From a virus, in IMG/VR virus record IMGVR_UViG_3300046369_001149, positions 4,800 to 68,799 of that record: a stretch of DNA of 64,000 nucleotides; one strand, 5' to 3'. This document shows positions 1 through 64,000 of the stretch, piece after piece. The notes beneath the pieces were generated by a model. It saw only the letters and a list, made by a program, of their open reading frames with translations. It was not told the origin of the DNA and made no database searches. Within the stretch, counting starts at the first letter, position 1; the number at the start of each line of letters is the position of its first letter. The translations under genes were made by a program, and so were the position numbers.

Positions 1-2
1 AT

Positions 3-221
3 TTAATACTTGATGAAGAAGGAACTTTTGGTCAATGGTCAAGAGGTATTAAAATCAAAAATAAAGATGGTTATGAACATCAAATATTAGGTAATTGTGT
101 TTTTGTTAAAGCAACTCCTGATGGAGATTGGATAGGTTGGGAAAATGAAGTAGAAATGGCTGATGATATAAGGGATTATATCTACTCAATAAAACTTTTT
201 GATTTAATTGAAAAAGAATAA
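3..221 (+). CDS. 5'-truncated phage protein, DUF3846-like
   Basis: Open frame from the window edge: LILDEEG...ILGNCVFVKATPDGDW. The DEEG and G-N-x-V-F pattern resembles DUF3846. Confidence 0.45.
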   Translation, partial: LILDEEGTFGQWSRGIKIKNKDGYEHQILGNCVFVKATPDGDWIGWENEVEMADDIRDYIYSIKLFDLIEKE

Positions 222-241
222 GTTTAATAATTTAGAAAAAC

Positions 242-276
242 TAAAGCATTATGCTCAATCAATGCGTAATGCTTTA
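242..276. promoter_or_regulatory. inverted repeat (operator or hairpin) upstream of HTH gene
   Basis: taaagcattatgc-N9-gcgtaatgcttta, 13-bp arms with one G-T pair. Confidence 0.4.
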
Positions 277-299
277 TCATTTAATAATAATAAAAAGAA

Positions 300-521
300 A
301 TGGCAAAAATCGAAATCGAAGTTACGAAAATCAATAAAATCCTCATTGAAAGAGGATTAACACAAACTGATTTGTATGAACTAATTAAGTCCAATGGGAA
401 TGAAATTGGTAAAGATAGAATCAATAGGATTGTGAATGGTAAATTAACTAATTACCATACTAATACTGCAAAAATTTTAGCAACCGCTTTAGATGTTTCT
501 TTAGATGATATAGTTGATTAA
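300..521 (+). CDS. Cro/C1-type (XRE) HTH regulator
   Basis: ERGLTQTDL...INRIVNG...KILATALDVSLDDI. Confidence 0.85.
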   Translation: MAKIEIEVTKINKILIERGLTQTDLYELIKSNGNEIGKDRINRIVNGKLTNYHTNTAKILATALDVSLDDIVD

Positions 522-526
522 AGTCA

Positions 527-1150
527 ATGCTTATAAAATTCTTGAATATATTATATAAGAAGCCGAAAGATTATCAGATTTTTTGGTTGTATATTTTAGG
601 TCAAATTATTGATGGTAAACAATCTTTTGTTTCAATCAATGAATTGAAAAAAGTATTTGGATTTAATAAAACTAAATTTTATAGAATATTACGTTTTGGC
701 TTACCTTTTTTTAATAAAAAAAACAATGGAGTTTTTATTGATTCAAACAATGGTATTTTAATTATTGAAGTTATTAGAAATTCAAATAAAGTTCAAGAGA
801 AAAAACCTATTGAAAATAATAAGGAAATAATTAGAAATGTAATTGAATTTTTAAATAGTAAAACCAATAAAAACTTTACCACAAAAAGTAGTAAAACAAT
901 TAGTTGTATTAATTCAAGAATAAAGGAAGGTTTTATTGAAAATGATTTTATAAAAGTAATTGAAATTAAAACTGAAAAATGGTTAGGTACTTCAATGGAA
1001 GAATATTTAAGACCCATAACTTTATTTGGTAATAAATTTGATAGTTATTTAAATGAAACAAACAAAATAAATAAAGGGAATGAAAGGTTTGCAAAAACAC
1101 AATCCGCAGTTGATAAAGCTAAACAAGTCGATTGGTTCAATCAAGGGTAG
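527..1150 (+). CDS. replication initiator with conserved phage C-terminal domain (Phg_2220_C-like)
   Basis: N-terminal wHTH-like region; C-terminal IEFLNSKT..F...I..R..EGF...DF..VI..K...W....YLRP.TLFG.KF.SYLNE. Confidence 0.8.
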   Translation: MLIKFLNILYKKPKDYQIFWLYILGQIIDGKQSFVSINELKKVFGFNKTKFYRILRFGLPFFNKKNNGVFIDSNNGILIIEVIRNSNKVQEKKPIENNKEIIRNVIEFLNSKTNKNFTTKSSKTISCINSRIKEGFIENDFIKVIEIKTEKWLGTSMEEYLRPITLFGNKFDSYLNETNKINKGNERFAKTQSAVDKAKQVDWFNQG

Positions 1151-1916
1151 ATTTAGTAAAGATAAAATTGAAATATATCAAGCGTATTATTCATTAAAAC
1201 GAATAAAACAATTTCAATCAAATGATGAATTAAAACCATTGATTGATTTAATTGGTAAATGGAGATTCTATATTGGTGTTAAAGAGGAATTAAGTCAAGA
1301 GGAGTTATTTATGAATGTAAACTTCATAAGAGAAAACTTTTCTGAATTGAATTTAGTTGATATTAATCAAGCAATTAACCTATCTATTAAAGGTACATTA
1401 AATATTGATGTAGAGCATTATCAAAGTTTTACTCCCTTGTATATTTCTAAAATATTAAATGCTTATAAAAAGTATAAAGGTGAAGTTATATTTGGTATTA
1501 GAGATACAATTAATAAAATTGATAATAAACCTAAAGAAATTTCAATTCAAGACCGAATTGCTTTAACAAGGGGAAGTTTAAGTGTTTTATATGAAAAACG
1601 TAATGATAATAATTTTTATGATTATGGTAATGTTACTTATGATTTCATTAAAAAAAACAACTTATATCCAATAACAAAAGAGTTGGTAGAACAAGCTATG
1701 GTTTATGGCAAAAAACAAGTTGCTTCATCAATTAAAGATTCAGCAATTACTGATGCATTAAACAATACAAATAAATTTGTAAAAGATGCAAGACAAAAAA
1801 AGGAATTTAATATAAGACAAAATGCGAGAAATTATGTAGTTATTCAATGGCTTAAATCATTTGAGCAAAAACAATTTGACGAATTTTTAAAAACAATTAA
1901 TGAAAAAATGATATAA
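1080..1916 (+). CDS. hypothetical protein, possible helicase loader/replication partner
   Basis: Long ORF directly after the initiator; start uncertain; function from position only. Confidence 0.4.
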   Translation: MKGLQKHNPQLIKLNKSIGSIKGRFSKDKIEIYQAYYSLKRIKQFQSNDELKPLIDLIGKWRFYIGVKEELSQEELFMNVNFIRENFSELNLVDINQAINLSIKGTLNIDVEHYQSFTPLYISKILNAYKKYKGEVIFGIRDTINKIDNKPKEISIQDRIALTRGSLSVLYEKRNDNNFYDYGNVTYDFIKKNNLYPITKELVEQAMVYGKKQVASSIKDSAITDALNNTNKFVKDARQKKEFNIRQNARNYVVIQWLKSFEQKQFDEFLKTINEKMI

Positions 1917-1949
1917 ATTTATTATTTTTGTAAATAACAATTATTCTTT

Positions 1950-2312
1950 ATGACAATAGAAGCTAAAATTTTCGACCTCAACATTCAAGATAAAATAGTA
2001 GAGGTTGTAGTACGCAAAAAAAAGGGAGATAGGATTTTTCCAATATGTTTTATTGGTTTTTCAAAAACAATACAATCTGTTAGAGATTTAGGTATCGAAA
2101 AAACTGATAAGATTAAATTAGGTTACACCCTTTCAAGTAAAAAATATACTGATAAAAACGGAATAGAAAGATACTCTACTTCTGCTATCATTGATTGGAT
2201 TGAACTTATAGAGAAAAACGCATCTACTCAAACAGAAGTAATTTTTGTTGAAAAAGAAACGGGTGAAATTTTAGAAGATGCTGACATTATTGACGATAAC
2301 TCTCCTTTTTAG
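1950..2312 (+). CDS. putative single-stranded DNA-binding protein
   Basis: OB-like beta pattern, KKYTDKNGIERYST, acidic tail ending DDNSPF. Confidence 0.6.
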   Translation: MTIEAKIFDLNIQDKIVEVVVRKKKGDRIFPICFIGFSKTIQSVRDLGIEKTDKIKLGYTLSSKKYTDKNGIERYSTSAIIDWIELIEKNASTQTEVIFVEKETGEILEDADIIDDNSPF

Positions 2313-2460
2313 AAAATTTAAAAAACAAATCAAGGATGGAATATGTAGATTATGGAAATCCCGCATACGATGATGATTATGAGAATGAATGTATGCATTG
2401 TGGTAAACCGATAGAGAAAAAAGGTTATTGTAGTAATAATTGTTTTGATGCGGATATGTT

Positions 2461-3078
2461 ATGAGGTTTGCAGTTGGTATTCCCACTATAAATCGTGCTG
2501 ATTTATTAAATGAATCATTAGAAAAATATTTTTTTGATTTTCCCAATGCTGATATTTTTATTTTAGACAACGGGAATCAAGAAATAATAAAAAGAAAAGA
2601 AAATTTTAAAATATTTAGAACCAATAAAAATTTTGGTGTTGCAAAATCTTGGAATTTTTTATGCAAACAAGCGTACAAAACTGTTGATTATATTTTAATG
2701 TTAAACGATGATATATATTTGGGAAAAAATCAAAAGGATATTTATAAATTTATTAAACGCACTTCATTTGATTTGGTACACGGGGAAAAGCATTTGTGTT
2801 CTTATATACTTCCGAAACGCATTTTCAAGGAATTTGTATTTGACGAAAATTTTTATCCCGCATACTTTGAAGATAATGACTTTAAATATAGATTATTACT
2901 TAAAAAGAAAAAAATAACCTCATCAAGTTTCTTAAACCCTGAAATTTATAGAAATTCACAAACTATAATGAAAGACCGAAGTTTAAATGATAAGTTTATG
3001 GATAATCAAGAATACTATATTAGCAAATGGGGTGGATTACCCAACGAAGAAAAATATATAAAACCATTTAACGAGTAA
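2461..3078 (+). CDS. glycosyltransferase family 2
   Basis: VGIPTINR, ILDNG, NFGVAKSWN, LMLNDD, FDENFYPAYFEDNDF. Confidence 0.85.
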   Translation: MRFAVGIPTINRADLLNESLEKYFFDFPNADIFILDNGNQEIIKRKENFKIFRTNKNFGVAKSWNFLCKQAYKTVDYILMLNDDIYLGKNQKDIYKFIKRTSFDLVHGEKHLCSYILPKRIFKEFVFDENFYPAYFEDNDFKYRLLLKKKKITSSSFLNPEIYRNSQTIMKDRSLNDKFMDNQEYYISKWGGLPNEEKYIKPFNE

Positions 3079-3080
3079 AT

Positions 3081-3296
3081 ATGAAAGAAATTTTAGATTA
3101 TATAGAACAATCGGCTATTTTGCAAAGAAATAAGGCATTATTATCTTTAACTTTGCTTTATAATAAATCAGTTGGTATTGGCGACCATTCAACAGAGGAC
3201 TATTATAGAAATATAGATGAAGCATTTGATATGTTTTGTCAATCAGAAGAAAAATTAGAAAATTTGAAAAAACTCAAAGACATTTTAAAAGATTAA
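3081..3296 (+). CDS. hypothetical phage protein
   Basis: VGIGDHS motif typical of small phage proteins; in operon. Confidence 0.55.
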   Translation: MKEILDYIEQSAILQRNKALLSLTLLYNKSVGIGDHSTEDYYRNIDEAFDMFCQSEEKLENLKKLKDILKD

Positions 3297-3299
3297 TAT

Positions 3300-3794
3300 A
3301 TGCCGAGTGTTGAAGATATACTGAATAATATACGGACAAATCAAGGAGATTTATACGGACAACTTTTGTTTATTGAAAGATTAATAAAACAATACAATTT
3401 AAAAACTGTTTTTATTAATTATGAAAACGAAGGTTTCTTATGTAGTTACATTAAAAATAATTTTTCTAAAATATCTTTTAACTCTATCAATGAAAAACAC
3501 TTTGGGGAATTTGGTAATTTTGATAATATTAAATTTATAAATAAACCATTTGAAAAAGTAAACATACGAGAATATGATTTGATGCATATAAACTGCAATC
3601 ATAATTTTGAAGATTGGACTTCATACATAAAAAGAATAATAAAAGACGACCCACAATTTATCGTGCTTTCAAATACTAAATTAAACCCTACACAAACAGA
3701 ACAGATTATTAAGTGCATCTATAAAAAGAAATATGAGATTATAAAAATCTTTAAAGATTATTATGGGTGTGTAGTATTTAAACTTGTAAAATAA
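3300..3794 (+). CDS. possible degenerate class I methyltransferase
   Basis: YDLMHIN..H...and FIVLSNT resemble Methyltransf_24-like motifs; SAM motif is poor. Confidence 0.35.
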   Translation: MPSVEDILNNIRTNQGDLYGQLLFIERLIKQYNLKTVFINYENEGFLCSYIKNNFSKISFNSINEKHFGEFGNFDNIKFINKPFEKVNIREYDLMHINCNHNFEDWTSYIKRIIKDDPQFIVLSNTKLNPTQTEQIIKCIYKKKYEIIKIFKDYYGCVVFKLVK

Positions 3795-3800
3795 TATGTT

Positions 3801-4016
3801 ATGAATAAATTAAAAAACCTTAAAGAGTGGAAAACAACTTTAATTGGATTAGTATGCTATGCAGTATCGTTTTACTATTTGATAGAGGTTGAAAATCACA
3901 ATATGTATGTATTTACCATTTTACTAATTTTCGCAACGCTTATGCTTTTTTCTGCGGACAGTTTAGTGGGTTCATTAACTAACTTTTTAAAAAATAACGA
4001 GGACAAAAAATTATAG
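3801..4016 (+). CDS. putative holin
   Basis: 71 aa, WKTTLIG, two TM helices, charged tail. Confidence 0.5.
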   Translation: MNKLKNLKEWKTTLIGLVCYAVSFYYLIEVENHNMYVFTILLIFATLMLFSADSLVGSLTNFLKNNEDKKL

Positions 4017-4018
4017 GG

Positions 4019-4699
4019 ATGATTTATATATCAAAGCGATTAATACAGAAGTTTTATAAGAATTGGTTTTATGTTTTACTTATTTTTTTGGTCGTTCAAA
4101 CAGTTGATTCGTGTGAAGGTCATAAAAAAATTGAATCCTTAAATTCTGTTATTCGTAATCTTGATATTGAAAACCAAAAATTTAAAACTGACTTTAACAA
4201 AAAAAATGAAAAGGTTACAAGTCAAGCACAAATAATAATTTCTCAAAAAGAAGCTATTAAAAACGGATTAATTGAAATAAACAAACTCAAAAAAATAAAA
4301 TCTAAAGTAAAGATTGTTACTCAAACAAAAGTAGATACTGTTTACATCGAGTATTACAAAACAGTAATTGATTCTCTTAATGAAAAACCTTTTGATTATA
4401 AAAATTATTTTGACTATAAAGAACCTAAAGGGTGGTATTCAATTAGTGGATATGCAACAAATCTTGGAATAGGAATAGATAGTTTAAGGATTAAAAATGA
4501 TTTTTCGATTTATATAGCTGACAAAAAATTAAACATTTTTGGAAAATCAAATCCCGAAGTTATACTACTTAATAAAAATCCCTACACAGAAACTATAAAG
4601 ATGCACAATATCGTTATAAGATACGAACAACCTTTTTACAACAATAAATATTTGTGGGCGGGTTTAGGATTTGTGGGCGGTGTGCTTCTTGCCAAATAA
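4019..4699 (+). CDS. membrane-anchored coiled-coil protein (spanin/DUF6549-like)
   Basis: N-terminal TM, coiled coil, DTVY motif, NKNPY, C-terminal hydrophobic tail. Confidence 0.45.
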   Translation: MIYISKRLIQKFYKNWFYVLLIFLVVQTVDSCEGHKKIESLNSVIRNLDIENQKFKTDFNKKNEKVTSQAQIIISQKEAIKNGLIEINKLKKIKSKVKIVTQTKVDTVYIEYYKTVIDSLNEKPFDYKNYFDYKEPKGWYSISGYATNLGIGIDSLRIKNDFSIYIADKKLNIFGKSNPEVILLNKNPYTETIKMHNIVIRYEQPFYNNKYLWAGLGFVGGVLLAK

Positions 4700-4704
4700 C
4701 ACAA

Positions 4705-5928
4705 ATGAAGAAAAAATTTATAAACCTATTATATTACGGAGATTTTGACTGTACAACGGGCTTTGGAATGGTGTCAAAAAACTTAATTGATACTTGGTCA
4801 AGTGCTTTAAAAGATAATGGTCTAATTAGCGTCTTTGCAACAAATAATTACAAAACCGAAGCATATAACTATAAAGATAATGTTTATGTAATTCCCGCTA
4901 TGAATACAAGAGAACAAGGGGATGATGATATATATGCAAGAAAATCATTTTTAAAATTATTGTACAATGGTAAGTACACGCATCTTTTTTGTTTAAATGA
5001 TATTGAAGTTATAAATGCTTTAAAGCCACATTTGGAAGAAATAAAAAAGCAAAAAAGAATAGCAAACAAACCAAGTTTTAAATCTTTAATATATTTTCCT
5101 ATTGATTCAACAGTAAGGGAAAAAGATGTAGATGTTCTTTCGTTTTTCGATAAGAGTTTTACTTATACTGAATATGCAAGAGAAATTTTAAAACCTCTTT
5201 TATCAAATTCAACTTATAAGAAATTATCAGTTATACCTCACGGAACAAACACAAAAGAATTTTATCCTATTGAAGAAAAAAAAGAATTAAAACATAAATA
5301 CTTTTCATCGATTACCGATGATTATTTTATTTTTGGTAGTGTAAATAGAAATTCTGCCCGTAAAGATTATGGAACTCTTTTATATTGTTTTGCTGAATTT
5401 AAAAAGCAAAATCCTAAATGTATTATTTATTTACATTGTAATCCAAAAGACCCATTTGGAATTGATATAGAGAGATTGTGTGAAAGATTAGAACTTGAAA
5501 TAGGTAAAGACGTTTGGCTACCTAATAACTACAATGAGAATAAAGGTTTTGATATAACTGAATTAAACGAAATTTACAATACGTTTGACTGCTATATAAC
5601 AACTACAACTGCGGAAGGTTGGGGATTGACTGTAACGGAAGCTATGGCAACTAAAACACCCGTTATATGCCCCATACATACATCTTTAACAGAAATTACA
5701 AATAATGGAGAGTTAGTTATCCCAATAAACATACTGCACCCTATTGTTTACACAAAGGATTACGAAAAAATACGTTTTAAATCAGATATTGGAAACGTAA
5801 TAAGGGCTATGGAATTTGCGTTAAATAAAGACAAAAAAAATTTAGCCACCCTATCATACGATAAGGTGGTAAAATTAAATTGGAAAAATATCTCTTTAAA
5901 ATTTTTAGAAACTATAAAGAGAATTTAA
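4705..5928 (+). CDS. glycosyltransferase family 4 (GT-B)
   Basis: TTGFG, IPHG, VNRNSARKD, EGWGLTVTEAMA; start reassigned to ATG 4705. Confidence 0.9.
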   Translation: MKKKFINLLYYGDFDCTTGFGMVSKNLIDTWSSALKDNGLISVFATNNYKTEAYNYKDNVYVIPAMNTREQGDDDIYARKSFLKLLYNGKYTHLFCLNDIEVINALKPHLEEIKKQKRIANKPSFKSLIYFPIDSTVREKDVDVLSFFDKSFTYTEYAREILKPLLSNSTYKKLSVIPHGTNTKEFYPIEEKKELKHKYFSSITDDYFIFGSVNRNSARKDYGTLLYCFAEFKKQNPKCIIYLHCNPKDPFGIDIERLCERLELEIGKDVWLPNNYNENKGFDITELNEIYNTFDCYITTTTAEGWGLTVTEAMATKTPVICPIHTSLTEITNNGELVIPINILHPIVYTKDYEKIRFKSDIGNVIRAMEFALNKDKKNLATLSYDKVVKLNWKNISLKFLETIKRI

Positions 5929-5929
5929 A

Positions 5930-6028
5930 TTACTTTACTTTATAAGCGATAAAAACGAGTAGTGCAATTTGAATTACATTATGCACATTGTTTCCGCCTA
6001 AAAAATCTGGACTTTTAATATCAAACAT
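5930..6028 (-). CDS. 32-aa membrane micropeptide
   Basis: MFDIKSPDFLGGNNVHNVIQIALLVFIAYKVK, with its own TATTTTTG box at 6072-6079 (minus). Confidence 0.5.
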   Translation of the reverse strand: MFDIKSPDFLGGNNVHNVIQIALLVFIAYKVK

Positions 6029-6133
6029 AAGTTTTGATTTTAGATTATTAAAAAATTATTATTCTTTGCAACAAAAATACCTATTTTTATTATCTTTACA
6101 AATAAAATTGCTAATAACGACTAAAAGCAATAA

Positions 6134-6472
6134 ATGAGAAAGAAAATAGAAAACTATAAAAGATTGGAAAGAAAGATTGGCATACTTGAAGAATTATACG
6201 AAAGAGAATATATAGATTCAAACGAAAACATTGTTTTAGCTGATGGGTTTGAGAACGCAATAATTGGTGTTGCTGATTCTGTTCCTAAAAAAATAGTTTA
6301 TGATTATTGGGTTTGTTTAGATATTCTTATTAAATCTGATATGGATTTAGATTTTGATACTGCCCTTGAATGGTTAGATGCTTTTTCTCTTATAAATGAA
6401 AAAAAAGGTAAAAACTTTCCCGTTTTTGTTAAAACACTAAAACCTAAATTAAATTACTCACCTGACAATTAA
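6134..6472 (+). CDS. conserved hypothetical phage protein
   Basis: ADGFENAIIG...VYD...P.F motif common in phages. Confidence 0.6.
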   Translation: MRKKIENYKRLERKIGILEELYEREYIDSNENIVLADGFENAIIGVADSVPKKIVYDYWVCLDILIKSDMDLDFDTALEWLDAFSLINEKKGKNFPVFVKTLKPKLNYSPDN

Positions 6473-6523
6473 ATACAATAATTTTATTGCAAAAAATAAT
6501 TTTATTTTTTTTAATTATTTTTT

Positions 6524-6531
6524 TATATTTG
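6524..6531 (+). promoter_or_regulatory. Bacteroidota-type -7 promoter element
   Basis: TATATTTG (TAnnTTTG) 25 nt before ATG 6556. Confidence 0.6.
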
Positions 6532-6555
6532 TAAGTTGTCTTTAAAGAATATTCT

Positions 6556-9500
6556 ATGGCTACTTGGAAAGAAAAATACAATAAGAAATACGGGTATGAA
6601 AAATCTAAATCAAACTCACTTTCCGACATTGCTAAAGATACGGGGATAAGCAAAAGAGGGCTTCAACAAATTTATAATAAAGGAATTGGTGCATATAAAA
6701 CCAATCCACAATCTGTACGACCAAACGTAACATCAAAAGAGCAATGGGCTATGGCTCGTGTTTATTCTGCGGTTATGGGTGGTAAAGCAAGTAAAGTAGA
6801 TGCTAAAGAACTTAAAATGCAAATGGGTGGAAAAACAGAAAAAATAAATTGGTCTGAATATTATAAACAAGGCGGTCTTACAGAAAGCATTATGTCAGAT
6901 GAAATGCAACAAAGGTTATTTGACGAAAATGGTGAAAGAAAAAATGATTTAGAATCAATAGAGGTTTTAACGGATTATGTTAATTCATTACCTCAAACAA
7001 AATCAATTTATTATAATGAATCTACTCAAAAATATAGCCCCAAAAGACAAAAACTTCACAGAGAAATTATAAACGAATTTAAAGATGATTTAATTTGCGT
7101 TGAATCAGATGAACCTATTGCAATTTTAATGGGTGGTTCTCCCGCAAGTGGCAAATCTACTTTTTTAAGAAAGTATGCACCTTATTTATTATCAGAGGAA
7201 TTATTAAGAATAGATGCTGATGAGGTAAGGTCAAAACTTCCTGAATACGAAGGTTGGAACGCATCTCAAACACATTTAGAAACTAAAGACATTGTAAACA
7301 CTTTACTTTCAGATAGAACAATCGGGCTTCCTTGTGAATTTGATTTAATTTATGATGGTACAATGAACAATACAAAATCGTATTTACCATTAATTGATTT
7401 ATTAAGAAAATTGAACTACAAGATATTTGTTGTTTACATAGATAATGTTCCAAAAGATGTCATTGTAAAAAGAGCATTAGAACGCTATAAAAAAAGTGGT
7501 CGTTTTGTTCCACTCGAAGTTATTGATGATTTCTTTGATAAAGGGAAATCAGCTTTAAACGAAATTAAAGAAAAGGTAGATGGATATATGATTGTTGATG
7601 GTGGAAGCAATGATTATAGAATTATAGAAGAAAAAGGGATTAAACTGCCACAAAATAGAGTTTATTCTCAACTTGGTTATTCTATTGATGAAGAACAATT
7701 TAATAGAAATGACTTTTATAAAGGATATTATGAAAGATTAAGCCCTTCTAATTTTGAAGTGAAACAAAAAGGCGGTAAAATACAAATCGACCTACCAAGA
7801 ATGGCAACAAGCCACGATGGTATTGATGAGGTAGATGCTATTGCAAGTGGGGTGTTTGAAAAAGGTGGAGAAACAGATTTCAACCCCGATGGTAAAATAA
7901 AAGATAAAATTGTTCACGCTTCGGGTCAAGCGGGTGGTATGCTCGTTGGAAAAAGACATAGTAAGGGTGGAATCAAAGCAATAAACAAATCTACGGGGCA
8001 ACCTCTTGAAATGGAAGGCGGTGAAGTTGTTATTACAAGAGATGCAGTTTCAGATAATAAAAAGCGAAGTTTCAATGGAAAAATGATGACTAACCGACAA
8101 ATTCTTTCAGCTATTAACGAAAGTGGTGGTGGTGTTTCATTTGCAGATGGTGGTCAAGTTCCAAACGATGTTCAATTCGACTGCAATGCCGAGTATGAAT
8201 ATGGTGGAAAAACTATGTGTGGTAAAGATTTAGCTTATGCTTTGGGTGGAGTTACAAATTATTCTAAAGATGGTAATGACGTAATAGATGTTTTTTTAGA
8301 AAAATCTCCTAATGAAAAATATTTTGGCGATTTTGATGATTTATTAGTAAACGGAAAAGTTATATCAAAAAATAAATTTAACCCATATATTAAAGATAAT
8401 ATGGTTATTCTTGATAGCGATTATGATTGGTTGGCTATTAAAAAAAACAATACTGTTGAAATTGGTTTTGGATATGGTTCAAGTGGTCTTATTGATGATA
8501 TTCAATATTTGATACAAGAAAAAGCAATACAAAATGGATTAGATGTAAAAGTTGATGTATTAAAAAGATTAGCATCAAATAATAAATATTATATTAAAAA
8601 TGGACTTATCGCATTAAATCCTAATTATGCTTTAGGTGGTGTTACAACTGCAATAGTTACCGACCCAAATGAAGCAATGGCTGATTTACAATCAACCTAT
8701 GGCTTTGGAGATGTGTATGATAAAGGCGGGGAAGTCAATGAAGCCTATGTAGATTTTATGAACAAGGACAAGGGCTTTAAAGTTGAAAGAAAATATTTTA
8801 AAACTTATAGAGATGCTGAAAAATGGGCAAGAAATGAGTTTGACAGATTTAATCCCGATATGATAGGTTATACGGAATATGAAAGACCTTTAAGCAGTTA
8901 TGCTAATGGTGGTACAACTGATGATGAAATTTTTGATAATGCAAGAGAAGAACTTGGGGAAGAATATCTTGAAAATTTAGATAAGTTTGCAGAAGGTGGT
9001 CAATTAAGTCCTGATGAATTTCCCGCTAAATTAGATGTTGAAGAAACTAAAAAACAAATCAAAGAACCGAAAATATATGAGGAAACTTTTGAGATGAAGT
9101 TTTTAAAAGATAAAATTCAAAATATGCGTAAGATTTATAATCTTAAAAAAGCAAATTTATCTGAACTTGAAAAAGGTATTGAATTAAGAAAAATAAGGAG
9201 ATTTGAAATCAAATTAGATGAACTGAAATTAGAGCAAAAAAGTTTTGATGATATTTTAGATTCTATTATAGATTCTTCATTAGTAGAATTTGGAAATATG
9301 GATATTGAAAGAAAACTTACAAAATCAAAATCAATAAATGGAAAAACATCTGAATTAACCAAAAGAGAACAAGAAGCAGTAAAAACACAAAGTTTTATAG
9401 ATTGGTTTGGAGATTGGCAATTAGCTTATGAAAATAATAATTACGAAGGTGTTTCAAAAATTATTAACCCAACAACAAAAGAACCATTAGTGGTGTATCA

Positions 9501-10077
9501 CGGAACAAATAAAAAGTTTGTTTCTTGGGAAACATATACAGAAAATAACTTACATTATTTTTCTAAAAAGAAAGAGTTTGCAACGTGGTTTGCAGAGTAT
9601 TCAAGTTTTAGAGGTGATGATGCGTTTATTAAAGGAGAGGGCATTAAAAAGGATAACTTTACAGATGGAACTTATGTTTATTCTTGTTTTTTAGATATTA
9701 AAAACCCTATTGATTTTGCCCCATTTGGTGTAGAAGCAGTACCTTTTAATAAATTGTTAGAATACGTTACTGTTAAATATGATATAGATTTAAGCAAAAT
9801 TAAGGGCTATGAAAACTATAAAAATTTAACTACGAAAGTTTATACTTGGCGACTTATAAGACAATGGCAAAATTTTAATTTATACATAAGAAATAATACT
9901 CCTTTTGATGGGTTTAGTTTTTATGAATATATACCCGATTCGCAAAAAAGAGGGTTTGAAGATGCTTCATTATGTTTTACTGCATTTAACTCAAATCAAA
10001 TCAAATTCACAACTAACAATTCATTTACAAAACAATCTGCGGATAGTAGATTAGAAGTGGGTGGTCTAATTTTTTAA
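6556..10077 (+). CDS. large polyvalent protein: DUF5824-like N-terminus, zeta-toxin-like P-loop kinase, GG-delimited modules, ART-PolyVal-like C-terminus
   Basis: GGSPASGKST / RIDADEVR / DGT / RALER...GRFVP (zeta); FIDWFGDW...EPLVVYHGT...YF...NPID...AFNSNQIK (ART-PolyVal); about 11 xxxGG motifs. Confidence 0.8.
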   Translation: MATWKEKYNKKYGYEKSKSNSLSDIAKDTGISKRGLQQIYNKGIGAYKTNPQSVRPNVTSKEQWAMARVYSAVMGGKASKVDAKELKMQMGGKTEKINWSEYYKQGGLTESIMSDEMQQRLFDENGERKNDLESIEVLTDYVNSLPQTKSIYYNESTQKYSPKRQKLHREIINEFKDDLICVESDEPIAILMGGSPASGKSTFLRKYAPYLLSEELLRIDADEVRSKLPEYEGWNASQTHLETKDIVNTLLSDRTIGLPCEFDLIYDGTMNNTKSYLPLIDLLRKLNYKIFVVYIDNVPKDVIVKRALERYKKSGRFVPLEVIDDFFDKGKSALNEIKEKVDGYMIVDGGSNDYRIIEEKGIKLPQNRVYSQLGYSIDEEQFNRNDFYKGYYERLSPSNFEVKQKGGKIQIDLPRMATSHDGIDEVDAIASGVFEKGGETDFNPDGKIKDKIVHASGQAGGMLVGKRHSKGGIKAINKSTGQPLEMEGGEVVITRDAVSDNKKRSFNGKMMTNRQILSAINESGGGVSFADGGQVPNDVQFDCNAEYEYGGKTMCGKDLAYALGGVTNYSKDGNDVIDVFLEKSPNEKYFGDFDDLLVNGKVISKNKFNPYIKDNMVILDSDYDWLAIKKNNTVEIGFGYGSSGLIDDIQYLIQEKAIQNGLDVKVDVLKRLASNNKYYIKNGLIALNPNYALGGVTTAIVTDPNEAMADLQSTYGFGDVYDKGGEVNEAYVDFMNKDKGFKVERKYFKTYRDAEKWARNEFDRFNPDMIGYTEYERPLSSYANGGTTDDEIFDNAREELGEEYLENLDKFAEGGQLSPDEFPAKLDVEETKKQIKEPKIYEETFEMKFLKDKIQNMRKIYNLKKANLSELEKGIELRKIRRFEIKLDELKLEQKSFDDILDSIIDSSLVEFGNMDIERKLTKSKSINGKTSELTKREQEAVKTQSFIDWFGDWQLAYENNNYEGVSKIINPTTKEPLVVYHGTNKKFVSWETYTENNLHYFSKKKEFATWFAEYSSFRGDDAFIKGEGIKKDNFTDGTYVYSCFLDIKNPIDFAPFGVEAVPFNKLLEYVTVKYDIDLSKIKGYENYKNLTTKVYTWRLIRQWQNFNLYIRNNTPFDGFSFYEYIPDSQKRGFEDASLCFTAFNSNQIKFTTNNSFTKQSADSRLEVGGLIF

Positions 10078-10078
10078 A

Positions 10079-11068
10079 ATGGGAATAATAATAAGTAATC
10101 TTGAAACATTAACGGGTCAAACTAATTTAAGTTCAGGTGTCAATAATATCAATGATGCAGAACTTTTGGTTATGACATTACCACAAACAACTAAAGAATC
10201 TCTTTTAAGAAATTCAGGATTGGATGTAGGTACATCAGATTCGCAATTAACAAATTTAATATATCAACAAGAGGTAGAAGGTGTAGTAGAACCTACTGTT
10301 GAAATTGAGCCAATAGATGTTGAAGGCATTAAGCCATTTGAAGATGATAGAGAAGGGCAAGGAGTTGGTCAAAGTCAAATTGATGATGATTTAGAGCAAC
10401 TTTTAAACAACCCTGATTTTAAAGGGGATGGCGATGGTGAAGATAGCGATGACGATGGTCAAGGTGGAAGCGGAAGCGGTGATGATTCAGATGATGATAA
10501 TGATGATGATGGTCAAGGTGGAAACGGAAGCGGAAGCGGTGATGATTCAGATGATGGTGAAGATGAAAGCGGTAATGGTGGAAGTCCACCACCATTTGAC
10601 CCTTCAAAATTTGAAGAACAAAGCGAAGAAGAAAAATTACAAGAAAAAATTGAAAACGAATTACTACAATTTGGCTATCAACCACCTTATTTTTACTTGA
10701 CACAAGAAGTTTTAAGTGCGGGTAGCAAAGGTGTAAAAGAGGAACTTGAATATGTAACTATATATAAAAGTTTTGAAAAAACAGATGGTGTAACATTCTT
10801 TGAAATTTCCATAAAACCAAAAAATGATGCGTTTGAAAGTCTTAAACTATCTGCTACATTTAAAACTGATGTTATAGTAATTACTTGTGCTTATGAAGAT
10901 AAAAACAAAGATGGAAAAACGCTTTATAGTAAATATATTGAATCACAAAAAGCTACGCTTTCAAATTTATTCAACAAAGCATATTCAGAAGCAGTAAATG
11001 AGTTCAACCAACAACTTATAAAAGAAGCAGAAAAAAATCAACAATTCATTGAAAATATAAATAATTAA
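10079..11068 (+). CDS. acidic protein with G/D/S low-complexity linker
   Basis: DDDGQGGSGSGDDSDDD repeats, with a DNA-level duplication at about 10454-10556. Confidence 0.6.
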   Translation: MGIIISNLETLTGQTNLSSGVNNINDAELLVMTLPQTTKESLLRNSGLDVGTSDSQLTNLIYQQEVEGVVEPTVEIEPIDVEGIKPFEDDREGQGVGQSQIDDDLEQLLNNPDFKGDGDGEDSDDDGQGGSGSGDDSDDDNDDDGQGGNGSGSGDDSDDGEDESGNGGSPPPFDPSKFEEQSEEEKLQEKIENELLQFGYQPPYFYLTQEVLSAGSKGVKEELEYVTIYKSFEKTDGVTFFEISIKPKNDAFESLKLSATFKTDVIVITCAYEDKNKDGKTLYSKYIESQKATLSNLFNKAYSEAVNEFNQQLIKEAEKNQQFIENINN

Positions 11069-11070
11069 TT

Positions 11071-12474
11071 ATGGCTTTAACTAAACAAGAATTAGAACAG
11101 AAAATACAAAATGAAACAGACCAAGTTTTGTTAGATGCTTATCAAGAAGAACTTGATAGGTTAATTGCTTTAGAAAACGCTGATGATGATTTATCGGAAG
11201 ATGATGTAACTCAACTTGTAAATAAATTGAGTTCGCAACTTGATAAAGCAGTACAATCTGTAAATATACAAGATAATAAAGTTCGTGATATTGTTTCGGA
11301 TGAAATTAAAACAACAAAATTTGGAATCAATAATCTTAAAAAAGATGTAGTTGAGTTAATAGGAAGAAGCCAAACTGTTACTCTTGTAAATTTTCAAAAT
11401 ATAAAAGCCAAAACCGAAGGTGGTAAAGTAAGAAGAATTTTTGAAGTTATGCTTTCTGATGCAGAAGCGGGTAATAACGTATATCTATATGGTGGTGCGG
11501 GAACGGGAAAAACTTACATATCGGGTCAGATTGCAGATGCCTTAAATTACAAGCTAATAACCCTGAACTGTAACCAATTCACGGGAGAACTTCAAATTGT
11601 TGGTGGTCAAACCATTGAGGGCTATCAAGAGGGAAGATTAACACAAGCATTTGGAAATTTAGACGAAGAAGGTCAAAAAGGTCTTGGTATAAATCCTGAT
11701 AATGGAAAACCTTATAGCGGTGCATTACTTTTATTAGACGAATTACCAAAACTTGACCCAAACTCTGCGGGTGTTTTAAATGATGGGTTGTCTAAAATAA
11801 AAGACCCCTTAAAATTAAAAATGATTGATGGTCAGCCAAAATTAGTACCACCATATATAATGAATGGAAGGGGTGAAAGAGTTGATAAAGGAAATATTTT
11901 TGTTATTGCAACGGGTAACTCAAAACTTAATGAAGCAGATGCAGATTATGAAGCGAATTTTAAGCAAGATTTATCACTTCAAGATAGATTTGTGGGTAGC
12001 ACATATCAACTATTAATTGACCCCGAATACGAACTTACTCAAATTATGAGTGGAATTATGGTTGAAATGCAAGGTAAAAAAATGATTTGCAATTTTGCCT
12101 TTCTATTTAATTTTCTTTTCAAATTAAGAACTGCAATAGAAAGTAGAGATAGGTATTCATCAAGAGCATTTGTATCAACAAGGGCTATGGTTTCATTGCG
12201 TGATACTTATATTGCTTATAGAATTAACCTTGCACAAAAGAACCCAATACCAAACGCTAAAACATTACAAGAGGGTATTGAATCATTTTTAGATTTATTT
12301 ACTCGTTCACAAAAATCGGAATTGGAAAAAGATGTTAATGTAGATGAGTTTTTCAAACTTATAAACACTAAAAACAAATTACCATTGGATAAACTTGATA
12401 GTGATTTAGACATTACGGAAGCAGATGCTTTAATAAAAGCAGATAAAACTAAATATGAAGGAGTAATTAGATAA
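11071..12474 (+). CDS. MoxR/CobS-like AAA+ ATPase
   Basis: Walker A GGAGTGKT, Walker B LLLLDE, IATGN sensor, QDLSLQDRF arginine finger, STR sensor II. Confidence 0.85.
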   Translation: MALTKQELEQKIQNETDQVLLDAYQEELDRLIALENADDDLSEDDVTQLVNKLSSQLDKAVQSVNIQDNKVRDIVSDEIKTTKFGINNLKKDVVELIGRSQTVTLVNFQNIKAKTEGGKVRRIFEVMLSDAEAGNNVYLYGGAGTGKTYISGQIADALNYKLITLNCNQFTGELQIVGGQTIEGYQEGRLTQAFGNLDEEGQKGLGINPDNGKPYSGALLLLDELPKLDPNSAGVLNDGLSKIKDPLKLKMIDGQPKLVPPYIMNGRGERVDKGNIFVIATGNSKLNEADADYEANFKQDLSLQDRFVGSTYQLLIDPEYELTQIMSGIMVEMQGKKMICNFAFLFNFLFKLRTAIESRDRYSSRAFVSTRAMVSLRDTYIAYRINLAQKNPIPNAKTLQEGIESFLDLFTRSQKSELEKDVNVDEFFKLINTKNKLPLDKLDSDLDITEADALIKADKTKYEGVIR

Positions 12475-14216
12475 TGGCAAGATATTCAAAAATATCGAAT
12501 TTAAATTTGTCTTTGATAGGTTTTAGCGAAAACGCAAGAACCTTTATTGAAAAAGGTACTGAAACCTCAACTCAACAAAACAAACTATACAGAACCGAAA
12601 CTCGACTTACAGAAGGTGGTGGTGGTAGTAGTGATTTAGGAGTTAATTTTTGGGGTTATAGTTCTGATTCAAGTGAATCAGTTAGTGAGCAATTTGAATT
12701 AGATAATGTTTTTGGTCAGTTTTTTTATCCACCATTATTATCATTAGTTGATGATTTAATTTATGAAGCCGAATCCTCAATAGATTTAGGTGGTGATTTA
12801 CAAAAAGCACGAATAAAATATTCCTCAATACCAAAAGGAATGTTTGATTTTAGTAAAGCATCAAAGGGTTTAATAAGACCCGTAGAATATTATTGCATTG
12901 AATTAGATAAAATAGTAAAAGCCGATGATGTTTATAATGAAAAGGTAGGGGGGATTAAAACATTTTTTATAAAAAATGGAAAAGATGTTTTGGTGTGTGA
13001 GCCAAGACAAGAAGGAACAACAGAGATGTTAAAGACGTTTCCTAACAAGTTGAAGAAATCATATTTAGGAAAATTGAATTTGTATGTACCCGAAAATATT
13101 TTAGGAGAAAAAGTTACTAAAATGGGAAGTAAACGACTTCGATTCACCTCAACCGAAAAAAAGGTATATGCTTACAGAGAAAGAATGGGTGGTGGAGTTG
13201 CACCATTTGTTGATTTGTATATAAACAATAGTGGTTATCACGGAACGACAAGTTCGGGTAGATTTTTAAAAGCATTACCATCTTTAATGATAGCAAAATT
13301 ATTAGAACAAGCGGGTGTAAGAACAAGAATTTGGTCAGGCGAATGGAGTACATATTATAATTCAAAAAGAAATGCTTATGTGCAAAATTCTTTAATTAAA
13401 GAATATGGCGAACCTCTTGATTTAAACAAAATTGGAGTAATCGTTGCTGATAGTAGATATTTTAGAGGTTTGGGTTCTAATGCCAAGTTTGGTTATTTTT
13501 ATGATTTGCAAAACTTTTGGAAGCAAAAAGATAATTCTTTGCCGACACTAACCGATTTAAATTGGGGTTCTTCTTCTCCAATGAGTGAAGAAGAAGCAAG
13601 AAATTTTATGAAATATGTAAGAAACGCATATTATGAATATGATAAATTAGGATTGGTAAAGCCAACACAAGCAAGTAAAAACTTAATGCTTTATTTGACT
13701 TCTCCTTTTCAGGGTAGTGAAGTTTGGTATGATTTTAAAGATAAAGATGGTAAAACGTATGAACCAAGTGAAATCAACAGTAGAATTTCAGGTGGTGCGA
13801 TTTCATATTTCACAAATGATGGAACAGTTGTATTTCAATCCTTTAAAGATTGGGCTAAAGACAGAGTTGTAGAATCTTTTAACAGAAATTTAGATTATAT
13901 TTCTTTAATGCTTTCAAAAAACCCTAAAGGTGTTATTTCAAGAGTAAGAAATAGAGAATTAGAATCTAATCTTGAAAAAGGCGAAAGTTCTGATGAAGCC
14001 ACAGAAAATGCTGATAAATATTTGTCAGAAACACTAATTGGAGATGTTTTTAAAAATTTAGACTACACTAACAACGATGAGAAAAATCCAAACATACTTC
14101 AAAAAACATATATGTCAAGTCAATCAGAAGTTCAAGATGGAGAAGAATTAAGACGAAATTTGATTTTAATGATAAACGAACAAATTAAAACACCTCGTTA
14201 TAAATCAACACAATAA
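12474..14216 (+). CDS. putative VWA-like partner of the AAA ATPase
   Basis: Coupled to the AAA gene; VDLYINNSG...AKLLEQAGVRTRI...IKEYGEPLDL...YFR resembles degenerate VWA partners; no intact MIDAS. Confidence 0.45.
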   Translation: MARYSKISNLNLSLIGFSENARTFIEKGTETSTQQNKLYRTETRLTEGGGGSSDLGVNFWGYSSDSSESVSEQFELDNVFGQFFYPPLLSLVDDLIYEAESSIDLGGDLQKARIKYSSIPKGMFDFSKASKGLIRPVEYYCIELDKIVKADDVYNEKVGGIKTFFIKNGKDVLVCEPRQEGTTEMLKTFPNKLKKSYLGKLNLYVPENILGEKVTKMGSKRLRFTSTEKKVYAYRERMGGGVAPFVDLYINNSGYHGTTSSGRFLKALPSLMIAKLLEQAGVRTRIWSGEWSTYYNSKRNAYVQNSLIKEYGEPLDLNKIGVIVADSRYFRGLGSNAKFGYFYDLQNFWKQKDNSLPTLTDLNWGSSSPMSEEEARNFMKYVRNAYYEYDKLGLVKPTQASKNLMLYLTSPFQGSEVWYDFKDKDGKTYEPSEINSRISGGAISYFTNDGTVVFQSFKDWAKDRVVESFNRNLDYISLMLSKNPKGVISRVRNRELESNLEKGESSDEATENADKYLSETLIGDVFKNLDYTNNDEKNPNILQKTYMSSQSEVQDGEELRRNLILMINEQIKTPRYKSTQ

Positions 14217-14218
14217 TT

Positions 14219-17110
14219 ATGGCAAAAGAAAAAATAATTTTATTAGAAGGCGATAACTTAATTTATACTTTAGGTGCTATTTCTGATTCTTCAAATGACG
14301 TAATGACAATCGAATTTCCTCTTTATAAGTCAGGTGGTTCTTCTTCTTTCAAACAAAAAGACCTTGTTGCACAAATGTTTGATAAGGGATATTTTAATTT
14401 ACTCACAAGATTTGAGATAAGAAGCGTTAGAGATTTAAAAAAACTAACTCAACCCGCACAACCATATAAATTAAAAATAGGAAGTTCGGTGAGGTATGAA
14501 AACAATTCTTATGAAGTTATTGGATTATTTTATAACACATTTGCACAACAAAATATAGTAAGTCCTATTTTGTTTAATCCTACTGATTTAATAAATGATG
14601 TAAAATCTTTATTATTTGGGTTAAAAGAAAATGACGAAATAAATCAAATAATTAATGACAATTTAAATGAAGGTAAGTATTCAAACAATGTTGTTTTTCC
14701 TTTTTTAGCAAGTGTTACAAATTATAAAAATTATTTAAGCAATGTTGTTGAACCACCATTTACTACTCTTGACAGTATTAAAGTAGAACAAGAAAAAACA
14801 AGTTCAGGTGGAGATGAAATAATACCCTTTGAATTTCCAAAATTTGAAATAGATTTTGAAAAATCAATAAGAGATTCAAAGCGTGTTTATAATAATGTTA
14901 AAGAGTTGGATAAACTATATACGGAGAATGATTTTGAAGATTTAAATGCAAATTCTTTTTATGAAGTATTTGCAAAAAGCAAACAATTTCAGAATGTGGG
15001 GGTAATAAAAATAAATACTAATTATATTATTAAAAAAGACACAAAATTTAATTTACCTTATAATTACACAAAGCCTTTAGATAAAATGGATGAAGCCAAA
15101 GATTTATTGTTTGATACCCCGCAAGGAAAAATACCACCATTAGTCAAAATAGTTTCTTCTCAAATAAAACAAACTATTGGTTCAAACAATTTAGACAACA
15201 TAAATGAGATGTTGCTTTTCGGTGTGCTTAATAATGGAAATGATGAGGGTTCTATGGGTGAAGCCGAGTCCTTTTATAACATTTTATTTCAAAATGAAAC
15301 GACCTATATTGGTTTTGAAGAAGAAATTAAGGGTGGAGATTTTTACAGTAAAATACCATCTTTTGCCAATTCATTTGTTGAAAGATATTCTAAAATTTTA
15401 ACGCTTCAAGAGGATTCTTATTACGGAGATTTTTTTAATTCAAGTGGTTCTCCTTCAATGAACAGTAAAAACAATAATAAGATTCTTCCTTTTGGTAGTC
15501 TTGTCAAATTATCGGGAATTTGGTGGTACGTTGTTAAGTATTTTGCAACAGATATAAATAATATTGAAAACCTTAATAAATGTTTTTGTATTAAAGCAAC
15601 AACAAGGGATAAAGTTTTAGATTTTAATTTAAATTTTTATTCTAATACTGATAAAAAAAATAGAATAAGAGTTTATGATACAGAAAAAATATACAAAGCA
15701 TCAATTAAAAACTCGCATATTTTTAAGTTCCCGCCAAACTTTTTCAGTTCTCCGCAAAAAGGTTTAGAAATTGGAAACAAATCAGAAACAAAAAGCGGTA
15801 TAGTAACTGAATTGTTTTATGAAAAAAGAAAAGAGCAAGTGGATTTACTTAAAGATAATTTTCCTGAATTATCCGATAGTTTTTTTGGTATTTTAACTGT
15901 TTTAGATAAAAAACTTCGTAAGCCAAAAGATGAAATAACATCTATAAATACTGAAAATTCTATTTATTGTCTAATGACACAATCTTTTGTAGAAACATAT
16001 AACGATGATAGTTATGATGAAGAATTTAGAAAAAAAATAAATGAAATTTTAGAACCTGAATTTACGAGAAAAAATATGAGTTTGTATAATCCACAAGACA
16101 AAATATCTAAAAAATTAATTGATGTTGCTCTTGGAAGTTCGGTTATAAGTTTATATAATAATGATTCGTATAGTGGCTTTTATTTTTCAATTAATACTTT
16201 AGAAGATTACCAAAAATTATATGTTACTCGAACCTTTTTTAACTTTATTCAAGGTGTGGCAATACAAAATATTACAATTCAACATCAAAAAACGGAAGGT
16301 TTTGGTGAGAGGAGTAAAGTAAAATCAAACCCATTAAATACATTAAGTGCCTTTTCAAAAAATTACTTTTTATCCTCTTTACAAAATGTAGGATTTGAAT
16401 TTAATTATGATGGCTTTTTAGAAATTTATAATACGAAATCAACTGACTTAAACACCTCTTTTTTAAATAATATAAAAGAAAAAATAAATTATTTAAAATT
16501 TTCTAATTATTTATTTGTTTATCAAGTTTTAAGAAATCTGACACAACATATTCAAGAAGTAGCTTTATTGCACTTAACCAATAATTTTGAACAAAAGATA
16601 AAAGAACATCCTCTTGTTAAGATGTATAAAAATTTTGATTTGAATACAGAAATAGGATTTTTTGAAGATTATCACGTTAGAACTAATTTTCCATATACTG
16701 TAAAGGCAAGAATACTTCGATTTGAAGAAGAAAAGAACAACAAAATCTATGATGCTTTTGCAGAATCTAAAAGTAAATTAACACGGGAAATGATACGTTT
16801 TATTTTCACAAGTAGATGGAACGATAATTTAGATTTTGATTCAAGTGATGAAAATGAAAGAAAAGAAATAATTGGTATTTTCTTGTCTTTTATAAAAGTG
16901 TTAGATACAGTATATAATTTTGAACTTGATTTAACCAATAAAATAAAAGCTAAAAATAATAAGTTTTTAGAGGAATTTCCAATAGAACCAACTGATGAGG
17001 ATTTAAGCGAAGATGAATTTGATGATTCTGATATTTTTTCAGAAGCATTAGAAGATTTGGGCGATGAGTTTTTAGAAGAAATTGAAAGTGTAGATATAAC
17101 AGATTTTTAA
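14219..17110 (+). CDS. large hypothetical protein
   Basis: 963-aa ORF with acidic C-terminus; no recognised domain. Confidence 0.6.
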   Translation: MAKEKIILLEGDNLIYTLGAISDSSNDVMTIEFPLYKSGGSSSFKQKDLVAQMFDKGYFNLLTRFEIRSVRDLKKLTQPAQPYKLKIGSSVRYENNSYEVIGLFYNTFAQQNIVSPILFNPTDLINDVKSLLFGLKENDEINQIINDNLNEGKYSNNVVFPFLASVTNYKNYLSNVVEPPFTTLDSIKVEQEKTSSGGDEIIPFEFPKFEIDFEKSIRDSKRVYNNVKELDKLYTENDFEDLNANSFYEVFAKSKQFQNVGVIKINTNYIIKKDTKFNLPYNYTKPLDKMDEAKDLLFDTPQGKIPPLVKIVSSQIKQTIGSNNLDNINEMLLFGVLNNGNDEGSMGEAESFYNILFQNETTYIGFEEEIKGGDFYSKIPSFANSFVERYSKILTLQEDSYYGDFFNSSGSPSMNSKNNNKILPFGSLVKLSGIWWYVVKYFATDINNIENLNKCFCIKATTRDKVLDFNLNFYSNTDKKNRIRVYDTEKIYKASIKNSHIFKFPPNFFSSPQKGLEIGNKSETKSGIVTELFYEKRKEQVDLLKDNFPELSDSFFGILTVLDKKLRKPKDEITSINTENSIYCLMTQSFVETYNDDSYDEEFRKKINEILEPEFTRKNMSLYNPQDKISKKLIDVALGSSVISLYNNDSYSGFYFSINTLEDYQKLYVTRTFFNFIQGVAIQNITIQHQKTEGFGERSKVKSNPLNTLSAFSKNYFLSSLQNVGFEFNYDGFLEIYNTKSTDLNTSFLNNIKEKINYLKFSNYLFVYQVLRNLTQHIQEVALLHLTNNFEQKIKEHPLVKMYKNFDLNTEIGFFEDYHVRTNFPYTVKARILRFEEEKNNKIYDAFAESKSKLTREMIRFIFTSRWNDNLDFDSSDENERKEIIGIFLSFIKVLDTVYNFELDLTNKIKAKNNKFLEEFPIEPTDEDLSEDEFDDSDIFSEALEDLGDEFLEEIESVDITDF

Positions 17111-17121
17111 AATAGAGAAAT

Positions 17122-20100
17122 ATGACAACTAAAGAAATATACGAAAGTATTGACCAAAGTAAAATTAGTCCAAAAGGAAAGGACTTTTTGCAAAAAGCAG
17201 AAAAAAGCACAAAGGGTTTCACAATAGAAAATGAAAAACTTGAAACTGTGATGCGTAAAATCTATAAGGATTTAAAAGAACGTAAGCCCGAAGCATTAAA
17301 AAATGTAAAGGTTAAAACTGTTGAGGTAACAGAAAAAGTACCCACAACTAAAACTGAACGCAAAAAAGACCCTAAAAAAACAACTAAAACTGTTAAAAAA
17401 GAGGTCAAAAAGGCAAGTGGTACAAAGAAAAACCCAAAGCCAACAAAAACACCTTCAACACCCAAAGAAGGCAAAAAAGAGCATATTTCTACAAGAGCAA
17501 GTAAACTTGCAAAAAAAGAGGGAATTACTTTCAAAGAAGCAAGAGCAAAGATTTCAAAACTTGTAAAAGAAGAATCTAAAAAAGCTGAAAAGCAAACTGA
17601 AAAAGAACTTGATAAGCTATTAGCTTTTGTAAGAAAAGAATCTTTTGAAGGAGAAGAAAAGTACCCAAAAACTTATGGTAAACAAAAACCTGATGATGCT
17701 AATTTAAGTCAAGATGCTAAAAGGAGAGCAAAGCCCGTAGGAAAACGAGTTTCAAAAAATGGTAAAACATATTATGAATATCGTGATAATCGTAGTGATA
17801 GAAACTCACTTCCCGCACCTAAAGGACAATATAAATATAAAGGTAAAACACCCCCATTTTTACAAGCGGGTGGAACACTACCTACTCCATTTGGTCAAGC
17901 GGGTCTTGTTGGCGAAACGGGTGCTATGAATGAGATAGATTTGTTTGCAATGGGTGGGGATTTACCACAAGGAGTGCATCAATATTATGCTCAAACATAT
18001 AATCCAGCATACCCAACACCACACGGGTACGCTAAAGGTGGTAAGTTAGATTTAGATGAATATTACTCTAAAATGATTGATAAATTAGGTAAAGAGGGTG
18101 CATTTGAAAGAGTGCTTAAAGATAGCCAATTTGGAAAATATAAAGGGCAAACCGATTATCAACATAACAGATTAAATAAGAGTGCTATAATAAATGATGG
18201 AAAGGTATTTCTTTACGACAATAAACCAAAAGGAGATGGTTCATTAAAGTATTCAAATAAAAAAACTTTTACCTCTCCAAAAGATTTAGCAGAGTATCTC
18301 GATGAAAATGAAATTTTTGCTAAAGGTGGGGAGATTGATGCCTTTATTATGAGTTATGTAAAAGGTGTTCCCGAAGAAAACACTAATTTAAAAGTTGATA
18401 CTCAATCATTTACCGCAAAACTTAAAAAAGGTGGAAAATTAGGTTTCGATGGATTAGCCAAAAAGGTTGCAAAACGATATGAAGGAAAGCCCGTAAAAAA
18501 ACAATTTCAAAATGAGTATGGAAAGACTTACTCAAAAGCGGAAGCTATGGAAGTGGGTAGAAAAGTTGCGGGAAAAGTATATCGCCAACAACAATCAATG
18601 GAAAAAGGTGGAGAACTTTCAATGGAAAGTTATTGGGATATGATGATTAAAACTAATCTTGACAGAATTAAAAGAATAGACAAAATTAGAAATCAGCCAA
18701 TTAAAAAATTAAAAGAAGATAAGTTTAATAAAAACAAATCAACAAAAGAAATAGTAGATAATTTAAACGAACTCAAAAAGTTAAGAGCAGTTTATAAAGC
18801 AGATAATAATAAGTTAATTTCAAATTTTGGTGGAGTAAAAAAATATTCAGAATATTTAAGAAAGGAAAAAAACGAAAACACTTTACCATTTGCTAAAGGT
18901 GGGGAGATTGATGGAAGATATAAAGTTTTGCTTGAAAAAAGGGATAATAGCGGTAAATTATATCAACCAAATTTATATTGGAAAGGAAATAATAAAAACT
19001 TAATTTCTGAAAAAGTCAAAGAAGCAAAAAAAGATTTTCCCGAAAGAAAAGTATTTGTTACAGATGAAGTTGGCGATAGAGAAATTTATAACTATGCTAA
19101 AGGTGGGGAAGTTATTGAGTATTCTAAAGTTTATGAAATTCTTAAAGACAAAATAGACGAGGCGGTTGAGGATATTTATTCAACCTATGAACAAGCAGAA
19201 ACTAGTAAAGGAGAGGAAGTAGAAAGCAAAAGCCGAGATGGTTTTATTCCTTTTACTAATGGTGGATATAGTTCAAGATGGTTTGAATATAGCAATATGT
19301 TAGAAGGTTCGGGTATAGGATTACCAACAAAATCTTTGGATGATAAAATAGAAGAATTTAGAGAAAGAAATAGAGAATACGGATTTGAACGCTTTGAAGA
19401 AGAATATCCCGAAATTGTTAAAGAATTAGGTGGAATAGAAAATGTAAACTATTCGGAATTAGAAGATGCGGGTTATTCAAATGAAGCTGATGATTTGGAT
19501 ATGTTTATCCAAGATGATGATGATTCTGTTATGATGGAAGTTGAAGCATTTTATTATACTCCAAATAATGATAGAGGGAAAAACGGAAAACACACAATTC
19601 AATTAAGTGGTGTCGTTAATCTTGAAGCACCTTATCACAGAAGCGGAAATTTAGAAGATTACATTGTAGAACGATTTACGTTTGATTCATATAAAGAACT
19701 TGAAGATAAGTTAGACAAAGGGTTAGCTAAAGTCGTAAGTTGGTTTGAGGGAGATATGTATGACAAAAACCCAAGAGAATTAAAAATACGAAAAATGGAA
19801 GCGGGTGGAACACTACCTACTCCATTTGGTCAAGCGGGTCTTGTAGGAGAAACGGGTACTATGAATGAGATGGATTTGTTTGCAATGGGTGGGGATTTAC
19901 CACAAGGAGTGCATCAATATTATGCAAACACTTATAATCCCGCATATCCAACACCACACGGGTACGCTAAAGGTGGATATATAGAAAATGAAAAAATTAT
20001 CCCTTTGAATGAGGTCAGAAAAAATCCTAAATTAAAAAGAGAATTTTTAAAAGGTTATTATTTAGCAGTTTTTGAAAAAGGTAAAGAAACTGCAATAGGT

Positions 20101-21285
20101 GTAATTAAAACTCCTAATGAAATTATTGATGGTAGGCATTTAGGAAATGTTTATGCTGAAAAATTAAAAAACGGAAAAATTAAAATAAAATTTGGCAAAG
20201 AATACTACGCTAAAGGTGGGGAAGTTTCAGATTTAAAAATGAAATTAGATAAACTTGACCCAAAAGGAAATACAAGCGTTGGTTATGACCAAGATTCAAA
20301 AGAATACTATTGGGAAGATTATAAAAACGACATATATCGTGATGGATATAAAAGCGAAAAAGATTCTTACAATAATCTAATTGGCTATTTAAAAAGTTAC
20401 GCTAAAGGTGGTATAATTACTTCTGAAATGTATGACCCCGAAATTCATTACCAAGTTGTTGTGAATGATGATTATGATAGCCCACTATATTTTAAAACTT
20501 TTGCTTCTGCAAAAAAATATACTCTTGCTAATGTGAAAAATCAAGATAATACAATCATAAGTCCGCAAGGAGATTCAATAGAAGTTGAGAAAAATCAATC
20601 CAAAAAAGATTTAGATTTTTTATTTGAATATAGTATGGCTAAAGGTGGGGAAGTTGCCGATATTAACAAATTCAAAAAACAATTAATTGCTAAAGCCAAA
20701 AGAAAAGGATTATACGAAAATTTTGGTCAAGCCGAAGTTAGAAAACTTGAAGATAAATACGGATATTCAAACAACGTAAGAGAATTTGATAATTGGGCTA
20801 TGAATTTCGACCTTTCTCAAATGGCTAAAGGTGGTTATGTAGATATTATAAAAGTAACTGAACCGAGAAGCGGTAAAAGAACAAAAAAACAAGTAAGCAG
20901 AAAAGATACTTATAGAGAAGCATTAAAAGAAGTTGATAGATTAAATGCAAAAAATAAAAATCCCGATGTGAAATTTGTAACGGGTAATATATATGCTAAA
21001 GGTGGTAAAACACAAGGCTACAATGACAAACTTGATGAATCATTAGGTAACACCAAAGGGAAGCGTTCTACTAAAGAGCAAAACTATAAAGACCGCAGAA
21101 ATGAATCCGAAGCAATGGAGAAAAAAGGCGGTAAAAGAAAGTATGCTCGTGTAAAAACAATGGATAAGGGTACTCGTAAAAAACGCAAAACCCCTATGAC
21201 ACTTGCTAAAGCTATTCGTAGGGATGGTGAAAAATGGCAAGATGCAGTTAAAAGAGCAACAATTATGATGAAAAAAGAAAAGTAG
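17122..21285 (+). CDS. GG-delimited polyprotein (putative virion core/cargo precursor)
   Basis: Lys-rich N-terminus, then about 16 [YFML]x[KAM]GG junctions separating unrelated modules. Confidence 0.7.
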   Translation: MTTKEIYESIDQSKISPKGKDFLQKAEKSTKGFTIENEKLETVMRKIYKDLKERKPEALKNVKVKTVEVTEKVPTTKTERKKDPKKTTKTVKKEVKKASGTKKNPKPTKTPSTPKEGKKEHISTRASKLAKKEGITFKEARAKISKLVKEESKKAEKQTEKELDKLLAFVRKESFEGEEKYPKTYGKQKPDDANLSQDAKRRAKPVGKRVSKNGKTYYEYRDNRSDRNSLPAPKGQYKYKGKTPPFLQAGGTLPTPFGQAGLVGETGAMNEIDLFAMGGDLPQGVHQYYAQTYNPAYPTPHGYAKGGKLDLDEYYSKMIDKLGKEGAFERVLKDSQFGKYKGQTDYQHNRLNKSAIINDGKVFLYDNKPKGDGSLKYSNKKTFTSPKDLAEYLDENEIFAKGGEIDAFIMSYVKGVPEENTNLKVDTQSFTAKLKKGGKLGFDGLAKKVAKRYEGKPVKKQFQNEYGKTYSKAEAMEVGRKVAGKVYRQQQSMEKGGELSMESYWDMMIKTNLDRIKRIDKIRNQPIKKLKEDKFNKNKSTKEIVDNLNELKKLRAVYKADNNKLISNFGGVKKYSEYLRKEKNENTLPFAKGGEIDGRYKVLLEKRDNSGKLYQPNLYWKGNNKNLISEKVKEAKKDFPERKVFVTDEVGDREIYNYAKGGEVIEYSKVYEILKDKIDEAVEDIYSTYEQAETSKGEEVESKSRDGFIPFTNGGYSSRWFEYSNMLEGSGIGLPTKSLDDKIEEFRERNREYGFERFEEEYPEIVKELGGIENVNYSELEDAGYSNEADDLDMFIQDDDDSVMMEVEAFYYTPNNDRGKNGKHTIQLSGVVNLEAPYHRSGNLEDYIVERFTFDSYKELEDKLDKGLAKVVSWFEGDMYDKNPRELKIRKMEAGGTLPTPFGQAGLVGETGTMNEMDLFAMGGDLPQGVHQYYANTYNPAYPTPHGYAKGGYIENEKIIPLNEVRKNPKLKREFLKGYYLAVFEKGKETAIGVIKTPNEIIDGRHLGNVYAEKLKNGKIKIKFGKEYYAKGGEVSDLKMKLDKLDPKGNTSVGYDQDSKEYYWEDYKNDIYRDGYKSEKDSYNNLIGYLKSYAKGGIITSEMYDPEIHYQVVVNDDYDSPLYFKTFASAKKYTLANVKNQDNTIISPQGDSIEVEKNQSKKDLDFLFEYSMAKGGEVADINKFKKQLIAKAKRKGLYENFGQAEVRKLEDKYGYSNNVREFDNWAMNFDLSQMAKGGYVDIIKVTEPRSGKRTKKQVSRKDTYREALKEVDRLNAKNKNPDVKFVTGNIYAKGGKTQGYNDKLDESLGNTKGKRSTKEQNYKDRRNESEAMEKKGGKRKYARVKTMDKGTRKKRKTPMTLAKAIRRDGEKWQDAVKRATIMMKKEK
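17864..18041 (+). repeat. 178-bp direct repeat, copy 1
   Basis: Near-identical to 19799-19976; encodes AGGTLPTPFGQ...PTPHGYAKGG. Confidence 0.9.
18031..21005 (+). repeat. dispersed 11-bp repeat GCTAAAGGTGG x10
   Basis: Exact copies at 18031, 18319, 18892, 19096, 19966, 20209, 20401, 20638, 20824, 20995, all in frame. Confidence 0.9.
19799..19976 (+). repeat. 178-bp direct repeat, copy 2
   Basis: Near-identical to 17864-18041. Confidence 0.9.
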
Positions 21286-21334
21286 ATGAAGCATAGTTTA
21301 AGGCATAATATTGTTTTATAAAATAAAATTTTAG

Positions 21335-21342
21335 TAAGTTTG
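21335..21342 (+). promoter_or_regulatory. Bacteroidota-type -7 promoter element
   Basis: TAAGTTTG upstream of ATG 21365. Confidence 0.55.
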
Positions 21343-21364
21343 TAATAATTTTAAATTTTTAAAT

Positions 21365-21832
21365 ATGAATATTCAAGACACAATTAATGAGTTGCAGTTA
21401 GAATCAGTAGAACTGCCAAGAATTTTAAATCAACGAGTAAAAACAATTATTGATTTACAAAAAAAGGTTGAGTTAGCCAAAAAAGAGGTTGAATCAGATG
21501 ACAATGAAGAAAACAAAGCCAAATTAGAGGAAATTAATGATTATTTAAACGAATACTTTACTGATGCAGTAGAGCAATTAAAATCTTTTGCTAAAAAGCA
21601 TACTGAAAAAATGAAAAAAGAAGCAGAATTAAAAGAGAAAGAAAAAGAAGCAAAAGTAAAAGATGAAGTTAAATCAAAAACTGAACAAAAAGAAGCAACA
21701 GAAAAACAAACTGAATCGGTAGAAGCAGAACCCCAAAAAGAAAAATCAAATGGTGGATTGGGTGCTTTACTTATTGGGGGTGTTATATTGGTTGCTACTC
21801 TTGGTGCGGTTAATATAATGCGAAACAGATAG
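21365..21832 (+). CDS. coiled-coil protein with C-terminal TM anchor
   Basis: Charged helix followed by GLGALLIGGVILVATLGAV. Confidence 0.65.
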   Translation: MNIQDTINELQLESVELPRILNQRVKTIIDLQKKVELAKKEVESDDNEENKAKLEEINDYLNEYFTDAVEQLKSFAKKHTEKMKKEAELKEKEKEAKVKDEVKSKTEQKEATEKQTESVEAEPQKEKSNGGLGALLIGGVILVATLGAVNIMRNR

Positions 21833-22095
21833 TGATAAAAAAAGTTTTAATAGCGAGTGGGTTTTTAATAGGTGGGTATTTTTTAATTAAAAAAGTGCTT
21901 CCTTCTATTTCAAAATCAAATAATTTAAAACTTAACGTACAAGAAACAAAATCTGCTGATGATGTTGTAAATGAAATATTAAATAATAAAAACAAACAAA
22001 GACAGAAAATTGAAAGGGAGTTAAAAACTCATTACAACAAAGATGGCTCAAAGAACAGAAAGTGGTTTGAAGCACGAAATAATTTTAAAGTTTAA
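21832..22095 (+). CDS. N-anchored membrane protein (paralog of next ORF)
   Basis: MIKK..GGYFLIKK.LP and TKSADDV shared with 22095. Confidence 0.65.
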   Translation: MIKKVLIASGFLIGGYFLIKKVLPSISKSNNLKLNVQETKSADDVVNEILNNKNKQRQKIERELKTHYNKDGSKNRKWFEARNNFKV

Positions 22096-22478
22096 TGATA
22101 AAAAAAATTATTATAGGAAGTGGAATATTATATGGGGGTTATTTTCTTATAAAGAAATTATTACCCGAATTTCACACAAAATATTTATCGTTAGATACAA
22201 AAAGTGCTGATGATGTTTTTGCAGAAAAAGAAAAAGTGAGAGCAGAGTTTGAGAAAAAAATGAGAGATGCCTTTCAAAAAAGATTAGGTACAAGAAACCC
22301 CGAAAATTATTCTTCATCTGAATTGTTAAGAAAAATGATGTTAGCACCAAATATTGATTTTGAAAAAATGTCAGACAAACAAAAATCTGATTTAGCAAAA
22401 TCATTTGGGGGTATAAAATGGAATCCAAATAATTTAGATAGTTATAGTGGGTATAAAGATTGGCAACCAAGTTTTTAA
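22095..22478 (+). CDS. N-anchored membrane protein (paralog of previous ORF)
   Basis: Same shared motifs. Confidence 0.65.
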   Translation: MIKKIIIGSGILYGGYFLIKKLLPEFHTKYLSLDTKSADDVFAEKEKVRAEFEKKMRDAFQKRLGTRNPENYSSSELLRKMMLAPNIDFEKMSDKQKSDLAKSFGGIKWNPNNLDSYSGYKDWQPSF

Positions 22479-22479
22479 T

Positions 22480-22773
22480 ATGGCTTATTCTATTTCATCA
22501 TATACAAAAGGTCAAGCACGAAAGTTGGGTGTTACTGTAAAACCAAGTAAAAAAAAAGGCAAAAAAATAGATGTCTTTAAAAAAGGTGAGAAAGTGGCAA
22601 GTGTAGGGGCAATAGGATATAAAGATTATCCTACTTATATGGCTCTTGAAAGAAAAGGTAAAGTGCCAAAGGGTACTGCTAAAGAACGTAGGAAGCTATA
22701 TAAAGTAAGACACAAAAAGGACAGAAATGTAAAAAACTCAAATGGCTATTATGCCGATAAATTATTATGGTAA
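22480..22773 (+). CDS. basic protein, DUF5754-like
   Basis: KK..V....VGAIGYKDYPTY...ERRKLYKVRH...GYYADKLLW; start reassigned to 22480. Confidence 0.6.
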   Translation: MAYSISSYTKGQARKLGVTVKPSKKKGKKIDVFKKGEKVASVGAIGYKDYPTYMALERKGKVPKGTAKERRKLYKVRHKKDRNVKNSNGYYADKLLW

Positions 22774-23141
22774 AAATAACAAGACAAGTGCCGACAATAT
22801 TAAGTGATTGGGCTTCTGCAATTTCACCTAATAACACCGCAGAAATGGTAAGGTTTTATTGTGTTAATGCAGTATTAGTTGGTACATATAGTCAGCCATT
22901 AGAAGTGGGTCTAAAACAAATATCGAAATACTTTGATTGGTTTTTAGATAAAAAAAGTATCAGTTGTAAAATTATAGATAATGTAAATCAAGAACTTGAT
23001 TGTTGTACTATTTCAAGTGGGGTTTATGAATTTATGGTAGATGGCAAAAAAGTAGTGGCAAGATACTCGTATGTTTTTAAAAATATAAATAACCGAATGA
23101 GGATAGTTAATCATCATTCATCTGAATTAGTTGAACTATGA
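22767..23141 (+). CDS. NTF2/SnoaL-like (CaMKII association domain-like) protein
   Basis: FYCVNAVLVGT...I.KYF..F...SGVYEF...ARYSYVF...IVNHHSS. Confidence 0.75.
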   Translation: MVKITRQVPTILSDWASAISPNNTAEMVRFYCVNAVLVGTYSQPLEVGLKQISKYFDWFLDKKSISCKIIDNVNQELDCCTISSGVYEFMVDGKKVVARYSYVFKNINNRMRIVNHHSSELVEL

Positions 23142-23317
23142 AAACAAAACAAATTAATTTAATAAATAGTTGGGGAAGCCCCGCAAAAAAAAATAAGTGG
23201 TCAATTTGTGTAAGGGTTTGGAAGCTAACCATAATTGATTTAGCTTATGTAATTAAAGATAAAGAACAATGCAATTCATTAAGATTAATAATTTTTAATT
23301 TAGGAATTGAAGTATGA
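23138..23317 (+). CDS. 59-aa hypothetical protein
   Basis: Fills the gap with ATGA overlaps at both ends. Confidence 0.5.
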   Translation: MKTKQINLINSWGSPAKKNKWSICVRVWKLTIIDLAYVIKDKEQCNSLRLIIFNLGIEV

Positions 23318-23523
23318 AAGATAGAGATATAGTCGCCCTTGTTACCTTTGCTTTGTTTTCAACAGAAGCATACGCACACTATTTAGTTGCTAAAAATGAA
23401 GGTAGTGAGAAGTTTAAATTTTACGTTCCTACCTTAAATACAACTTTAAAAAATTTAGGTGTAGTAGGAATTTTCTCAATCTTAAATGGAATTTTAGTAG
23501 AACAAGTAAAAAAAGCCCTTTGA
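23314..23523 (+). CDS. small membrane protein
   Basis: Two hydrophobic segments, TEAYAHY. Confidence 0.6.
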   Translation: MKDRDIVALVTFALFSTEAYAHYLVAKNEGSEKFKFYVPTLNTTLKNLGVVGIFSILNGILVEQVKKAL

Positions 23524-23660
23524 TGAAAACAGATGATAAAGAAAAAAAAGTAAATGGGGTACACCCAAACCTTTATAAAACATTTTTAATATTGGCAATG
23601 GTATCTTTTAGTTTAGGTGCTTTAGTGAATTATTATACACTTAAAAAAATAGCCAAGTAA
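23523..23660 (+). CDS. 45-aa membrane protein
   Basis: MKTDDKEKK...FLILAMVSFSLGALVNYYTLKKIAK, coupled stops and starts. Confidence 0.55.
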   Translation: MKTDDKEKKVNGVHPNLYKTFLILAMVSFSLGALVNYYTLKKIAK

Positions 23661-24124
23661 TGATAGTAAGTGGTAAAATTACTGATAGTTATGGTGCTTT
23701 AGATGGTGCTACAATAGTTTTATTAAGGGATGGTAAAAGAACAAACCTTGCAACAATATCAAATCAAGAAGGGAAGTTTGAAATTGAAAATGATGAAATC
23801 AAATCTAATGATGAATTTGAAATAAGGTATCTTGGTTTTGAAACAGTTTTTAAAAAAGCTAAAGATTTAAAAGATGCTAATATTTATTTAAAAGAAAGCA
23901 CAGAGGAATTAGATGAAGTAGTAGTAACTGCGGGTGATGATAAAGACGAAGATTCTGCTACAAGCGATTATTTAAACAAATTATTATCTAATTTAGGTAA
24001 GAAACCAAACACACCAATAAAAAGAGGAAAAAAAGAGTGGTATAAATCAACTGCATTTTTATTAGGAACATTAGGAATTATAACAATAGGCACAATCATC
24101 GTAATAATTAAAAAAACAAGGTGA
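23660..24124 (+). CDS. CarboxypepD_reg-like domain protein with C-terminal TM
   Basis: VSGKITD..GALDGATI...SNQEGKFEI...RYLGFET...LKESTEELDEVVVTA, the Bacteroidota TonB-receptor N-terminal domain pattern. Confidence 0.8.
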   Translation: MIVSGKITDSYGALDGATIVLLRDGKRTNLATISNQEGKFEIENDEIKSNDEFEIRYLGFETVFKKAKDLKDANIYLKESTEELDEVVVTAGDDKDEDSATSDYLNKLLSNLGKKPNTPIKRGKKEWYKSTAFLLGTLGIITIGTIIVIIKKTR

Positions 24125-24438
24125 TGGAAGAAAATGTTACACAAAATGCTTCAACAGAAGCAACACCAAATGTAGAAACTCAACCAACTACAAGTGAAGT
24201 TAGTATGCAAAGTGGTGGCTCTGTTAGTGGGGAAAAATTAAGTTTATTAGCAATAATGATGTTAGGATTAACAACCGCATCTTTAATTTATTCAATTCAC
24301 TATTACAGAAAAAAAGTTGAAAGTTTAAAAAGAGGTGAGTTTCAGCTTAAAAAAATGAAAGAAGATATAGATGCTCTAAAAAGGAAGCTAACAAACACAA
24401 ATAAAGGAAATAGAACACGATATGGCAGAATGGCTTAA
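24121..24438 (+). CDS. membrane protein
   Basis: MQSGG motif, central TM, coiled coil. Confidence 0.6.
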   Translation: MMEENVTQNASTEATPNVETQPTTSEVSMQSGGSVSGEKLSLLAIMMLGLTTASLIYSIHYYRKKVESLKRGEFQLKKMKEDIDALKRKLTNTNKGNRTRYGRMA

Positions 24439-25087
24439 TAAAGTAACGTATGGTAATTTAAACCAAACGCTATTAGAAAATATGCAGAAAATGTGTATTG
24501 CTGATGAGGTAATACCTTTATTAGAGGGTGAACTTAAAGACAAAATACAACCACCTAAAAATTCATCAGAAAAAACAAAAGATGAATTAACTTCAATGGT
24601 TGAAAAAGTATCAAACATAACCGATGAATCTAATGCGGAACACTTTAGAAGATTTAAAAGGTATGATAGGTCTTTAGTTCAAACAATAACATCAACTTTT
24701 ATGCAAAAAGGATTAGACGTAGAAGAAATATGTTTATCCGTTAATGATGATGTTGCACCAACAATTATTAAGCTAAAACAAAAATACCAAAGACCAAGAC
24801 CATATCAACTTGCAGAATACTACAAACTTAAAATGTTTCCTTACGAAACTTATTCAGGTCATAGCCCATCATATCCAAGCGGTCATACGATACAAGCATA
24901 TTGTATGTTAAGTGTAGTGGGTAATAAATATCCTAATAGTTATGATTTCTGTAAAAAAATGATAGACGACATAGCTTATAGTAGAGTTCATTTAGGATTA
25001 CATTATCCAAGTGATAATGATGCATCGTTTATTATAGGGCAAGAAATAATAAAATTAAAATCATTTTCAGAAAAATATAAAATATGA
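24422..25087 (+). CDS. PAP2-superfamily phosphatase / haloperoxidase-like
   Basis: K...RPRP, PSYPSGH, SR..LG.HYPSD (all three PAP2 motifs). Confidence 0.85.
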   Translation: MAEWLNKVTYGNLNQTLLENMQKMCIADEVIPLLEGELKDKIQPPKNSSEKTKDELTSMVEKVSNITDESNAEHFRRFKRYDRSLVQTITSTFMQKGLDVEEICLSVNDDVAPTIIKLKQKYQRPRPYQLAEYYKLKMFPYETYSGHSPSYPSGHTIQAYCMLSVVGNKYPNSYDFCKKMIDDIAYSRVHLGLHYPSDNDASFIIGQEIIKLKSFSEKYKI

Positions 25088-25548
25088 AAGACGAGAAAGA
25101 AACTAAAGTAATTAATTTAGTAACAAACAACGACACAGACAAGCCAAAAGAACAACTGACCGCAGATGGTCAAAAAGTTTTACCCTATATAACACTTAAC
25201 ATCAACCCCGTTGCTAAACCTCGAATGACACAAAGCGACAAGTGGAAAAAAAGACCCGTAGTTCAAAGATATTGGGATTTTAAAGATGAACTAAAAATGC
25301 TTTGTTTCTTATGTAGATGGCAACCTAAAGACGATTTAGATGTTACGTTTGTATTACCAATGCCTACATCTTGGTCTGAAAGAAAAAAGAAAAAGACAGA
25401 AGGAAAACCTCATCAATCAAGACCTGATTTAGACAACCTTATAAAAGCATTTAAAGATGCTTTATTGGTAGAGGATAGCCACGTTCACACTTATCATAAT
25501 ATGAAAAAAGTTTGGGGAAGAAAAGGGGCTATAATTTTAAAGAGATAA
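25084..25548 (+). CDS. rusA: RusA-family Holliday junction resolvase
   Basis: PVAKPR, F.LPMP.SWS, RPDLDNLIKAFKDAL..EDS. Confidence 0.85.
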   Translation: MKDEKETKVINLVTNNDTDKPKEQLTADGQKVLPYITLNINPVAKPRMTQSDKWKKRPVVQRYWDFKDELKMLCFLCRWQPKDDLDVTFVLPMPTSWSERKKKKTEGKPHQSRPDLDNLIKAFKDALLVEDSHVHTYHNMKKVWGRKGAIILKR

Positions 25549-25585
25549 ATTTTATTTTAGAAAATAATATACTACTTTTGTAATA

Positions 25586-26050
25586 ATGAGTAAGGCACAC
25601 AAAAAAATTAACAAAGGTATTTCACTTGTCTTTGAGGAAATACAAAAAACCATTAATGCAGTTGGTGAAAGAGGTTTTATCAAGATGCTAATTGAGTTAA
25701 GAGAGGATAACGAACTTACTTATCAAAACGAAATAGCTAAAGTGGTTATTAAAATTGTAGCAAAAGAATTTAATTTATCGGTCAAAGAGTTGTTGTATGG
25801 TTCTCAAAGAATGAATGACAAAACTCACGCACTTGGTATAGTAGCTTTAATATTAATGACTGAATTTGATTTTTTACTTAAAGAAGTGTCTTTTGTTTTA
25901 AATAAAAACAACACCAATTTATCAAGATACAAGTCAGAAGTTGAAAATTATGATGAGCAACACCCCCTTGACATCAAAAGAATAGAAAAATTGGAAAGCA
26001 TTAAACATCAATTAAAATTATATAAGAAACACTATGAGCAATCTAAATAA
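25586..26050 (+). CDS. DNA-binding protein, DnaA C-terminal HTH-like
   Basis: IVAKEFNLSVKEL...LKEVSFVLNKN; TACTTTTG box at 25573-25580. Confidence 0.45.
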   Translation: MSKAHKKINKGISLVFEEIQKTINAVGERGFIKMLIELREDNELTYQNEIAKVVIKIVAKEFNLSVKELLYGSQRMNDKTHALGIVALILMTEFDFLLKEVSFVLNKNNTNLSRYKSEVENYDEQHPLDIKRIEKLESIKHQLKLYKKHYEQSK

Positions 26051-27059
26051 CGAAGAAGAAAAAGCAGACGTTTCAGTAGAAAGTAACCAAGATTTTTATA
26101 GTGGTTACAGTCCTTTAGACGAACCCGTAACCGAAAGGGCTTATACAACACCCAACATTGATTCATCAAAATTGGAAGCAGAATTAGAAGAACCATCTTT
26201 TAATGCACCTAACTTTGAGGATTTTAATACAGAGGAAAGTGAGCCAAATAGTTTTAACCCCGCTATTGATAATTTAGACAAAAAAGAACAAGCGTATGCA
26301 ACCGAACAAATGGTTGATACTGTTTTAGATGTTTATGGAAAAGCACATTTAATTGCAAATAGGGTTACAAAACTCAAAGAACAAAAAATAGCAGATGCTA
26401 TGGAGAGTGGGGAAATAAGCCCATCTCTTGAAGTTCCTATTGATGAACAAGGTAATACATTAGGTCTTTTAGAATATGTACAAGAATATAATTCACAACT
26501 TGATGATGCAATTAAGTTAGAAGATGATTTTGTTCAAAAGGTAAGACCACCAATGATAAGAGTTTTCCAAAAGAAGGGTCTTGCTATGACCGATGAACAG
26601 TTTTTGTTGTTCGCATTTGGAAGTGATATTGTTACAAAAGGTGCTATGGTTTATCAATTAACAAAACAAAATAAAAAGTTATTTGATATGTGGAAAGAGC
26701 AATCTGCATATACACCGCCAAAACCAACACAAAAAACAAAAGCCGAACCAACGCAAAATACAGAGCAACCTTCGACAACAGAACCAAAAACAATTACAAA
26801 GGTAGATGAGGTATTTCAAGAACCCGAAGAATTTACCGCAGAAAGTATGGTAAGTGATATGATGGGTGGTAAAGAACAATCTAATTTTGAGAACACAACA
26901 CAATCAGAAGGTATGCCTACATTTGGCGACCCTGACATTCTTAAAGAATTAGATAAACTTTCAAAAGAAGAAACACCTAATATTATTGATGTAACACCCG
27001 TAGAAGAAGTAGAAAAACCTAAAAAGAAAAAAAGAGGTCGCCCAAGAAAAAACAAATAA
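26034..27059 (+). CDS. acidic hypothetical protein upstream of the packaging ATPase
   Basis: 341 aa, central helical region, basic KKKRGRPRK tail. Confidence 0.6.
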   Translation: MSNLNNEEEKADVSVESNQDFYSGYSPLDEPVTERAYTTPNIDSSKLEAELEEPSFNAPNFEDFNTEESEPNSFNPAIDNLDKKEQAYATEQMVDTVLDVYGKAHLIANRVTKLKEQKIADAMESGEISPSLEVPIDEQGNTLGLLEYVQEYNSQLDDAIKLEDDFVQKVRPPMIRVFQKKGLAMTDEQFLLFAFGSDIVTKGAMVYQLTKQNKKLFDMWKEQSAYTPPKPTQKTKAEPTQNTEQPSTTEPKTITKVDEVFQEPEEFTAESMVSDMMGGKEQSNFENTTQSEGMPTFGDPDILKELDKLSKEETPNIIDVTPVEEVEKPKKKKRGRPRKNK

Positions 27060-27127
27060 TAACTTTTGGTGATTATAGTAGTTTCAAAGTTGTGCTTTTA
27101 AGCTATTATAATATAAATAAATAAAGT

Positions 27128-27940
27128 ATGAGAGAACCAAAATTAGGAGTTGCAGTTGGAAAAAAAGGTGTAGGCAAAACTTACATAACTAATCAAATGA
27201 TTAGAAGCTATGTGAATGGAAATCCATCTAAAGGAGTAAAGCCAAGAAAAGCACTTATATTAGATGTTAATGATGAATATACCGATATAAAAGGATTACG
27301 TTTAAGAGATGTGATTAAGTTTTCCGCACACCCTACTGTTGAAGCAAGACGAATAAGACCATTTAATGATGATGGTATGAGAATGACCTTAAAGGAAATT
27401 CAAAATTGCTTATTTCAAATACTTAATGATTATAGGGGTGGTCTTTTACTTATAGAAGATATTAATAGATATATTTCAGACCACTTGCCAAATGACCTTG
27501 TAGGTGCAATTTGTACAAACAGACACACAGATACAGATATTATAATGCACTTTCAGTCAATAGGTCGTGTAACTTCAAAAATATGGCAAAACTTAAATTG
27601 GGTTAGATTCCATAAGAACACCGATAGCGTTGATAGACACATAAAAAAGTTTGAAGATAAATTCGAGTATCTAAAAATAGCTGAAATAATGATAAATACT
27701 CAATATTATAATGGCAACGAAAGATTCTTTTTGTTTGTTGATATAGATGCAGAAAAGATATTGGGTAATTTTGACAAAAAGCTACTTGACCAAGCTATTG
27801 ACGATTATATAGAAAAATATTATAGGAAAATAATCTCGCCTATGCTACAACAAAGAGATTTAAAGGGTAAGAAAAAATTTACCCAAGCATCAGCAGTTCA
27901 GTTCGTTAGGGATAGAATTGTTAAGAATTATTGCAGTTAA
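27128..27940 (+). CDS. FtsK/HerA-superfamily (A32/P9-like) genome packaging ATPase
   Basis: N-terminal Walker A GKKGVGKT, ILDVN, Walker B LLLIED, NRH arginine motif, HFQ; 270 aa with no nuclease domain; adjacent to the capsid candidate. Confidence 0.75.
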   Translation: MREPKLGVAVGKKGVGKTYITNQMIRSYVNGNPSKGVKPRKALILDVNDEYTDIKGLRLRDVIKFSAHPTVEARRIRPFNDDGMRMTLKEIQNCLFQILNDYRGGLLLIEDINRYISDHLPNDLVGAICTNRHTDTDIIMHFQSIGRVTSKIWQNLNWVRFHKNTDSVDRHIKKFEDKFEYLKIAEIMINTQYYNGNERFFLFVDIDAEKILGNFDKKLLDQAIDDYIEKYYRKIISPMLQQRDLKGKKKFTQASAVQFVRDRIVKNYCS

Positions 27941-28009
27941 GCACTATTTACAACTTCATTATTGCAAACATACATTGTTGTATGTAATAAAAATTATATT
28001 ACGAAATAA

Positions 28010-28017
28010 TATATTTG
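28010..28017 (+). promoter_or_regulatory. promoter -7 element for capsid operon
   Basis: TATATTTG in the intergenic region before 28076/28246. Confidence 0.55.
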
Positions 28018-28075
28018 CGTTATGCAATTCTGTAATTGCCATTTAATTATTGTTTAACCTTTAATTCATTCTGAT

Positions 28076-28201
28076 ATGAATACAACAAAACTTGTAACAC
28101 TTGTAGGAAAAGTTCTTACAGTAACTGCGGGAGTATTAGTCGCTTTTAAAGTACAAGAGATGTTAGCAAAACGTGGAGTAGCTTCACCTTCTGCTGAATA
28201 A
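28076..28201 (+). CDS. 41-aa membrane protein preceding the capsid gene
   Basis: MNTTKLVTLVGKVLTVTAGVLVAFKVQEMLAKRGVASPSAE. Confidence 0.6.
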   Translation: MNTTKLVTLVGKVLTVTAGVLVAFKVQEMLAKRGVASPSAE

Positions 28202-28245
28202 TCTTGTGATTTAATTTATTATTTAACTTTTTAATTTTTAACAAA

Positions 28246-28938
28246 ATGGCAAATATCGGCAAATACTTGGCAGATGCGAGAGCAAATGCTAACGAAAATT
28301 TCTCCAATATGAGTGGTGGCTTCGTAGATGACACTAACTTTACGGGAGATGATTTTTTCGGTGCAAACGGGGGTGGTGTTTCAGCACCTACCTCACAACC
28401 TTATATTATCACAGTAACTTCAACAAGTGGTTCAGCAGTGAGCAACTTTGCAGTTCTTGGGTCGTATGAGTTTATTAATAACGCAGGTTTTACTGCGGGT
28501 GGTGATTTAGTAATTGGTTCAATTACTATTTCAAGTGGTATTAGTGGAGTAACTTATCGTGAAATGCTTTACCAATTTATGCAAAACCCTTATAGTGTTG
28601 GATTGACTTATTTACAGTCAGCTACCGCTAATCAGGTTTTGGAAACACTTGCTGTAAACACTCGTGATGCGAATGGAAATGAAGCACAAAAAACACTTGT
28701 GCCTACCATTGACCCGTATCAGCAACAATCAACAATTATCGCAATGCGATATGGATATAGAATCGATGGATTTACTAAAATTAAGATTTCTTCTGTTTTA
28801 GCAAATGCAACATTGAAACTATACTTCTACCCATCTGATAACATTAACCTTGCAAGAGGTTTAGCGGGTCGCCCCGTATCAGAAGCGTTTGGAAATCCAG
28901 GCATTGTAAAAGCCCAAACAATCAAATTGCAAGGGTAA
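28246..28938 (+). CDS. putative major capsid protein (single jelly-roll candidate)
   Basis: Beta-rich, low in Lys, codon usage suggesting high expression (ttc, atc, aac, cgt), own promoter and terminator, next to the packaging ATPase. Confidence 0.6.
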   Translation: MANIGKYLADARANANENFSNMSGGFVDDTNFTGDDFFGANGGGVSAPTSQPYIITVTSTSGSAVSNFAVLGSYEFINNAGFTAGGDLVIGSITISSGISGVTYREMLYQFMQNPYSVGLTYLQSATANQVLETLAVNTRDANGNEAQKTLVPTIDPYQQQSTIIAMRYGYRIDGFTKIKISSVLANATLKLYFYPSDNINLARGLAGRPVSEAFGNPGIVKAQTIKLQG

Positions 28939-28973
28939 TACGTTGTTGTGTAGATTGCTACACGGAAACTTTA

Positions 28974-29010
28974 AAGAAGGGGTGTGGCTTAATGCTTCTC
29001 CCCTTTTTTT
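28974..29010 (+). terminator. rho-independent terminator after capsid gene
   Basis: aagggg..gc-loop-gc..cccctt plus T-tract; extra gtgtag/ctacac hairpin at 28948-28963. Confidence 0.7.
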
Positions 29011-29033
29011 AATTTAAAATCAAAGAAAATATT

Positions 29034-29438
29034 ATGGCAACAGTATATGATTATATAGCCGAAAACAATCCTCAACAAGCAAAGCAACTTTGTGAATCAT
29101 TTGGGTACACTATTACGAACCCAAGACAAATGAGTGGCAACTTAAAAGTTTTGATAAACAATGAGGGTGAACACGCTTTAAAATCTCTTATGGATTTACA
29201 TCCCGACAAAGAAATTTTAATAGATTATTTCGGTACAAAAAACAAAAAAGAAGGTTGTGGATGCGGTTGTAAATCAAAAGCAACACCTACACCTTCCTAT
29301 GCACCACTTGAAGCATACTTAAATGCAAGTGGTAGGCAAGAATCCGATGCTAAAACATTAGCAACAAATACAAATACAATAATTTTTGCTTCTGCTTTAG
29401 TATTAGCGGTAGCAATCATATTTAAAAATGATAAATAA
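29034..29438 (+). CDS. virion membrane protein
   Basis: GCGCGC, YLNASG, C-terminal TM. Confidence 0.65.
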   Translation: MATVYDYIAENNPQQAKQLCESFGYTITNPRQMSGNLKVLINNEGEHALKSLMDLHPDKEILIDYFGTKNKKEGCGCGCKSKATPTPSYAPLEAYLNASGRQESDAKTLATNTNTIIFASALVLAVAIIFKNDK

Positions 29439-30250
29439 TGGGAGTAAGAAGTGATAATTTCAGCAAACTAATTGCTATGATAGTTGTAGAAGATAAGAGT
29501 GGTGTAGTTTCTTTTTTAAGAAGTCAAGGCATCAATGCAAGTGAATCTGCATCAAATTCAGCAATTATCCAAGCAATAGGAAGGGGTATGCAATCAGATA
29601 AATTCATTCAAGCATTTTCTCAATGGGCTAAAAGCAGATATGAACCTCAATCAAACTTTAACTATAAAGGTGCAAGTGGTGGTTTCGACCCAATGGCTAC
29701 ACAAGGCGGTGGAAGTTTTGATGCTATGAGTTCGCAAGATGGTACTAACCTTATGGAAGATAATTTTGCAAACGCAAGTGGATTCGACCCAATGGATAGT
29801 CAAAGTGGTGGATTTACCCCAATTTCAACGCAAGGTGGTGAGTACGCTAACCTTTTTGGGGGTGGTAAAAAAAGCTATACTGCATACGACCCAAATAAAG
29901 CGGGTACGGGTAGTGGTGTTGGTAACGCTTTAAGGGGTTTTGGTGATACGATAGGTAAATTAGGTGGTGTTGATGGAATACTTAACAAATACCTTGAAAT
30001 TCGTGGTCAAGACCAAGCAAGTTCTGATGCAAGGGCTTTAGCAAATGCAGAAGTAGAAGCAAAAAGATTAGAACTTGAAACTGCTTTAGCATTAGGAAAA
30101 TTAAAGCAAGATGAATATGATAGGCAAATGAGCAACATTAACAATGTTGGACAAGGTGGCGGTGGAAACACAGTTCTGTATATTGTTTTAGGTGTTGTCC
30201 TTTTAGGTGCTATTGGTACGACAATTTATTTTGCAACTCGTAAAAAATAA
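29438..30250 (+). CDS. Gly-rich virion membrane protein
   Basis: FDPMxSQ repeats, FANASG and YANLFG motifs, C-terminal TM. Confidence 0.65.
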   Translation: MGVRSDNFSKLIAMIVVEDKSGVVSFLRSQGINASESASNSAIIQAIGRGMQSDKFIQAFSQWAKSRYEPQSNFNYKGASGGFDPMATQGGGSFDAMSSQDGTNLMEDNFANASGFDPMDSQSGGFTPISTQGGEYANLFGGGKKSYTAYDPNKAGTGSGVGNALRGFGDTIGKLGGVDGILNKYLEIRGQDQASSDARALANAEVEAKRLELETALALGKLKQDEYDRQMSNINNVGQGGGGNTVLYIVLGVVLLGAIGTTIYFATRKK

Positions 30251-30253
30251 AGT

Positions 30254-30403
30254 TTGGAAGAAGGTGTAATATTCGATGATGTATTACGAGAAGAAGCAGA
30301 TAAAGAGAGTAGATTTAAAACGTCAGATTTAAAATATTATCTTTTAACTTTTGCTTTTATCGGATTTGGTGCTATCATCTTTTATAAATATTCAAAAAAA
30401 TGA
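30254..30403 (+). CDS. 49-aa membrane protein (TTG start)
   Basis: ...YYLLTFAFIGFGAIIFYKYSKK fills the gap. Confidence 0.45.
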   Translation: MEEGVIFDDVLREEADKESRFKTSDLKYYLLTFAFIGFGAIIFYKYSKK

Positions 30404-30627
30404 ATGGTACTCAAATAATAGAAAATAACCAAAAACTTATAAATGGCGACCATAAAAAAAGGTTGTTAAGTAAAACTAAAGGTACTGTTCAAGGTGCTTT
30501 TACGGGTTTAGTCGGTGGTGTTATGTATGGATATTTTAAAGATAAGAACATATATACTACGGGCTTTATTGGTTTATTGATAGGTGGTACTGTTTCAGCA
30601 ATTTTAGTTGGCAATTTTTCAAAGTAA
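30400..30627 (+). CDS. glycine-zipper membrane protein
   Basis: GAFTGLVGG...GFIGLLIGG, two TMs. Confidence 0.65.
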   Translation: MNGTQIIENNQKLINGDHKKRLLSKTKGTVQGAFTGLVGGVMYGYFKDKNIYTTGFIGLLIGGTVSAILVGNFSK

Positions 30628-30631
30628 CAGT

Positions 30632-30817
30632 ATGTTAATAAACAGATTAAGAGATAAAGCAGAGCAAAAAAGGAAAGAAATAGCTATAAAAAAAGAACAA
30701 CAATTAGCTACCGAAAAAGCTATGCAAGAAGCAGAAAAAAGGAAAATATACACAATAGCGGGTGTATTTGCAGTTTTAGGAGTGGCGATAGTTTTATATA
30801 AAACAAGAAAAAAATGA
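30632..30817 (+). CDS. small C-anchored membrane protein
   Basis: Charged helix, TM, KK tail. Confidence 0.6.
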   Translation: MLINRLRDKAEQKRKEIAIKKEQQLATEKAMQEAEKRKIYTIAGVFAVLGVAIVLYKTRKK

Positions 30818-30963
30818 GTTGGTATAACCATCCAAAAGATACGAGAAATTTGATTATTGGTGTAGTAGCATCATTATTTGGAGTAATTGTATGGGAAATA
30901 ATAAAAGAAAAAAAACTGTGGGGTAGAAATACTTTACAACAAGATTTAGAAAATAAAATATAA
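30814..30963 (+). CDS. 49-aa membrane protein
   Basis: MSWYNHPKDTRNLIIGVVASLFGVIVWEIIK..., ATGA overlap. Confidence 0.55.
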   Translation: MSWYNHPKDTRNLIIGVVASLFGVIVWEIIKEKKLWGRNTLQQDLENKI

Positions 30964-30967
30964 TAAA

Positions 30968-32020
30968 ATGAAAAATAAAACTTTAATTTATGGTGTTATA
31001 GGTGTACTTGCATATTTTGGATATAAAAAATATAGCGAAAAAACACCCGCTTTAGGTACGTCAAATAAAACTACTGATGATTTAAAAGAACGTATTAAAA
31101 TGTTAGAAAATACTGCAAAATCATTAGAAGGAAAGTCAAAAGCTGAACTTTCTAAACTTGAAAAAGAATTTGAAGCAAAGTCAAAAGCTGAACTTTCTAA
31201 ACTTCAAAAAGAAATTGACAGACGAGAAGCGGAAAAGCAAAAACGTCTTGCAGAAATAGAAAGATTAAAAGGTTCTAAAACTGCTGATGACATTTTGAGG
31301 AAACAAAATGATGATTTGCAACGTAAACTTGCAGAATTACAAAGGCAAATGGGAATAAAAGATGCTGAAAATAAAAGGATTTTATCTAAAAAAGAAAAAG
31401 AGTTGTTAGACCAAATTGCTAAATTAAAAGCATCAATAACAACAAAACAAGATTTAATTGATACCATAAATGCTAAAAGAAATGCAAATGTTGAAATGGA
31501 AAAATTAAAAACTCTTGAAGATTTTATTGGCAATAGTCAAGAAACTATTGACAGATTGACTAAAACTCTTGATGGTATTGACACTTCAACTAAAGCGGGT
31601 CAAGAAAGAGCAAAAGTATATATTGACCTTATCAAAAAGGCAGAAGCACTAAAACTTAAAAAAACTACAAGTAAATCAACTATAATTGAATTAGGTTTGG
31701 GTAGAACGGGCTATCAACAATTATTACCACCCGCTAATTGGACTTTAAATGATTTATTAGATGATTCTAAACATATAGTTATTAAAGATAGATTTAAAGA
31801 TGACCGATTTTACGAGTTTTATCCAACAGATGCAAATGTAGAATTTAAAAGAAAAGGAAATTGGACTTCTAATATTATATTTAATGGAGAGAAAAAATTA
31901 GCTAATGTATTTTCGCCATCATTAGAAAAATCTATTTTATCAGTTGTGGCTCGAAACCCAAAAAGATATGAAGTTTTAGTTGGGGGTAAAAGTTTAGATG
32001 CTCAACCAATAGCAGTTTAA
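30968..32020 (+). CDS. N-anchored long coiled-coil protein
   Basis: TM LIYGVIGVLAYFGYKKY, then about 200 aa of heptads. Confidence 0.7.
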   Translation: MKNKTLIYGVIGVLAYFGYKKYSEKTPALGTSNKTTDDLKERIKMLENTAKSLEGKSKAELSKLEKEFEAKSKAELSKLQKEIDRREAEKQKRLAEIERLKGSKTADDILRKQNDDLQRKLAELQRQMGIKDAENKRILSKKEKELLDQIAKLKASITTKQDLIDTINAKRNANVEMEKLKTLEDFIGNSQETIDRLTKTLDGIDTSTKAGQERAKVYIDLIKKAEALKLKKTTSKSTIIELGLGRTGYQQLLPPANWTLNDLLDDSKHIVIKDRFKDDRFYEFYPTDANVEFKRKGNWTSNIIFNGEKKLANVFSPSLEKSILSVVARNPKRYEVLVGGKSLDAQPIAV

Positions 32021-32046
32021 TTTATTTTAATTTTAATTTAAAAATA

Positions 32047-32163
32047 ATGGCAGTCAAAAAAGCAAAAAAAAGAGGTGGTTCAAAAACTTGTCAAAAGGTT
32101 AGTAGCTACAAAAGAAAAGGTAAAAAAGTTTCTTCATACGGAAGAAAACGTAAAGGGAAATAG
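32047..32163 (+). CDS. 38-aa highly basic protein (putative DNA-condensing)
   Basis: MAVKKAKKRGGSKTCQKVSSYKRKGKKVSSYGRKRKGK. Confidence 0.6.
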   Translation: MAVKKAKKRGGSKTCQKVSSYKRKGKKVSSYGRKRKGK

Positions 32164-32180
32164 CATTAAAATAAGAAGAT

Positions 32181-32315
32181 ATGGCAAAGAAAATGAACGC
32201 ATATATGAAAGCACTACAAAAAGCCCGTAAAAGCGGTGCAAGTAGCTTTAGTTACAATGGTAAAACATATAAAAAGGCAAAAACAAAAACGGGAATGGTA
32301 ATTTATAAATCATAA
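32181..32315 (+). CDS. 44-aa basic protein
   Basis: MAKKMNAYMKALQKARKSGASSFSYNGKTYKKAKTKTGMVIYKS. Confidence 0.6.
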   Translation: MAKKMNAYMKALQKARKSGASSFSYNGKTYKKAKTKTGMVIYKS

Positions 32316-32321
32316 ATAATT

Positions 32322-32420
32322 ATGGAAAAATACACATCAATATTTAAAGAAAAGAATTATTATATAGGTATAGCAGTAGGAATCGCAAGTGTTCTTCTAT
32401 ATCAAAAATATATTAAATAA
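32322..32420 (+). CDS. 32-aa membrane peptide
   Basis: MEKYTSIFKEKNYYIGIAVGIASVLLYQKYIK. Confidence 0.45.
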   Translation: MEKYTSIFKEKNYYIGIAVGIASVLLYQKYIK

Positions 32421-32421
32421 T

Positions 32422-32571
32422 ATGAAAGGTAAGTTGATTTATTATAGTATAATCGTATTGGGAATAGGTGCTATTTCTTATATGTACTATTTGTCTGATT
32501 TAGGCGGTAAAAAAACATTTTCCGAAGATTTAGATGAAGCTATAAAAACTAATGAAATAAAAGTTCGGTAA
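32422..32571 (+). CDS. small N-anchored membrane protein
   Basis: MKGKLIYYSIIVLGIGAISYMYYL; start reassigned. Confidence 0.55.
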   Translation: MKGKLIYYSIIVLGIGAISYMYYLSDLGGKKTFSEDLDEAIKTNEIKVR

Positions 32572-33134
32572 TGAGTAATAATTTAGGTTCATCAGTAGGA
32601 GTTTGGAATGAAAATCAAATTGCAAGTTTAGAAACGGGTTTTTCAAATGTAAGTGGATTTTTTGATAGCAGTTATCTTCGTGGTAATCCAAGAGCAGTAA
32701 GGTCTAAATTGGGTTATTCTGAATTTAACAAAAGAAAAAACCTTTATTTAAAGTTTACCCGTGAAATGGGATTAAATTCAGCCCAATTAAACGAATTTTG
32801 GTCAAAATGGTTGATTAAAGGAAATAGTAAATCTGATGGTTTTGAACAATTTGTGAAAGAACAATTATTAATTCAACAAGCTAAAGAAAGAGAAGAAGCC
32901 GAACTACTTGCAAGATTAAAAGAGGAAGAAAAGAAAAAAGCTATTAGTGATTCTAACTTGTTTCCACCTGATGAAACAGAACTAAATCCAATAGACCCAC
33001 TAACTGATGACGAATTAAAAAGTAATTATAATACAAAACCTATTGTTACACCTAAAAAAAGTAATTTACTAATATATGGTGTTATAGGTGTAGTTGCTTT
33101 AGTGGGAATTATAATTTTAATAAAAAGAAAATAA
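32571..33134 (+). CDS. C-anchored membrane protein
   Basis: FSNVSG motif, C-terminal TM; related to 33136. Confidence 0.65.
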   Translation: MSNNLGSSVGVWNENQIASLETGFSNVSGFFDSSYLRGNPRAVRSKLGYSEFNKRKNLYLKFTREMGLNSAQLNEFWSKWLIKGNSKSDGFEQFVKEQLLIQQAKEREEAELLARLKEEEKKKAISDSNLFPPDETELNPIDPLTDDELKSNYNTKPIVTPKKSNLLIYGVIGVVALVGIIILIKRK

Positions 33135-33135
33135 T

Positions 33136-33630
33136 ATGAATACAACAAGCCCAAATGAAGATTTATTTGCTGACTTTTATCAAGTTGGTGGTTATAGCAA
33201 TTTAGCGGGTGGTACTGCAAGTTTAATGGCGGGTAGAGGTAAAGGTGGTGGTGGCGGTCTTTTTACGCAACGTGCTGAAATGGGTAGAAACTCAAAAAGT
33301 TTTGTAGCTATCGCTTATAGACAATTTACAAGGGTTTACGATGAGATAAAACAAGATTTTGACTTGTCAGATGTAGAAATAAATGAGTTATATGGTAAAT
33401 ACAGAAATCAAGGTGGTAGTAAATTAAGTGGTTTTAAACAATTTATATCTGATGTGGAATCGAGCAAAAGCAAATTACAAGAACAAATTATAAACGATGT
33501 TTCTACCCCACAAGTAGAACCTCAACTTGAAACACCAATGCCACCAAAAAAATCTAATATAAACTATTTATATATAGGTTTGGGTGCGATAGTATTAGTC
33601 GGTGCGACAGTATTAATAGTAAAAAAATAG
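33136..33630 (+). CDS. C-anchored membrane protein
   Basis: YSNLAG motif, PKKSN plus TM tail as in 32571. Confidence 0.65.
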   Translation: MNTTSPNEDLFADFYQVGGYSNLAGGTASLMAGRGKGGGGGLFTQRAEMGRNSKSFVAIAYRQFTRVYDEIKQDFDLSDVEINELYGKYRNQGGSKLSGFKQFISDVESSKSKLQEQIINDVSTPQVEPQLETPMPPKKSNINYLYIGLGAIVLVGATVLIVKK

Positions 33631-33650
33631 AAACTAAATACACAAAAAAA

Positions 33651-33923
33651 ATGACTGCAAATCAAATGTATAAAAATAGCGGTTCAACTTTAACTTTTAC
33701 AGAATGGTTAAATCGTGAAAAACAAAAAGGTGTTGTTATACCACAACAAGGAGTAACAGATAAAATTGACGATGAACTTCAAAAACAATTAGATGGTGAA
33801 GAAGTAAACTTTATAAAAAGTGGAGAAAAAACAGTATTAGGATTAAATAAAACTGTCCTCGTTTTTTCTGTGCTAATTGTATTGGGTGCGGTTGGTTATA
33901 CTATATATAGAAAAAGAAAATGA
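33651..33923 (+). CDS. C-anchored membrane protein
   Basis: F.EWL motif, C-terminal TM, RKRK. Confidence 0.65.
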   Translation: MTANQMYKNSGSTLTFTEWLNREKQKGVVIPQQGVTDKIDDELQKQLDGEEVNFIKSGEKTVLGLNKTVLVFSVLIVLGAVGYTIYRKRK

Positions 33924-34690
33924 ATTTAAAAGTAAATAGTAGATATGAACAAATGACACTTGCTATAAATGTTATTTGTGCAAGACCAACAAAAGTTCGT
34001 CTTAAAATAATTGATGCTGAAAAACCTTTAACTTGTTTCACTAACAGATATAAAACAGTAAGTCAAGGTTTTAAATTTTATGCTCGATTACCCCTAACAC
34101 CAAAAACGCTAATAGTTAGTGTTTATTGTGATGATACGGGTCAAAACAATAACCAAATAAAAATTATAAATATTGAAAAATTTGGTTTAGAAAAACGAAT
34201 GGATGAAGTAGATATAAAAAGTTATAGCGTAATGAGTTTTGTAGATTTTGCACAAAAGTTTTCTTTTAACGCATCTTATTTACAACCACAAAACTATATA
34301 AGTCAAGCGTGTAACTACAAAATAGAATATCTACCAAGTATTATAGGACAAAATGGTAAAGAGGTAAAAACTCCCGCAAGAATAAGTAAAACAAATGGGA
34401 GAATACAAGTATCTAAAAAACATTTTGAAAAATATACTGTTCCAATGAGAATGGCAATTCTTTTACACGAATTTGCTCATTTTTATTTGAATAAAAATAT
34501 AGATGATGAAACAGAAGCAGATTTGAATGGGCTTCTAATCTATTTGGGTTTAGGTTATCCAAGAATAGAGGGTTATGAAGCGTTTTTACAAGTTTTCGAG
34601 GGTTCACCAACTCCCGAAAATAAAAAGCGATATGACGTGATTAATGAGTTTATTCAAAACTTTGAAAAGAAAAAATTTGTAATGTATTAG
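33920..34690 (+). CDS. zincin-like metalloprotease
   Basis: ILLHEFAH followed by ETEAD (third zinc ligand), M48/ImmA-like spacing. Confidence 0.7.
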   Translation: MNLKVNSRYEQMTLAINVICARPTKVRLKIIDAEKPLTCFTNRYKTVSQGFKFYARLPLTPKTLIVSVYCDDTGQNNNQIKIINIEKFGLEKRMDEVDIKSYSVMSFVDFAQKFSFNASYLQPQNYISQACNYKIEYLPSIIGQNGKEVKTPARISKTNGRIQVSKKHFEKYTVPMRMAILLHEFAHFYLNKNIDDETEADLNGLLIYLGLGYPRIEGYEAFLQVFEGSPTPENKKRYDVINEFIQNFEKKKFVMY

Positions 34691-34691
34691 T

Positions 34692-35126
34692 ATGTCAAAA
34701 GAATTAATAAGAAAAATACCTAAAAGAACCGAATCCGATGTTGTTTGGATTGCTTGGTACGATGCTTTGAGAAATCAATTTGGTAGGAAAAAAGCAAATG
34801 CTTTATTTTCTGCTAATTGGGATGCACAAGGTGGTAGTAGTTCAGATGCTAACACTCGTGATTTAAGAGAGCATTTAAAAAAAGAGGGTAAACTCGAAAT
34901 TAGTGGTGGTTTTACGGGAGAAGTGAAAGATAAAATATTTGATGTAGGTAATTGGATTGGAGATTCATTGGTTGTTGGCAAATATGTTGGATATGCTTTA
35001 GGTGTTATTGTTATAGGTGGTATTGGTTTGTTTATTTATAATCTTGCTAAAGACCCCGAAAAAGCGGTTAGAATAGGTACTGCAATAGCAACAAAAGGTA
35101 AATCAGAAGCAATACCAAAAAAATAA
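34692..35126 (+). CDS. membrane protein
   Basis: TM GYALGVIVIGGIGLFIY. Confidence 0.65.
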   Translation: MSKELIRKIPKRTESDVVWIAWYDALRNQFGRKKANALFSANWDAQGGSSSDANTRDLREHLKKEGKLEISGGFTGEVKDKIFDVGNWIGDSLVVGKYVGYALGVIVIGGIGLFIYNLAKDPEKAVRIGTAIATKGKSEAIPKK

Positions 35127-35129
35127 AAT

Positions 35130-35591
35130 ATGACAAGAAAGAACAAAATAATTTTTTATGGTGGTATTTCACTTTTAACTGTAAGTTATATTATATATAA
35201 TAGGTGGTCAAAATCTATATTTTATGATGAAATACTTAAAAGAATAGGTGGGAACTCTATTAATTTTAATGAACTTAAAGTTTGGAATCCTTCTTTTTTA
35301 ATTTCTATTAAAAGTGAAAACAAACCTTATATCGAGTTGCAACAATCAGCAGTAAAAGAAAAAGCCGAAGAATTAGACGATGCGATGAGTGGTAGTGGTA
35401 CTGATGAAGAACAAATAATTTCTGTTTTTAATTCAATAAATTCAAAAGTTGAGGTTGCACAATTAAATTCATTTTATAACGCAAAATATAAAAGTGTTTT
35501 AAAAAATGACTTACAATCAGAATTAAGTAAAAAGTGGTTAAGCAAAATCACTCAAATAATTTCATTAAAACCCGATGTAATTTATATATAA
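35130..35591 (+). CDS. N-anchored protein with an annexin-like repeat
   Basis: AEELDDAMSGSGTDEEQIISVF...YNAKY...LKNDLQSELS matches the annexin repeat consensus. Confidence 0.7.
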   Translation: MTRKNKIIFYGGISLLTVSYIIYNRWSKSIFYDEILKRIGGNSINFNELKVWNPSFLISIKSENKPYIELQQSAVKEKAEELDDAMSGSGTDEEQIISVFNSINSKVEVAQLNSFYNAKYKSVLKNDLQSELSKKWLSKITQIISLKPDVIYI

Positions 35592-35594
35592 GCT

Positions 35595-36122
35595 ATGAAT
35601 CAAAAAACATTATACATAATTGGCGGAAGCGTTGTAGGGCTAACATTGTCTTATTTTACTTTTAAGATTGTTAGAGCATATCGTAACAAAAAACTTGCAA
35701 CTGAAAACGAAATTAATGTTGATACTACTCAAACGGGTGGTAATATAGGTAGTGGACAACAAAGTTCGCAAGGGGCAAAACCATCGAATGATAGTTTTAA
35801 TTTAAAACTTGGGTCTTATGGATATAAAGTTACAATACTTCAATCAGCATTAAATAAATTAGGTGCATCTCTTGATGTGGATGGTAAATACGGACAAAAA
35901 ACTCAATTAGCTATTACTGAATTTAGTGGACTTCCTTTTTACGAATGGAATAAATCGTGTGATTGGCTTGGTGGGTGTTCTATTTCTCAAAGCAACTATA
36001 ATGATATATTGTCTAATGCTACACAAGAAGGTTGGAATGAAAGTGAAGCAAAAGTATTAGCCAGTAAAGATTGGAAAGAATTTAGTGGAAACGTAACAAC
36101 ATTTAGCAATTTAACAATTTAA
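35595..36122 (+). CDS. N-anchored peptidoglycan-binding (PG_binding_1) protein
   Basis: LKLGSYGYKVTILQSALN...VDGKYGQKTQLAI. Confidence 0.8.
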   Translation: MNQKTLYIIGGSVVGLTLSYFTFKIVRAYRNKKLATENEINVDTTQTGGNIGSGQQSSQGAKPSNDSFNLKLGSYGYKVTILQSALNKLGASLDVDGKYGQKTQLAITEFSGLPFYEWNKSCDWLGGCSISQSNYNDILSNATQEGWNESEAKVLASKDWKEFSGNVTTFSNLTI

Positions 36123-36475
36123 TGTCAAAGCCATATTTTAATATAAACCACTATCCAAACACTTCAAAGTGTCAAACTCTTGATGCTCAAATAAGTGATT
36201 TAAGGGATAAATATGACCTTGTGCAAAGAAAGTTAATGTGGGGAAACCCTAAAACAGTACAAGATGTTTTGATGAGAAAAGAAATTCAGTTTGCTAAATT
36301 AGATTGTTCACAAAAATTAGAAGATACGAGTGTTTATGGTACAGTAGATACTGTTACAGATAAATTTAAAGATGCAGAGGAACGAATTTTAGGGGAATTG
36401 AATAAAAAAAGAGCAACGATGCTTATTGGTGGTGGAGTTGTATTACTAATCGCTTTGGCAATATTTATAAAGTAG
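36122..36475 (+). CDS. C-anchored membrane protein
   Basis: Two-Cys helical domain, C-terminal TM. Confidence 0.6.
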   Translation: MSKPYFNINHYPNTSKCQTLDAQISDLRDKYDLVQRKLMWGNPKTVQDVLMRKEIQFAKLDCSQKLEDTSVYGTVDTVTDKFKDAEERILGELNKKRATMLIGGGVVLLIALAIFIK

Positions 36476-36477
36476 TT

Positions 36478-36966
36478 ATGGGATTATTTGGTGCTTGTTG
36501 GAAAAGTAGTAGTTCTTGTGAAAGAGATAGGTATAATAAACTTCTTAATGAAAAGAGAAGGGAATTTCCTAAAGTTACTTACGATTTAAATTCTTGGAAA
36601 AAGGTTAATCCTACTGTAAAGCTAACTAAATGTAAATCTTTAGGTTCTAATGTGAAAACATTACGACTTTTAAAAGAAGGAAAAGTTAAAGATAGTGCAA
36701 GAAATGATGGAGATAGAGTAGATGAAAGAGGAAAAAAAGTTTATACTGATTTATACAATGAATACTATGGTGTTTATAGCCGAAGATTTTGTGATGCAAT
36801 TTTAGACAATGCAAAAGCAAATGAAGATAAATTAAAGATAATGCAAGAAGCCGATGAGGTTGCAAAACGAACTGAAAAGTTTGTTGAAACTCAAAGGACA
36901 TTAATAATAGCAGTAGGTGGAGTTGTTTTACTTATAGGAACTGTTTTAATTTTAAGAAAACTATGA
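36478..36966 (+). CDS. C-anchored membrane protein
   Basis: Cys pattern like 36122; GGVVLLIG tail. Confidence 0.6.
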   Translation: MGLFGACWKSSSSCERDRYNKLLNEKRREFPKVTYDLNSWKKVNPTVKLTKCKSLGSNVKTLRLLKEGKVKDSARNDGDRVDERGKKVYTDLYNEYYGVYSRRFCDAILDNAKANEDKLKIMQEADEVAKRTEKFVETQRTLIIAVGGVVLLIGTVLILRKL

Positions 36967-37232
36967 CAAATTTAATTGAAGATGTTGGTTTTACAAATCC
37001 AAACAGTAACCCTAAATGGAATAATGTAGTTCGTGAAAACGATGGTATTTATTTTGGGCAACTTGACCCTTATTGGAAAAAAAATTTAGACGATGCTTTA
37101 GACGACCAAAATAAAATAATAGTTGATTTAGAGGATAATTCAAGAAGAATAAACTTACCAAAACAAGCATTGGTTTTTGGCGGTGGGTTATTGGCGATTT
37201 TAACTGTTTTAATAATTATAAAATACAAATAA
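36963..37232 (+). CDS. C-anchored membrane protein
   Basis: C-terminal TM. Confidence 0.6.
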   Translation: MTNLIEDVGFTNPNSNPKWNNVVRENDGIYFGQLDPYWKKNLDDALDDQNKIIVDLEDNSRRINLPKQALVFGGGLLAILTVLIIIKYK

Positions 37233-37552
37233 TGGGGTGTAATTGTGGTAATTTTAGCAACGCTTGTGGTTGCGGTGGACATATCGGGGCTGATGGTACT
37301 TATACAGAGGTTCAAAATGTTAAGCAAATTGGAACTGACATTTTAGATACAGTAAAAGAAGGTGCTTATGATATTTTTGATGTTGTAAAAGGTACGGGGC
37401 AGTTTGTTATTGATGAAACTAAAGAAGGGATTGGTGAAATTAAAGAACAAAGTCAAAAATTAGATGAAAAAGATAGATTAATTAAAAGTATTCCTAATTC
37501 ATATTTGGTTTTAGGTGCGGTTGGCTTAATTATTTATTCAATGTTGAAATAA
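37232..37552 (+). CDS. C-anchored membrane protein with Cys-rich N-terminus
   Basis: MGCNCGNFSNACGCGG; C-terminal TM. Confidence 0.6.
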   Translation: MGCNCGNFSNACGCGGHIGADGTYTEVQNVKQIGTDILDTVKEGAYDIFDVVKGTGQFVIDETKEGIGEIKEQSQKLDEKDRLIKSIPNSYLVLGAVGLIIYSMLK

Positions 37553-38103
37553 TGAAAAAAATATTATTCATACTTGGTATTGGTGGAATAAGTTATGCTT
37601 TATATAGCTACTTCACTAAACAACTTTCTTTAGCTTTAGATTGGGATTTTAAAGTTAAAGGAGTTAAGGTACTATATATAGATAAAAAAAGAACAAAATT
37701 GAACCTTACAATTTCAGTATATAATAAGTCAATATTTGAACTGCTTGTGAAAAATTATGATTTAGATATAATTTATGAAAATGTAAAAATTGGTAACGCA
37801 AAAACCTCAACACCATTTACTGTTAAGGGTGATTCTTGGTTTGATGTTCCAACAGTAGTAGATATACAATTTGATTCAGCTAAAGGAATACTCGATGAAT
37901 TTGGACTTAATTTACTTATGGAAAAGCCAATGTATATTGATGTAAAAGGAGATATGAATGTTCAGTTTTCTAATATAAACAAGAAAATAATATTTAATAA
38001 AAAAGACATTTTACTAACAGAAAATTTAGGCAAGGATTTGGGAATATCAAAACCATTATCTGACATTAACAAGTTTTTAGATAAATTAGGTATAAAAATA
38101 TAA
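37552..38103 (+). CDS. LEA_2/WHy-domain membrane protein
   Basis: N-terminal TM, then L.ISVYNKS.F.L.V..YDLDI.YEN.KIG. Confidence 0.7.
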   Translation: MKKILFILGIGGISYALYSYFTKQLSLALDWDFKVKGVKVLYIDKKRTKLNLTISVYNKSIFELLVKNYDLDIIYENVKIGNAKTSTPFTVKGDSWFDVPTVVDIQFDSAKGILDEFGLNLLMEKPMYIDVKGDMNVQFSNINKKIIFNKKDILLTENLGKDLGISKPLSDINKFLDKLGIKI

Positions 38104-38136
38104 TTTATTTTGAAAAATAAAATTTAAATTTGTAAT

Positions 38137-38400
38137 ATGAAAAGAAATCAGAAGATAGCAATAGGAGTAGGAGTAGCAATACTGCTATACTTTTTATGGA
38201 TGAAATCAAAAGATAAAAATAAGGTTGCTGAAACTTTACCCATTGATGATTCTGACAAAAAAAACGAGGACACTACAAAAGAAAACACACAAACAAAGCC
38301 AAAAATTGACACTTCTGACATTCCAACAGAATGTTTAAGCGGTTTTACTGTTAATGGAGAGCAATATTTTATAAAAGACAACGAATTTCAAAAAAAATAA
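38137..38400 (+). CDS. N-anchored membrane protein
   Basis: TM IAIGVGVAILLYFLW. Confidence 0.6.
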   Translation: MKRNQKIAIGVGVAILLYFLWMKSKDKNKVAETLPIDDSDKKNEDTTKENTQTKPKIDTSDIPTECLSGFTVNGEQYFIKDNEFQKK

Positions 38401-38427
38401 TATCATTAAATTTATAAATTTGTAACT

Positions 38428-38895
38428 ATGGCAACTATAATATCAAAAGAGGAATTTCTTAAAGCGTGTAATTTAAAACTAAAAAAAGACCAATCTGATA
38501 AAGCAGATGAAGAACGCAGACGTAGGGAAGAAGAAGAACGCAGACGTAGAGAAGAAGAAGAACGCAGACGTAGAGAAGAAGAAGAACGCAGACGTAGAGA
38601 AGAAGAAGAACGCAGACGACAAGAGGAAGAAGGAAGAAAAAGAAAGGCAAACGCTGAATGGGATGCTTGGTATAATTCACTACCAACATCTTGTAAAAAT
38701 GGTTTTGTTTGGAATAATTTTCAGTATAGCGTAAATAAATCAAGTCGTACAGTTACTAAAACCCCTTTACTTGGCGACCCAAGAGGAAAAATAGGAATTG
38801 ACCCAAGATATTTAAGAGATATAAGAACAAGAGATGATGTAAGAGCAAATGTAAGATTTAGCGGTTTTATAAATGAGGAATTAGGATTAATTTAA
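38428..38895 (+). CDS. protein with (E4R4)n single alpha-helix
   Basis: EEEERRRR repeats. Confidence 0.65.
   Translation: MATIISKEEFLKACNLKLKKDQSDKADEERRRREEEERRRREEEERRRREEEERRRREEEERRRQEEEGRKRKANAEWDAWYNSLPTSCKNGFVWNNFQYSVNKSSRTVTKTPLLGDPRGKIGIDPRYLRDIRTRDDVRANVRFSGFINEELGLI
38509..38622 (+). repeat. 24-bp tandem repeat, about 4.7 copies
   Basis: gaagaagaagaacgcagacgtaga units. Confidence 0.9.
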
Positions 38896-38904
38896 AATAA
38901 ATTT

Positions 38905-39237
38905 ATGACAACCATAAGTACAGATGAATTTAAAAGGGCTTGTGATAATTATATCAAATCTTTAAACAATAAAGATAAAGGTAATAATAAAACATTGCCA
39001 AGAGGGTGCAAATCAACATTTTCCGATGGTTTAACAATGTATTATTGGAACAATGGAAGCCCATACGTTATTCGTAATATTAGAGAATATAATCAAGATT
39101 TTGGGATTGATTTCCGTAATTTGAGCAAATCAAGTAGAAGAACTTACATAAGTGTAGGTGCTTTTGAATCTGCTTGTAGAAGAAGTGGCAACAATACTGA
39201 TGATAAAATTAATATATTTAAACCAATAAAACGTTAA
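38905..39237 (+). CDS. Cys-containing protein related to 38428
   Basis: IS.EEF..AC and LP..C...F motifs shared. Confidence 0.6.
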   Translation: MTTISTDEFKRACDNYIKSLNNKDKGNNKTLPRGCKSTFSDGLTMYYWNNGSPYVIRNIREYNQDFGIDFRNLSKSSRRTYISVGAFESACRRSGNNTDDKINIFKPIKR

Positions 39238-39632
39238 TGATATTTCAAAAGACACAAAAAATAATGAATACGGGTATTGGGAAATATAGTCGTATTAACG
39301 AAGTTACAGAGGAACAAACGCAGATACTTGTCAAAGCAGAAGGTGAGGATAAAGTAAATTATACCATTTGTAGTGAATGGAAACCTAAACAAAGTGTTTC
39401 TTTTAAAGAAATTATGGATGTAAGGGTAGATTTATTAGGTTTCGAGATGTTGGCTTCTCCTTTTTTAAGAAAGAGTGTAGATATGTATTCCAACTATTAC
39501 AAAACAAATACTGATGATATGAATTTGTTTATTTTTAAAAAAGATAACAAACTTGGATTAGCAGTATATGAAAAAAATAATTTTAAAGAAATTCTCACAT
39601 TAGAAAAACAATTTGAACGATTAGGAATATAA
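39237..39632 (+). CDS. hypothetical protein
   Basis: 131-aa ORF in operon. Confidence 0.55.
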   Translation: MIFQKTQKIMNTGIGKYSRINEVTEEQTQILVKAEGEDKVNYTICSEWKPKQSVSFKEIMDVRVDLLGFEMLASPFLRKSVDMYSNYYKTNTDDMNLFIFKKDNKLGLAVYEKNNFKEILTLEKQFERLGI

Positions 39633-39636
39633 TATT

Positions 39637-39912
39637 ATGGCTCAAAGAAAACCTACAACAAATAAAATTATCCACGATGATTTAGGGTGGATTAAAGATA
39701 AGTTGTCTGAAATAGATGTAGATTTGAAATTACTAAAACAAACTGTTATTGGTAATAAAGAATACGGACAAAAAGGATTAGTTGAGCAAGTTAATGAGCA
39801 TAGAAAATATATAGAAGCTGACAAAAATTTAAAAGCAAAATTTGTTGGCGGTACAACAGTTGTTGGTGTAATTTGGACTTTATTATTAAAGTTTTGGGAT
39901 AAAATATTTTAA
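39637..39912 (+). CDS. coiled-coil protein with C-terminal TM
   Basis: GQKGLVEQV motif, C-terminal hydrophobic segment. Confidence 0.55.
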   Translation: MAQRKPTTNKIIHDDLGWIKDKLSEIDVDLKLLKQTVIGNKEYGQKGLVEQVNEHRKYIEADKNLKAKFVGGTTVVGVIWTLLLKFWDKIF

Positions 39913-39919
39913 AATATAA

Positions 39920-42826
39920 ATGGCTATAACAGTATCAAATCCGAATAATATAACTTCTCCAATAGGGAACGCTTTGGCTATTTTCAAAGATTCTTCTACA
40001 AATAATTTTTTTGTAGTTGATATAAATGGAAAAACTGAAAGTTTAGAACGTGCTTTAGGTCAAGAGAGTCTTCAAGAGGTTTTAGATGTTGGTAATTCTG
40101 CATTACAAGATATGACTGTAAATGGCAAAATTACTTTTGGTGAATCAAATACGAATAATGGTACAAGAAGTTTTATAGCGGGGAGTTCTAATACCATTTC
40201 AAGCGGGAATAATTTTGTTATAGGTGATAGTAACACAAATTCGGGTGTTGAAGGCATTGTAATTGGAAATAGTAACTCTCTCATTAATAATACTACTACA
40301 AGTGTACTTATTGGAAAAAGCAATAATTCATATGCAAATGAAAATGTTTACTTAATTGGAAACTCACTTGATGCACAAGATAACAGTAATACTTATTTTA
40401 TAGGTGATAACATTGATTCGGGTGCAAGTAGCAATTCGTTTGCATTTGGACAGAATTTAGACCAATTCAACTCCGATAGCTTTCAACTTCATTTGGGAGA
40501 ATTTAGTTTGGATGAAACAAAGGGGGGATATTTACAAAAAATTACAATAGGTGTTGGTCGTGATGCTTCTAATAAAGAAAATGCATTAGTTATTTGGAAA
40601 GAAACAAGTTCGCCTTTTTCCAACCTCTTTGATGTAACGGGAAAATTATTACTTAATAATTATGGAAGTGGAAATATAACGGGTACTGCAACTTATAGAT
40701 TGGGTGTTGATGTATCGGGAAATGTAATAGAAGTTTCTGATGGTGGTGGTACTGTAACTGCTATTGCTACAACTTCTCCAATTACGGGTGGTACTATAAC
40801 ATCTGCGGGTACAATAGGTATAACACAATCATCTGCATCTACTGATGGTTATTTGTCCTCTACTGATTGGAATACATTTAATAACAAAACTTCAAATATT
40901 GGTACAGTTACAAGTGTAGGTTTGGGAACGGGTACTGTTGGAACAGATGTTAATGTAACGGGCAGTCCTATCACATCAAGCGGTTCTTTTACCTTAAACA
41001 TTCCATTTGCAAGTGCTACAAATAATGGTAAATTAAGTTCTACTGATTGGAGTACGTTTAACAGTAAGCAAAACGCTTTAACGCTTGGTGATTTAACAGA
41101 AACATCATCTAACGTACTTGTAATAATTGGGGGTGTTGGCTCTGTTATTGGCTTTGGTACTTCAATATCAGTAACACAAGCTACAACTCTATCGGATGGT
41201 TATTTATCATCTACTGATTGGAATACGTTTAATAGTAAGCAAAACGCTTTATCATTTGGTGATTTAACGGAAACTACGTCAAGCATTTTGACTATTGTTG
41301 GGGGTACAAATTCTGTTATTGGTAGCGGAACAACTATTGAAGTTGCACAAGCTAATGCTTCAACAAGTGGTTTTTTAAGTTCTACTGATTGGAATACATT
41401 TAATAACAAAACTTCAAATGTTGGTACAGTTACAAGTGTAGGTTTGGGAACGGGTACTGTTGGAACAGATGTTAATGTAACGGGCAGTCCTATCACATCA
41501 AGCGGTTCTTTTACCTTAAACATTCCATTTGCAAGTGCTACAAATAATGGTAAATTAAGTTCTACTGATTGGAGTACGTTTAACAGTAAGCAAAACGCTT
41601 TATCATTTGGTGATTTAACAGAAGCTACGTCAAGCATTTTGACTATTGTTGGTGGTACAAATTCTGTTATCGGTAGCGGAACAACTATTGAAGTTGCACA
41701 AGCTGATGCTTCAACAAGTGGTTTTTTAAGTTCTACTGATTGGAATACATTTAACAATAAACAAAACGCTTTTACGGGTACTACAAATACAATTCCTATT
41801 TTTACTTCAAGTAGCACGATTGGAGATTCTCAAATTACTGACAACGGAACAGACGTAAATATTTCTTCTAATAGAAACTTTAACGCAACAAGAAACTTTG
41901 GTTCAAACGAATTTAATGCTAAAATAGATGTCGGTAGTGGTTTAAATGCGGGTTTAGTTGCATTAGATGTAAGGCAAAAAGCATACGTTAGAGGTGGAAT
42001 GGTAATCTCGCCCAACCCAACTAATATTGAGGTAGATAATAGTTCTCTTGTTATTGGTAGTGGTTCAAATGATATAGTTAATGGTTCAGACCATTGTTTG
42101 ACAGTTGGTAGTGGTAATCAAATACTTGATGATTCTGATAGGTCAGTTTCATTTGGAAATAATAATGAATCAGTACAATCTGATAACTCTATGAATGTTG
42201 GAAATACCAACATATTAAGATATTCAAATAACTCTCACATAATTGGTCAAAACAACCAAATGGGAGATGAATACCCAAGTAATACTTCGGGTTTAAACAA
42301 TTCTTTAATAATTGGTTCAGACAATTTGCTTTTAACTGATGATGGAAGCCCCGCACCTTCAAATGGTTCATTAAGTTTTGTTATAGGACACGATAACGAT
42401 TTAAGGCATACTTTACAAAATTCATTTAGCTTCGGATATAGTATATCTAATTTAGGTCTTTCATCAACCCCACATCGAAACGATTTCAATATTGGTGGAG
42501 ATTTAATAGGGGTAAATCAAACAATGACTTTAGGTTACAGAAATGATACTACATTATATCCGACAGTAAACCGAAATGCGGGGCTTGGTGAAACAAAATT
42601 TGTAGTAGCAGTAGGAAGTAGCACAACAACAAACGCAAATGCACTCTTAATAACAGAAGGTGGTGTAAGCGGTGGTGGTGGTGGAACAGTTCCACAAATA
42701 CCAAGAATTATAATGCCAACTATTGTAAATTTCAATTACACAAATGATACAAATGCTGGTGCAAACGGAATACCGATAGGGGGATTATACCACACATCGG
42801 GAACATTAAAAATTAGATTAACATAA
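39920..42826 (+). CDS. spike/fiber (receptor-binding) protein
   Basis: LQEVLDVGN, YadA-like IG.SN repeats, six SSTDW[NS]TFN shaft repeats, IGGLYH..GTLKIR C-terminus. Confidence 0.75.
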   Translation: MAITVSNPNNITSPIGNALAIFKDSSTNNFFVVDINGKTESLERALGQESLQEVLDVGNSALQDMTVNGKITFGESNTNNGTRSFIAGSSNTISSGNNFVIGDSNTNSGVEGIVIGNSNSLINNTTTSVLIGKSNNSYANENVYLIGNSLDAQDNSNTYFIGDNIDSGASSNSFAFGQNLDQFNSDSFQLHLGEFSLDETKGGYLQKITIGVGRDASNKENALVIWKETSSPFSNLFDVTGKLLLNNYGSGNITGTATYRLGVDVSGNVIEVSDGGGTVTAIATTSPITGGTITSAGTIGITQSSASTDGYLSSTDWNTFNNKTSNIGTVTSVGLGTGTVGTDVNVTGSPITSSGSFTLNIPFASATNNGKLSSTDWSTFNSKQNALTLGDLTETSSNVLVIIGGVGSVIGFGTSISVTQATTLSDGYLSSTDWNTFNSKQNALSFGDLTETTSSILTIVGGTNSVIGSGTTIEVAQANASTSGFLSSTDWNTFNNKTSNVGTVTSVGLGTGTVGTDVNVTGSPITSSGSFTLNIPFASATNNGKLSSTDWSTFNSKQNALSFGDLTEATSSILTIVGGTNSVIGSGTTIEVAQADASTSGFLSSTDWNTFNNKQNAFTGTTNTIPIFTSSSTIGDSQITDNGTDVNISSNRNFNATRNFGSNEFNAKIDVGSGLNAGLVALDVRQKAYVRGGMVISPNPTNIEVDNSSLVIGSGSNDIVNGSDHCLTVGSGNQILDDSDRSVSFGNNNESVQSDNSMNVGNTNILRYSNNSHIIGQNNQMGDEYPSNTSGLNNSLIIGSDNLLLTDDGSPAPSNGSLSFVIGHDNDLRHTLQNSFSFGYSISNLGLSSTPHRNDFNIGGDLIGVNQTMTLGYRNDTTLYPTVNRNAGLGETKFVVAVGSSTTTNANALLITEGGVSGGGGGTVPQIPRIIMPTIVNFNYTNDTNAGANGIPIGGLYHTSGTLKIRLT
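40859..41752 (+). repeat. nested internal duplications in fiber gene
   Basis: 40859-41080 matches 41381-41602; about 41210-41401 matches 41561-41752. Confidence 0.85.
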
Positions 42827-42837
42827 ATAAAACAGAT

Positions 42838-42981
42838 ATGATTACATTGACACAAAAAGAAGTAGAAGATTTAAAAAATTTCGCAAATGAAATTCCAACA
42901 AAATATGGAATAACAATTTTGCAGTTTCTAATTGGAAAAGAAAAAGAAGAAGAAGAAAAAAACGTAGGTAAAAAAAAATAG
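42838..42981 (+). CDS. 47-aa protein after fiber (possible chaperone)
   Basis: MITLTQKEVEDLKNFANEIPTKYGITILQFL... Confidence 0.5.
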   Translation: MITLTQKEVEDLKNFANEIPTKYGITILQFLIGKEKEEEEKNVGKKK

Positions 42982-42987
42982 TATAAT

Positions 42988-43659
42988 ATGAAAGCGACAA
43001 ATTATTTAATATCGGGATTAGCGGGTGGAGTTGTAGCCCTTATAGTTTGTCGTAGGATAGGGATTTTTACAAAATCAAACATTGTAAAGCCAAAACCAAA
43101 AAAAGATAAGCCAAAATCTTCACCTAAAGGGGGTATTCCTAAACCTAAACCAATTAAAGCTAAAGAAAGTGGTGTTGGTAATTTAAAAAGTAAAAAGGGT
43201 TTAAATATGCCTTCAAGAGAAGATATTAAGCAATTAGATGTAGATAATATCTCTCAATCTGATGGTATCAAAGAAACACCTCTTACTATGGGTGATACTA
43301 CTACTAAAAGTGGTATCAACAAAATATATAGAAGCGGTGGGTTGCCACCTCGTGAAACTATGGGTGCAAGACCAAGAAAGGACATTAAAGAATTTAGAGA
43401 AGTAAAAGAAGAAAGTGGAATTAAAAACGAATTAGAAACAAAAGATGAAGTAAAAACTACTTCCACAAAACCAATGAGTACAGATTCGCTTCTTTGTAAT
43501 AGATTAAGACAAAGGTTTGGTTCAGATGCAAATGTTAATAGATATGGTCAAGTGCTTGATGGAAGCGGAAATCGTATTGGTAGAAATAGTGTTGGAATAT
43601 TAACGAGAACAAAAAAAGTTAATGAGGGGTACGTTCAAGGTGGGTGTTATGTTGGCTAA
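42988..43659 (+). CDS. N-anchored basic low-complexity protein
   Basis: TM, then a K/P-rich region. Confidence 0.6.
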   Translation: MKATNYLISGLAGGVVALIVCRRIGIFTKSNIVKPKPKKDKPKSSPKGGIPKPKPIKAKESGVGNLKSKKGLNMPSREDIKQLDVDNISQSDGIKETPLTMGDTTTKSGINKIYRSGGLPPRETMGARPRKDIKEFREVKEESGIKNELETKDEVKTTSTKPMSTDSLLCNRLRQRFGSDANVNRYGQVLDGSGNRIGRNSVGILTRTKKVNEGYVQGGCYVG

Positions 43660-43670
43660 AACTAAAAAAA

Positions 43671-43889
43671 ATGATTAACGAAAAGGCAGATAGTACAGTT
43701 TCAGAGGTTCAAAAAAGCCAAGCAGTTAGATTAGCAGATGTTTTTCTAATAGCACCTTATTTGCTTTATGTTTCGTCTAAACGAGAGTTATCCGAGTTAG
43801 ACAAAAACTTGCTTTTTGGTCTTGGTGTAGCTACACTTTTTTATAATGCTATAAATTATATTCAAAATAAAAATAAAAAAGATGAATAA
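43671..43889 (+). CDS. small two-TM membrane protein
   Basis: KSQAVRLADVFLIAP...GVATLFYN..NY. Confidence 0.6.
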   Translation: MINEKADSTVSEVQKSQAVRLADVFLIAPYLLYVSSKRELSELDKNLLFGLGVATLFYNAINYIQNKNKKDE

Positions 43890-44418
43890 ATTACCTATAC
43901 AATTACAGATATTAGAAGAATTTATTTGGAAGAAACCGCAAGTTGTTGTAGAAATTCTTAAAGATAATGGCATTAGTGTTTCTAATAAACCGACTTTTCC
44001 CGAAATTATAGATAAATCTGTAAAAGCAATTCTCGATGATAATGAAGGGTTTGTAAAAGATGTTTTTAAAGCTATTGAAACAAATGACGAAGCCAACTTT
44101 GACCCTATAACTCTTGGAGTAAGTGCTTTATTAAGTATTGGTAGTGCTATTTTTGGTTCAAGACAAGCCAAAAAGAACCGACAAGCTATGCTTAATGCAA
44201 CGCTTATGAAATTAGCAACAGAAGAAAAACTGACTTATGCTAATATACAAGCTATGAAAGAGCAAGGTCGTATTGAAATTGCAACAAATACAGTATTAGA
44301 ATATAGCAAAAACTTACAAAATAATGCTACTGCTCAATTAAGAGATACAACATTATATATCGGCATTTTGGCTATGGGATTGGCAGTAATGTATTCAACA
44401 GTACAAATCTTTAAATAA
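43882..44418 (+). CDS. virion membrane protein
   Basis: N-terminus related to 29034/29438; NFDPITL; C-terminal TM. Confidence 0.6.
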   Translation: MNKLPIQLQILEEFIWKKPQVVVEILKDNGISVSNKPTFPEIIDKSVKAILDDNEGFVKDVFKAIETNDEANFDPITLGVSALLSIGSAIFGSRQAKKNRQAMLNATLMKLATEEKLTYANIQAMKEQGRIEIATNTVLEYSKNLQNNATAQLRDTTLYIGILAMGLAVMYSTVQIFK

Positions 44419-44424
44419 AAAATT

Positions 44425-44802
44425 ATGGCTTATTATAAAAATGTTGGTGGTGCAAGTAGTGGTGCTTCTGCACCAAAAAAGTTTGACCCAACTGCATTAG
44501 CGAGTATGGGGTTTGATATGATACTTGGTACTCTTGTTGGTATGAGTGAAGCTAAAAAACAAAGGGAGTTGCAAGAGAAGATTGCCAAAATGTCTTTAAA
44601 GCAACAAAAAGAATTAGAAGAAAACCTTGTTAATGCTCAATCGCAATTAGAAAGGCAAAGAATAATGTATCAAACATTTGCGGTTATAGAAAATAGCAAA
44701 TTAGTAGATGCGAGAAAAAATAAACAATTAACTTTGCTTTCTATATTAGGTGGTGGTACTTTGTTGTTAGTAGGAATGGCAATATTTTATAAAAGAAGAT
44801 AG
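44425..44802 (+). CDS. virion membrane protein
   Basis: YKNVGG, FDP, coiled coil, C-terminal TM. Confidence 0.6.
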   Translation: MAYYKNVGGASSGASAPKKFDPTALASMGFDMILGTLVGMSEAKKQRELQEKIAKMSLKQQKELEENLVNAQSQLERQRIMYQTFAVIENSKLVDARKNKQLTLLSILGGGTLLLVGMAIFYKRR

Positions 44803-44804
44803 TT

Positions 44805-45152
44805 ATGGATAGAGAAACAAAAAACATATTAGCAGTATTAGGTGTTGCTATTGTCGTTTTGCTAATATTTAAGCCAAGCAAGTCGGGAAATAAAAGAAAA
44901 AACATATTTAGCGGTAAGAAAAACACCGAACCGCCAAAAGTAGATGGTTCAGATGATAAGAAATTTGAAAATGCAGTTATATCTATACAAGCAGTTAGAA
45001 GTGCAATAAATAATGGGGAATCTGATACGGAAGTAGATAAGCTAAATAGGATGACTTTAAAAGATTATGGCATTAAAGTATTTAGATGTAAAAAAAGTGG
45101 TAAATTAGTAGCGAGAGATACAAAGGGAGATGACATCGCAAAAGAAGAATAA
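44805..45152 (+). CDS. N-anchored membrane protein
   Basis: TM ILAVLGVAIVVLLIF. Confidence 0.6.
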   Translation: MDRETKNILAVLGVAIVVLLIFKPSKSGNKRKNIFSGKKNTEPPKVDGSDDKKFENAVISIQAVRSAINNGESDTEVDKLNRMTLKDYGIKVFRCKKSGKLVARDTKGDDIAKEE

Positions 45153-45154
45153 TA

Positions 45155-45676
45155 ATGGCGGGAACTTATGCACCAACTATTACTGTACAAGCAGAACCAT
45201 TCATCGCAGTAACAACAAGCGACCTAACCCCTTATTCTGAAATTCAAGAAACGCAAGGTGCTATTTCTTATCAAGCAACAGAACTTTATTATCAAGCTCA
45301 AACAGTAGAGCAAATAAATGCACCAATTATTGTTCAACAATATGATTCTGATGGTGTTTTAAATAATGAAAGTCGAGTAAACGTAGCAAACCCAAATCAA
45401 TTTCAACCCGTTAAAAATATAGATTTGAAATCCGAGCCAATCAATTTTGATGGAAGGACAAGAATCAATTTAGAGTTATTTCCAAATGAAAAATTAAAAC
45501 TCTATTTTAAAACACAAAGGGTTGAATCAAGTGATTTCTTAAAAGGTGGTAAAAAGTTTTTTAGTCAAGACTTTCTCAAAACCTATGGATTTTTTGAACA
45601 GTATGATTCAGAAATTAAAGGTGATATTGACGATATGGATGAACAATTAAATAAAGAAATTGAATGTGATGAGTAA
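45155..45676 (+). CDS. capsid-protein paralog (putative penton/minor capsid)
   Basis: Aligns by eye to 28246: Y.E...Y.Q....Q...D..G...P.Q.Q...DG.T.I...LKLYF. Confidence 0.6.
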   Translation: MAGTYAPTITVQAEPFIAVTTSDLTPYSEIQETQGAISYQATELYYQAQTVEQINAPIIVQQYDSDGVLNNESRVNVANPNQFQPVKNIDLKSEPINFDGRTRINLELFPNEKLKLYFKTQRVESSDFLKGGKKFFSQDFLKTYGFFEQYDSEIKGDIDDMDEQLNKEIECDE

Positions 45677-45917
45677 TGTTGCTACAAAAAAATATAAATT
45701 ATTTTACTCTAATGACAAGTCCATAAAATTTGTCTTTTTTGGAGATAGTTACTCTGTTACACCATTTATAGTGTTTGAAACAGACACTTATAGCGAACTC
45801 GTTAATTATATTTATGATGAGAATTTATATGAGGATAAAAATTCTTATATAGATTATGAAACATTAAAACAAGTTGAGGTAAATGTAAAAGAAACTCTTT
45901 TGAAATATGATGATTAA
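45669..45917 (+). CDS. hypothetical protein
   Basis: Short coupled ORF. Confidence 0.5.
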   Translation: MSNVATKKYKLFYSNDKSIKFVFFGDSYSVTPFIVFETDTYSELVNYIYDENLYEDKNSYIDYETLKQVEVNVKETLLKYDD

Positions 45918-48900
45918 TGGCGGGAATATCACAAGACATATCAATTCAAGTAAATAATTCTTTAGACAGAAAAGCAACTGTTACGCTTCTTGGTGGTACA
46001 CAAGACCCCTCAAACGGACAAGCAAATGCGAAAACTCTTTATGAATGGGATTTAAGTGCTGAAACTTTTTCTAATACAACAGTAGTAGAAATAGAAGCAA
46101 GTACAGTTGCCAATCCCGAAGTTATACTTTTTAGAGCAGTAAATCAAGATGGGGAAATAACAAGTTTAGAAACAGTTGTAAGTCTTTTAAACACATTAAA
46201 TTTAGGCACATTTAACCTTGATGGCACAACTATTTTCATACTTGATGATATAAATGTTTTTGGGGGTTTATCTGTACGAATATCACAAGATTTTGACATT
46301 GATACTTTTGTAGAAAGCGGATATAATTATTTTGACCCCGAATCAAAAACTACACTTGTAGATTTTAGCACAAAATTTAAACCATTAATTCAAGAAGCAG
46401 TAAATACAATACCGACATTTGTAGAGTTTATAGAAACGCAAGGTTGGTCTTTAGCGTATGTGGTTGAAGCAGAGCAAGTAATATTTAATAGAACTGTAAG
46501 TGGTGATTTATTTGTTATTACTGATATTGGTGGAAACTTAAACACCAACACAATTACAGATACAGACAATTATGATTCGGGTATATCTGTAACACTAAAT
46601 AAAGCATTAATTTTTGTAAATGATATTCAGATTTTCAAAGGAATACAATTTTTAAGTTTAAAAGCTAACAATAGTGGTGAGAGTTACATATATAAAAATG
46701 TATTTACGGGTAATGTTACTTTTAGCCCCGAAAGAAATAATCTATTTGGTTGGATTCCATTAAGTTCTCAATACATTCCTAAAAATAGTGATGGTAATAA
46801 AGATACAACTATATTTCTTGCAGAAAATGGTATTACTGATATATATGGAAATTCATTTCCGTCAGTACAATTAGCAGATAGTCAAAGAATTTCGATTACG
46901 AGTACGTTACCAAGTTTTAATTTAGGAAGTGCGGGTGTGGATGCAAATATTAGTTTCAATGAATTTGATGGTCAATTTGTTTTTATTTTATCAAAGGTGC
47001 AAAGTATAAATAATAATTTTGACTTTAATTTTAACACATTAATACTTGACAACACACAACTTGGGGGTTCTGTTTTTAGCTTTACATTTAGTGAACTATC
47101 GCAACCAACAGTATCATTAGACAGTTCTTTTAATACAAAGTTTGCGAAATTATCAAAAATATCAGCTAATATGAGTCAATTTACGTTTTCAGTTTTTGAT
47201 ACGGGAGTTGATAGCAATCAAGCAATAATTAGTTTTGACGACACTACAACACCACTTGTAATAAATGCATATTTAATAAATTTTAGGAGAAATTATTTTC
47301 AAAATTTACCACCAATATCTCAACTTGGTGGCTATTTTTCTAATACGGAATATGAATTATTGCTATTGTTAATAAATCAAGGAGAACCAACAAATATTTC
47401 GATGAGATATTTTAATGATTGGTTTTATAAAATAGGCACACAAGATGCAGTATATGATGAAGCGATAACGAGTGGTACAAGATTAGTAAATGCAACTCAA
47501 AACACCTTTTTATTAAGTGGTAGAGGGCTACAAGGTTATTATTCACTTGCAGAAAACGGATATACAGTAACTTTACCTACGGGTACTTTATTAACGGGTG
47601 GTAGTTTATCTTTTACGACAAGACCAAACCCACCATCTCTTATAACTTTACAAACTGAAACTGCTGGATTAGGACAGTCAGATTTTGAAATAACCTACTC
47701 GGAAGAAGGTCAAACAGATATAGTACAAGCATCATCTTTTCTTGCTATTGACCAAGAACAAATACAAATAGCTAATTCAAGTAATGAATTAAATGTTTTA
47801 ATGACCCAAAGACCAAGTTTAAACACAACAAGTTTTAATATTGGTGCTTTAGGTATAAGCGACCAATTTTCTACTATGCTTTTTACGGGTACTCTTTTTA
47901 ATTTTCCTTCACAACAAGTTAATGTTAGTATAAATGGTTTTACATTAGATATGCCTATATATGATGCGAGTGCAAATGAGGTTGATGCAAGGGGTCTATA
48001 TCAAAGAGATTTTTCAAGTGCTTGGGGTGGTTCGAGTTCAACATTAGAAATAAATGAGTTTAAAATAAATGGAACAAAAATTGGAAATCCTACTTTGCAA
48101 CCTCACGGAAGCAATAAAATTATAAATAGTACAGTAGTATTAAATTCTTTTAGTAAAATAAATTTTAACTCTTGCTTTTTTGGTACTGATTTAGTTGATG
48201 ATACTTTAAATGATATATTAAATCTATTATTACCATCATCTGCTATTGCTTTTGGTGGCATAACTTTTGACAGTTGTAATTTTAATGGATTGGATAATTC
48301 ACTTTCATATTTAGAGGTTACATTCCCTTTAGCATCTCCCGATTTAGGCACACAAGGTTTAAATAGTAGTTCTACAATAGAAAATACCTCATTTTCTCAA
48401 ACACAATTTTACAGAATTTTATTTACTTCTGATTGGAGTGGTAGCGGTTATCCTTTGACTGACTTGAATGTAACAAACAATGTTGAGTTAAAACAAATAA
48501 ATTTACAAAACAATAATACTGCAACACCAAACGCTTTAAATTTAAACGTAAGCAATAACGACATTTTAGAGGTTTTGAATTTTACAAATCACAATATAAC
48601 TCAATTGGATTTTGGCAATAACCCCTTAATTAACAACATTGATTTAAGTGGTAATGATTTGCCCGATGCAGAAATAGATGATTTACTAAATGAAGTAAAC
48701 TCTTATGGTACTTCAAATGGTACAATAGATTATTCATCACAAACGGGTGGTGGAGTGCCTACTGCGGTTGGTAGTGGAACTGCATATAACAACTTGATTT
48801 CAAGGGGATGGACTTTAACGGGTGCAAGTCCTTTTGGAACTAACATAAGCACATATAATGTAAATCAAACACAATCATTTGCAAGACCAACTGTTTATGA

Positions 48901-49642
48901 TTGGGAATTTAATGAAGCGGGAGATTTGCTATTTATATTTGCGGGTGCTAATTATGAAAAGTACCCATTAACAACTCCGTTTGATATTTCCACAATAGGT
49001 GCAATATCCCAAAGTGTTGCGTGGAATAGTTCACCTTCATTTTTTGGATTTGGCTCACAAGTTTGGGATAATGGAAATTATCTTTTTATGAGTATAATAG
49101 GTTTATTAAGACGTTGGACTTTTGGAACTCCTAATGATTTGACTACTGTATCATCATTGGCAACTGCTCAACAATCTGCTAATCTTGGATTAGGTCCTAT
49201 TTTTACATTTAATCCATCGGGTACAAAGTATTATGATTTAACGGGGTTAAGCATTGGTGAATATACACTTTCAACTGCTTGGAATCCAACAACACTTGCG
49301 TTTAGTGCTTCAAAAACTTATGCTTCAATGGGTTTAACAATACCAATTACATCTGCTCAACGTAGGATTTCACTTCGATTTAATTCAAGCGGAACACTTG
49401 CAATTCTTACTTTTGGTACGAGTGCAAGTCCATTTGATGCTTTAGCGTATGAGATGAATTTAAGTATTGGGTTTGATATTTCAACAATGACTTATTCGGG
49501 TAACAGTTTAGATATTTCAGACAAACCAAATGAATGGGTAAATAAAGTTGGGGCGGACAGTAATCTAACTAAAATTATACCATTATATCTGCAAACGGGT
49601 GGTTATCCAACAAATAGTACAGAATTAAAAGAGTGGTCATAA
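45917..49642 (+). CDS. large spike/vertex protein with LRR-like and beta-propeller-like regions
   Basis: T/S/N-rich; L..LNVSNN..L..L repeats; FN..GTK.Y...EYTLSTAW and PFDIST propeller-type repeats. Confidence 0.7.
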   Translation: MAGISQDISIQVNNSLDRKATVTLLGGTQDPSNGQANAKTLYEWDLSAETFSNTTVVEIEASTVANPEVILFRAVNQDGEITSLETVVSLLNTLNLGTFNLDGTTIFILDDINVFGGLSVRISQDFDIDTFVESGYNYFDPESKTTLVDFSTKFKPLIQEAVNTIPTFVEFIETQGWSLAYVVEAEQVIFNRTVSGDLFVITDIGGNLNTNTITDTDNYDSGISVTLNKALIFVNDIQIFKGIQFLSLKANNSGESYIYKNVFTGNVTFSPERNNLFGWIPLSSQYIPKNSDGNKDTTIFLAENGITDIYGNSFPSVQLADSQRISITSTLPSFNLGSAGVDANISFNEFDGQFVFILSKVQSINNNFDFNFNTLILDNTQLGGSVFSFTFSELSQPTVSLDSSFNTKFAKLSKISANMSQFTFSVFDTGVDSNQAIISFDDTTTPLVINAYLINFRRNYFQNLPPISQLGGYFSNTEYELLLLLINQGEPTNISMRYFNDWFYKIGTQDAVYDEAITSGTRLVNATQNTFLLSGRGLQGYYSLAENGYTVTLPTGTLLTGGSLSFTTRPNPPSLITLQTETAGLGQSDFEITYSEEGQTDIVQASSFLAIDQEQIQIANSSNELNVLMTQRPSLNTTSFNIGALGISDQFSTMLFTGTLFNFPSQQVNVSINGFTLDMPIYDASANEVDARGLYQRDFSSAWGGSSSTLEINEFKINGTKIGNPTLQPHGSNKIINSTVVLNSFSKINFNSCFFGTDLVDDTLNDILNLLLPSSAIAFGGITFDSCNFNGLDNSLSYLEVTFPLASPDLGTQGLNSSSTIENTSFSQTQFYRILFTSDWSGSGYPLTDLNVTNNVELKQINLQNNNTATPNALNLNVSNNDILEVLNFTNHNITQLDFGNNPLINNIDLSGNDLPDAEIDDLLNEVNSYGTSNGTIDYSSQTGGGVPTAVGSGTAYNNLISRGWTLTGASPFGTNISTYNVNQTQSFARPTVYDWEFNEAGDLLFIFAGANYEKYPLTTPFDISTIGAISQSVAWNSSPSFFGFGSQVWDNGNYLFMSIIGLLRRWTFGTPNDLTTVSSLATAQQSANLGLGPIFTFNPSGTKYYDLTGLSIGEYTLSTAWNPTTLAFSASKTYASMGLTIPITSAQRRISLRFNSSGTLAILTFGTSASPFDALAYEMNLSIGFDISTMTYSGNSLDISDKPNEWVNKVGADSNLTKIIPLYLQTGGYPTNSTELKEWS

Positions 49643-49668
49643 AAAAAAGGACACCGAAGCATCCTTTT
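49641..49668. terminator. bidirectional terminator at strand convergence
   Basis: aaaagga-caccgaagca-tcctttt between convergent genes. Confidence 0.6.
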
Positions 49669-49720
49669 AATTCCTTTAAAAACGTATAACAAGAAAAGTC
49701 CATTACACTTACAGAAGTCA

Positions 49721-50584
49721 TCAACTTTCAAAGTCCAAAGTTAATGAATCTTTTTTATTTTCTAAAATATTATTTTCATTATTAATTGGCTCTAATTCAA
49801 TATCAATATTAGAATAAATAGATTTATTTCGTTTTGGTGCTATTCTTTTACCATCTACAAACATAACATTGTTATCTTCATCAAGTTTTAAATAACCACC
49901 ACCTTCTACTTTATCATCTACACTTATTCCTCTTTTGCCATAATAATCTTTAGGAAGCATTTTAGATAACTGCTTAATAACAGTTTTTCTAAACATCCAA
50001 CCTTGCGGGTCTTTTGAAGCATTTTTATATAATGGATTAGATGCCTTTGACATATTTACCACATCCATAATTTCTTTTTTACTCATAACCTTAAACATTG
50101 TTTCACCATTTGTAAGTTTAGCTACTGCATAAACATATTTAATGTTATTATTGTTTCTTTCAAGGTTTGGTAAGTGAGATAGTTTTGGTTCAAGACCAAG
50201 TTCAAATTCAAAATCATCTTCTTCATAAACTATTTCAGTCCAAAGTTTTGCTATTTCACCACTTCTTAAAAGTAAACTGATAAGACCTTTATAACCTAAA
50301 ATTGGTGTAATCTTTTTTCCGAAAGGTATAAAGTAAAACTCTCCTATATCATTTGAGGGGTTTAATCCGAGTTCAGCACAAAGTAATATAGAAGCAAACA
50401 GAGATGCGGGGTTATGCAAAAACGCTTCTTGCATCTGTTGGCTTTTTTTAACCTCATTTATAACTATATTTTTAAACTGTGATGGGCTTATGTTATGTGT
50501 TTGCAATAATTCTGAAAGATTATGCTTTTCATACTGCGTTATTGTGTCCGAGAAATTCTTAATTAATACTTTGTTTTGCTTCAT
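49721..50584 (-). CDS. recT: RecT-family single-strand annealing recombinase
   Basis: SLFASILLCAELGLNP..GEFYFIPF...LGYKGLI.L..RSG...VYEEDDF...M.RKTVIKQL.K.LP. Confidence 0.9.
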   Translation of the reverse strand: MKQNKVLIKNFSDTITQYEKHNLSELLQTHNISPSQFKNIVINEVKKSQQMQEAFLHNPASLFASILLCAELGLNPSNDIGEFYFIPFGKKITPILGYKGLISLLLRSGEIAKLWTEIVYEEDDFEFELGLEPKLSHLPNLERNNNNIKYVYAVAKLTNGETMFKVMSKKEIMDVVNMSKASNPLYKNASKDPQGWMFRKTVIKQLSKMLPKDYYGKRGISVDDKVEGGGYLKLDEDNNVMFVDGKRIAPKRNKSIYSNIDIELEPINNENNILENKKDSLTLDFES

Positions 50585-50852
50585 TGTGAAATTTTTTAAT
50601 TTTTAATCTATTTTCTTTACTGTAATTATATTTTCTTAACCATTCTTCTATTTTTCTTTTTTTTCTATCAACGTAAAAGTTTACTCTTACTATTTCATCA
50701 GTAATCATTTTTTTTTGCATAGGAGTTAGTTTATTATACATCATATAATCATACAGACCGCATACATATTTAGATATATAAATCATTTCTTCTTCATATT
50801 CATATATTTTCTTACTCGAAAAAAGTTGATTATCCATAATAAACATCCTCAA
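50559..50852 (-). CDS. hypothetical protein
   Basis: In operon between exonuclease and RecT. Confidence 0.5.
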   Translation of the reverse strand: MRMFIMDNQLFSSKKIYEYEEEMIYISKYVCGLYDYMMYNKLTPMQKKMITDEIVRVNFYVDRKKRKIEEWLRKYNYSKENRLKIKKFHNEAKQSIN

Positions 50853-51624
50853 TCAAAGGAATATCTGATTTAAACTCACATTTGTCATTTAGAGGACATT
50901 TAGAGCATCTTTTTAAACTTGGATAAGCTACGAAGTCCTTTTCAATATCCATAGCGTTAATTTGCTTGTAAACGCTTTCTATATGCGACTGATGTACATT
51001 AAAAGCATCTTCATCAATATTAACTCTAATTAGCTTAACATTGTTTACTTCTTTTGATGAAAACACCATAAAATAAAAATCGAAATCTTTGTATTCAAGA
51101 TTATAATTTTCTTTTATAAGCATTTTATACTGTACTGCTTGAACAATAAGTCGTTCTTTATAGTGTAAACTTTCAACATCCCAACCCGTTTCAGACCATT
51201 TATCATCAATAAGACCGCTATATTTTAAATCTACAATACAAGGTCTGCCATTCATTTCTCCCCATATATCTAAAATACCATTTTTATATTTGCTTGATAA
51301 TTTAAGCCCAATATCATTTATTTTTAAATCATATTGCTTTTGTATTTTTTTAAATAATTCTGCTGATTCTAAAGCCCTTTTAAAAGGAGTTGATATTGTT
51401 TCCCTTTTAGTACCCGCATAACTTAATCTTGGTTCGGGTACAATTCCGTTTCTTGGTAATGAACCCGTAGCCATATATTCAAAATAGTTTCCCAAATCCA
51501 TAGCTTCACTACTTGGAAATTGTACGTTGTCAAAATGTTTAGCTTTTAGTTGAATACCACAAAGGTTTTTACCTTTATACTCATTGTAATCTTTTAAGAA
51601 TGATTGACTTATTTTCTTATCCAT
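50830..51624 (-). CDS. PD-(D/E)XK Cas4/RecE-like exonuclease
   Basis: ISQS, GILD...IVDLK, Q...Y, C-terminal CxxC..C; upstream of recT. Confidence 0.8.
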   Translation of the reverse strand: MDKKISQSFLKDYNEYKGKNLCGIQLKAKHFDNVQFPSSEAMDLGNYFEYMATGSLPRNGIVPEPRLSYAGTKRETISTPFKRALESAELFKKIQKQYDLKINDIGLKLSSKYKNGILDIWGEMNGRPCIVDLKYSGLIDDKWSETGWDVESLHYKERLIVQAVQYKMLIKENYNLEYKDFDFYFMVFSSKEVNNVKLIRVNIDEDAFNVHQSHIESVYKQINAMDIEKDFVAYPSLKRCSKCPLNDKCEFKSDIPLIEDVYYG

Positions 51625-51925
51625 TTTTTTGTTGCTTTTTGTTGTTAATTACAATTTCAAGATATTTATTTTTTTCCATCCAACCATCATTTGAATAATC
51701 TTTGCCAACCCAAATGTGCTTTTTACCGCCTTTAATTTTAGAAGATTCCCCTACTACAAGGGTTTCTATTCTCACGTCTGTAATATTTTGAATAGATAAA
51801 TTTCCACCAACTTTATTATTTAGAGATACAAGCATTTGGTCAGCCATTTCTCTACTTTCTGCTTCCATAACTAATGGTTTTTCGATGTTATTTATATAAT
51901 ATTTATATAATTTAACCTTATTCAT
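51617..51925 (-). CDS. hypothetical protein
   Basis: ORF in operon. Confidence 0.5.
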   Translation of the reverse strand: MNKVKLYKYYINNIEKPLVMEAESREMADQMLVSLNNKVGGNLSIQNITDVRIETLVVGESSKIKGGKKHIWVGKDYSNDGWMEKNKYLEIVINNKKQQKNG

Positions 51926-52137
51926 TATGTTTTAATTTTCAGCAAAATATTTATTTGTTGTTCAAGTTCTTTGCGTAAATACATAACCAAAAGATGATTT
52001 TGTATGCGATAATTCTCTGCATATTTCAACTCAAAAAAACTTATCATTTTAGCAATAATATCAAAATGATAAATATTGTTTTTAGGGTTTTTTACAGTTG
52101 CTAATAATTTGTCGAAATCTCTTAAAATTGTTTCCAT
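51925..52137 (-). CDS. hypothetical protein
   Basis: ORF in operon. Confidence 0.5.
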   Translation of the reverse strand: METILRDFDKLLATVKNPKNNIYHFDIIAKMISFFELKYAENYRIQNHLLVMYLRKELEQQINILLKIKT

Positions 52138-52200
52138 ATCTTCTTAAATTTGAGCATACGCTTTGTTTGTGTCTTGCGTAATTTAGTTTCTTGTAAACGA

Positions 52201-52230
52201 AAGGGGGGTAGGTGAAAGCACTCCCCTTTT
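52201..52230 (-). terminator. hairpin/terminator
   Basis: aagggg...cccctt stem right after the 52229 stop. Confidence 0.5.
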
Positions 52231-52531
52231 ATTTTACTACTTTATAAGCAAATGGTTTTCCAATTCCTTTTTCGTAGCAATATTTATTTAAAGCACTAAA
52301 TGTTTCTAATGCTTTTATTCTTCCTTTAATTAACGCTTTACCATTAAAGAACCAAAAGTAATTACCATTTCTATCTATTAATCCAAATTTATATAAATTC
52401 CCGCTTTGAGGTCTGTTGTGTACACAATTCCTTAAAAGCGTAAAATCTATACCCCTTTCTTTAAAAGATGTAAAAGAGTATTCATTATTGTTTTCTCTAT
52501 CTGTAAACGGAAGTAAAATTAAATTTTCCAT
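52229..52531 (-). CDS. hypothetical protein
   Basis: Own TATGTTTG box at 52558-52565 (minus). Confidence 0.55.
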   Translation of the reverse strand: MENLILLPFTDRENNNEYSFTSFKERGIDFTLLRNCVHNRPQSGNLYKFGLIDRNGNYFWFFNGKALIKGRIKALETFSALNKYCYEKGIGKPFAYKVVK

Positions 52532-52604
52532 ATTTCGTTATTATCTGATTACGAGGACAAACATACAAAATAATTTTTATTTTAAAAAATAATAAACATA
52601 CAAA

Positions 52605-52626
52605 AGGGGAAAAACAAATTTCCCCT
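52605..52626 (-). terminator. terminator after PolB-like gene
   Basis: aggggaaa-aacaaa-tttcccct with a T-tract on the minus strand. Confidence 0.55.
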
Positions 52627-52650
52627 ATCAATTAAGTATTGAGTGGCGAT

Positions 52651-53352
52651 TCAATAACCTAACTGTTTGTATGTTAAATCTTTACTGTCAAAATACTCTT
52701 GAATTATTTTAACATTTTCATCATTATCTCTATAATATATGCAATCAGTTTTCCAAGAGTAGAAATCATCTTTAATCAATTCAGATGCTTCTTTCATATA
52801 ATTAAAACAAGATAACCTTATATATTTAAAAACATTTTTGAGTTCAATGTTTTCTTTTTGAGTAATAATAGATTCAGTTATTTTTCCATTTTTATATTCG
52901 TCAAATCTTTTTTCTCGACCTAACACAGATAAAGTTGCTAAACGAAGTGCTTTACAATCACTATCAAGACCCGCTATATAAGTTTTTTCACTTATAAAGC
53001 CCTTTATGTAAGCTATTCTCCAATATGCGTGATTTATGTCTGTACCCGCAAGAACACCATCATCAATATCATAATCATAGTTATATTCAATGGAGTTTAC
53101 ATTTTCAGGGATAATTAATTCATTTGTTTTAAGCCATTTAACAACTTGCAATTTGACTGTATTAAATAAATAAACTTTTTTCTTTGGAAAATTTGTTTGA
53201 GGTGCAAAAACAATATGCATATCATCAAGTATGACTTCTGTACATTCAGAAGATTTACGAAGATTAAAATTAGCTTTGTTCCTTACTAATTTATCTACAT
53301 AATTTAAAGGGTTTGATTTTTTTAAGAATTGTTTTCTAATTTTTTGGCTCAT
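52651..53352 (-). CDS. minimal family-B DNA polymerase-like protein (palm only)
   Basis: Motif A-like TDINHAYW and motif C-like WKTDCIYY; 233 aa; no exonuclease domain. Confidence 0.55.
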   Translation of the reverse strand: MSQKIRKQFLKKSNPLNYVDKLVRNKANFNLRKSSECTEVILDDMHIVFAPQTNFPKKKVYLFNTVKLQVVKWLKTNELIIPENVNSIEYNYDYDIDDGVLAGTDINHAYWRIAYIKGFISEKTYIAGLDSDCKALRLATLSVLGREKRFDEYKNGKITESIITQKENIELKNVFKYIRLSCFNYMKEASELIKDDFYSWKTDCIYYRDNDENVKIIQEYFDSKDLTYKQLGY

Positions 53353-54332
53353 ACCATACCACCTTTAAGTAAAATTTTCTTTTTTAAATCTTGAACTTCT
53401 TTTTTAAACTCTTTAGCAGTCCATATACCATCTTTAAATTCTTGTTTTAAAATTGCTCTTTGTTTTTCAAATCTTATTGCGTTTTTTTCTTTTTGTTTTA
53501 AAAGAGCAATTTCTTCTTTTGTACTTTTAGCTTTTTTAATCTTATCTTGAATTGATTTATCCTCTTTTGTTGAAGTAACCTTTGAGGGAGTTTTCAGTTT
53601 TCTGATTTTAGTTCGAGTAATTTTCTTTTTTTTATCAGATTCAGTTAATCTTTTTTCTCTTTGTTCTAATTGTTTTTTTGTTAGTGAACCCGTTTGAACT
53701 ACAATGTCAATTAAATTATCACCCGCTTTTTCAATCTCTTGTGATTCATCTTTACCAAAAACAACTTTTAAATATGAAGAACAATTTGCTGAATCACCTT
53801 CTTTCCCTTTTTTATATAATCTTAAAAATATTACTTCTGCTTCAACATTAGCACTATCATCTTTTACAAGACCTCTTAAATCTTTATTAAAATCCCCACT
53901 TTTAGTTCCTAAATCTTTTACCTTTACTATACCCGTATTTACAAACCCATTGCCACCATCAATATCAATTTGAATTTGAACATTACCATCTAATCTATTT
54001 AATTGTGCTTCTAAATCAAAAAGTTTTGTAGGAGTTAAATCAGCATCAGGAATTTTAAACACGCTAAAGCATTTGCTTGGCTTTACACCCTTTTTAATGC
54101 TTTCTAATGCTTGTTCTACATTTTTCTTTGTAAACTCTTTTAATGGCTTTGATTTAAACTCTTGGAACAGATTTGCAGAAGTCCATTTTTGAATTTTGTT
54201 CCAACTATTTTTAGACGTACTCTTACTCTCTTGGAGTATTTGTTCTTTTAAAATAGGGTTTTGGTCTGCTATCTTTTTAACTAAAGATGCAAGTTTTCCA
54301 AATTTCTTAAAGTTATTTGATTTTTTCGCCAC
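53349..54332 (-). CDS. basic hypothetical protein ending LLKGGMV
   Basis: Lys-rich; GTG start; TATCTTTG box at 54353-54360 (minus). Confidence 0.6.
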   Translation of the reverse strand: MAKKSNNFKKFGKLASLVKKIADQNPILKEQILQESKSTSKNSWNKIQKWTSANLFQEFKSKPLKEFTKKNVEQALESIKKGVKPSKCFSVFKIPDADLTPTKLFDLEAQLNRLDGNVQIQIDIDGGNGFVNTGIVKVKDLGTKSGDFNKDLRGLVKDDSANVEAEVIFLRLYKKGKEGDSANCSSYLKVVFGKDESQEIEKAGDNLIDIVVQTGSLTKKQLEQREKRLTESDKKKKITRTKIRKLKTPSKVTSTKEDKSIQDKIKKAKSTKEEIALLKQKEKNAIRFEKQRAILKQEFKDGIWTAKEFKKEVQDLKKKILLKGGMV

Positions 54333-54486
54333 AATAAAATATAATTATGCTTCAAAGATAATAAATTATTAGTAAATTTGAGAAAATATTGTAATCTATT
54401 ATAGCTTATAAGGTTAGATTTATTTGGTTACAACTTCTTATCTGTAAAACCCTCCTTTTTTTATCCATATTTTAAGGGGGGTTTCC

Positions 54487-55158
54487 TTATATATTAGTTT
54501 TTATAACTGTAAACCAATCGTATTTTTTATCGTTTACAATACCCCTATTATCAGTTGATATTATTTTCTTTGTTACTGAATTGTTTACGTTCCCACCAAT
54601 AACTTCAATTTTGTTTTTACCTTTAGATACTACAATATCACAATGGGATTTATATGGGTATGAAGAATTGTAACTGACACCTCTTTGCCTACTGTAACAT
54701 ATTAAGTCGCCAACTTTAGGTGCATATTCATTAAGTTTATAAGCTACAAATGGCTTTTGAACTAAACCTTTTTTTCTATTAGATATACTGTCTGTAATAT
54801 ATTTAGAATGTGATGGGTTATATACAAACTTTTTACCCGCACCGCCTTTTTTCATTATATAAGAAATAAAAGCACTCGACCAAGCTACATCTGTATCAGT
54901 ACCATCAAACTTTTGACCCGTTCCAACTCGCCAATACTCGCCTACTCTTTGTGCAAAACCTCTATTGGCTTCAAAACCGCCTTTACGAGTTTGTTTGCCA
55001 TCAATTTCTATTGTTGGGCTACCCCAACCTTCCCATTCTTTTTTTGCAACGCTTACAACTCTGTATTTGACTAATATTTTACGCAATAGCAAAGCTAATG
55101 CAGTAATACCTATTACCGCACCAACACCAAAATATATTATGTTGTTATTTTTTGACAA
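54487..55158 (-). CDS. N-anchored CHAP-like peptidoglycan hydrolase (DUF2272-like)
   Basis: YW...AWSSAFISY.M, H..YI, PKVGDLIC..R, SHCDIVV, IGGNV..SV. Confidence 0.8.
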   Translation of the reverse strand: MSKNNNIIYFGVGAVIGITALALLLRKILVKYRVVSVAKKEWEGWGSPTIEIDGKQTRKGGFEANRGFAQRVGEYWRVGTGQKFDGTDTDVAWSSAFISYIMKKGGAGKKFVYNPSHSKYITDSISNRKKGLVQKPFVAYKLNEYAPKVGDLICYSRQRGVSYNSSYPYKSHCDIVVSKGKNKIEVIGGNVNNSVTKKIISTDNRGIVNDKKYDWFTVIKTNI

Positions 55159-55575
55159 TTAATAACGACCTCTAATATTAGAATTAAAGAAATCTGCTGA
55201 TACTTGACCTTTTACCGCAGTTGGGTACATAGATTTGAAGGTGGTGAATGGTTGTTGATTTACGATTACCGCTTCTTCTGTTCTTCTGCCGAAATCTCCA
55301 TCCACACCATCTCTATTTGCACCAAATGTACCAATGTCGTAACCCTCTGCAACTAAAAATCTTTGCAGTTGTTTTACTAATTCTCCTTTACTACCTCTTT
55401 TTAATGGAAGTCCACTATTATTTGTTGTAGTAGTTGTTGAGGTTGTCGAAGTTGTATCATCTTCTTCAACATCTCCAAAATAGATAACGGGTTTTGTTAC
55501 CTTTTTATATATAAAGTAACCAAGTACCGATACTGCTACTCCACCTATTGTCCAATATATTGCTTTCTTATTCAT
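55159..55575 (-). CDS. N-anchored peptidoglycan-binding protein
   Basis: LKRGSKGELVKQLQRFL...GVDGDFGRRTEEAV. Confidence 0.85.
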   Translation of the reverse strand: MNKKAIYWTIGGVAVSVLGYFIYKKVTKPVIYFGDVEEDDTTSTTSTTTTTNNSGLPLKRGSKGELVKQLQRFLVAEGYDIGTFGANRDGVDGDFGRRTEEAVIVNQQPFTTFKSMYPTAVKGQVSADFFNSNIRGRY

Positions 55576-55598
55576 ATCTATTTATTTATTTTAATTTT

Positions 55599-55751
55599 TT
55601 ACGCATTTCTTAATTGACCTCTTTTAATGTCTTGTGATGCTACTAATTTCATAAATGTAGCGTTTGCATCGCTTTTACCTTTTTTCATTCCGAAGTAGTA
55701 ACCTAATCCTAAAGAAATTAAACTTGCAATAATTAATTTTTTGTTTTTCAT
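55599..55751 (-). CDS. 50-aa membrane protein
   Basis: MKNKKLIIASLISLGLGYYFG... Confidence 0.55.
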   Translation of the reverse strand: MKNKKLIIASLISLGLGYYFGMKKGKSDANATFMKLVASQDIKRGQLRNA

Positions 55752-55882
55752 TTTCCTTGTCCTTTATATTTTTTTCTATAATTTTTAGAGGTTTTAACAG
55801 AAGAACTTTTGCTTTTTGCGTGTACCCCTTTTCTCTTTGTTTTGTGTTTTTTATTATAGTCGCTTGAAATTAACTTTGCCAT
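55748..55882 (-). CDS. 44-aa basic protein
   Basis: KRKGVHAKSKSS..K.SKNYRKKYKGQGK. Confidence 0.6.
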   Translation of the reverse strand: MAKLISSDYNKKHKTKRKGVHAKSKSSSVKTSKNYRKKYKGQGK

Positions 55883-55888
55883 TTTAAC

Positions 55889-56101
55889 TTAATTTAATCC
55901 TTTTTTTGCAAAATAATACATTCCCCCAATCAATAAAATTAAAACAATGTATAAACTTTTATCAGATTTTGGTGGTACATAACCATATTCTAAAGTTTCT
56001 GTATCAGTTCCACCCACACCATTCCAAGTATCTGTATTTAAAGGTGCATCTTTAGATTTAATATTTCCACTCCAATTATCTGTATTTACGGGTGCTTTCA
56101 T
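55889..56101 (-). CDS. C-anchored membrane protein
   Basis: Duplicated AP.NTD.W.G; C-terminal TM. Confidence 0.6.
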   Translation of the reverse strand: MKAPVNTDNWSGNIKSKDAPLNTDTWNGVGGTDTETLEYGYVPPKSDKSLYIVLILLIGGMYYFAKKGLN

Positions 56102-56105
56102 CGTT

Positions 56106-56381
56106 TTATTTATTATATGTTTTAAACTTTGATACTATTGTATCTCCAAGACCACCAATAATATTAGCAGATAAAGGAAATGTAACTCCAAATATTATTG
56201 CTCTACGGACTTTGCTTATCGAGGATGTTCCCGTATAAAGACCCACTCCTACACCTAAAGCCAAATAACCAATAACTGCACCTAAACTTTCCATACCTTG
56301 ATTTACACCTAATAATTTAGATACTGCTCTACTCCCCGCATACATACCCCCTACTTTTGAAGGTTGTTTTATTTTTTTCAT
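56106..56381 (-). CDS. membrane protein
   Basis: Gly-rich hydrophobic segments. Confidence 0.6.
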   Translation of the reverse strand: MKKIKQPSKVGGMYAGSRAVSKLLGVNQGMESLGAVIGYLALGVGVGLYTGTSSISKVRRAIIFGVTFPLSANIIGGLGDTIVSKFKTYNK

Positions 56382-56478
56382 TTCTTATTTCTTTTTAAAA
56401 AATTCAAAATATGCCAAAACACCAACTACTATTAAAATTGGGGATGCTTGTTTGAGTATTCTTGTATTCATAATATAT

Positions 56479-57000
56479 TTATTTTTTTATCCAACGCTTA
56501 CCATCCCATTTCCAACACATTTCAGTACCACAAGATGTATAATAATCTTTATTAGGGTCATAAGCACCCGCACCTTTGCCAAATTTCTTTGCCAAATTTA
56601 TAGTCATTTGTGGGCTTAACATTGGTGGCATTAAACCCTTCTTTGCAATTTCCATTAAATTTTTACTCGCATCTTGCAATGAAGTTGTAAAATCTGCAAT
56701 TTGTTGTTTTGTACACAATTCATTCCATTCAAAAGGATATTGAGGTGCGGTGTATTTACTACCACCCATAAGATAACCTAAAGAATCTCTTTTTTTCCAC
56801 GCTTCCCTTATTTTTCTTTGTTGCTCAACAGTATCTTTGTCAATCGGACATTTTTCACCACCAAATATTAGCCCTTGTTCTTCTTGAATAAAATCTTGTA
56901 TATCTGCATTGGTTTTTTTAGTCAATTCACCTTTTGTTAATTTACGCAAAAAGTAAACTCCACCTAATAAAAAAACACCCGCTATAATATACTTTTTCAA
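56479..57000 (-). CDS. N-anchored membrane protein
   Basis: TM YIIAGVFLLGGVYFL; Cys-containing ectodomain. Confidence 0.6.
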   Translation of the reverse strand: MKKYIIAGVFLLGGVYFLRKLTKGELTKKTNADIQDFIQEEQGLIFGGEKCPIDKDTVEQQRKIREAWKKRDSLGYLMGGSKYTAPQYPFEWNELCTKQQIADFTTSLQDASKNLMEIAKKGLMPPMLSPQMTINLAKKFGKGAGAYDPNKDYYTSCGTEMCWKWDGKRWIKK

Positions 57001-57011
57001 AATATTATTTT

Positions 57012-57260
57012 TTAACTATATCTCCCATTTGGATTTGGCTTACAATAATTTAATGATGGATTTTCTTTTGTTCCACCTATATAACCTTTTGCACAAACCA
57101 TAACTTTTCCATCTTTTCTTTTATAATATGTTTTTTTATCTTCCTTTGGTTTTATAGTTTCTTTTACCTTTTCGGTAACTATCGCTACTTCTTTACTTTT
57201 AAATAAAAAGTACAAAAGTACCGCTATACCTACTCCTATAATTAATTTTTTATTTTTCAT
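57012..57260 (-). CDS. N-anchored membrane protein
   Basis: LIIGVGIAVLLYFLF, similar to 38137. Confidence 0.6.
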   Translation of the reverse strand: MKNKKLIIGVGIAVLLYFLFKSKEVAIVTEKVKETIKPKEDKKTYYKRKDGKVMVCAKGYIGGTKENPSLNYCKPNPNGRYS

Positions 57261-57497
57261 TTATTTAAACTTTTTATATGCAAAATATCCCGCTACTGCT
57301 ACAACCCCAACTAACCAAAGTGGAACATACTCCCCTTTTTTATATTTTATATTTGTCAAATTTGTGTCAGAATTGTAAATACCATATTTATCTATATCTA
57401 TTATCCTAAACATTGGAACACGATTAATAGGGCGATATACCTCAAAGATTCCCGAATCCCCTCCTCCTTGTTTATTCTTAATAGTCAATACTTTCAT
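57261..57497 (-). CDS. C-anchored protein, shared-anchor family
   Basis: WLVGVVAVAGYFAYKKFK. Confidence 0.65.
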   Translation of the reverse strand: MKVLTIKNKQGGGDSGIFEVYRPINRVPMFRIIDIDKYGIYNSDTNLTNIKYKKGEYVPLWLVGVVAVAGYFAYKKFK

Positions 57498-57500
57498 AAC

Positions 57501-57947
57501 TTACTTTTTAAATTTTTTATATGCGAAATAACCCACTACTCCAATAAGACCATACACAATCCACTTCTTGTTTTTTAAAGGGTCGCCAAATTTAACTTCA
57601 TCAACAACTGATGACTTTTCATAGTCCGACACTCTTTGATATTCTCCTTTTTCTAAAGTTAATCCTAAATTTTTTCCATTAAATTTCAGCCTTGCCATTC
57701 CATTTCGTTGAATATCAGCAATATATTTTTTGTCTTTCATAGCCAATCGGCAAGGGTCGTAATCCATAGTTCTAATACCCCCTTGATTACCACATTTACC
57801 TCTTGACTTACTCACTAATGAAACAACCTCAACATCAGTTTCTACAATTTCACTATTTATTCTACTTTTTTCCCGTAAACGCTTATCTCTTTGTATTCTT
57901 GAAAGACCCATTAAAATACTTTCATAATCTCCTACTCTTTGACTCAT
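57501..57947 (-). CDS. C-anchored protein, shared-anchor family
   Basis: WIVYGLIGVVGYFAYKKFKK. Confidence 0.65.
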   Translation of the reverse strand: MSQRVGDYESILMGLSRIQRDKRLREKSRINSEIVETDVEVVSLVSKSRGKCGNQGGIRTMDYDPCRLAMKDKKYIADIQRNGMARLKFNGKNLGLTLEKGEYQRVSDYEKSSVVDEVKFGDPLKNKKWIVYGLIGVVGYFAYKKFKK

Positions 57948-57950
57948 AAC

Positions 57951-58283
57951 CTACTTGTTAAACTTTTTATACGCAAAATAACCCGCTACTGCTATAAGAC
58001 CATATACAAGCCATTTGTTGCTTTTTATAGTTTGCAAAATATCTTTTTTAGGGTTTTCAAAAGTAAAATCTTCTCCTAATTTTAATTGTTTCCCTTTTGG
58101 TGGACTATACATACCCATTTGACTTTTATCTTGTGGAACTACACCCTCATAGTATTGTGTAGTCCTTGAACTGCCACCACCTCTGCTATCTGTATAAAAT
58201 TCATATTCAGTAACAGTAATTTTGTCTGCATTTGGAGTAAAAGCATCTTTAGTGCCTTTAAAAGTCCATTTCATTGTACTCAT
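57951..58283 (-). CDS. C-anchored protein, shared-anchor family
   Basis: WLVYGLIAVAGYFAYKKFNK. Confidence 0.65.
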   Translation of the reverse strand: MSTMKWTFKGTKDAFTPNADKITVTEYEFYTDSRGGGSSRTTQYYEGVVPQDKSQMGMYSPPKGKQLKLGEDFTFENPKKDILQTIKSNKWLVYGLIAVAGYFAYKKFNK

Positions 58284-58285
58284 AA

Positions 58286-58765
58286 TTATATTTTTTTAAA
58301 AATTTCTATTGCTTTATTCATTCTTTCTTTTGAAATAAATTTCGGTCTTTCATAATACTTTGCAAAAGCAAACGCTGAATCTTGTGGAGTTTTTTGTTCC
58401 AATAGTTCTCTTTTAGCTTTTTTCTCTGTATTATTTAATTCCCAATCTATAAACTTTAATTGAGTTTCAAACTTGTTTACATCTAAACCTCTTTCATTTG
58501 ACCATTTTTTTAAACTTTCCCATCGGCTTTTATGCCATTGAGCAAGTCCAAAAGAAGTACCATTATCTCCAATGGCTTTAGGGTCGTATTTACTTTCAAC
58601 ATAAATATTCCCCGCTATTCCCGAAGCATTGGCTTTGCTATATCCTAAATTCATAAGAAAACGAACAATACCAACTCCGTTTTTGGATAGCGGGGGTCTT
58701 TTAGCACTTAATAACAATAAAAATGTTGCACCTACTCCAAATCCTATTGCTACATATTTAAGCAT
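58286..58765 (-). CDS. N-anchored lysozyme (Phage_lysozyme2-like)
   Basis: ASGIAGNIYVES..DP...GD.GTSFGLAQW...R...QL.FI..EL...F...YERP. Confidence 0.85.
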   Translation of the reverse strand: MLKYVAIGFGVGATFLLLLSAKRPPLSKNGVGIVRFLMNLGYSKANASGIAGNIYVESKYDPKAIGDNGTSFGLAQWHKSRWESLKKWSNERGLDVNKFETQLKFIDWELNNTEKKAKRELLEQKTPQDSAFAFAKYYERPKFISKERMNKAIEIFKKI

Positions 58766-58872
58766 TATTCTCCCGCTTCTGAACCTTTCTTAAAAGCATA
58801 TCCGACTACATAAACAGTAACCGCTAATCCTACTAATCCTAAAGCATATCCTAATAAACTTCCTTTTTTCAT
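58765..58872 (-). CDS. 35-aa membrane peptide
   Basis: MKKGSLLGYALGLVGLAVTVYVVGYAFRKGSEAGE. Confidence 0.5.
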   Translation of the reverse strand: MKKGSLLGYALGLVGLAVTVYVVGYAFKKGSEAGE

Positions 58873-58899
58873 AATATATATATTAAATTAAACTAAATT

Positions 58900-59463
58900 T
58901 TAAACTGCCATTCGTGGCTCATTTGTTAATCCTAACTTACCGCTATCAAACGCATACGTTGGAAAAGTTCTCGTTCTTTCCATTGGATAAAGTATTGATA
59001 CTCTATCTCTTGTTTCAATAGGTCGAAGTGGATTACCCTTTCGTCTGTCATTTACATTTCGTGGTGGAACACCTATTCTTCTTGGTTTATCCATCATTGG
59101 ATATGGTTCTTCCTCTTTTCTTTTTCTATCAACTGTTGCTTTCCATTTTTTAAATTCTTCTAAAAGACCAAGTGTCTGCAATTTTAATTTTGCTTGTTCT
59201 CTTGCAATAGAAAGTCTTGCAATTAAACCTTTTGGTGGTTCTACCCCACCTCTGTAAAAATTATTTGCTTGTTGGAAAAGTTTTAACTTTTCCTTTTCTG
59301 AAATCTTTGTATCGAGTTCATCATTACCTAAATTAGCACCTTCTGAAACATCGTTTTTTTTAGGTGTTGTATCAGTTACAGAAATTGATTTTGACTTATT
59401 CTTTGTTAAGTAGTAAATAGCAAAGGCAATTCCACCTAAAATTATGATATTTTTTGTTTTCAT
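58900..59463 (-). CDS. N-anchored membrane protein
   Basis: MKTKNIIILGGIAFAIYYL; start reassigned. Confidence 0.6.
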   Translation of the reverse strand: MKTKNIIILGGIAFAIYYLTKNKSKSISVTDTTPKKNDVSEGANLGNDELDTKISEKEKLKLFQQANNFYRGGVEPPKGLIARLSIAREQAKLKLQTLGLLEEFKKWKATVDRKRKEEEPYPMMDKPRRIGVPPRNVNDRRKGNPLRPIETRDRVSILYPMERTRTFPTYAFDSGKLGLTNEPRMAV

Positions 59464-59548
59464 ATTTGATATAATTAGCGTAAATAAATATAGCAAATAT
59501 CAAAAATTATTTTAGGGAATAATAATTATGGAGTTAATTTAAAAGCAA

Positions 59549-60457
59549 CTATTGAATTTGTTTTAGCAATAATTTGCAATTTTTATTCATATTAAGCGAC
59601 TTCAAAGCCACTTGTCGGAGTTCATAACCATAGTTTTGGTCGTATTTTTCTAATTCATTGATTAAAAATTCTTCCGTTGTAGGTATTTTCATTTTTCTTC
59701 CACTACAATTATTTTCGTGAAAATGATAGTAATTCGCTTGGGTTAAAAAACCATCTGAATATGAATTTTGATATGGTCGGTGGTCTGCAACAATAACATT
59801 TCTTCCACAAGCCATTGATTCATAACAACCTCTACCTAAAGAAAAAACAAGGTCTGCTTTATATATCTGATTTTCAATATCAAAAATTGGATTTGTAAAC
59901 TTATTGTTTGAATAAAAAATTATATTTTTCTTTTTACATATTTCAGCCAAAATTTCATTAAAAGATGAACTTTGAGATAATGACAAACAACTTTTTAATT
60001 GAGGTCTTGTTTGCTTAAAATTAAACCTATCTAAATCTACAAAATTGGAAATATAAACTGAATCTAATCCATACTTTGTCTTTAAATAATTTTGCACTTC
60101 TTTACTAATTGCTATATACTTTAAGCCATTATGTATAACGGGTTGTTCTTCGGGTGGTATTGTTCCGTGTACAATTTGAAAAACATTATTTAAAGGTTGC
60201 CCTTTTAGGTAACTTATATAAGATTTCACAGAACTTTGATGAGATAAAAAACAAGCATCATAAGAGGTTGTTAATCTGTTTGCTCGTATTTTAAAATCAT
60301 CTTCGATTTTATCAGACATAATCCCTAACCTATTGGGTTGTCCGACTAATAATTCAACATCGTGTCCTAATTTTTTAAGACCTTTTATTAAAGTGTAAGT
60401 AAATGTTTCAGACCCGCCAAGCGTATCTAAATGATTTTGACCGACTAATATTTGCAT
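59549..60457 (-). CDS. GT-B (family 4-like) glycosyltransferase
   Basis: GGSETFTYTL..GL..LGHDV, ISKEV, NFVDLDRF, GRGCYESMACGR. Confidence 0.85.
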   Translation of the reverse strand: MQILVGQNHLDTLGGSETFTYTLIKGLKKLGHDVELLVGQPNRLGIMSDKIEDDFKIRANRLTTSYDACFLSHQSSVKSYISYLKGQPLNNVFQIVHGTIPPEEQPVIHNGLKYIAISKEVQNYLKTKYGLDSVYISNFVDLDRFNFKQTRPQLKSCLSLSQSSSFNEILAEICKKKNIIFYSNNKFTNPIFDIENQIYKADLVFSLGRGCYESMACGRNVIVADHRPYQNSYSDGFLTQANYYHFHENNCSGRKMKIPTTEEFLINELEKYDQNYGYELRQVALKSLNMNKNCKLLLKQIQ

Positions 60458-60468
60458 CTTTTAGTATT

Positions 60469-61113
60469 TTATCTCTTGTACGCAGTAACAAAGTATTCTA
60501 AATTTCCTATTGGTTTGTATTCACCATTAGCACCATAACCAACAAGATTACCTTCACTTATTTCTATATCTTTAAACCCCGTTGCACTAAACATACTTAT
60601 TAATTCTTCTTTAAGATACAAATTTACAAAGGTAGTTTCTTTATAATATTCATTTGGTCTTTGCGGGAATTGAATATAAACTTTTCCACCTTTTTTAAGA
60701 CATTTATATAAGTTTTTAAGTATTTCAGAGTGATACCTTTTATCGTTATGCTGAAAAACCATAATACTATAAATGAAATCAAAATAATCATAATCTTTTA
60801 TAATATTTAATCCATCAGAGTAGTGAGTAATAATATCTGAATCAATAGTGTCTATTGCTTTTAAAAATTTAGCACTTGCATCTGCCCCGTGTTTTTCTTT
60901 TGCTTTAAGATGAGTTAAAGTTCTTCCAATACCACATCCGAAATCAAGTATAATATCGTTTTTAATATCATATTCTTTTGCTATTTCGTATGCTTGTGCT
61001 TTACCTTCATCCCAAAAATCTTTTTCAGTTCGTTGAGGTAATATGAAGTCAATCCAATTATCCGTATTTTCAATTTCTTTCCAAGTGTTTTTTATCAAAT
61101 TTTCTTCCATCAA
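60469..61113 (-). CDS. class I SAM-dependent methyltransferase
   Basis: ILDFGCGIGR, FDFIYSIMVFQH, LKKGG. Confidence 0.9.
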   Translation of the reverse strand: MMEENLIKNTWKEIENTDNWIDFILPQRTEKDFWDEGKAQAYEIAKEYDIKNDIILDFGCGIGRTLTHLKAKEKHGADASAKFLKAIDTIDSDIITHYSDGLNIIKDYDYFDFIYSIMVFQHNDKRYHSEILKNLYKCLKKGGKVYIQFPQRPNEYYKETTFVNLYLKEELISMFSATGFKDIEISEGNLVGYGANGEYKPIGNLEYFVTAYKR

Positions 61114-61604
61114 TCTCTGCCTTTAATTACTATGTGTGAATCTTCATCTTCTAAATCAAGATGTGAGAATTTATCTGTAATTACTTTGTAATCACTTTTT
61201 GCATCAAACGAGGGGCAAGATTTAGTAACTCCTTCAAAATCTCTATGACCGAGAATTTCTGCTTTAGGGTGTAAATTTTTATAATAATTACACAAATCTA
61301 TTAGGGCTTCCTTTTGCTCAATAGTTCGTGTATCTTTTGGAATCCAATCCCCGTTTTTCTTGTTTGTTTCTACACCACCAACATAACATAAATGAATAGA
61401 GTGTTTATTTTGACCCCGTACACCCGCACCTATTTCATTATCTCGCCTACCCTGATGTACCTCACCATTTCTATAAATAACTGCGTGATAACCAATATCT
61501 CTCCAACCTCTATCTGTATGCCACTTCCTTATAGTGTCAATAGAATAATCTTTACCTTCGGGTGTAGCTGAACAATGAACAACTATATGATTAATTTTTC
61601 TCAT
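61110..61604 (-). CDS. N-acetylmuramoyl-L-alanine amidase (T7-lysozyme type endolysin)
   Basis: IVVHCSAT, WH..RGW.DIGYH, CYVGG, GHRDF, KSCPSFD. Confidence 0.92.
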   Translation of the reverse strand: MRKINHIVVHCSATPEGKDYSIDTIRKWHTDRGWRDIGYHAVIYRNGEVHQGRRDNEIGAGVRGQNKHSIHLCYVGGVETNKKNGDWIPKDTRTIEQKEALIDLCNYYKNLHPKAEILGHRDFEGVTKSCPSFDAKSDYKVITDKFSHLDLEDEDSHIVIKGRD

Positions 61605-61719
61605 TGGATTTTACTTAAAATATATCCTATCATTTTTCCCCATAACAAAAAGGTTATTAAAAAAATACAAAGCCAAGTAAAAATAACTTGAAAATCGAAA
61701 TTTGGTTTATTCATTTTCA

Positions 61720-61998
61720 TTAGTCAGAAAAAAACTTAAAATTAGTACCAACTTCTTTATCAATATATCCCATTAACTTTCGAGATGCTGATTGATATTG
61801 TTTCTTCATACTTGATGTACTATCAACCCCCAATTCTGCCATTAAGACTGTATTTAAAAACAAAAATTTATCCCTTCTGCTTGTTGGTTTTAATCGTGCT
61901 TCCAATATTTTATTTACAATGGTGTCGAACTCTTGAAGATTAAAAACTCTGTAATCACCATTTGTATCTATTGTTCTGTTGTGTAATTTAATTCTCAT
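61720..61998 (-). CDS. hypothetical protein
   Basis: Own TATCTTTG box at 62018-62025 (minus). Confidence 0.55.
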   Translation of the reverse strand: MRIKLHNRTIDTNGDYRVFNLQEFDTIVNKILEARLKPTSRRDKFLFLNTVLMAELGVDSTSSMKKQYQSASRKLMGYIDKEVGTNFKFFSD

Positions 61999-62031
61999 AA
62001 TTAAGGCATTATTAAAACAAAGATATAAAAA

Positions 62032-62049
62032 AAGGGGTAAAAACCCCTT
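62032..62049 (-). terminator. terminator
   Basis: aagggg-taaaaa-cccctt with a T-tract on the minus strand. Confidence 0.55.
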
Positions 62050-62071
62050 AATTTTATTTTAAAAGATAATA

Positions 62072-62467
62072 TTACTTATTTTTAAATTGTTCTATTGGTA
62101 TTTCAGCCAATGGGTCGTCTTTAAGTAATTTAATTAAATCAGTATTAAAATGTTTAGGTTTTTCTTTCGGAACAGATGATAAAAAGTTATCAGAATTATT
62201 TTCATCATATTTATTTCTGTCTATCTGTTTTGCTAACTTAAACAATTCTTCTTCAAGGGGATAAGTGCTATTTTCATCTTTGGTGAAAGCATCATACTCT
62301 AATACCATTTTAAGAAGTTTTTTAAATCTCGGTAGGTTTTGAATAGCTAAAGCATAATCAAAATCATATTTGCTTTGAAATACAGTACAAACCATTTCAT
62401 CATTTTCATTTACTATATGAAAGGGTTGATGTGGAATCTTTGAATCTATTAATTTCCAATTTTTCAT
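62072..62467 (-). CDS. hypothetical protein
   Basis: Coupled operon of small genes. Confidence 0.55.
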   Translation of the reverse strand: MKNWKLIDSKIPHQPFHIVNENDEMVCTVFQSKYDFDYALAIQNLPRFKKLLKMVLEYDAFTKDENSTYPLEEELFKLAKQIDRNKYDENNSDNFLSSVPKEKPKHFNTDLIKLLKDDPLAEIPIEQFKNK

Positions 62468-62691
62468 TTTAACAAATATTTAATTAAATCGTTTTGATTT
62501 ATTGCAACCGCATCAAATCCGTTTAATTTAGGGTTTTCATCATAAAAATTAAGAGTATATACACCACCTTTTTCCACAAAGTCCATATATCCATTTTCCT
62601 TTTTCATAGAAACCATTTTATTTAATATTAAAACTAAATCTTCGTTTTTGACTTCTATTGACCTTATATTGCTTACCATATCTTTAATCAA
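62464..62691 (-). CDS. hypothetical protein
   Basis: Coupled operon. Confidence 0.5.
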   Translation of the reverse strand: MIKDMVSNIRSIEVKNEDLVLILNKMVSMKKENGYMDFVEKGGVYTLNFYDENPKLNGFDAVAINQNDLIKYLLK

Positions 62692-62890
62692 CTCTATTTA
62701 AAATATCAAACTTTGTTTTCTCTTTTTTGAGAAGTGAAAGCATATACTGTGATTGATACAATTTTTCTTTATAGAATTTAACATCAAATTCTTCGTCTTT
62801 AATTTTTTTATCTAAAATTTTTATTAAAGATTCATTTGTTAAATCTTTTGCTTCTTCTTTTACTTTTTTAAACATTTGCTTTGTTTCCAT
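62684..62890 (-). CDS. hypothetical protein
   Basis: Coupled operon. Confidence 0.5.
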   Translation of the reverse strand: METKQMFKKVKEEAKDLTNESLIKILDKKIKDEEFDVKFYKEKLYQSQYMLSLLKKEKTKFDILNRVD

Positions 62891-62963
62891 ATTTATTATT
62901 TATTATTTGTTATTAAAAAAATTATTCCGATAAAAATTAAACCTACTGCAATTTTAAACATAT

Positions 62964-63188
62964 TTAGCTTATTAAATCAGCTTTAAAATTAGGTATTTTT
63001 TGTGCATCAATTTTAAATTTACGGATTTTTTCTTCAATCTTAACTCCACGATAGTCAGAATATTTAAAAATACTCTCATCTATCAATCGTGAATTAAAAT
63101 TACCACTATACACTTGGGTAAATAGTTTCACTAAACTATCATTCCATTTAAAATCACAAACTTTTATGTTTTTTTCATCAACACTCAT
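62964..63188 (-). CDS. hypothetical protein
   Basis: Coupled operon. Confidence 0.5.
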   Translation of the reverse strand: MSVDEKNIKVCDFKWNDSLVKLFTQVYSGNFNSRLIDESIFKYSDYRGVKIEEKIRKFKIDAQKIPNFKADLIS

Positions 63189-63406
63189 AATACATTTTTT
63201 TCTATTTGTACTAATCTATTAAGTTTTTCCTCATCAGTAATTGTTTCCCAATCACTCGGTGGTTGCCAATTAGGTATAAAACTTTTCATAGTAGCAAAAA
63301 CAATTCTTTGCTTATAAGCTACTTTTTCAGAAATTGAAGTATCATCTTTTTCAGTTAATTCCCCCAATTTTAAAAACCCTTTCATTAAGTCAAATGTATT
63401 TTCCAT
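63185..63406 (-). CDS. hypothetical protein
   Basis: P.DWET....EK..RL motif. Confidence 0.55.
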   Translation of the reverse strand: MENTFDLMKGFLKLGELTEKDDTSISEKVAYKQRIVFATMKSFIPNWQPPSDWETITDEEKLNRLVQIEKNVL

Positions 63407-63411
63407 ATTTA

Positions 63412-63870
63412 TTATTTGTTATTCATTAAATTATTATAATTAAACTTTTTGCCTAAAGATTTTATTATGTTAGTTTTTTCTTCGCTGAAACCAAAACATT
63501 TGCTATTATAAACTAAAGCGTGTGATGGTATTTCAATCTTATTACCTACAAAATCTTTACCTCTTTGAGTAATTCTCCAAAATCCCGAATTTTTCTTGGT
63601 GCTTTCTGTGTTTGCTCTTTCCTCAATTAATTTCCAATAGGACATTTTTGCGAAATCCCCCGTTAGATTTATGTTCTTGGTAATTTCTCTAACGTGAATC
63701 CAATCCTTTTCTTTACTTAAATTGTAAAGTATGATTAAACCTTGTGATTGCATTGAGCCAAGTTTTCTTTTGTATAATTTTACAAATTGATTACAACAAG
63801 GACAATTAACACCCTCATTAAAATTACTACGGAGATACTCTTTTGCTTCTTTTATAGTTTCTATTCCCAT
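63412..63870 (-). CDS. CPCC motif plus winged-helix-like protein
   Basis: CPCCNQ.VK.Y.R, GFWRITQRGKDFV; start reassigned to 63870 because a TATATTTG box lies at 63889-63896. Confidence 0.55.
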   Translation of the reverse strand: MGIETIKEAKEYLRSNFNEGVNCPCCNQFVKLYKRKLGSMQSQGLIILYNLSKEKDWIHVREITKNINLTGDFAKMSYWKLIEERANTESTKKNSGFWRITQRGKDFVGNKIEIPSHALVYNSKCFGFSEEKTNIIKSLGKKFNYNNLMNNK

Positions 63871-64000
63871 ATATACCTGATTACAACACAAATATACAAA
63901 ATTATCTTTAAAAACAAAAAATTATTCTATATTTTATCCCAAAGCGTTTTTAAGCTATTTAAGGGCTTCAAACCAATACGAGTGTATATTCACATTATCC

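Follow-up and report, generated by a model that had tools for sequence, protein, structure and literature searches.

An in-frame cassette array in a phage polyvalent protein gene, with junctions conserved as a peptide and as a DNA word

A long gene of an uncultured marine phage carries ten identical copies of a short DNA word encoding A-K-G-G, which raises the question of whether these junctions act as joints for the exchange of protein cassettes, as in an integron. The gene (P0001; 17122..21285, + strand; 1387 aa from its open reading frame and translation) lies in a window of 64,000 nt, the whole stretch of DNA analyzed, from a 68,799-bp virus record. The ten exact copies of GCTAAAGGTGG reported originally were all recovered at the coordinates claimed, as the 10 copies in the window and all on the + strand, and the word was matched in 0/100 dinucleotide-preserving shuffles of the window. 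The whole record contained 10 forward and 0 reverse copies, and 0 copies of a reversed control word. All ten lie in frame and encode [Y/F/M]-A-K-G-G, and their spacings (288, 573, 204, 870, 243, 192, 237, 186 and 171 nt) are each a multiple of 3. Two longer words were present as described: TTT GCT AAA GGT GGG GAG ATT GAT G at junctions 2 (18319..18329, +, IFAKGG/E; the slash here and below follows the G-G) and 3, and GCT AAA GGT GGG GAA GTT at junctions 4, 6 (20209..20219, +, YYAKGG/E) and 8.

The gene product is a phage polyvalent protein, composed of a conserved head, an anchor peptide, nine variable cassettes and a conserved tail. A Pfam scan gave no domain for P0001 itself; its 162 homologues showed patchy coverage (5-53%) and variable Pfam content, and the cassettes in relatives include RelA_SpoT, Zeta_toxin/AAA_33, ArdA, DUF5824, DUF5661 and LPD11 ("large polyvalent protein-associated domain 11"). 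The Lys-rich N-terminal head module (aa 1-249; 17122..17868, +) is conserved in relatives. With the first anchor it makes up the first junction-bounded module (aa 1-307), present in 79/120 relatives listed, and a query with aa 1-308 matched 254 cluster representatives at E<=1e-3. The anchor, GG-TLPTPFGQAGLVGETG...NPAYPTPHGYAKGG (copy 1, 17869..18042, +), ends in junction 1 (18031..18041, +, GYAKGG/K) and is nearly invariant at the first G-Y-A-K-G-G context in most of the 84 proteins having one. A second copy (19804..19977, +) ends in junction 5 and belongs to a 187-nt direct repeat (17864-18050 / 19799-19985, 93% identity), besides which the gene holds repeats of up to 25 nt. The basic C-terminal tail module (KTQGYNDKLDESLG...; 21007..21285, +) is conserved and was present in 64/120 relatives listed. 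The minimal homologue, P0163 (357 aa), consists of head, anchor, AKGG and tail with zero cassettes, the tail lying directly 3' of the anchor. In a structure model of the minimal homologue the head was predicted to be helical (pLDDT 80-90) and the anchor to be disordered (pLDDT 30-37), and a five-cassette model had a mean pLDDT of 36.

A-K-G-G sites, 1-16 in each protein, were found in 119/120 relatives listed. That the junction is primarily a conserved peptide, in a known class of proteins, was missed by the original prediction. Distant relatives with the same head have A-D, A-E, A-R or E-K before G-G, so Lys at P3 is not a universal protein requirement. The junction peptide is, in our reading, an exposed linker and probably a processing site. 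Cleavage at G-G is known from the adenovirus protease ((M/I/L)XGG-X), African swine fever virus pS273R, ubiquitin-like protease substrates and double-glycine bacteriocin leaders. As in G-G-cut viral polyproteins, a hydrophobic residue stands a few positions before G-G, and a cut after G-G is assumed. In contrast to those systems, no matching protease family was found here: Peptidase_C5, C48, C39 and S78 gave 0 matches in six-frame searches, and no protease was found among the ORFs by Pfam and PHROGs scans. The polyvalent proteins described by Iyer, Burroughs, Anand, de Souza and Aravind (2017, PMC5512222) are, like the product of the array gene, large, with many unrelated modules and highly variable architectures, and their repertoire recurs here (LPD11, Zeta toxin, ArdA and RelA/SpoT in relatives, ART-PolyVal in a neighbouring gene). 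Processing of such proteins into separate domains has been proposed (PMC5512222), mainly by built-in zincin-like metallopeptidase domains, of which none was found in the array gene. A G-G junction peptide and conservation of junction nucleotides, both features of the array, are not mentioned in the available text of that account.

Comparison of the relatives, all of them metagenome assemblies, bore out the expectation that module presence, absence and order vary with breakpoints at the 11-mer. Exactly 68 aa of P0001 are missing from P0002, which is otherwise 98-99% identical, with the left breakpoint at junction 3 (18892..18902, +, PFAKGG/E) and the right one at junction 4 (19096..19106, +, NYAKGG/E). 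In locus L010, the cassette between junctions 8 (20638..20648, +, SMAKGG/E) and 9 (20824..20834, +, QMAKGG/Y) matches at 196/198 nt with the 11-mer on both sides, the flanks are unrelated up to the 11-mer in both directions, and the next cassette (20836-21006), which precedes junction 10 (20995..21005, +, IYAKGG/K), is precisely missing. The loss in P0002 and the single cassette shared with L010 uphold the proposed gain, loss and shuffling at junctions. Other single shared cassettes, each bounded by the 11-mer, start at junction 5 (19966..19976, +, GYAKGG/Y) with 96% identity in L016 and at junction 7 (20401..20411, +, SYAKGG/I) with 93% in L019, or match at 89.5% (L009, L025), and cassette identities within one genome pair span 72% to 99%. 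When 24 sources were compared all against all by blastn, 41/52 starts and 33/46 ends of the HSPs with >=95% identity lay on the 11-mer, 20 starts and 21 ends falling exactly at its edge, against about 5-11% for random positions; each pair was counted in both directions and some pairs look near-identical, so that the loci are not fully independent. At the protein level, 85% of 2588 HSP ends (>=90% identity) were at most 5 aa from a junction, vs 7% for random positions. Starts near A-K-G-G were far weaker (21% vs 7%, >=90% identity), many of them coinciding with the left edge of the anchor, a different type of boundary. The 947 motif-bounded modules, when at least 25 aa long, formed 275 clusters in varying orders and combinations.

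The junctions are conserved also in their codons. Elsewhere in the gene GCA and GGA are indeed common, as had been claimed (32/73 Ala and 38/116 Gly codons). Other genes of the genome use GCT for Ala before AAA in 30/71 cases, AAA for Lys before Gly in 79/100 and GGT for the leading Gly of G-G pairs in 110/140, so AAA and GGT at the junctions are largely expected, and within the window alone the real anomaly is GCT at 10/10 sites. The joint chance of identity at the ten sites from genome codon usage is about 1.5e-6, or 5.9e-6 if the two sites within the 187-nt internal duplication are counted once. Among 190 junctions of 22 related loci, the exact 11-mer occurred at 164, with GCT at 173/190, AAA at 189/190 and GGT at 178/190, compared with same-ORF backgrounds of 103/239 (43%), 239/313 (76%) and 186/262 (71%). 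When junctions were reduced to 40 conservative independent groups, 34/40 had GCTAAAGGT (p = 3e-16; 23% expected), and it was kept in 88/101 upstream-context families. Codon bias, the explanation against which the identity was to be checked, does not account for it; the new element is a nucleotide-level constraint on the junctions. The excess synonymous conservation is limited to P5..P1', about 18 nt, with TAC in 43/60 P5 codons (0.26 background) and GAG in 22/42 P1' codons (0.19 background), and returns to background level beyond. At the second Gly the third base varies freely (GGT 92, GGA 52, GGG 43), as it would with an 11-nt signal of any kind, recombinational or not. As controls, the invariant Ala and Gly positions in the anchor are written GCG, GCA, GGA or GGG instead, x-K-G-G with x other than Ala has AAA in 64/79 and GGT in 49/79, and A-K-G without a following G has GCT in 8/14. 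GCA variants are concentrated in two arrays (7/10 sites vs 8/180 elsewhere, Fisher p = 4e-7).

Could A-K-G-G be purely a linker or cleavage peptide at the protein level, with boundaries that are selected illegitimate recombinants and codons that reflect codon-pair or translational-accuracy preference? The peptide is conserved far past the lineage for which DNA is in hand, and GGT first in G-G (110/140) and AAA (about 80-85%) are already preferred genome-wide. TAC, GCT and GGT are, in addition, often translationally preferred in bacteria. However, GCT stands at 173/190 junctions against a background of 43% and the 9-nt identity holds in 34/40 groups against the 23% expected, while the equally invariant anchor residues keep other codons, the K-G-G control is at background, and the breakpoints are nucleotide-exact without linker scars. 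We therefore regard a purely protein-level explanation as improbable. Slightly less so, yet still unlikely, is a sequence-specific RNA or DNA function of the 11-18-nt word, such as a translational pause for cassette folding or cutting, or a binding or nicking site of a phage protein, with recombination there being incidental to the word as the only shared sequence. The constraint does resemble a position-weight motif, strong over an 11-nt core and weaker to either side; we read that core, AAAGGTGG(GGAG), as purine-rich and Shine-Dalgarno-like, and GGA-GGN is otherwise wholly avoided in the genome (0/140). Against such a function, Rfam gave no match at E<=0.1 across 16500-22000, inverted repeats are absent from the array, no consistent in-frame start codon lies downstream of the word, the word is found nowhere else in the genome, and arrays with the GCA dialect occur. 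Within the array proteins, different codons are used at other G-G sites (Q/E-A-G-G, F-A-M-G-G, E-K-G-G).

The integron-like mechanism of the original prediction did not hold up. Like integron arrays, the phage array has a variable number of cassettes, conserved ends that frame it, "empty" forms (P0163) and the same short site, in one orientation, flanking every cassette, as might be expected if a site-specific recombinase recognized the junction word in an integron- or shufflon-like manner. In contrast to integrons, it has no integrase and no attC hairpins or similar inverted repeats, and its cassettes, in-frame protein segments encoded by a single ORF, are not genes and have no separate starts or promoters; exchange is presumably homology-based. 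A six-frame search of the entire record matched neither Phage_integrase nor Resolvase, and Pfam and PHROGs scans yielded no such tyrosine or serine recombinase, which brings this explanation close to refutation. An assembly artefact, in which strain switching at repeats mimics shuffling, is equally hard to credit. Every relative does come from an assembly, and the gene contains shorter repeats (up to 25 nt) besides the 187-nt near-repeat. However, assembler k-mers are usually longer than 11-18 nt, the same pattern recurs among contigs of many independent origins (IMG/VR, TARA, ENA, JGI), and cassette identities from 72% to 99% in one genome pair are unlike strain-level chimeras.

On balance, we consider it probable that P0001 is a polyvalent array whose junction serves both as a processing peptide and as a DNA recombination linker. 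The conserved Lys-rich head, the nearly invariant 56-aa anchor and the basic tail would frame small, unrelated, exchangeable cassettes, each ending in [Y/F/M/L]-A-K-G-G, and a cut after G-G may free them at the protein level. At the DNA level, the putative linker would be the fixed word GCT AAA GGT GG, flanked on either side by a codon of weaker preference, giving every junction an identical stretch of 11-18 nt in one codon phase. The breakpoints follow from direct comparison, and we infer that rare short-homology crossovers or template switches between any two junctions, be they in the same gene or in co-infecting relatives, may have produced them. Whole cassettes would be deleted, duplicated, inserted or swapped in each event, with frame and motif preserved. 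Cassettes with the consensus word would stay exchangeable, and this, with repeated crossing-over in the word, could make synonymous sites uniform (concerted evolution). The breakpoints cannot prove that the word promotes crossover, since selection for intact modules would also leave them in the shared word. Plausible candidate catalysts are a RecT-family single-strand annealing protein (49721..50584, −; PF03837, E=1.5e-34; phrog_148), the adjoining PDDEXK-like exonuclease as its candidate partner (50830..51624, −; phrog_1227, E=7.5e-6; PF12684, E=7.8e-6, near the cut-off) and a RusA-like Holliday-junction resolvase (25084..25548, +; phrog_140, E=4e-18; PF05866).

The modular theory of phage evolution invokes linker or boundary sequences. 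As at such linkers, short conserved sequences coincide with crossover points here, and RecT and an exonuclease are phage-encoded; the array differs in that the boundaries lie inside one gene, in phase and repeated ten times. Relaxed recombination by phage Rad52-like/RecT recombinases has been described (De Paepe et al. 2014, PMC3945230), and the same paper quotes minimal efficient pairing segments of 31-34 bp (RecA) and 23-27 bp (a second pathway). The junction word is far shorter than these segments, so that exchange at its 11-18 nt would be rare or take another route. In CdiA (VENN) and Rhs (PxxxxDPxGL) proteins, likewise, sequences diverge exactly at a short conserved peptide, and recombination between the motif-encoding sequences has been proposed to reload toxin cassettes (Poole et al. 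2011, PMC3150448). Those systems, as that account presents them, are bacterial and swap a single C-terminal toxin, with silent orphan cassettes and immunity genes, whereas the phage array holds 0-16 cassettes, all expressed as one reading frame and each with the word, of only 11 nt, on both sides. A second polyvalent protein of the phage (6556..10077, +; DUF5824, Zeta_toxin/AAA_33 and ART-PolyVal by Pfam) has looser hydrophobic-x-x-G-G sites, at which the Ala codons are mixed.

The original prediction of ten exact GCTAAAGGTGG copies was confirmed by a word search of the window. All copies lie on the + strand at the stated positions, none was found elsewhere in the 68,799-bp record of origin (G000, a complete IMG/VR virus with 29.7% G+C, of which the window covers bases 4800-68799), and the 11-mer was absent from all 100 shuffles (0/100); the ten-copy observation is not due to chance. 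The ten sites, referred to as junctions 1-10, are in frame within a single ORF (17122-21285) that codes for the 1387-aa cassette-array protein P0001, and the peptide at every site is A-K-G-G with Y, F or M in front of it. The junction spacings and the two longer shared words reported earlier were also correct, as established by a repeat/word search of the gene. An internal duplication of 187 nt (17864-18050 versus 19799-19985, 93% identical) contains two of the ten sites, and there are therefore nine independent ones.

No Pfam or PHROGs family was found in P0001, the only Pfam match, to I29, being sub-threshold. Searches with blastn and tblastn against 50,697 GenBank phage records revealed no relatives of the gene, PDB sequence searches with P0001 and two upstream ORFs gave nothing useful, and an ESM Atlas search with the 232-aa cassette gave no usable match. 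A relative in culture would probably be a phage of marine Flavobacteriia. Metagenomic homologues numbered 162 at E<=0.001 (8000 scored candidates), with a patchy coverage of 5-53%. Their Pfam content varies and comprises RelA_SpoT, Zeta_toxin/AAA_33, ArdA, DUF5824, DUF5661, DUF7447 and LPD11, the last being "large polyvalent protein-associated domain 11". Homologues with domains of the polyvalent repertoire share the head, anchor, tail and cassettes of P0001, which itself gave no Pfam or PHROGs match. A second polyvalent protein of 1173 aa (DUF5824, Zeta_toxin/AAA_33 and ART-PolyVal in Pfam) is encoded on the + strand at 6556-10077. Based on the domain content of the homologues and on this second gene, sequence comparison places the P0001 gene among the phage polyvalent proteins of Iyer et al. 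2017 (PMC5512222), a class that is already known. Members of this class are large and multidomain, derived from phages or conjugative elements, highly variable in domain architecture, and packaged in the virion to enter the host together with the DNA; their repertoire includes LPD domains, ART-PolyVal, Zeta toxin, ArdA, RelA/SpoT and others (PMC5512222). Consistent with this description, the 1387-aa ORF is a large multidomain gene in a complete 68.8-kb virus record, which also encodes RecT, RusA, lysozyme and amidase, and the architecture varies among relatives, which have modules in differing order and combination and 0 to 16 junctions per array.

The array gene consists of a constant frame around a middle part that varies. 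Its first module, delimited by junction 1 (aa 1-307) and composed of a Lys-rich head and the first anchor copy, was present in 79 of 120 relatives and the basic tail in 64 of 120, counts taken from a rough module-sharing table in which long low-identity HSPs cross several modules and which was used for these counts and for examples of reordering. The anchor, a 56-aa peptide (GG-TLPTPFGQAGLVGETG...NPAYPTPHGYAKGG) ending in junctions 1 and 5 (17869-18042 and 19804-19977), is nearly invariant across relatives. Between head/anchor and tail lie 0 to 16 junction-bounded cassettes; an "empty" homologue (P0163, 357 aa, from a 65.8-kb contig) consists of head, anchor, AKGG and tail and is devoid of variable cassettes. 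A search with the head and anchor together (aa 1-308) matched 254 cluster representatives at E<=1e-3 and 92 at 1e-10, among 1.84 billion, and many relatives carry two or three array genes in tandem (loci L014, L015, L018, L022 and L025). An AlphaFold model of P0163, built on a 28-row alignment and only partly confident overall (mean pLDDT 58, pTM 0.22), showed a confident helical head and tail and a predicted disordered anchor (pLDDT 30-37), indicating that the anchor is conserved but probably extended. A five-cassette model was uninformative (mean pLDDT 36). The anchor holds two more G-G sites, E/Q-A-G-G followed by T and F-A-M-G-G followed by D/G, both written with other codons. In P0002, a homologue that is 99% identical, the second anchor copy equals the first at both residues where the two copies in the window differ, which hints at gene conversion between anchor copies.

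Identical codons at the junctions could reflect codon bias, and part of the identity is indeed ordinary given the genome's own preferences. In the other genes of the record, AAA encodes 79 of the 100 Lys residues that precede Gly, and GGT encodes the first Gly of G-G in 110 of 140 cases (GGG 16, GGC 14, GGA 0/140); of the 71 Ala codons in front of AAA, only 30 are GCT. The joint chance of identical codons is 1.5e-6 for ten sites and 5.9e-6 for nine. As a side observation, the codon pair GGA-GGN is missing among the 140 G-G dipeptides, which suggests that GGAGG is strongly avoided inside these genes. Adding 23 loci from IMG/VR and JGI/ENA/TARA metagenomes to the comparison gave 24 sources in all; L011 and L033 were left out as they represent the same contigs as loci already counted, and the anchor as query gave only 2 loci in viral_contigs. 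These sources contained 190 in-frame A-K-G-G sites in 22 of the 24, so that the codon counts cover 22 sources, with the more distant DUF5661 branch lying outside the sample. The exact 11-mer was found at 164 of the 190 junctions (22 sources). Junction Ala was GCT in 173/190, compared with 103/239 in the rest of these ORFs where Ala is followed by Lys; Lys was AAA in 189/190 (background 239/313) and the first Gly GGT in 178/190 (background 186/262). The second Gly was unconstrained (GGT 92, GGA 52, GGG 43, GGC 3). Since homologous junctions are not independent, they were collapsed into 101 upstream-context families or 40 conservative groups. GCTAAAGGT was kept in 88 of the families and in 34 of the 40 groups, where 23% would be expected (binomial p = 3e-16), and the identity is consequently not explained by codon bias.

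A per-codon scan of 156 non-anchor junctions showed that the synonymous excess is confined to P5..P1' (residue positions counted from a presumed cut after G-G), with background levels outside; P5 is TAC in 43/60 cases (background 0.26) and P1' is GAG in 22/42 (background 0.19). A general translational accuracy or codon-pair effect is argued against by three controls. The invariant Ala/Gly columns of the anchor keep GCG (25/28), GCA (29/32), and GGA or GGG; x-K-G-G sites in which x is not Ala have AAA in 64/79 and GGT in 49/79; and A-K-G without a following Gly has GCT in 8/14, counted in open frames of at least 100 aa, a few of which may be non-coding. RNA explanations were likewise considered, and neither an Rfam family nor a tRNA was found. 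The junction peptide is conserved, and the DNA word is conserved beyond what the peptide needs.

Cutting 121 proteins at A-K-G-G gave 947 modules, and those of at least 25 aa formed 275 clusters that recur in different orders and combinations. In a test independent of this cutting, protein HSP ends fell within 5 aa of a junction in 59% of 10,546 cases at >=70% identity and in 85% of 2,588 at >=90%, compared with 7% for random positions. Only 21-22% of the HSP starts did so; many HSP starts coincide with the left edge of the anchor, a boundary of a different type (E/Q-A-G-G). P0002 is 98-99% identical to P0001 throughout, except that one cassette of 68 aa, bounded by junctions 3 and 4, is precisely missing; across the joint it reads ...LPFAKGG followed by EVIEYS.... 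At the more distant locus L010, the best segment has just 49% protein identity to the gene in the window, and the cassette between junctions 8 and 9 is common to both with 196/198 nt identical, its flanks being unrelated up to GCTAAAGGTGG on both sides. In L010, the junction that closes this cassette is followed directly by the tail, the cassette at 20836-21006 of the window being exactly missing. Single cassettes are also shared with L016 (96%), L019 (93%), L009 and L025 (89.5%) and L024 (83%), each bounded by the 11-mer, in loci with heads 70-79% identical. An all-against-all blastn, in which each pair counts twice, once per direction, and a few loci are nearly identical to one another, was used to place HSP boundaries at >=95% identity. 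Of the internal ones, 41 of 52 starts and 33 of 46 ends lay on the 11-mer, and 20 of these starts and 21 of these ends were right at its edge; random coincidence with the 11-mer is 5-11%. Modules thus differ between relatives in presence and order with breakpoints at the 11-mer, and cassette differences between genomes start and stop inside the word. Together, the codon and relatives tests bear out, as far as sequence comparison goes, the proposal that the junctions act as joints for cassette gain, loss and shuffling.

The term "integron-like", used in the original prediction, holds as a loose analogy only. Integrons have an IntI-type tyrosine recombinase, but six-frame searches of the complete record gave 0 matches to PF00589, for which a control matched 14/14 genomes, and 0 to the resolvase family PF00239. 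The attC sites are also missing, with no inverted repeats of >=12 nt within 120 nt in 17800-21285, and whereas integron cassettes are promoterless complete genes, the cassettes here are in-frame segments of one ORF with no stops or starts. For the DNA role, the closest parallel in the literature is provided by the sequences that encode VENN in cdiA and PxxxxDPxGL in rhs. PMC3150448 reports that toxin-cassette homology in these genes starts and stops right at the motif, and its authors proposed that the sequences coding for the motif recombine with each other. These polymorphic toxin cassette systems (CDI, Rhs), which are defined by a CdiA/Rhs scaffold with one of the two motifs and by immunity genes, are likened to the array as functional analogues only; scans of P0001 and the ORFs of the window revealed no CdiA/Rhs-type Pfam domains. 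In the main texts of the literature searched, no description of the junction or of its nucleotide conservation was found.

At the protein level, the junction may be a processing site cut after G-G, a reading for which we consider the chances about even. It is based on the position of the junction between unrelated modules, on looser G-G sites in the second polyvalent gene, and on the resemblance of the junction to sites of G-G-specific viral proteases. The second gene has 20 G-G sites with mixed Ala codons and no A-K-G-G, and many of the sites take a looser hydrophobic-x-x-G-G form (FADGG, YALGG twice, YANGG, FAEGG, YDKGG and FEKGG). Pfam/PHROGs scans of the ORFs identified no protease, and six-frame searches gave 0 matches to PF00770, PF02902 and PF03412 (adenain, Ulp and C39 types) and to PF04586, the family of prohead proteases; any cleavage might depend on a protease of a new kind or of the host. 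The T5 tape-measure cut was set aside as a G-G parallel, being given in an excerpt of its source as "after R1127" with no G-G context there.

The wording of the junction differs between lineages, and we refer to these variants as dialects. Most junctions are GCA instead of GCT in L018 (1548-4232) and L022 (1268-3502), and GCA variants are clustered, with 7/10 sites in two arrays versus 8/180 elsewhere (p = 4e-7). In 105 distant proteins with the same head, the residues before G-G are A-K (180), A-D (45), E-K (43) and A-E (39), and some of these proteins are without any A-K form; A-R-G-G junctions also exist in distant branches. Lys at P3 is thus not a universal protein requirement. Both observations fit a uniformity of the word that is driven by exchange.

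Because the word is the sole sequence common to neighbouring unrelated cassettes and all copies are in one codon phase, it may serve as the crossover point. The shared phase means that any junction-by-junction crossover or template switch would leave an intact in-frame protein. Concerted evolution through repeated exchange would keep the word uniform, and a cassette would remain exchangeable as long as it retains the consensus. Candidate enzymes could be the phage RecT, the adjoining PDDEXK-like exonuclease and RusA. According to PMC3945230, phage RecT-type recombinases are able to recombine short, diverged sequences, with minimal pairing segments quoted as 23-34 bp. The 11-18 nt available here are fewer, and events must therefore be rare or take another route, e.g. 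replication slippage. The word may promote exchange, or it may merely survive it. A Chi-like function was dropped, the word being found only inside the P0001 gene within the record; we take the word to resemble the E. coli Chi octamer with AAA inserted.

Tentatively, and with somewhat less than even confidence, we hypothesize that selection for evolvability has made the junction a dual-code element. In an effector polyprotein delivered with the virion, the 11-18-nt word would encode the signal for cutting or linking, and the same word would act as an in-phase recombination linker that needs no dedicated recombinase. The array would then be an in-frame equivalent of the integron that works without an integrase. 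Its own recombination would keep the word uniform (molecular drive), and lineage-specific dialects would define the exchange partners. If so, phages could exchange, lose or accumulate anti-defence cassettes, each as a whole. Polyvalent proteins are regarded as carriers of the phage's first-strike tools against host defence, and the fast change of their domain sets has so far been described merely as "shuffling". Here, the joints of this shuffling are visible at single-nucleotide resolution, their signature being synonymous sites frozen only at the joints. Exchange should drop if the joints are recoded, and cassettes should be common to phages of the same dialect. The junction word also provides a simple sequence rule for splitting hundreds of unannotated metagenomic giants into functional units, many of them candidate anti-defence proteins, and points to a natural blueprint for building modular protein libraries in frame.

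Pfam/PHROGs scans recognised no structural genes near the P0001 gene, and no terminase, portal, major capsid protein or prohead protease among the ORFs scanned. An AAA_5/AAA ATPase gene (11071-12474, + strand) and three large ORFs of no assigned function (329, 580 and 963 aa) lie between the two polyvalent genes. Two small ORFs on the + strand gave unexpected Pfam matches, to a CaMKII association/SnoaL-like domain (22767-23141, E=1.2e-5) and to an Annexin repeat (35130-35591, E=2.2e-7). The genome ends in a perfect 127-bp inverted terminal repeat.
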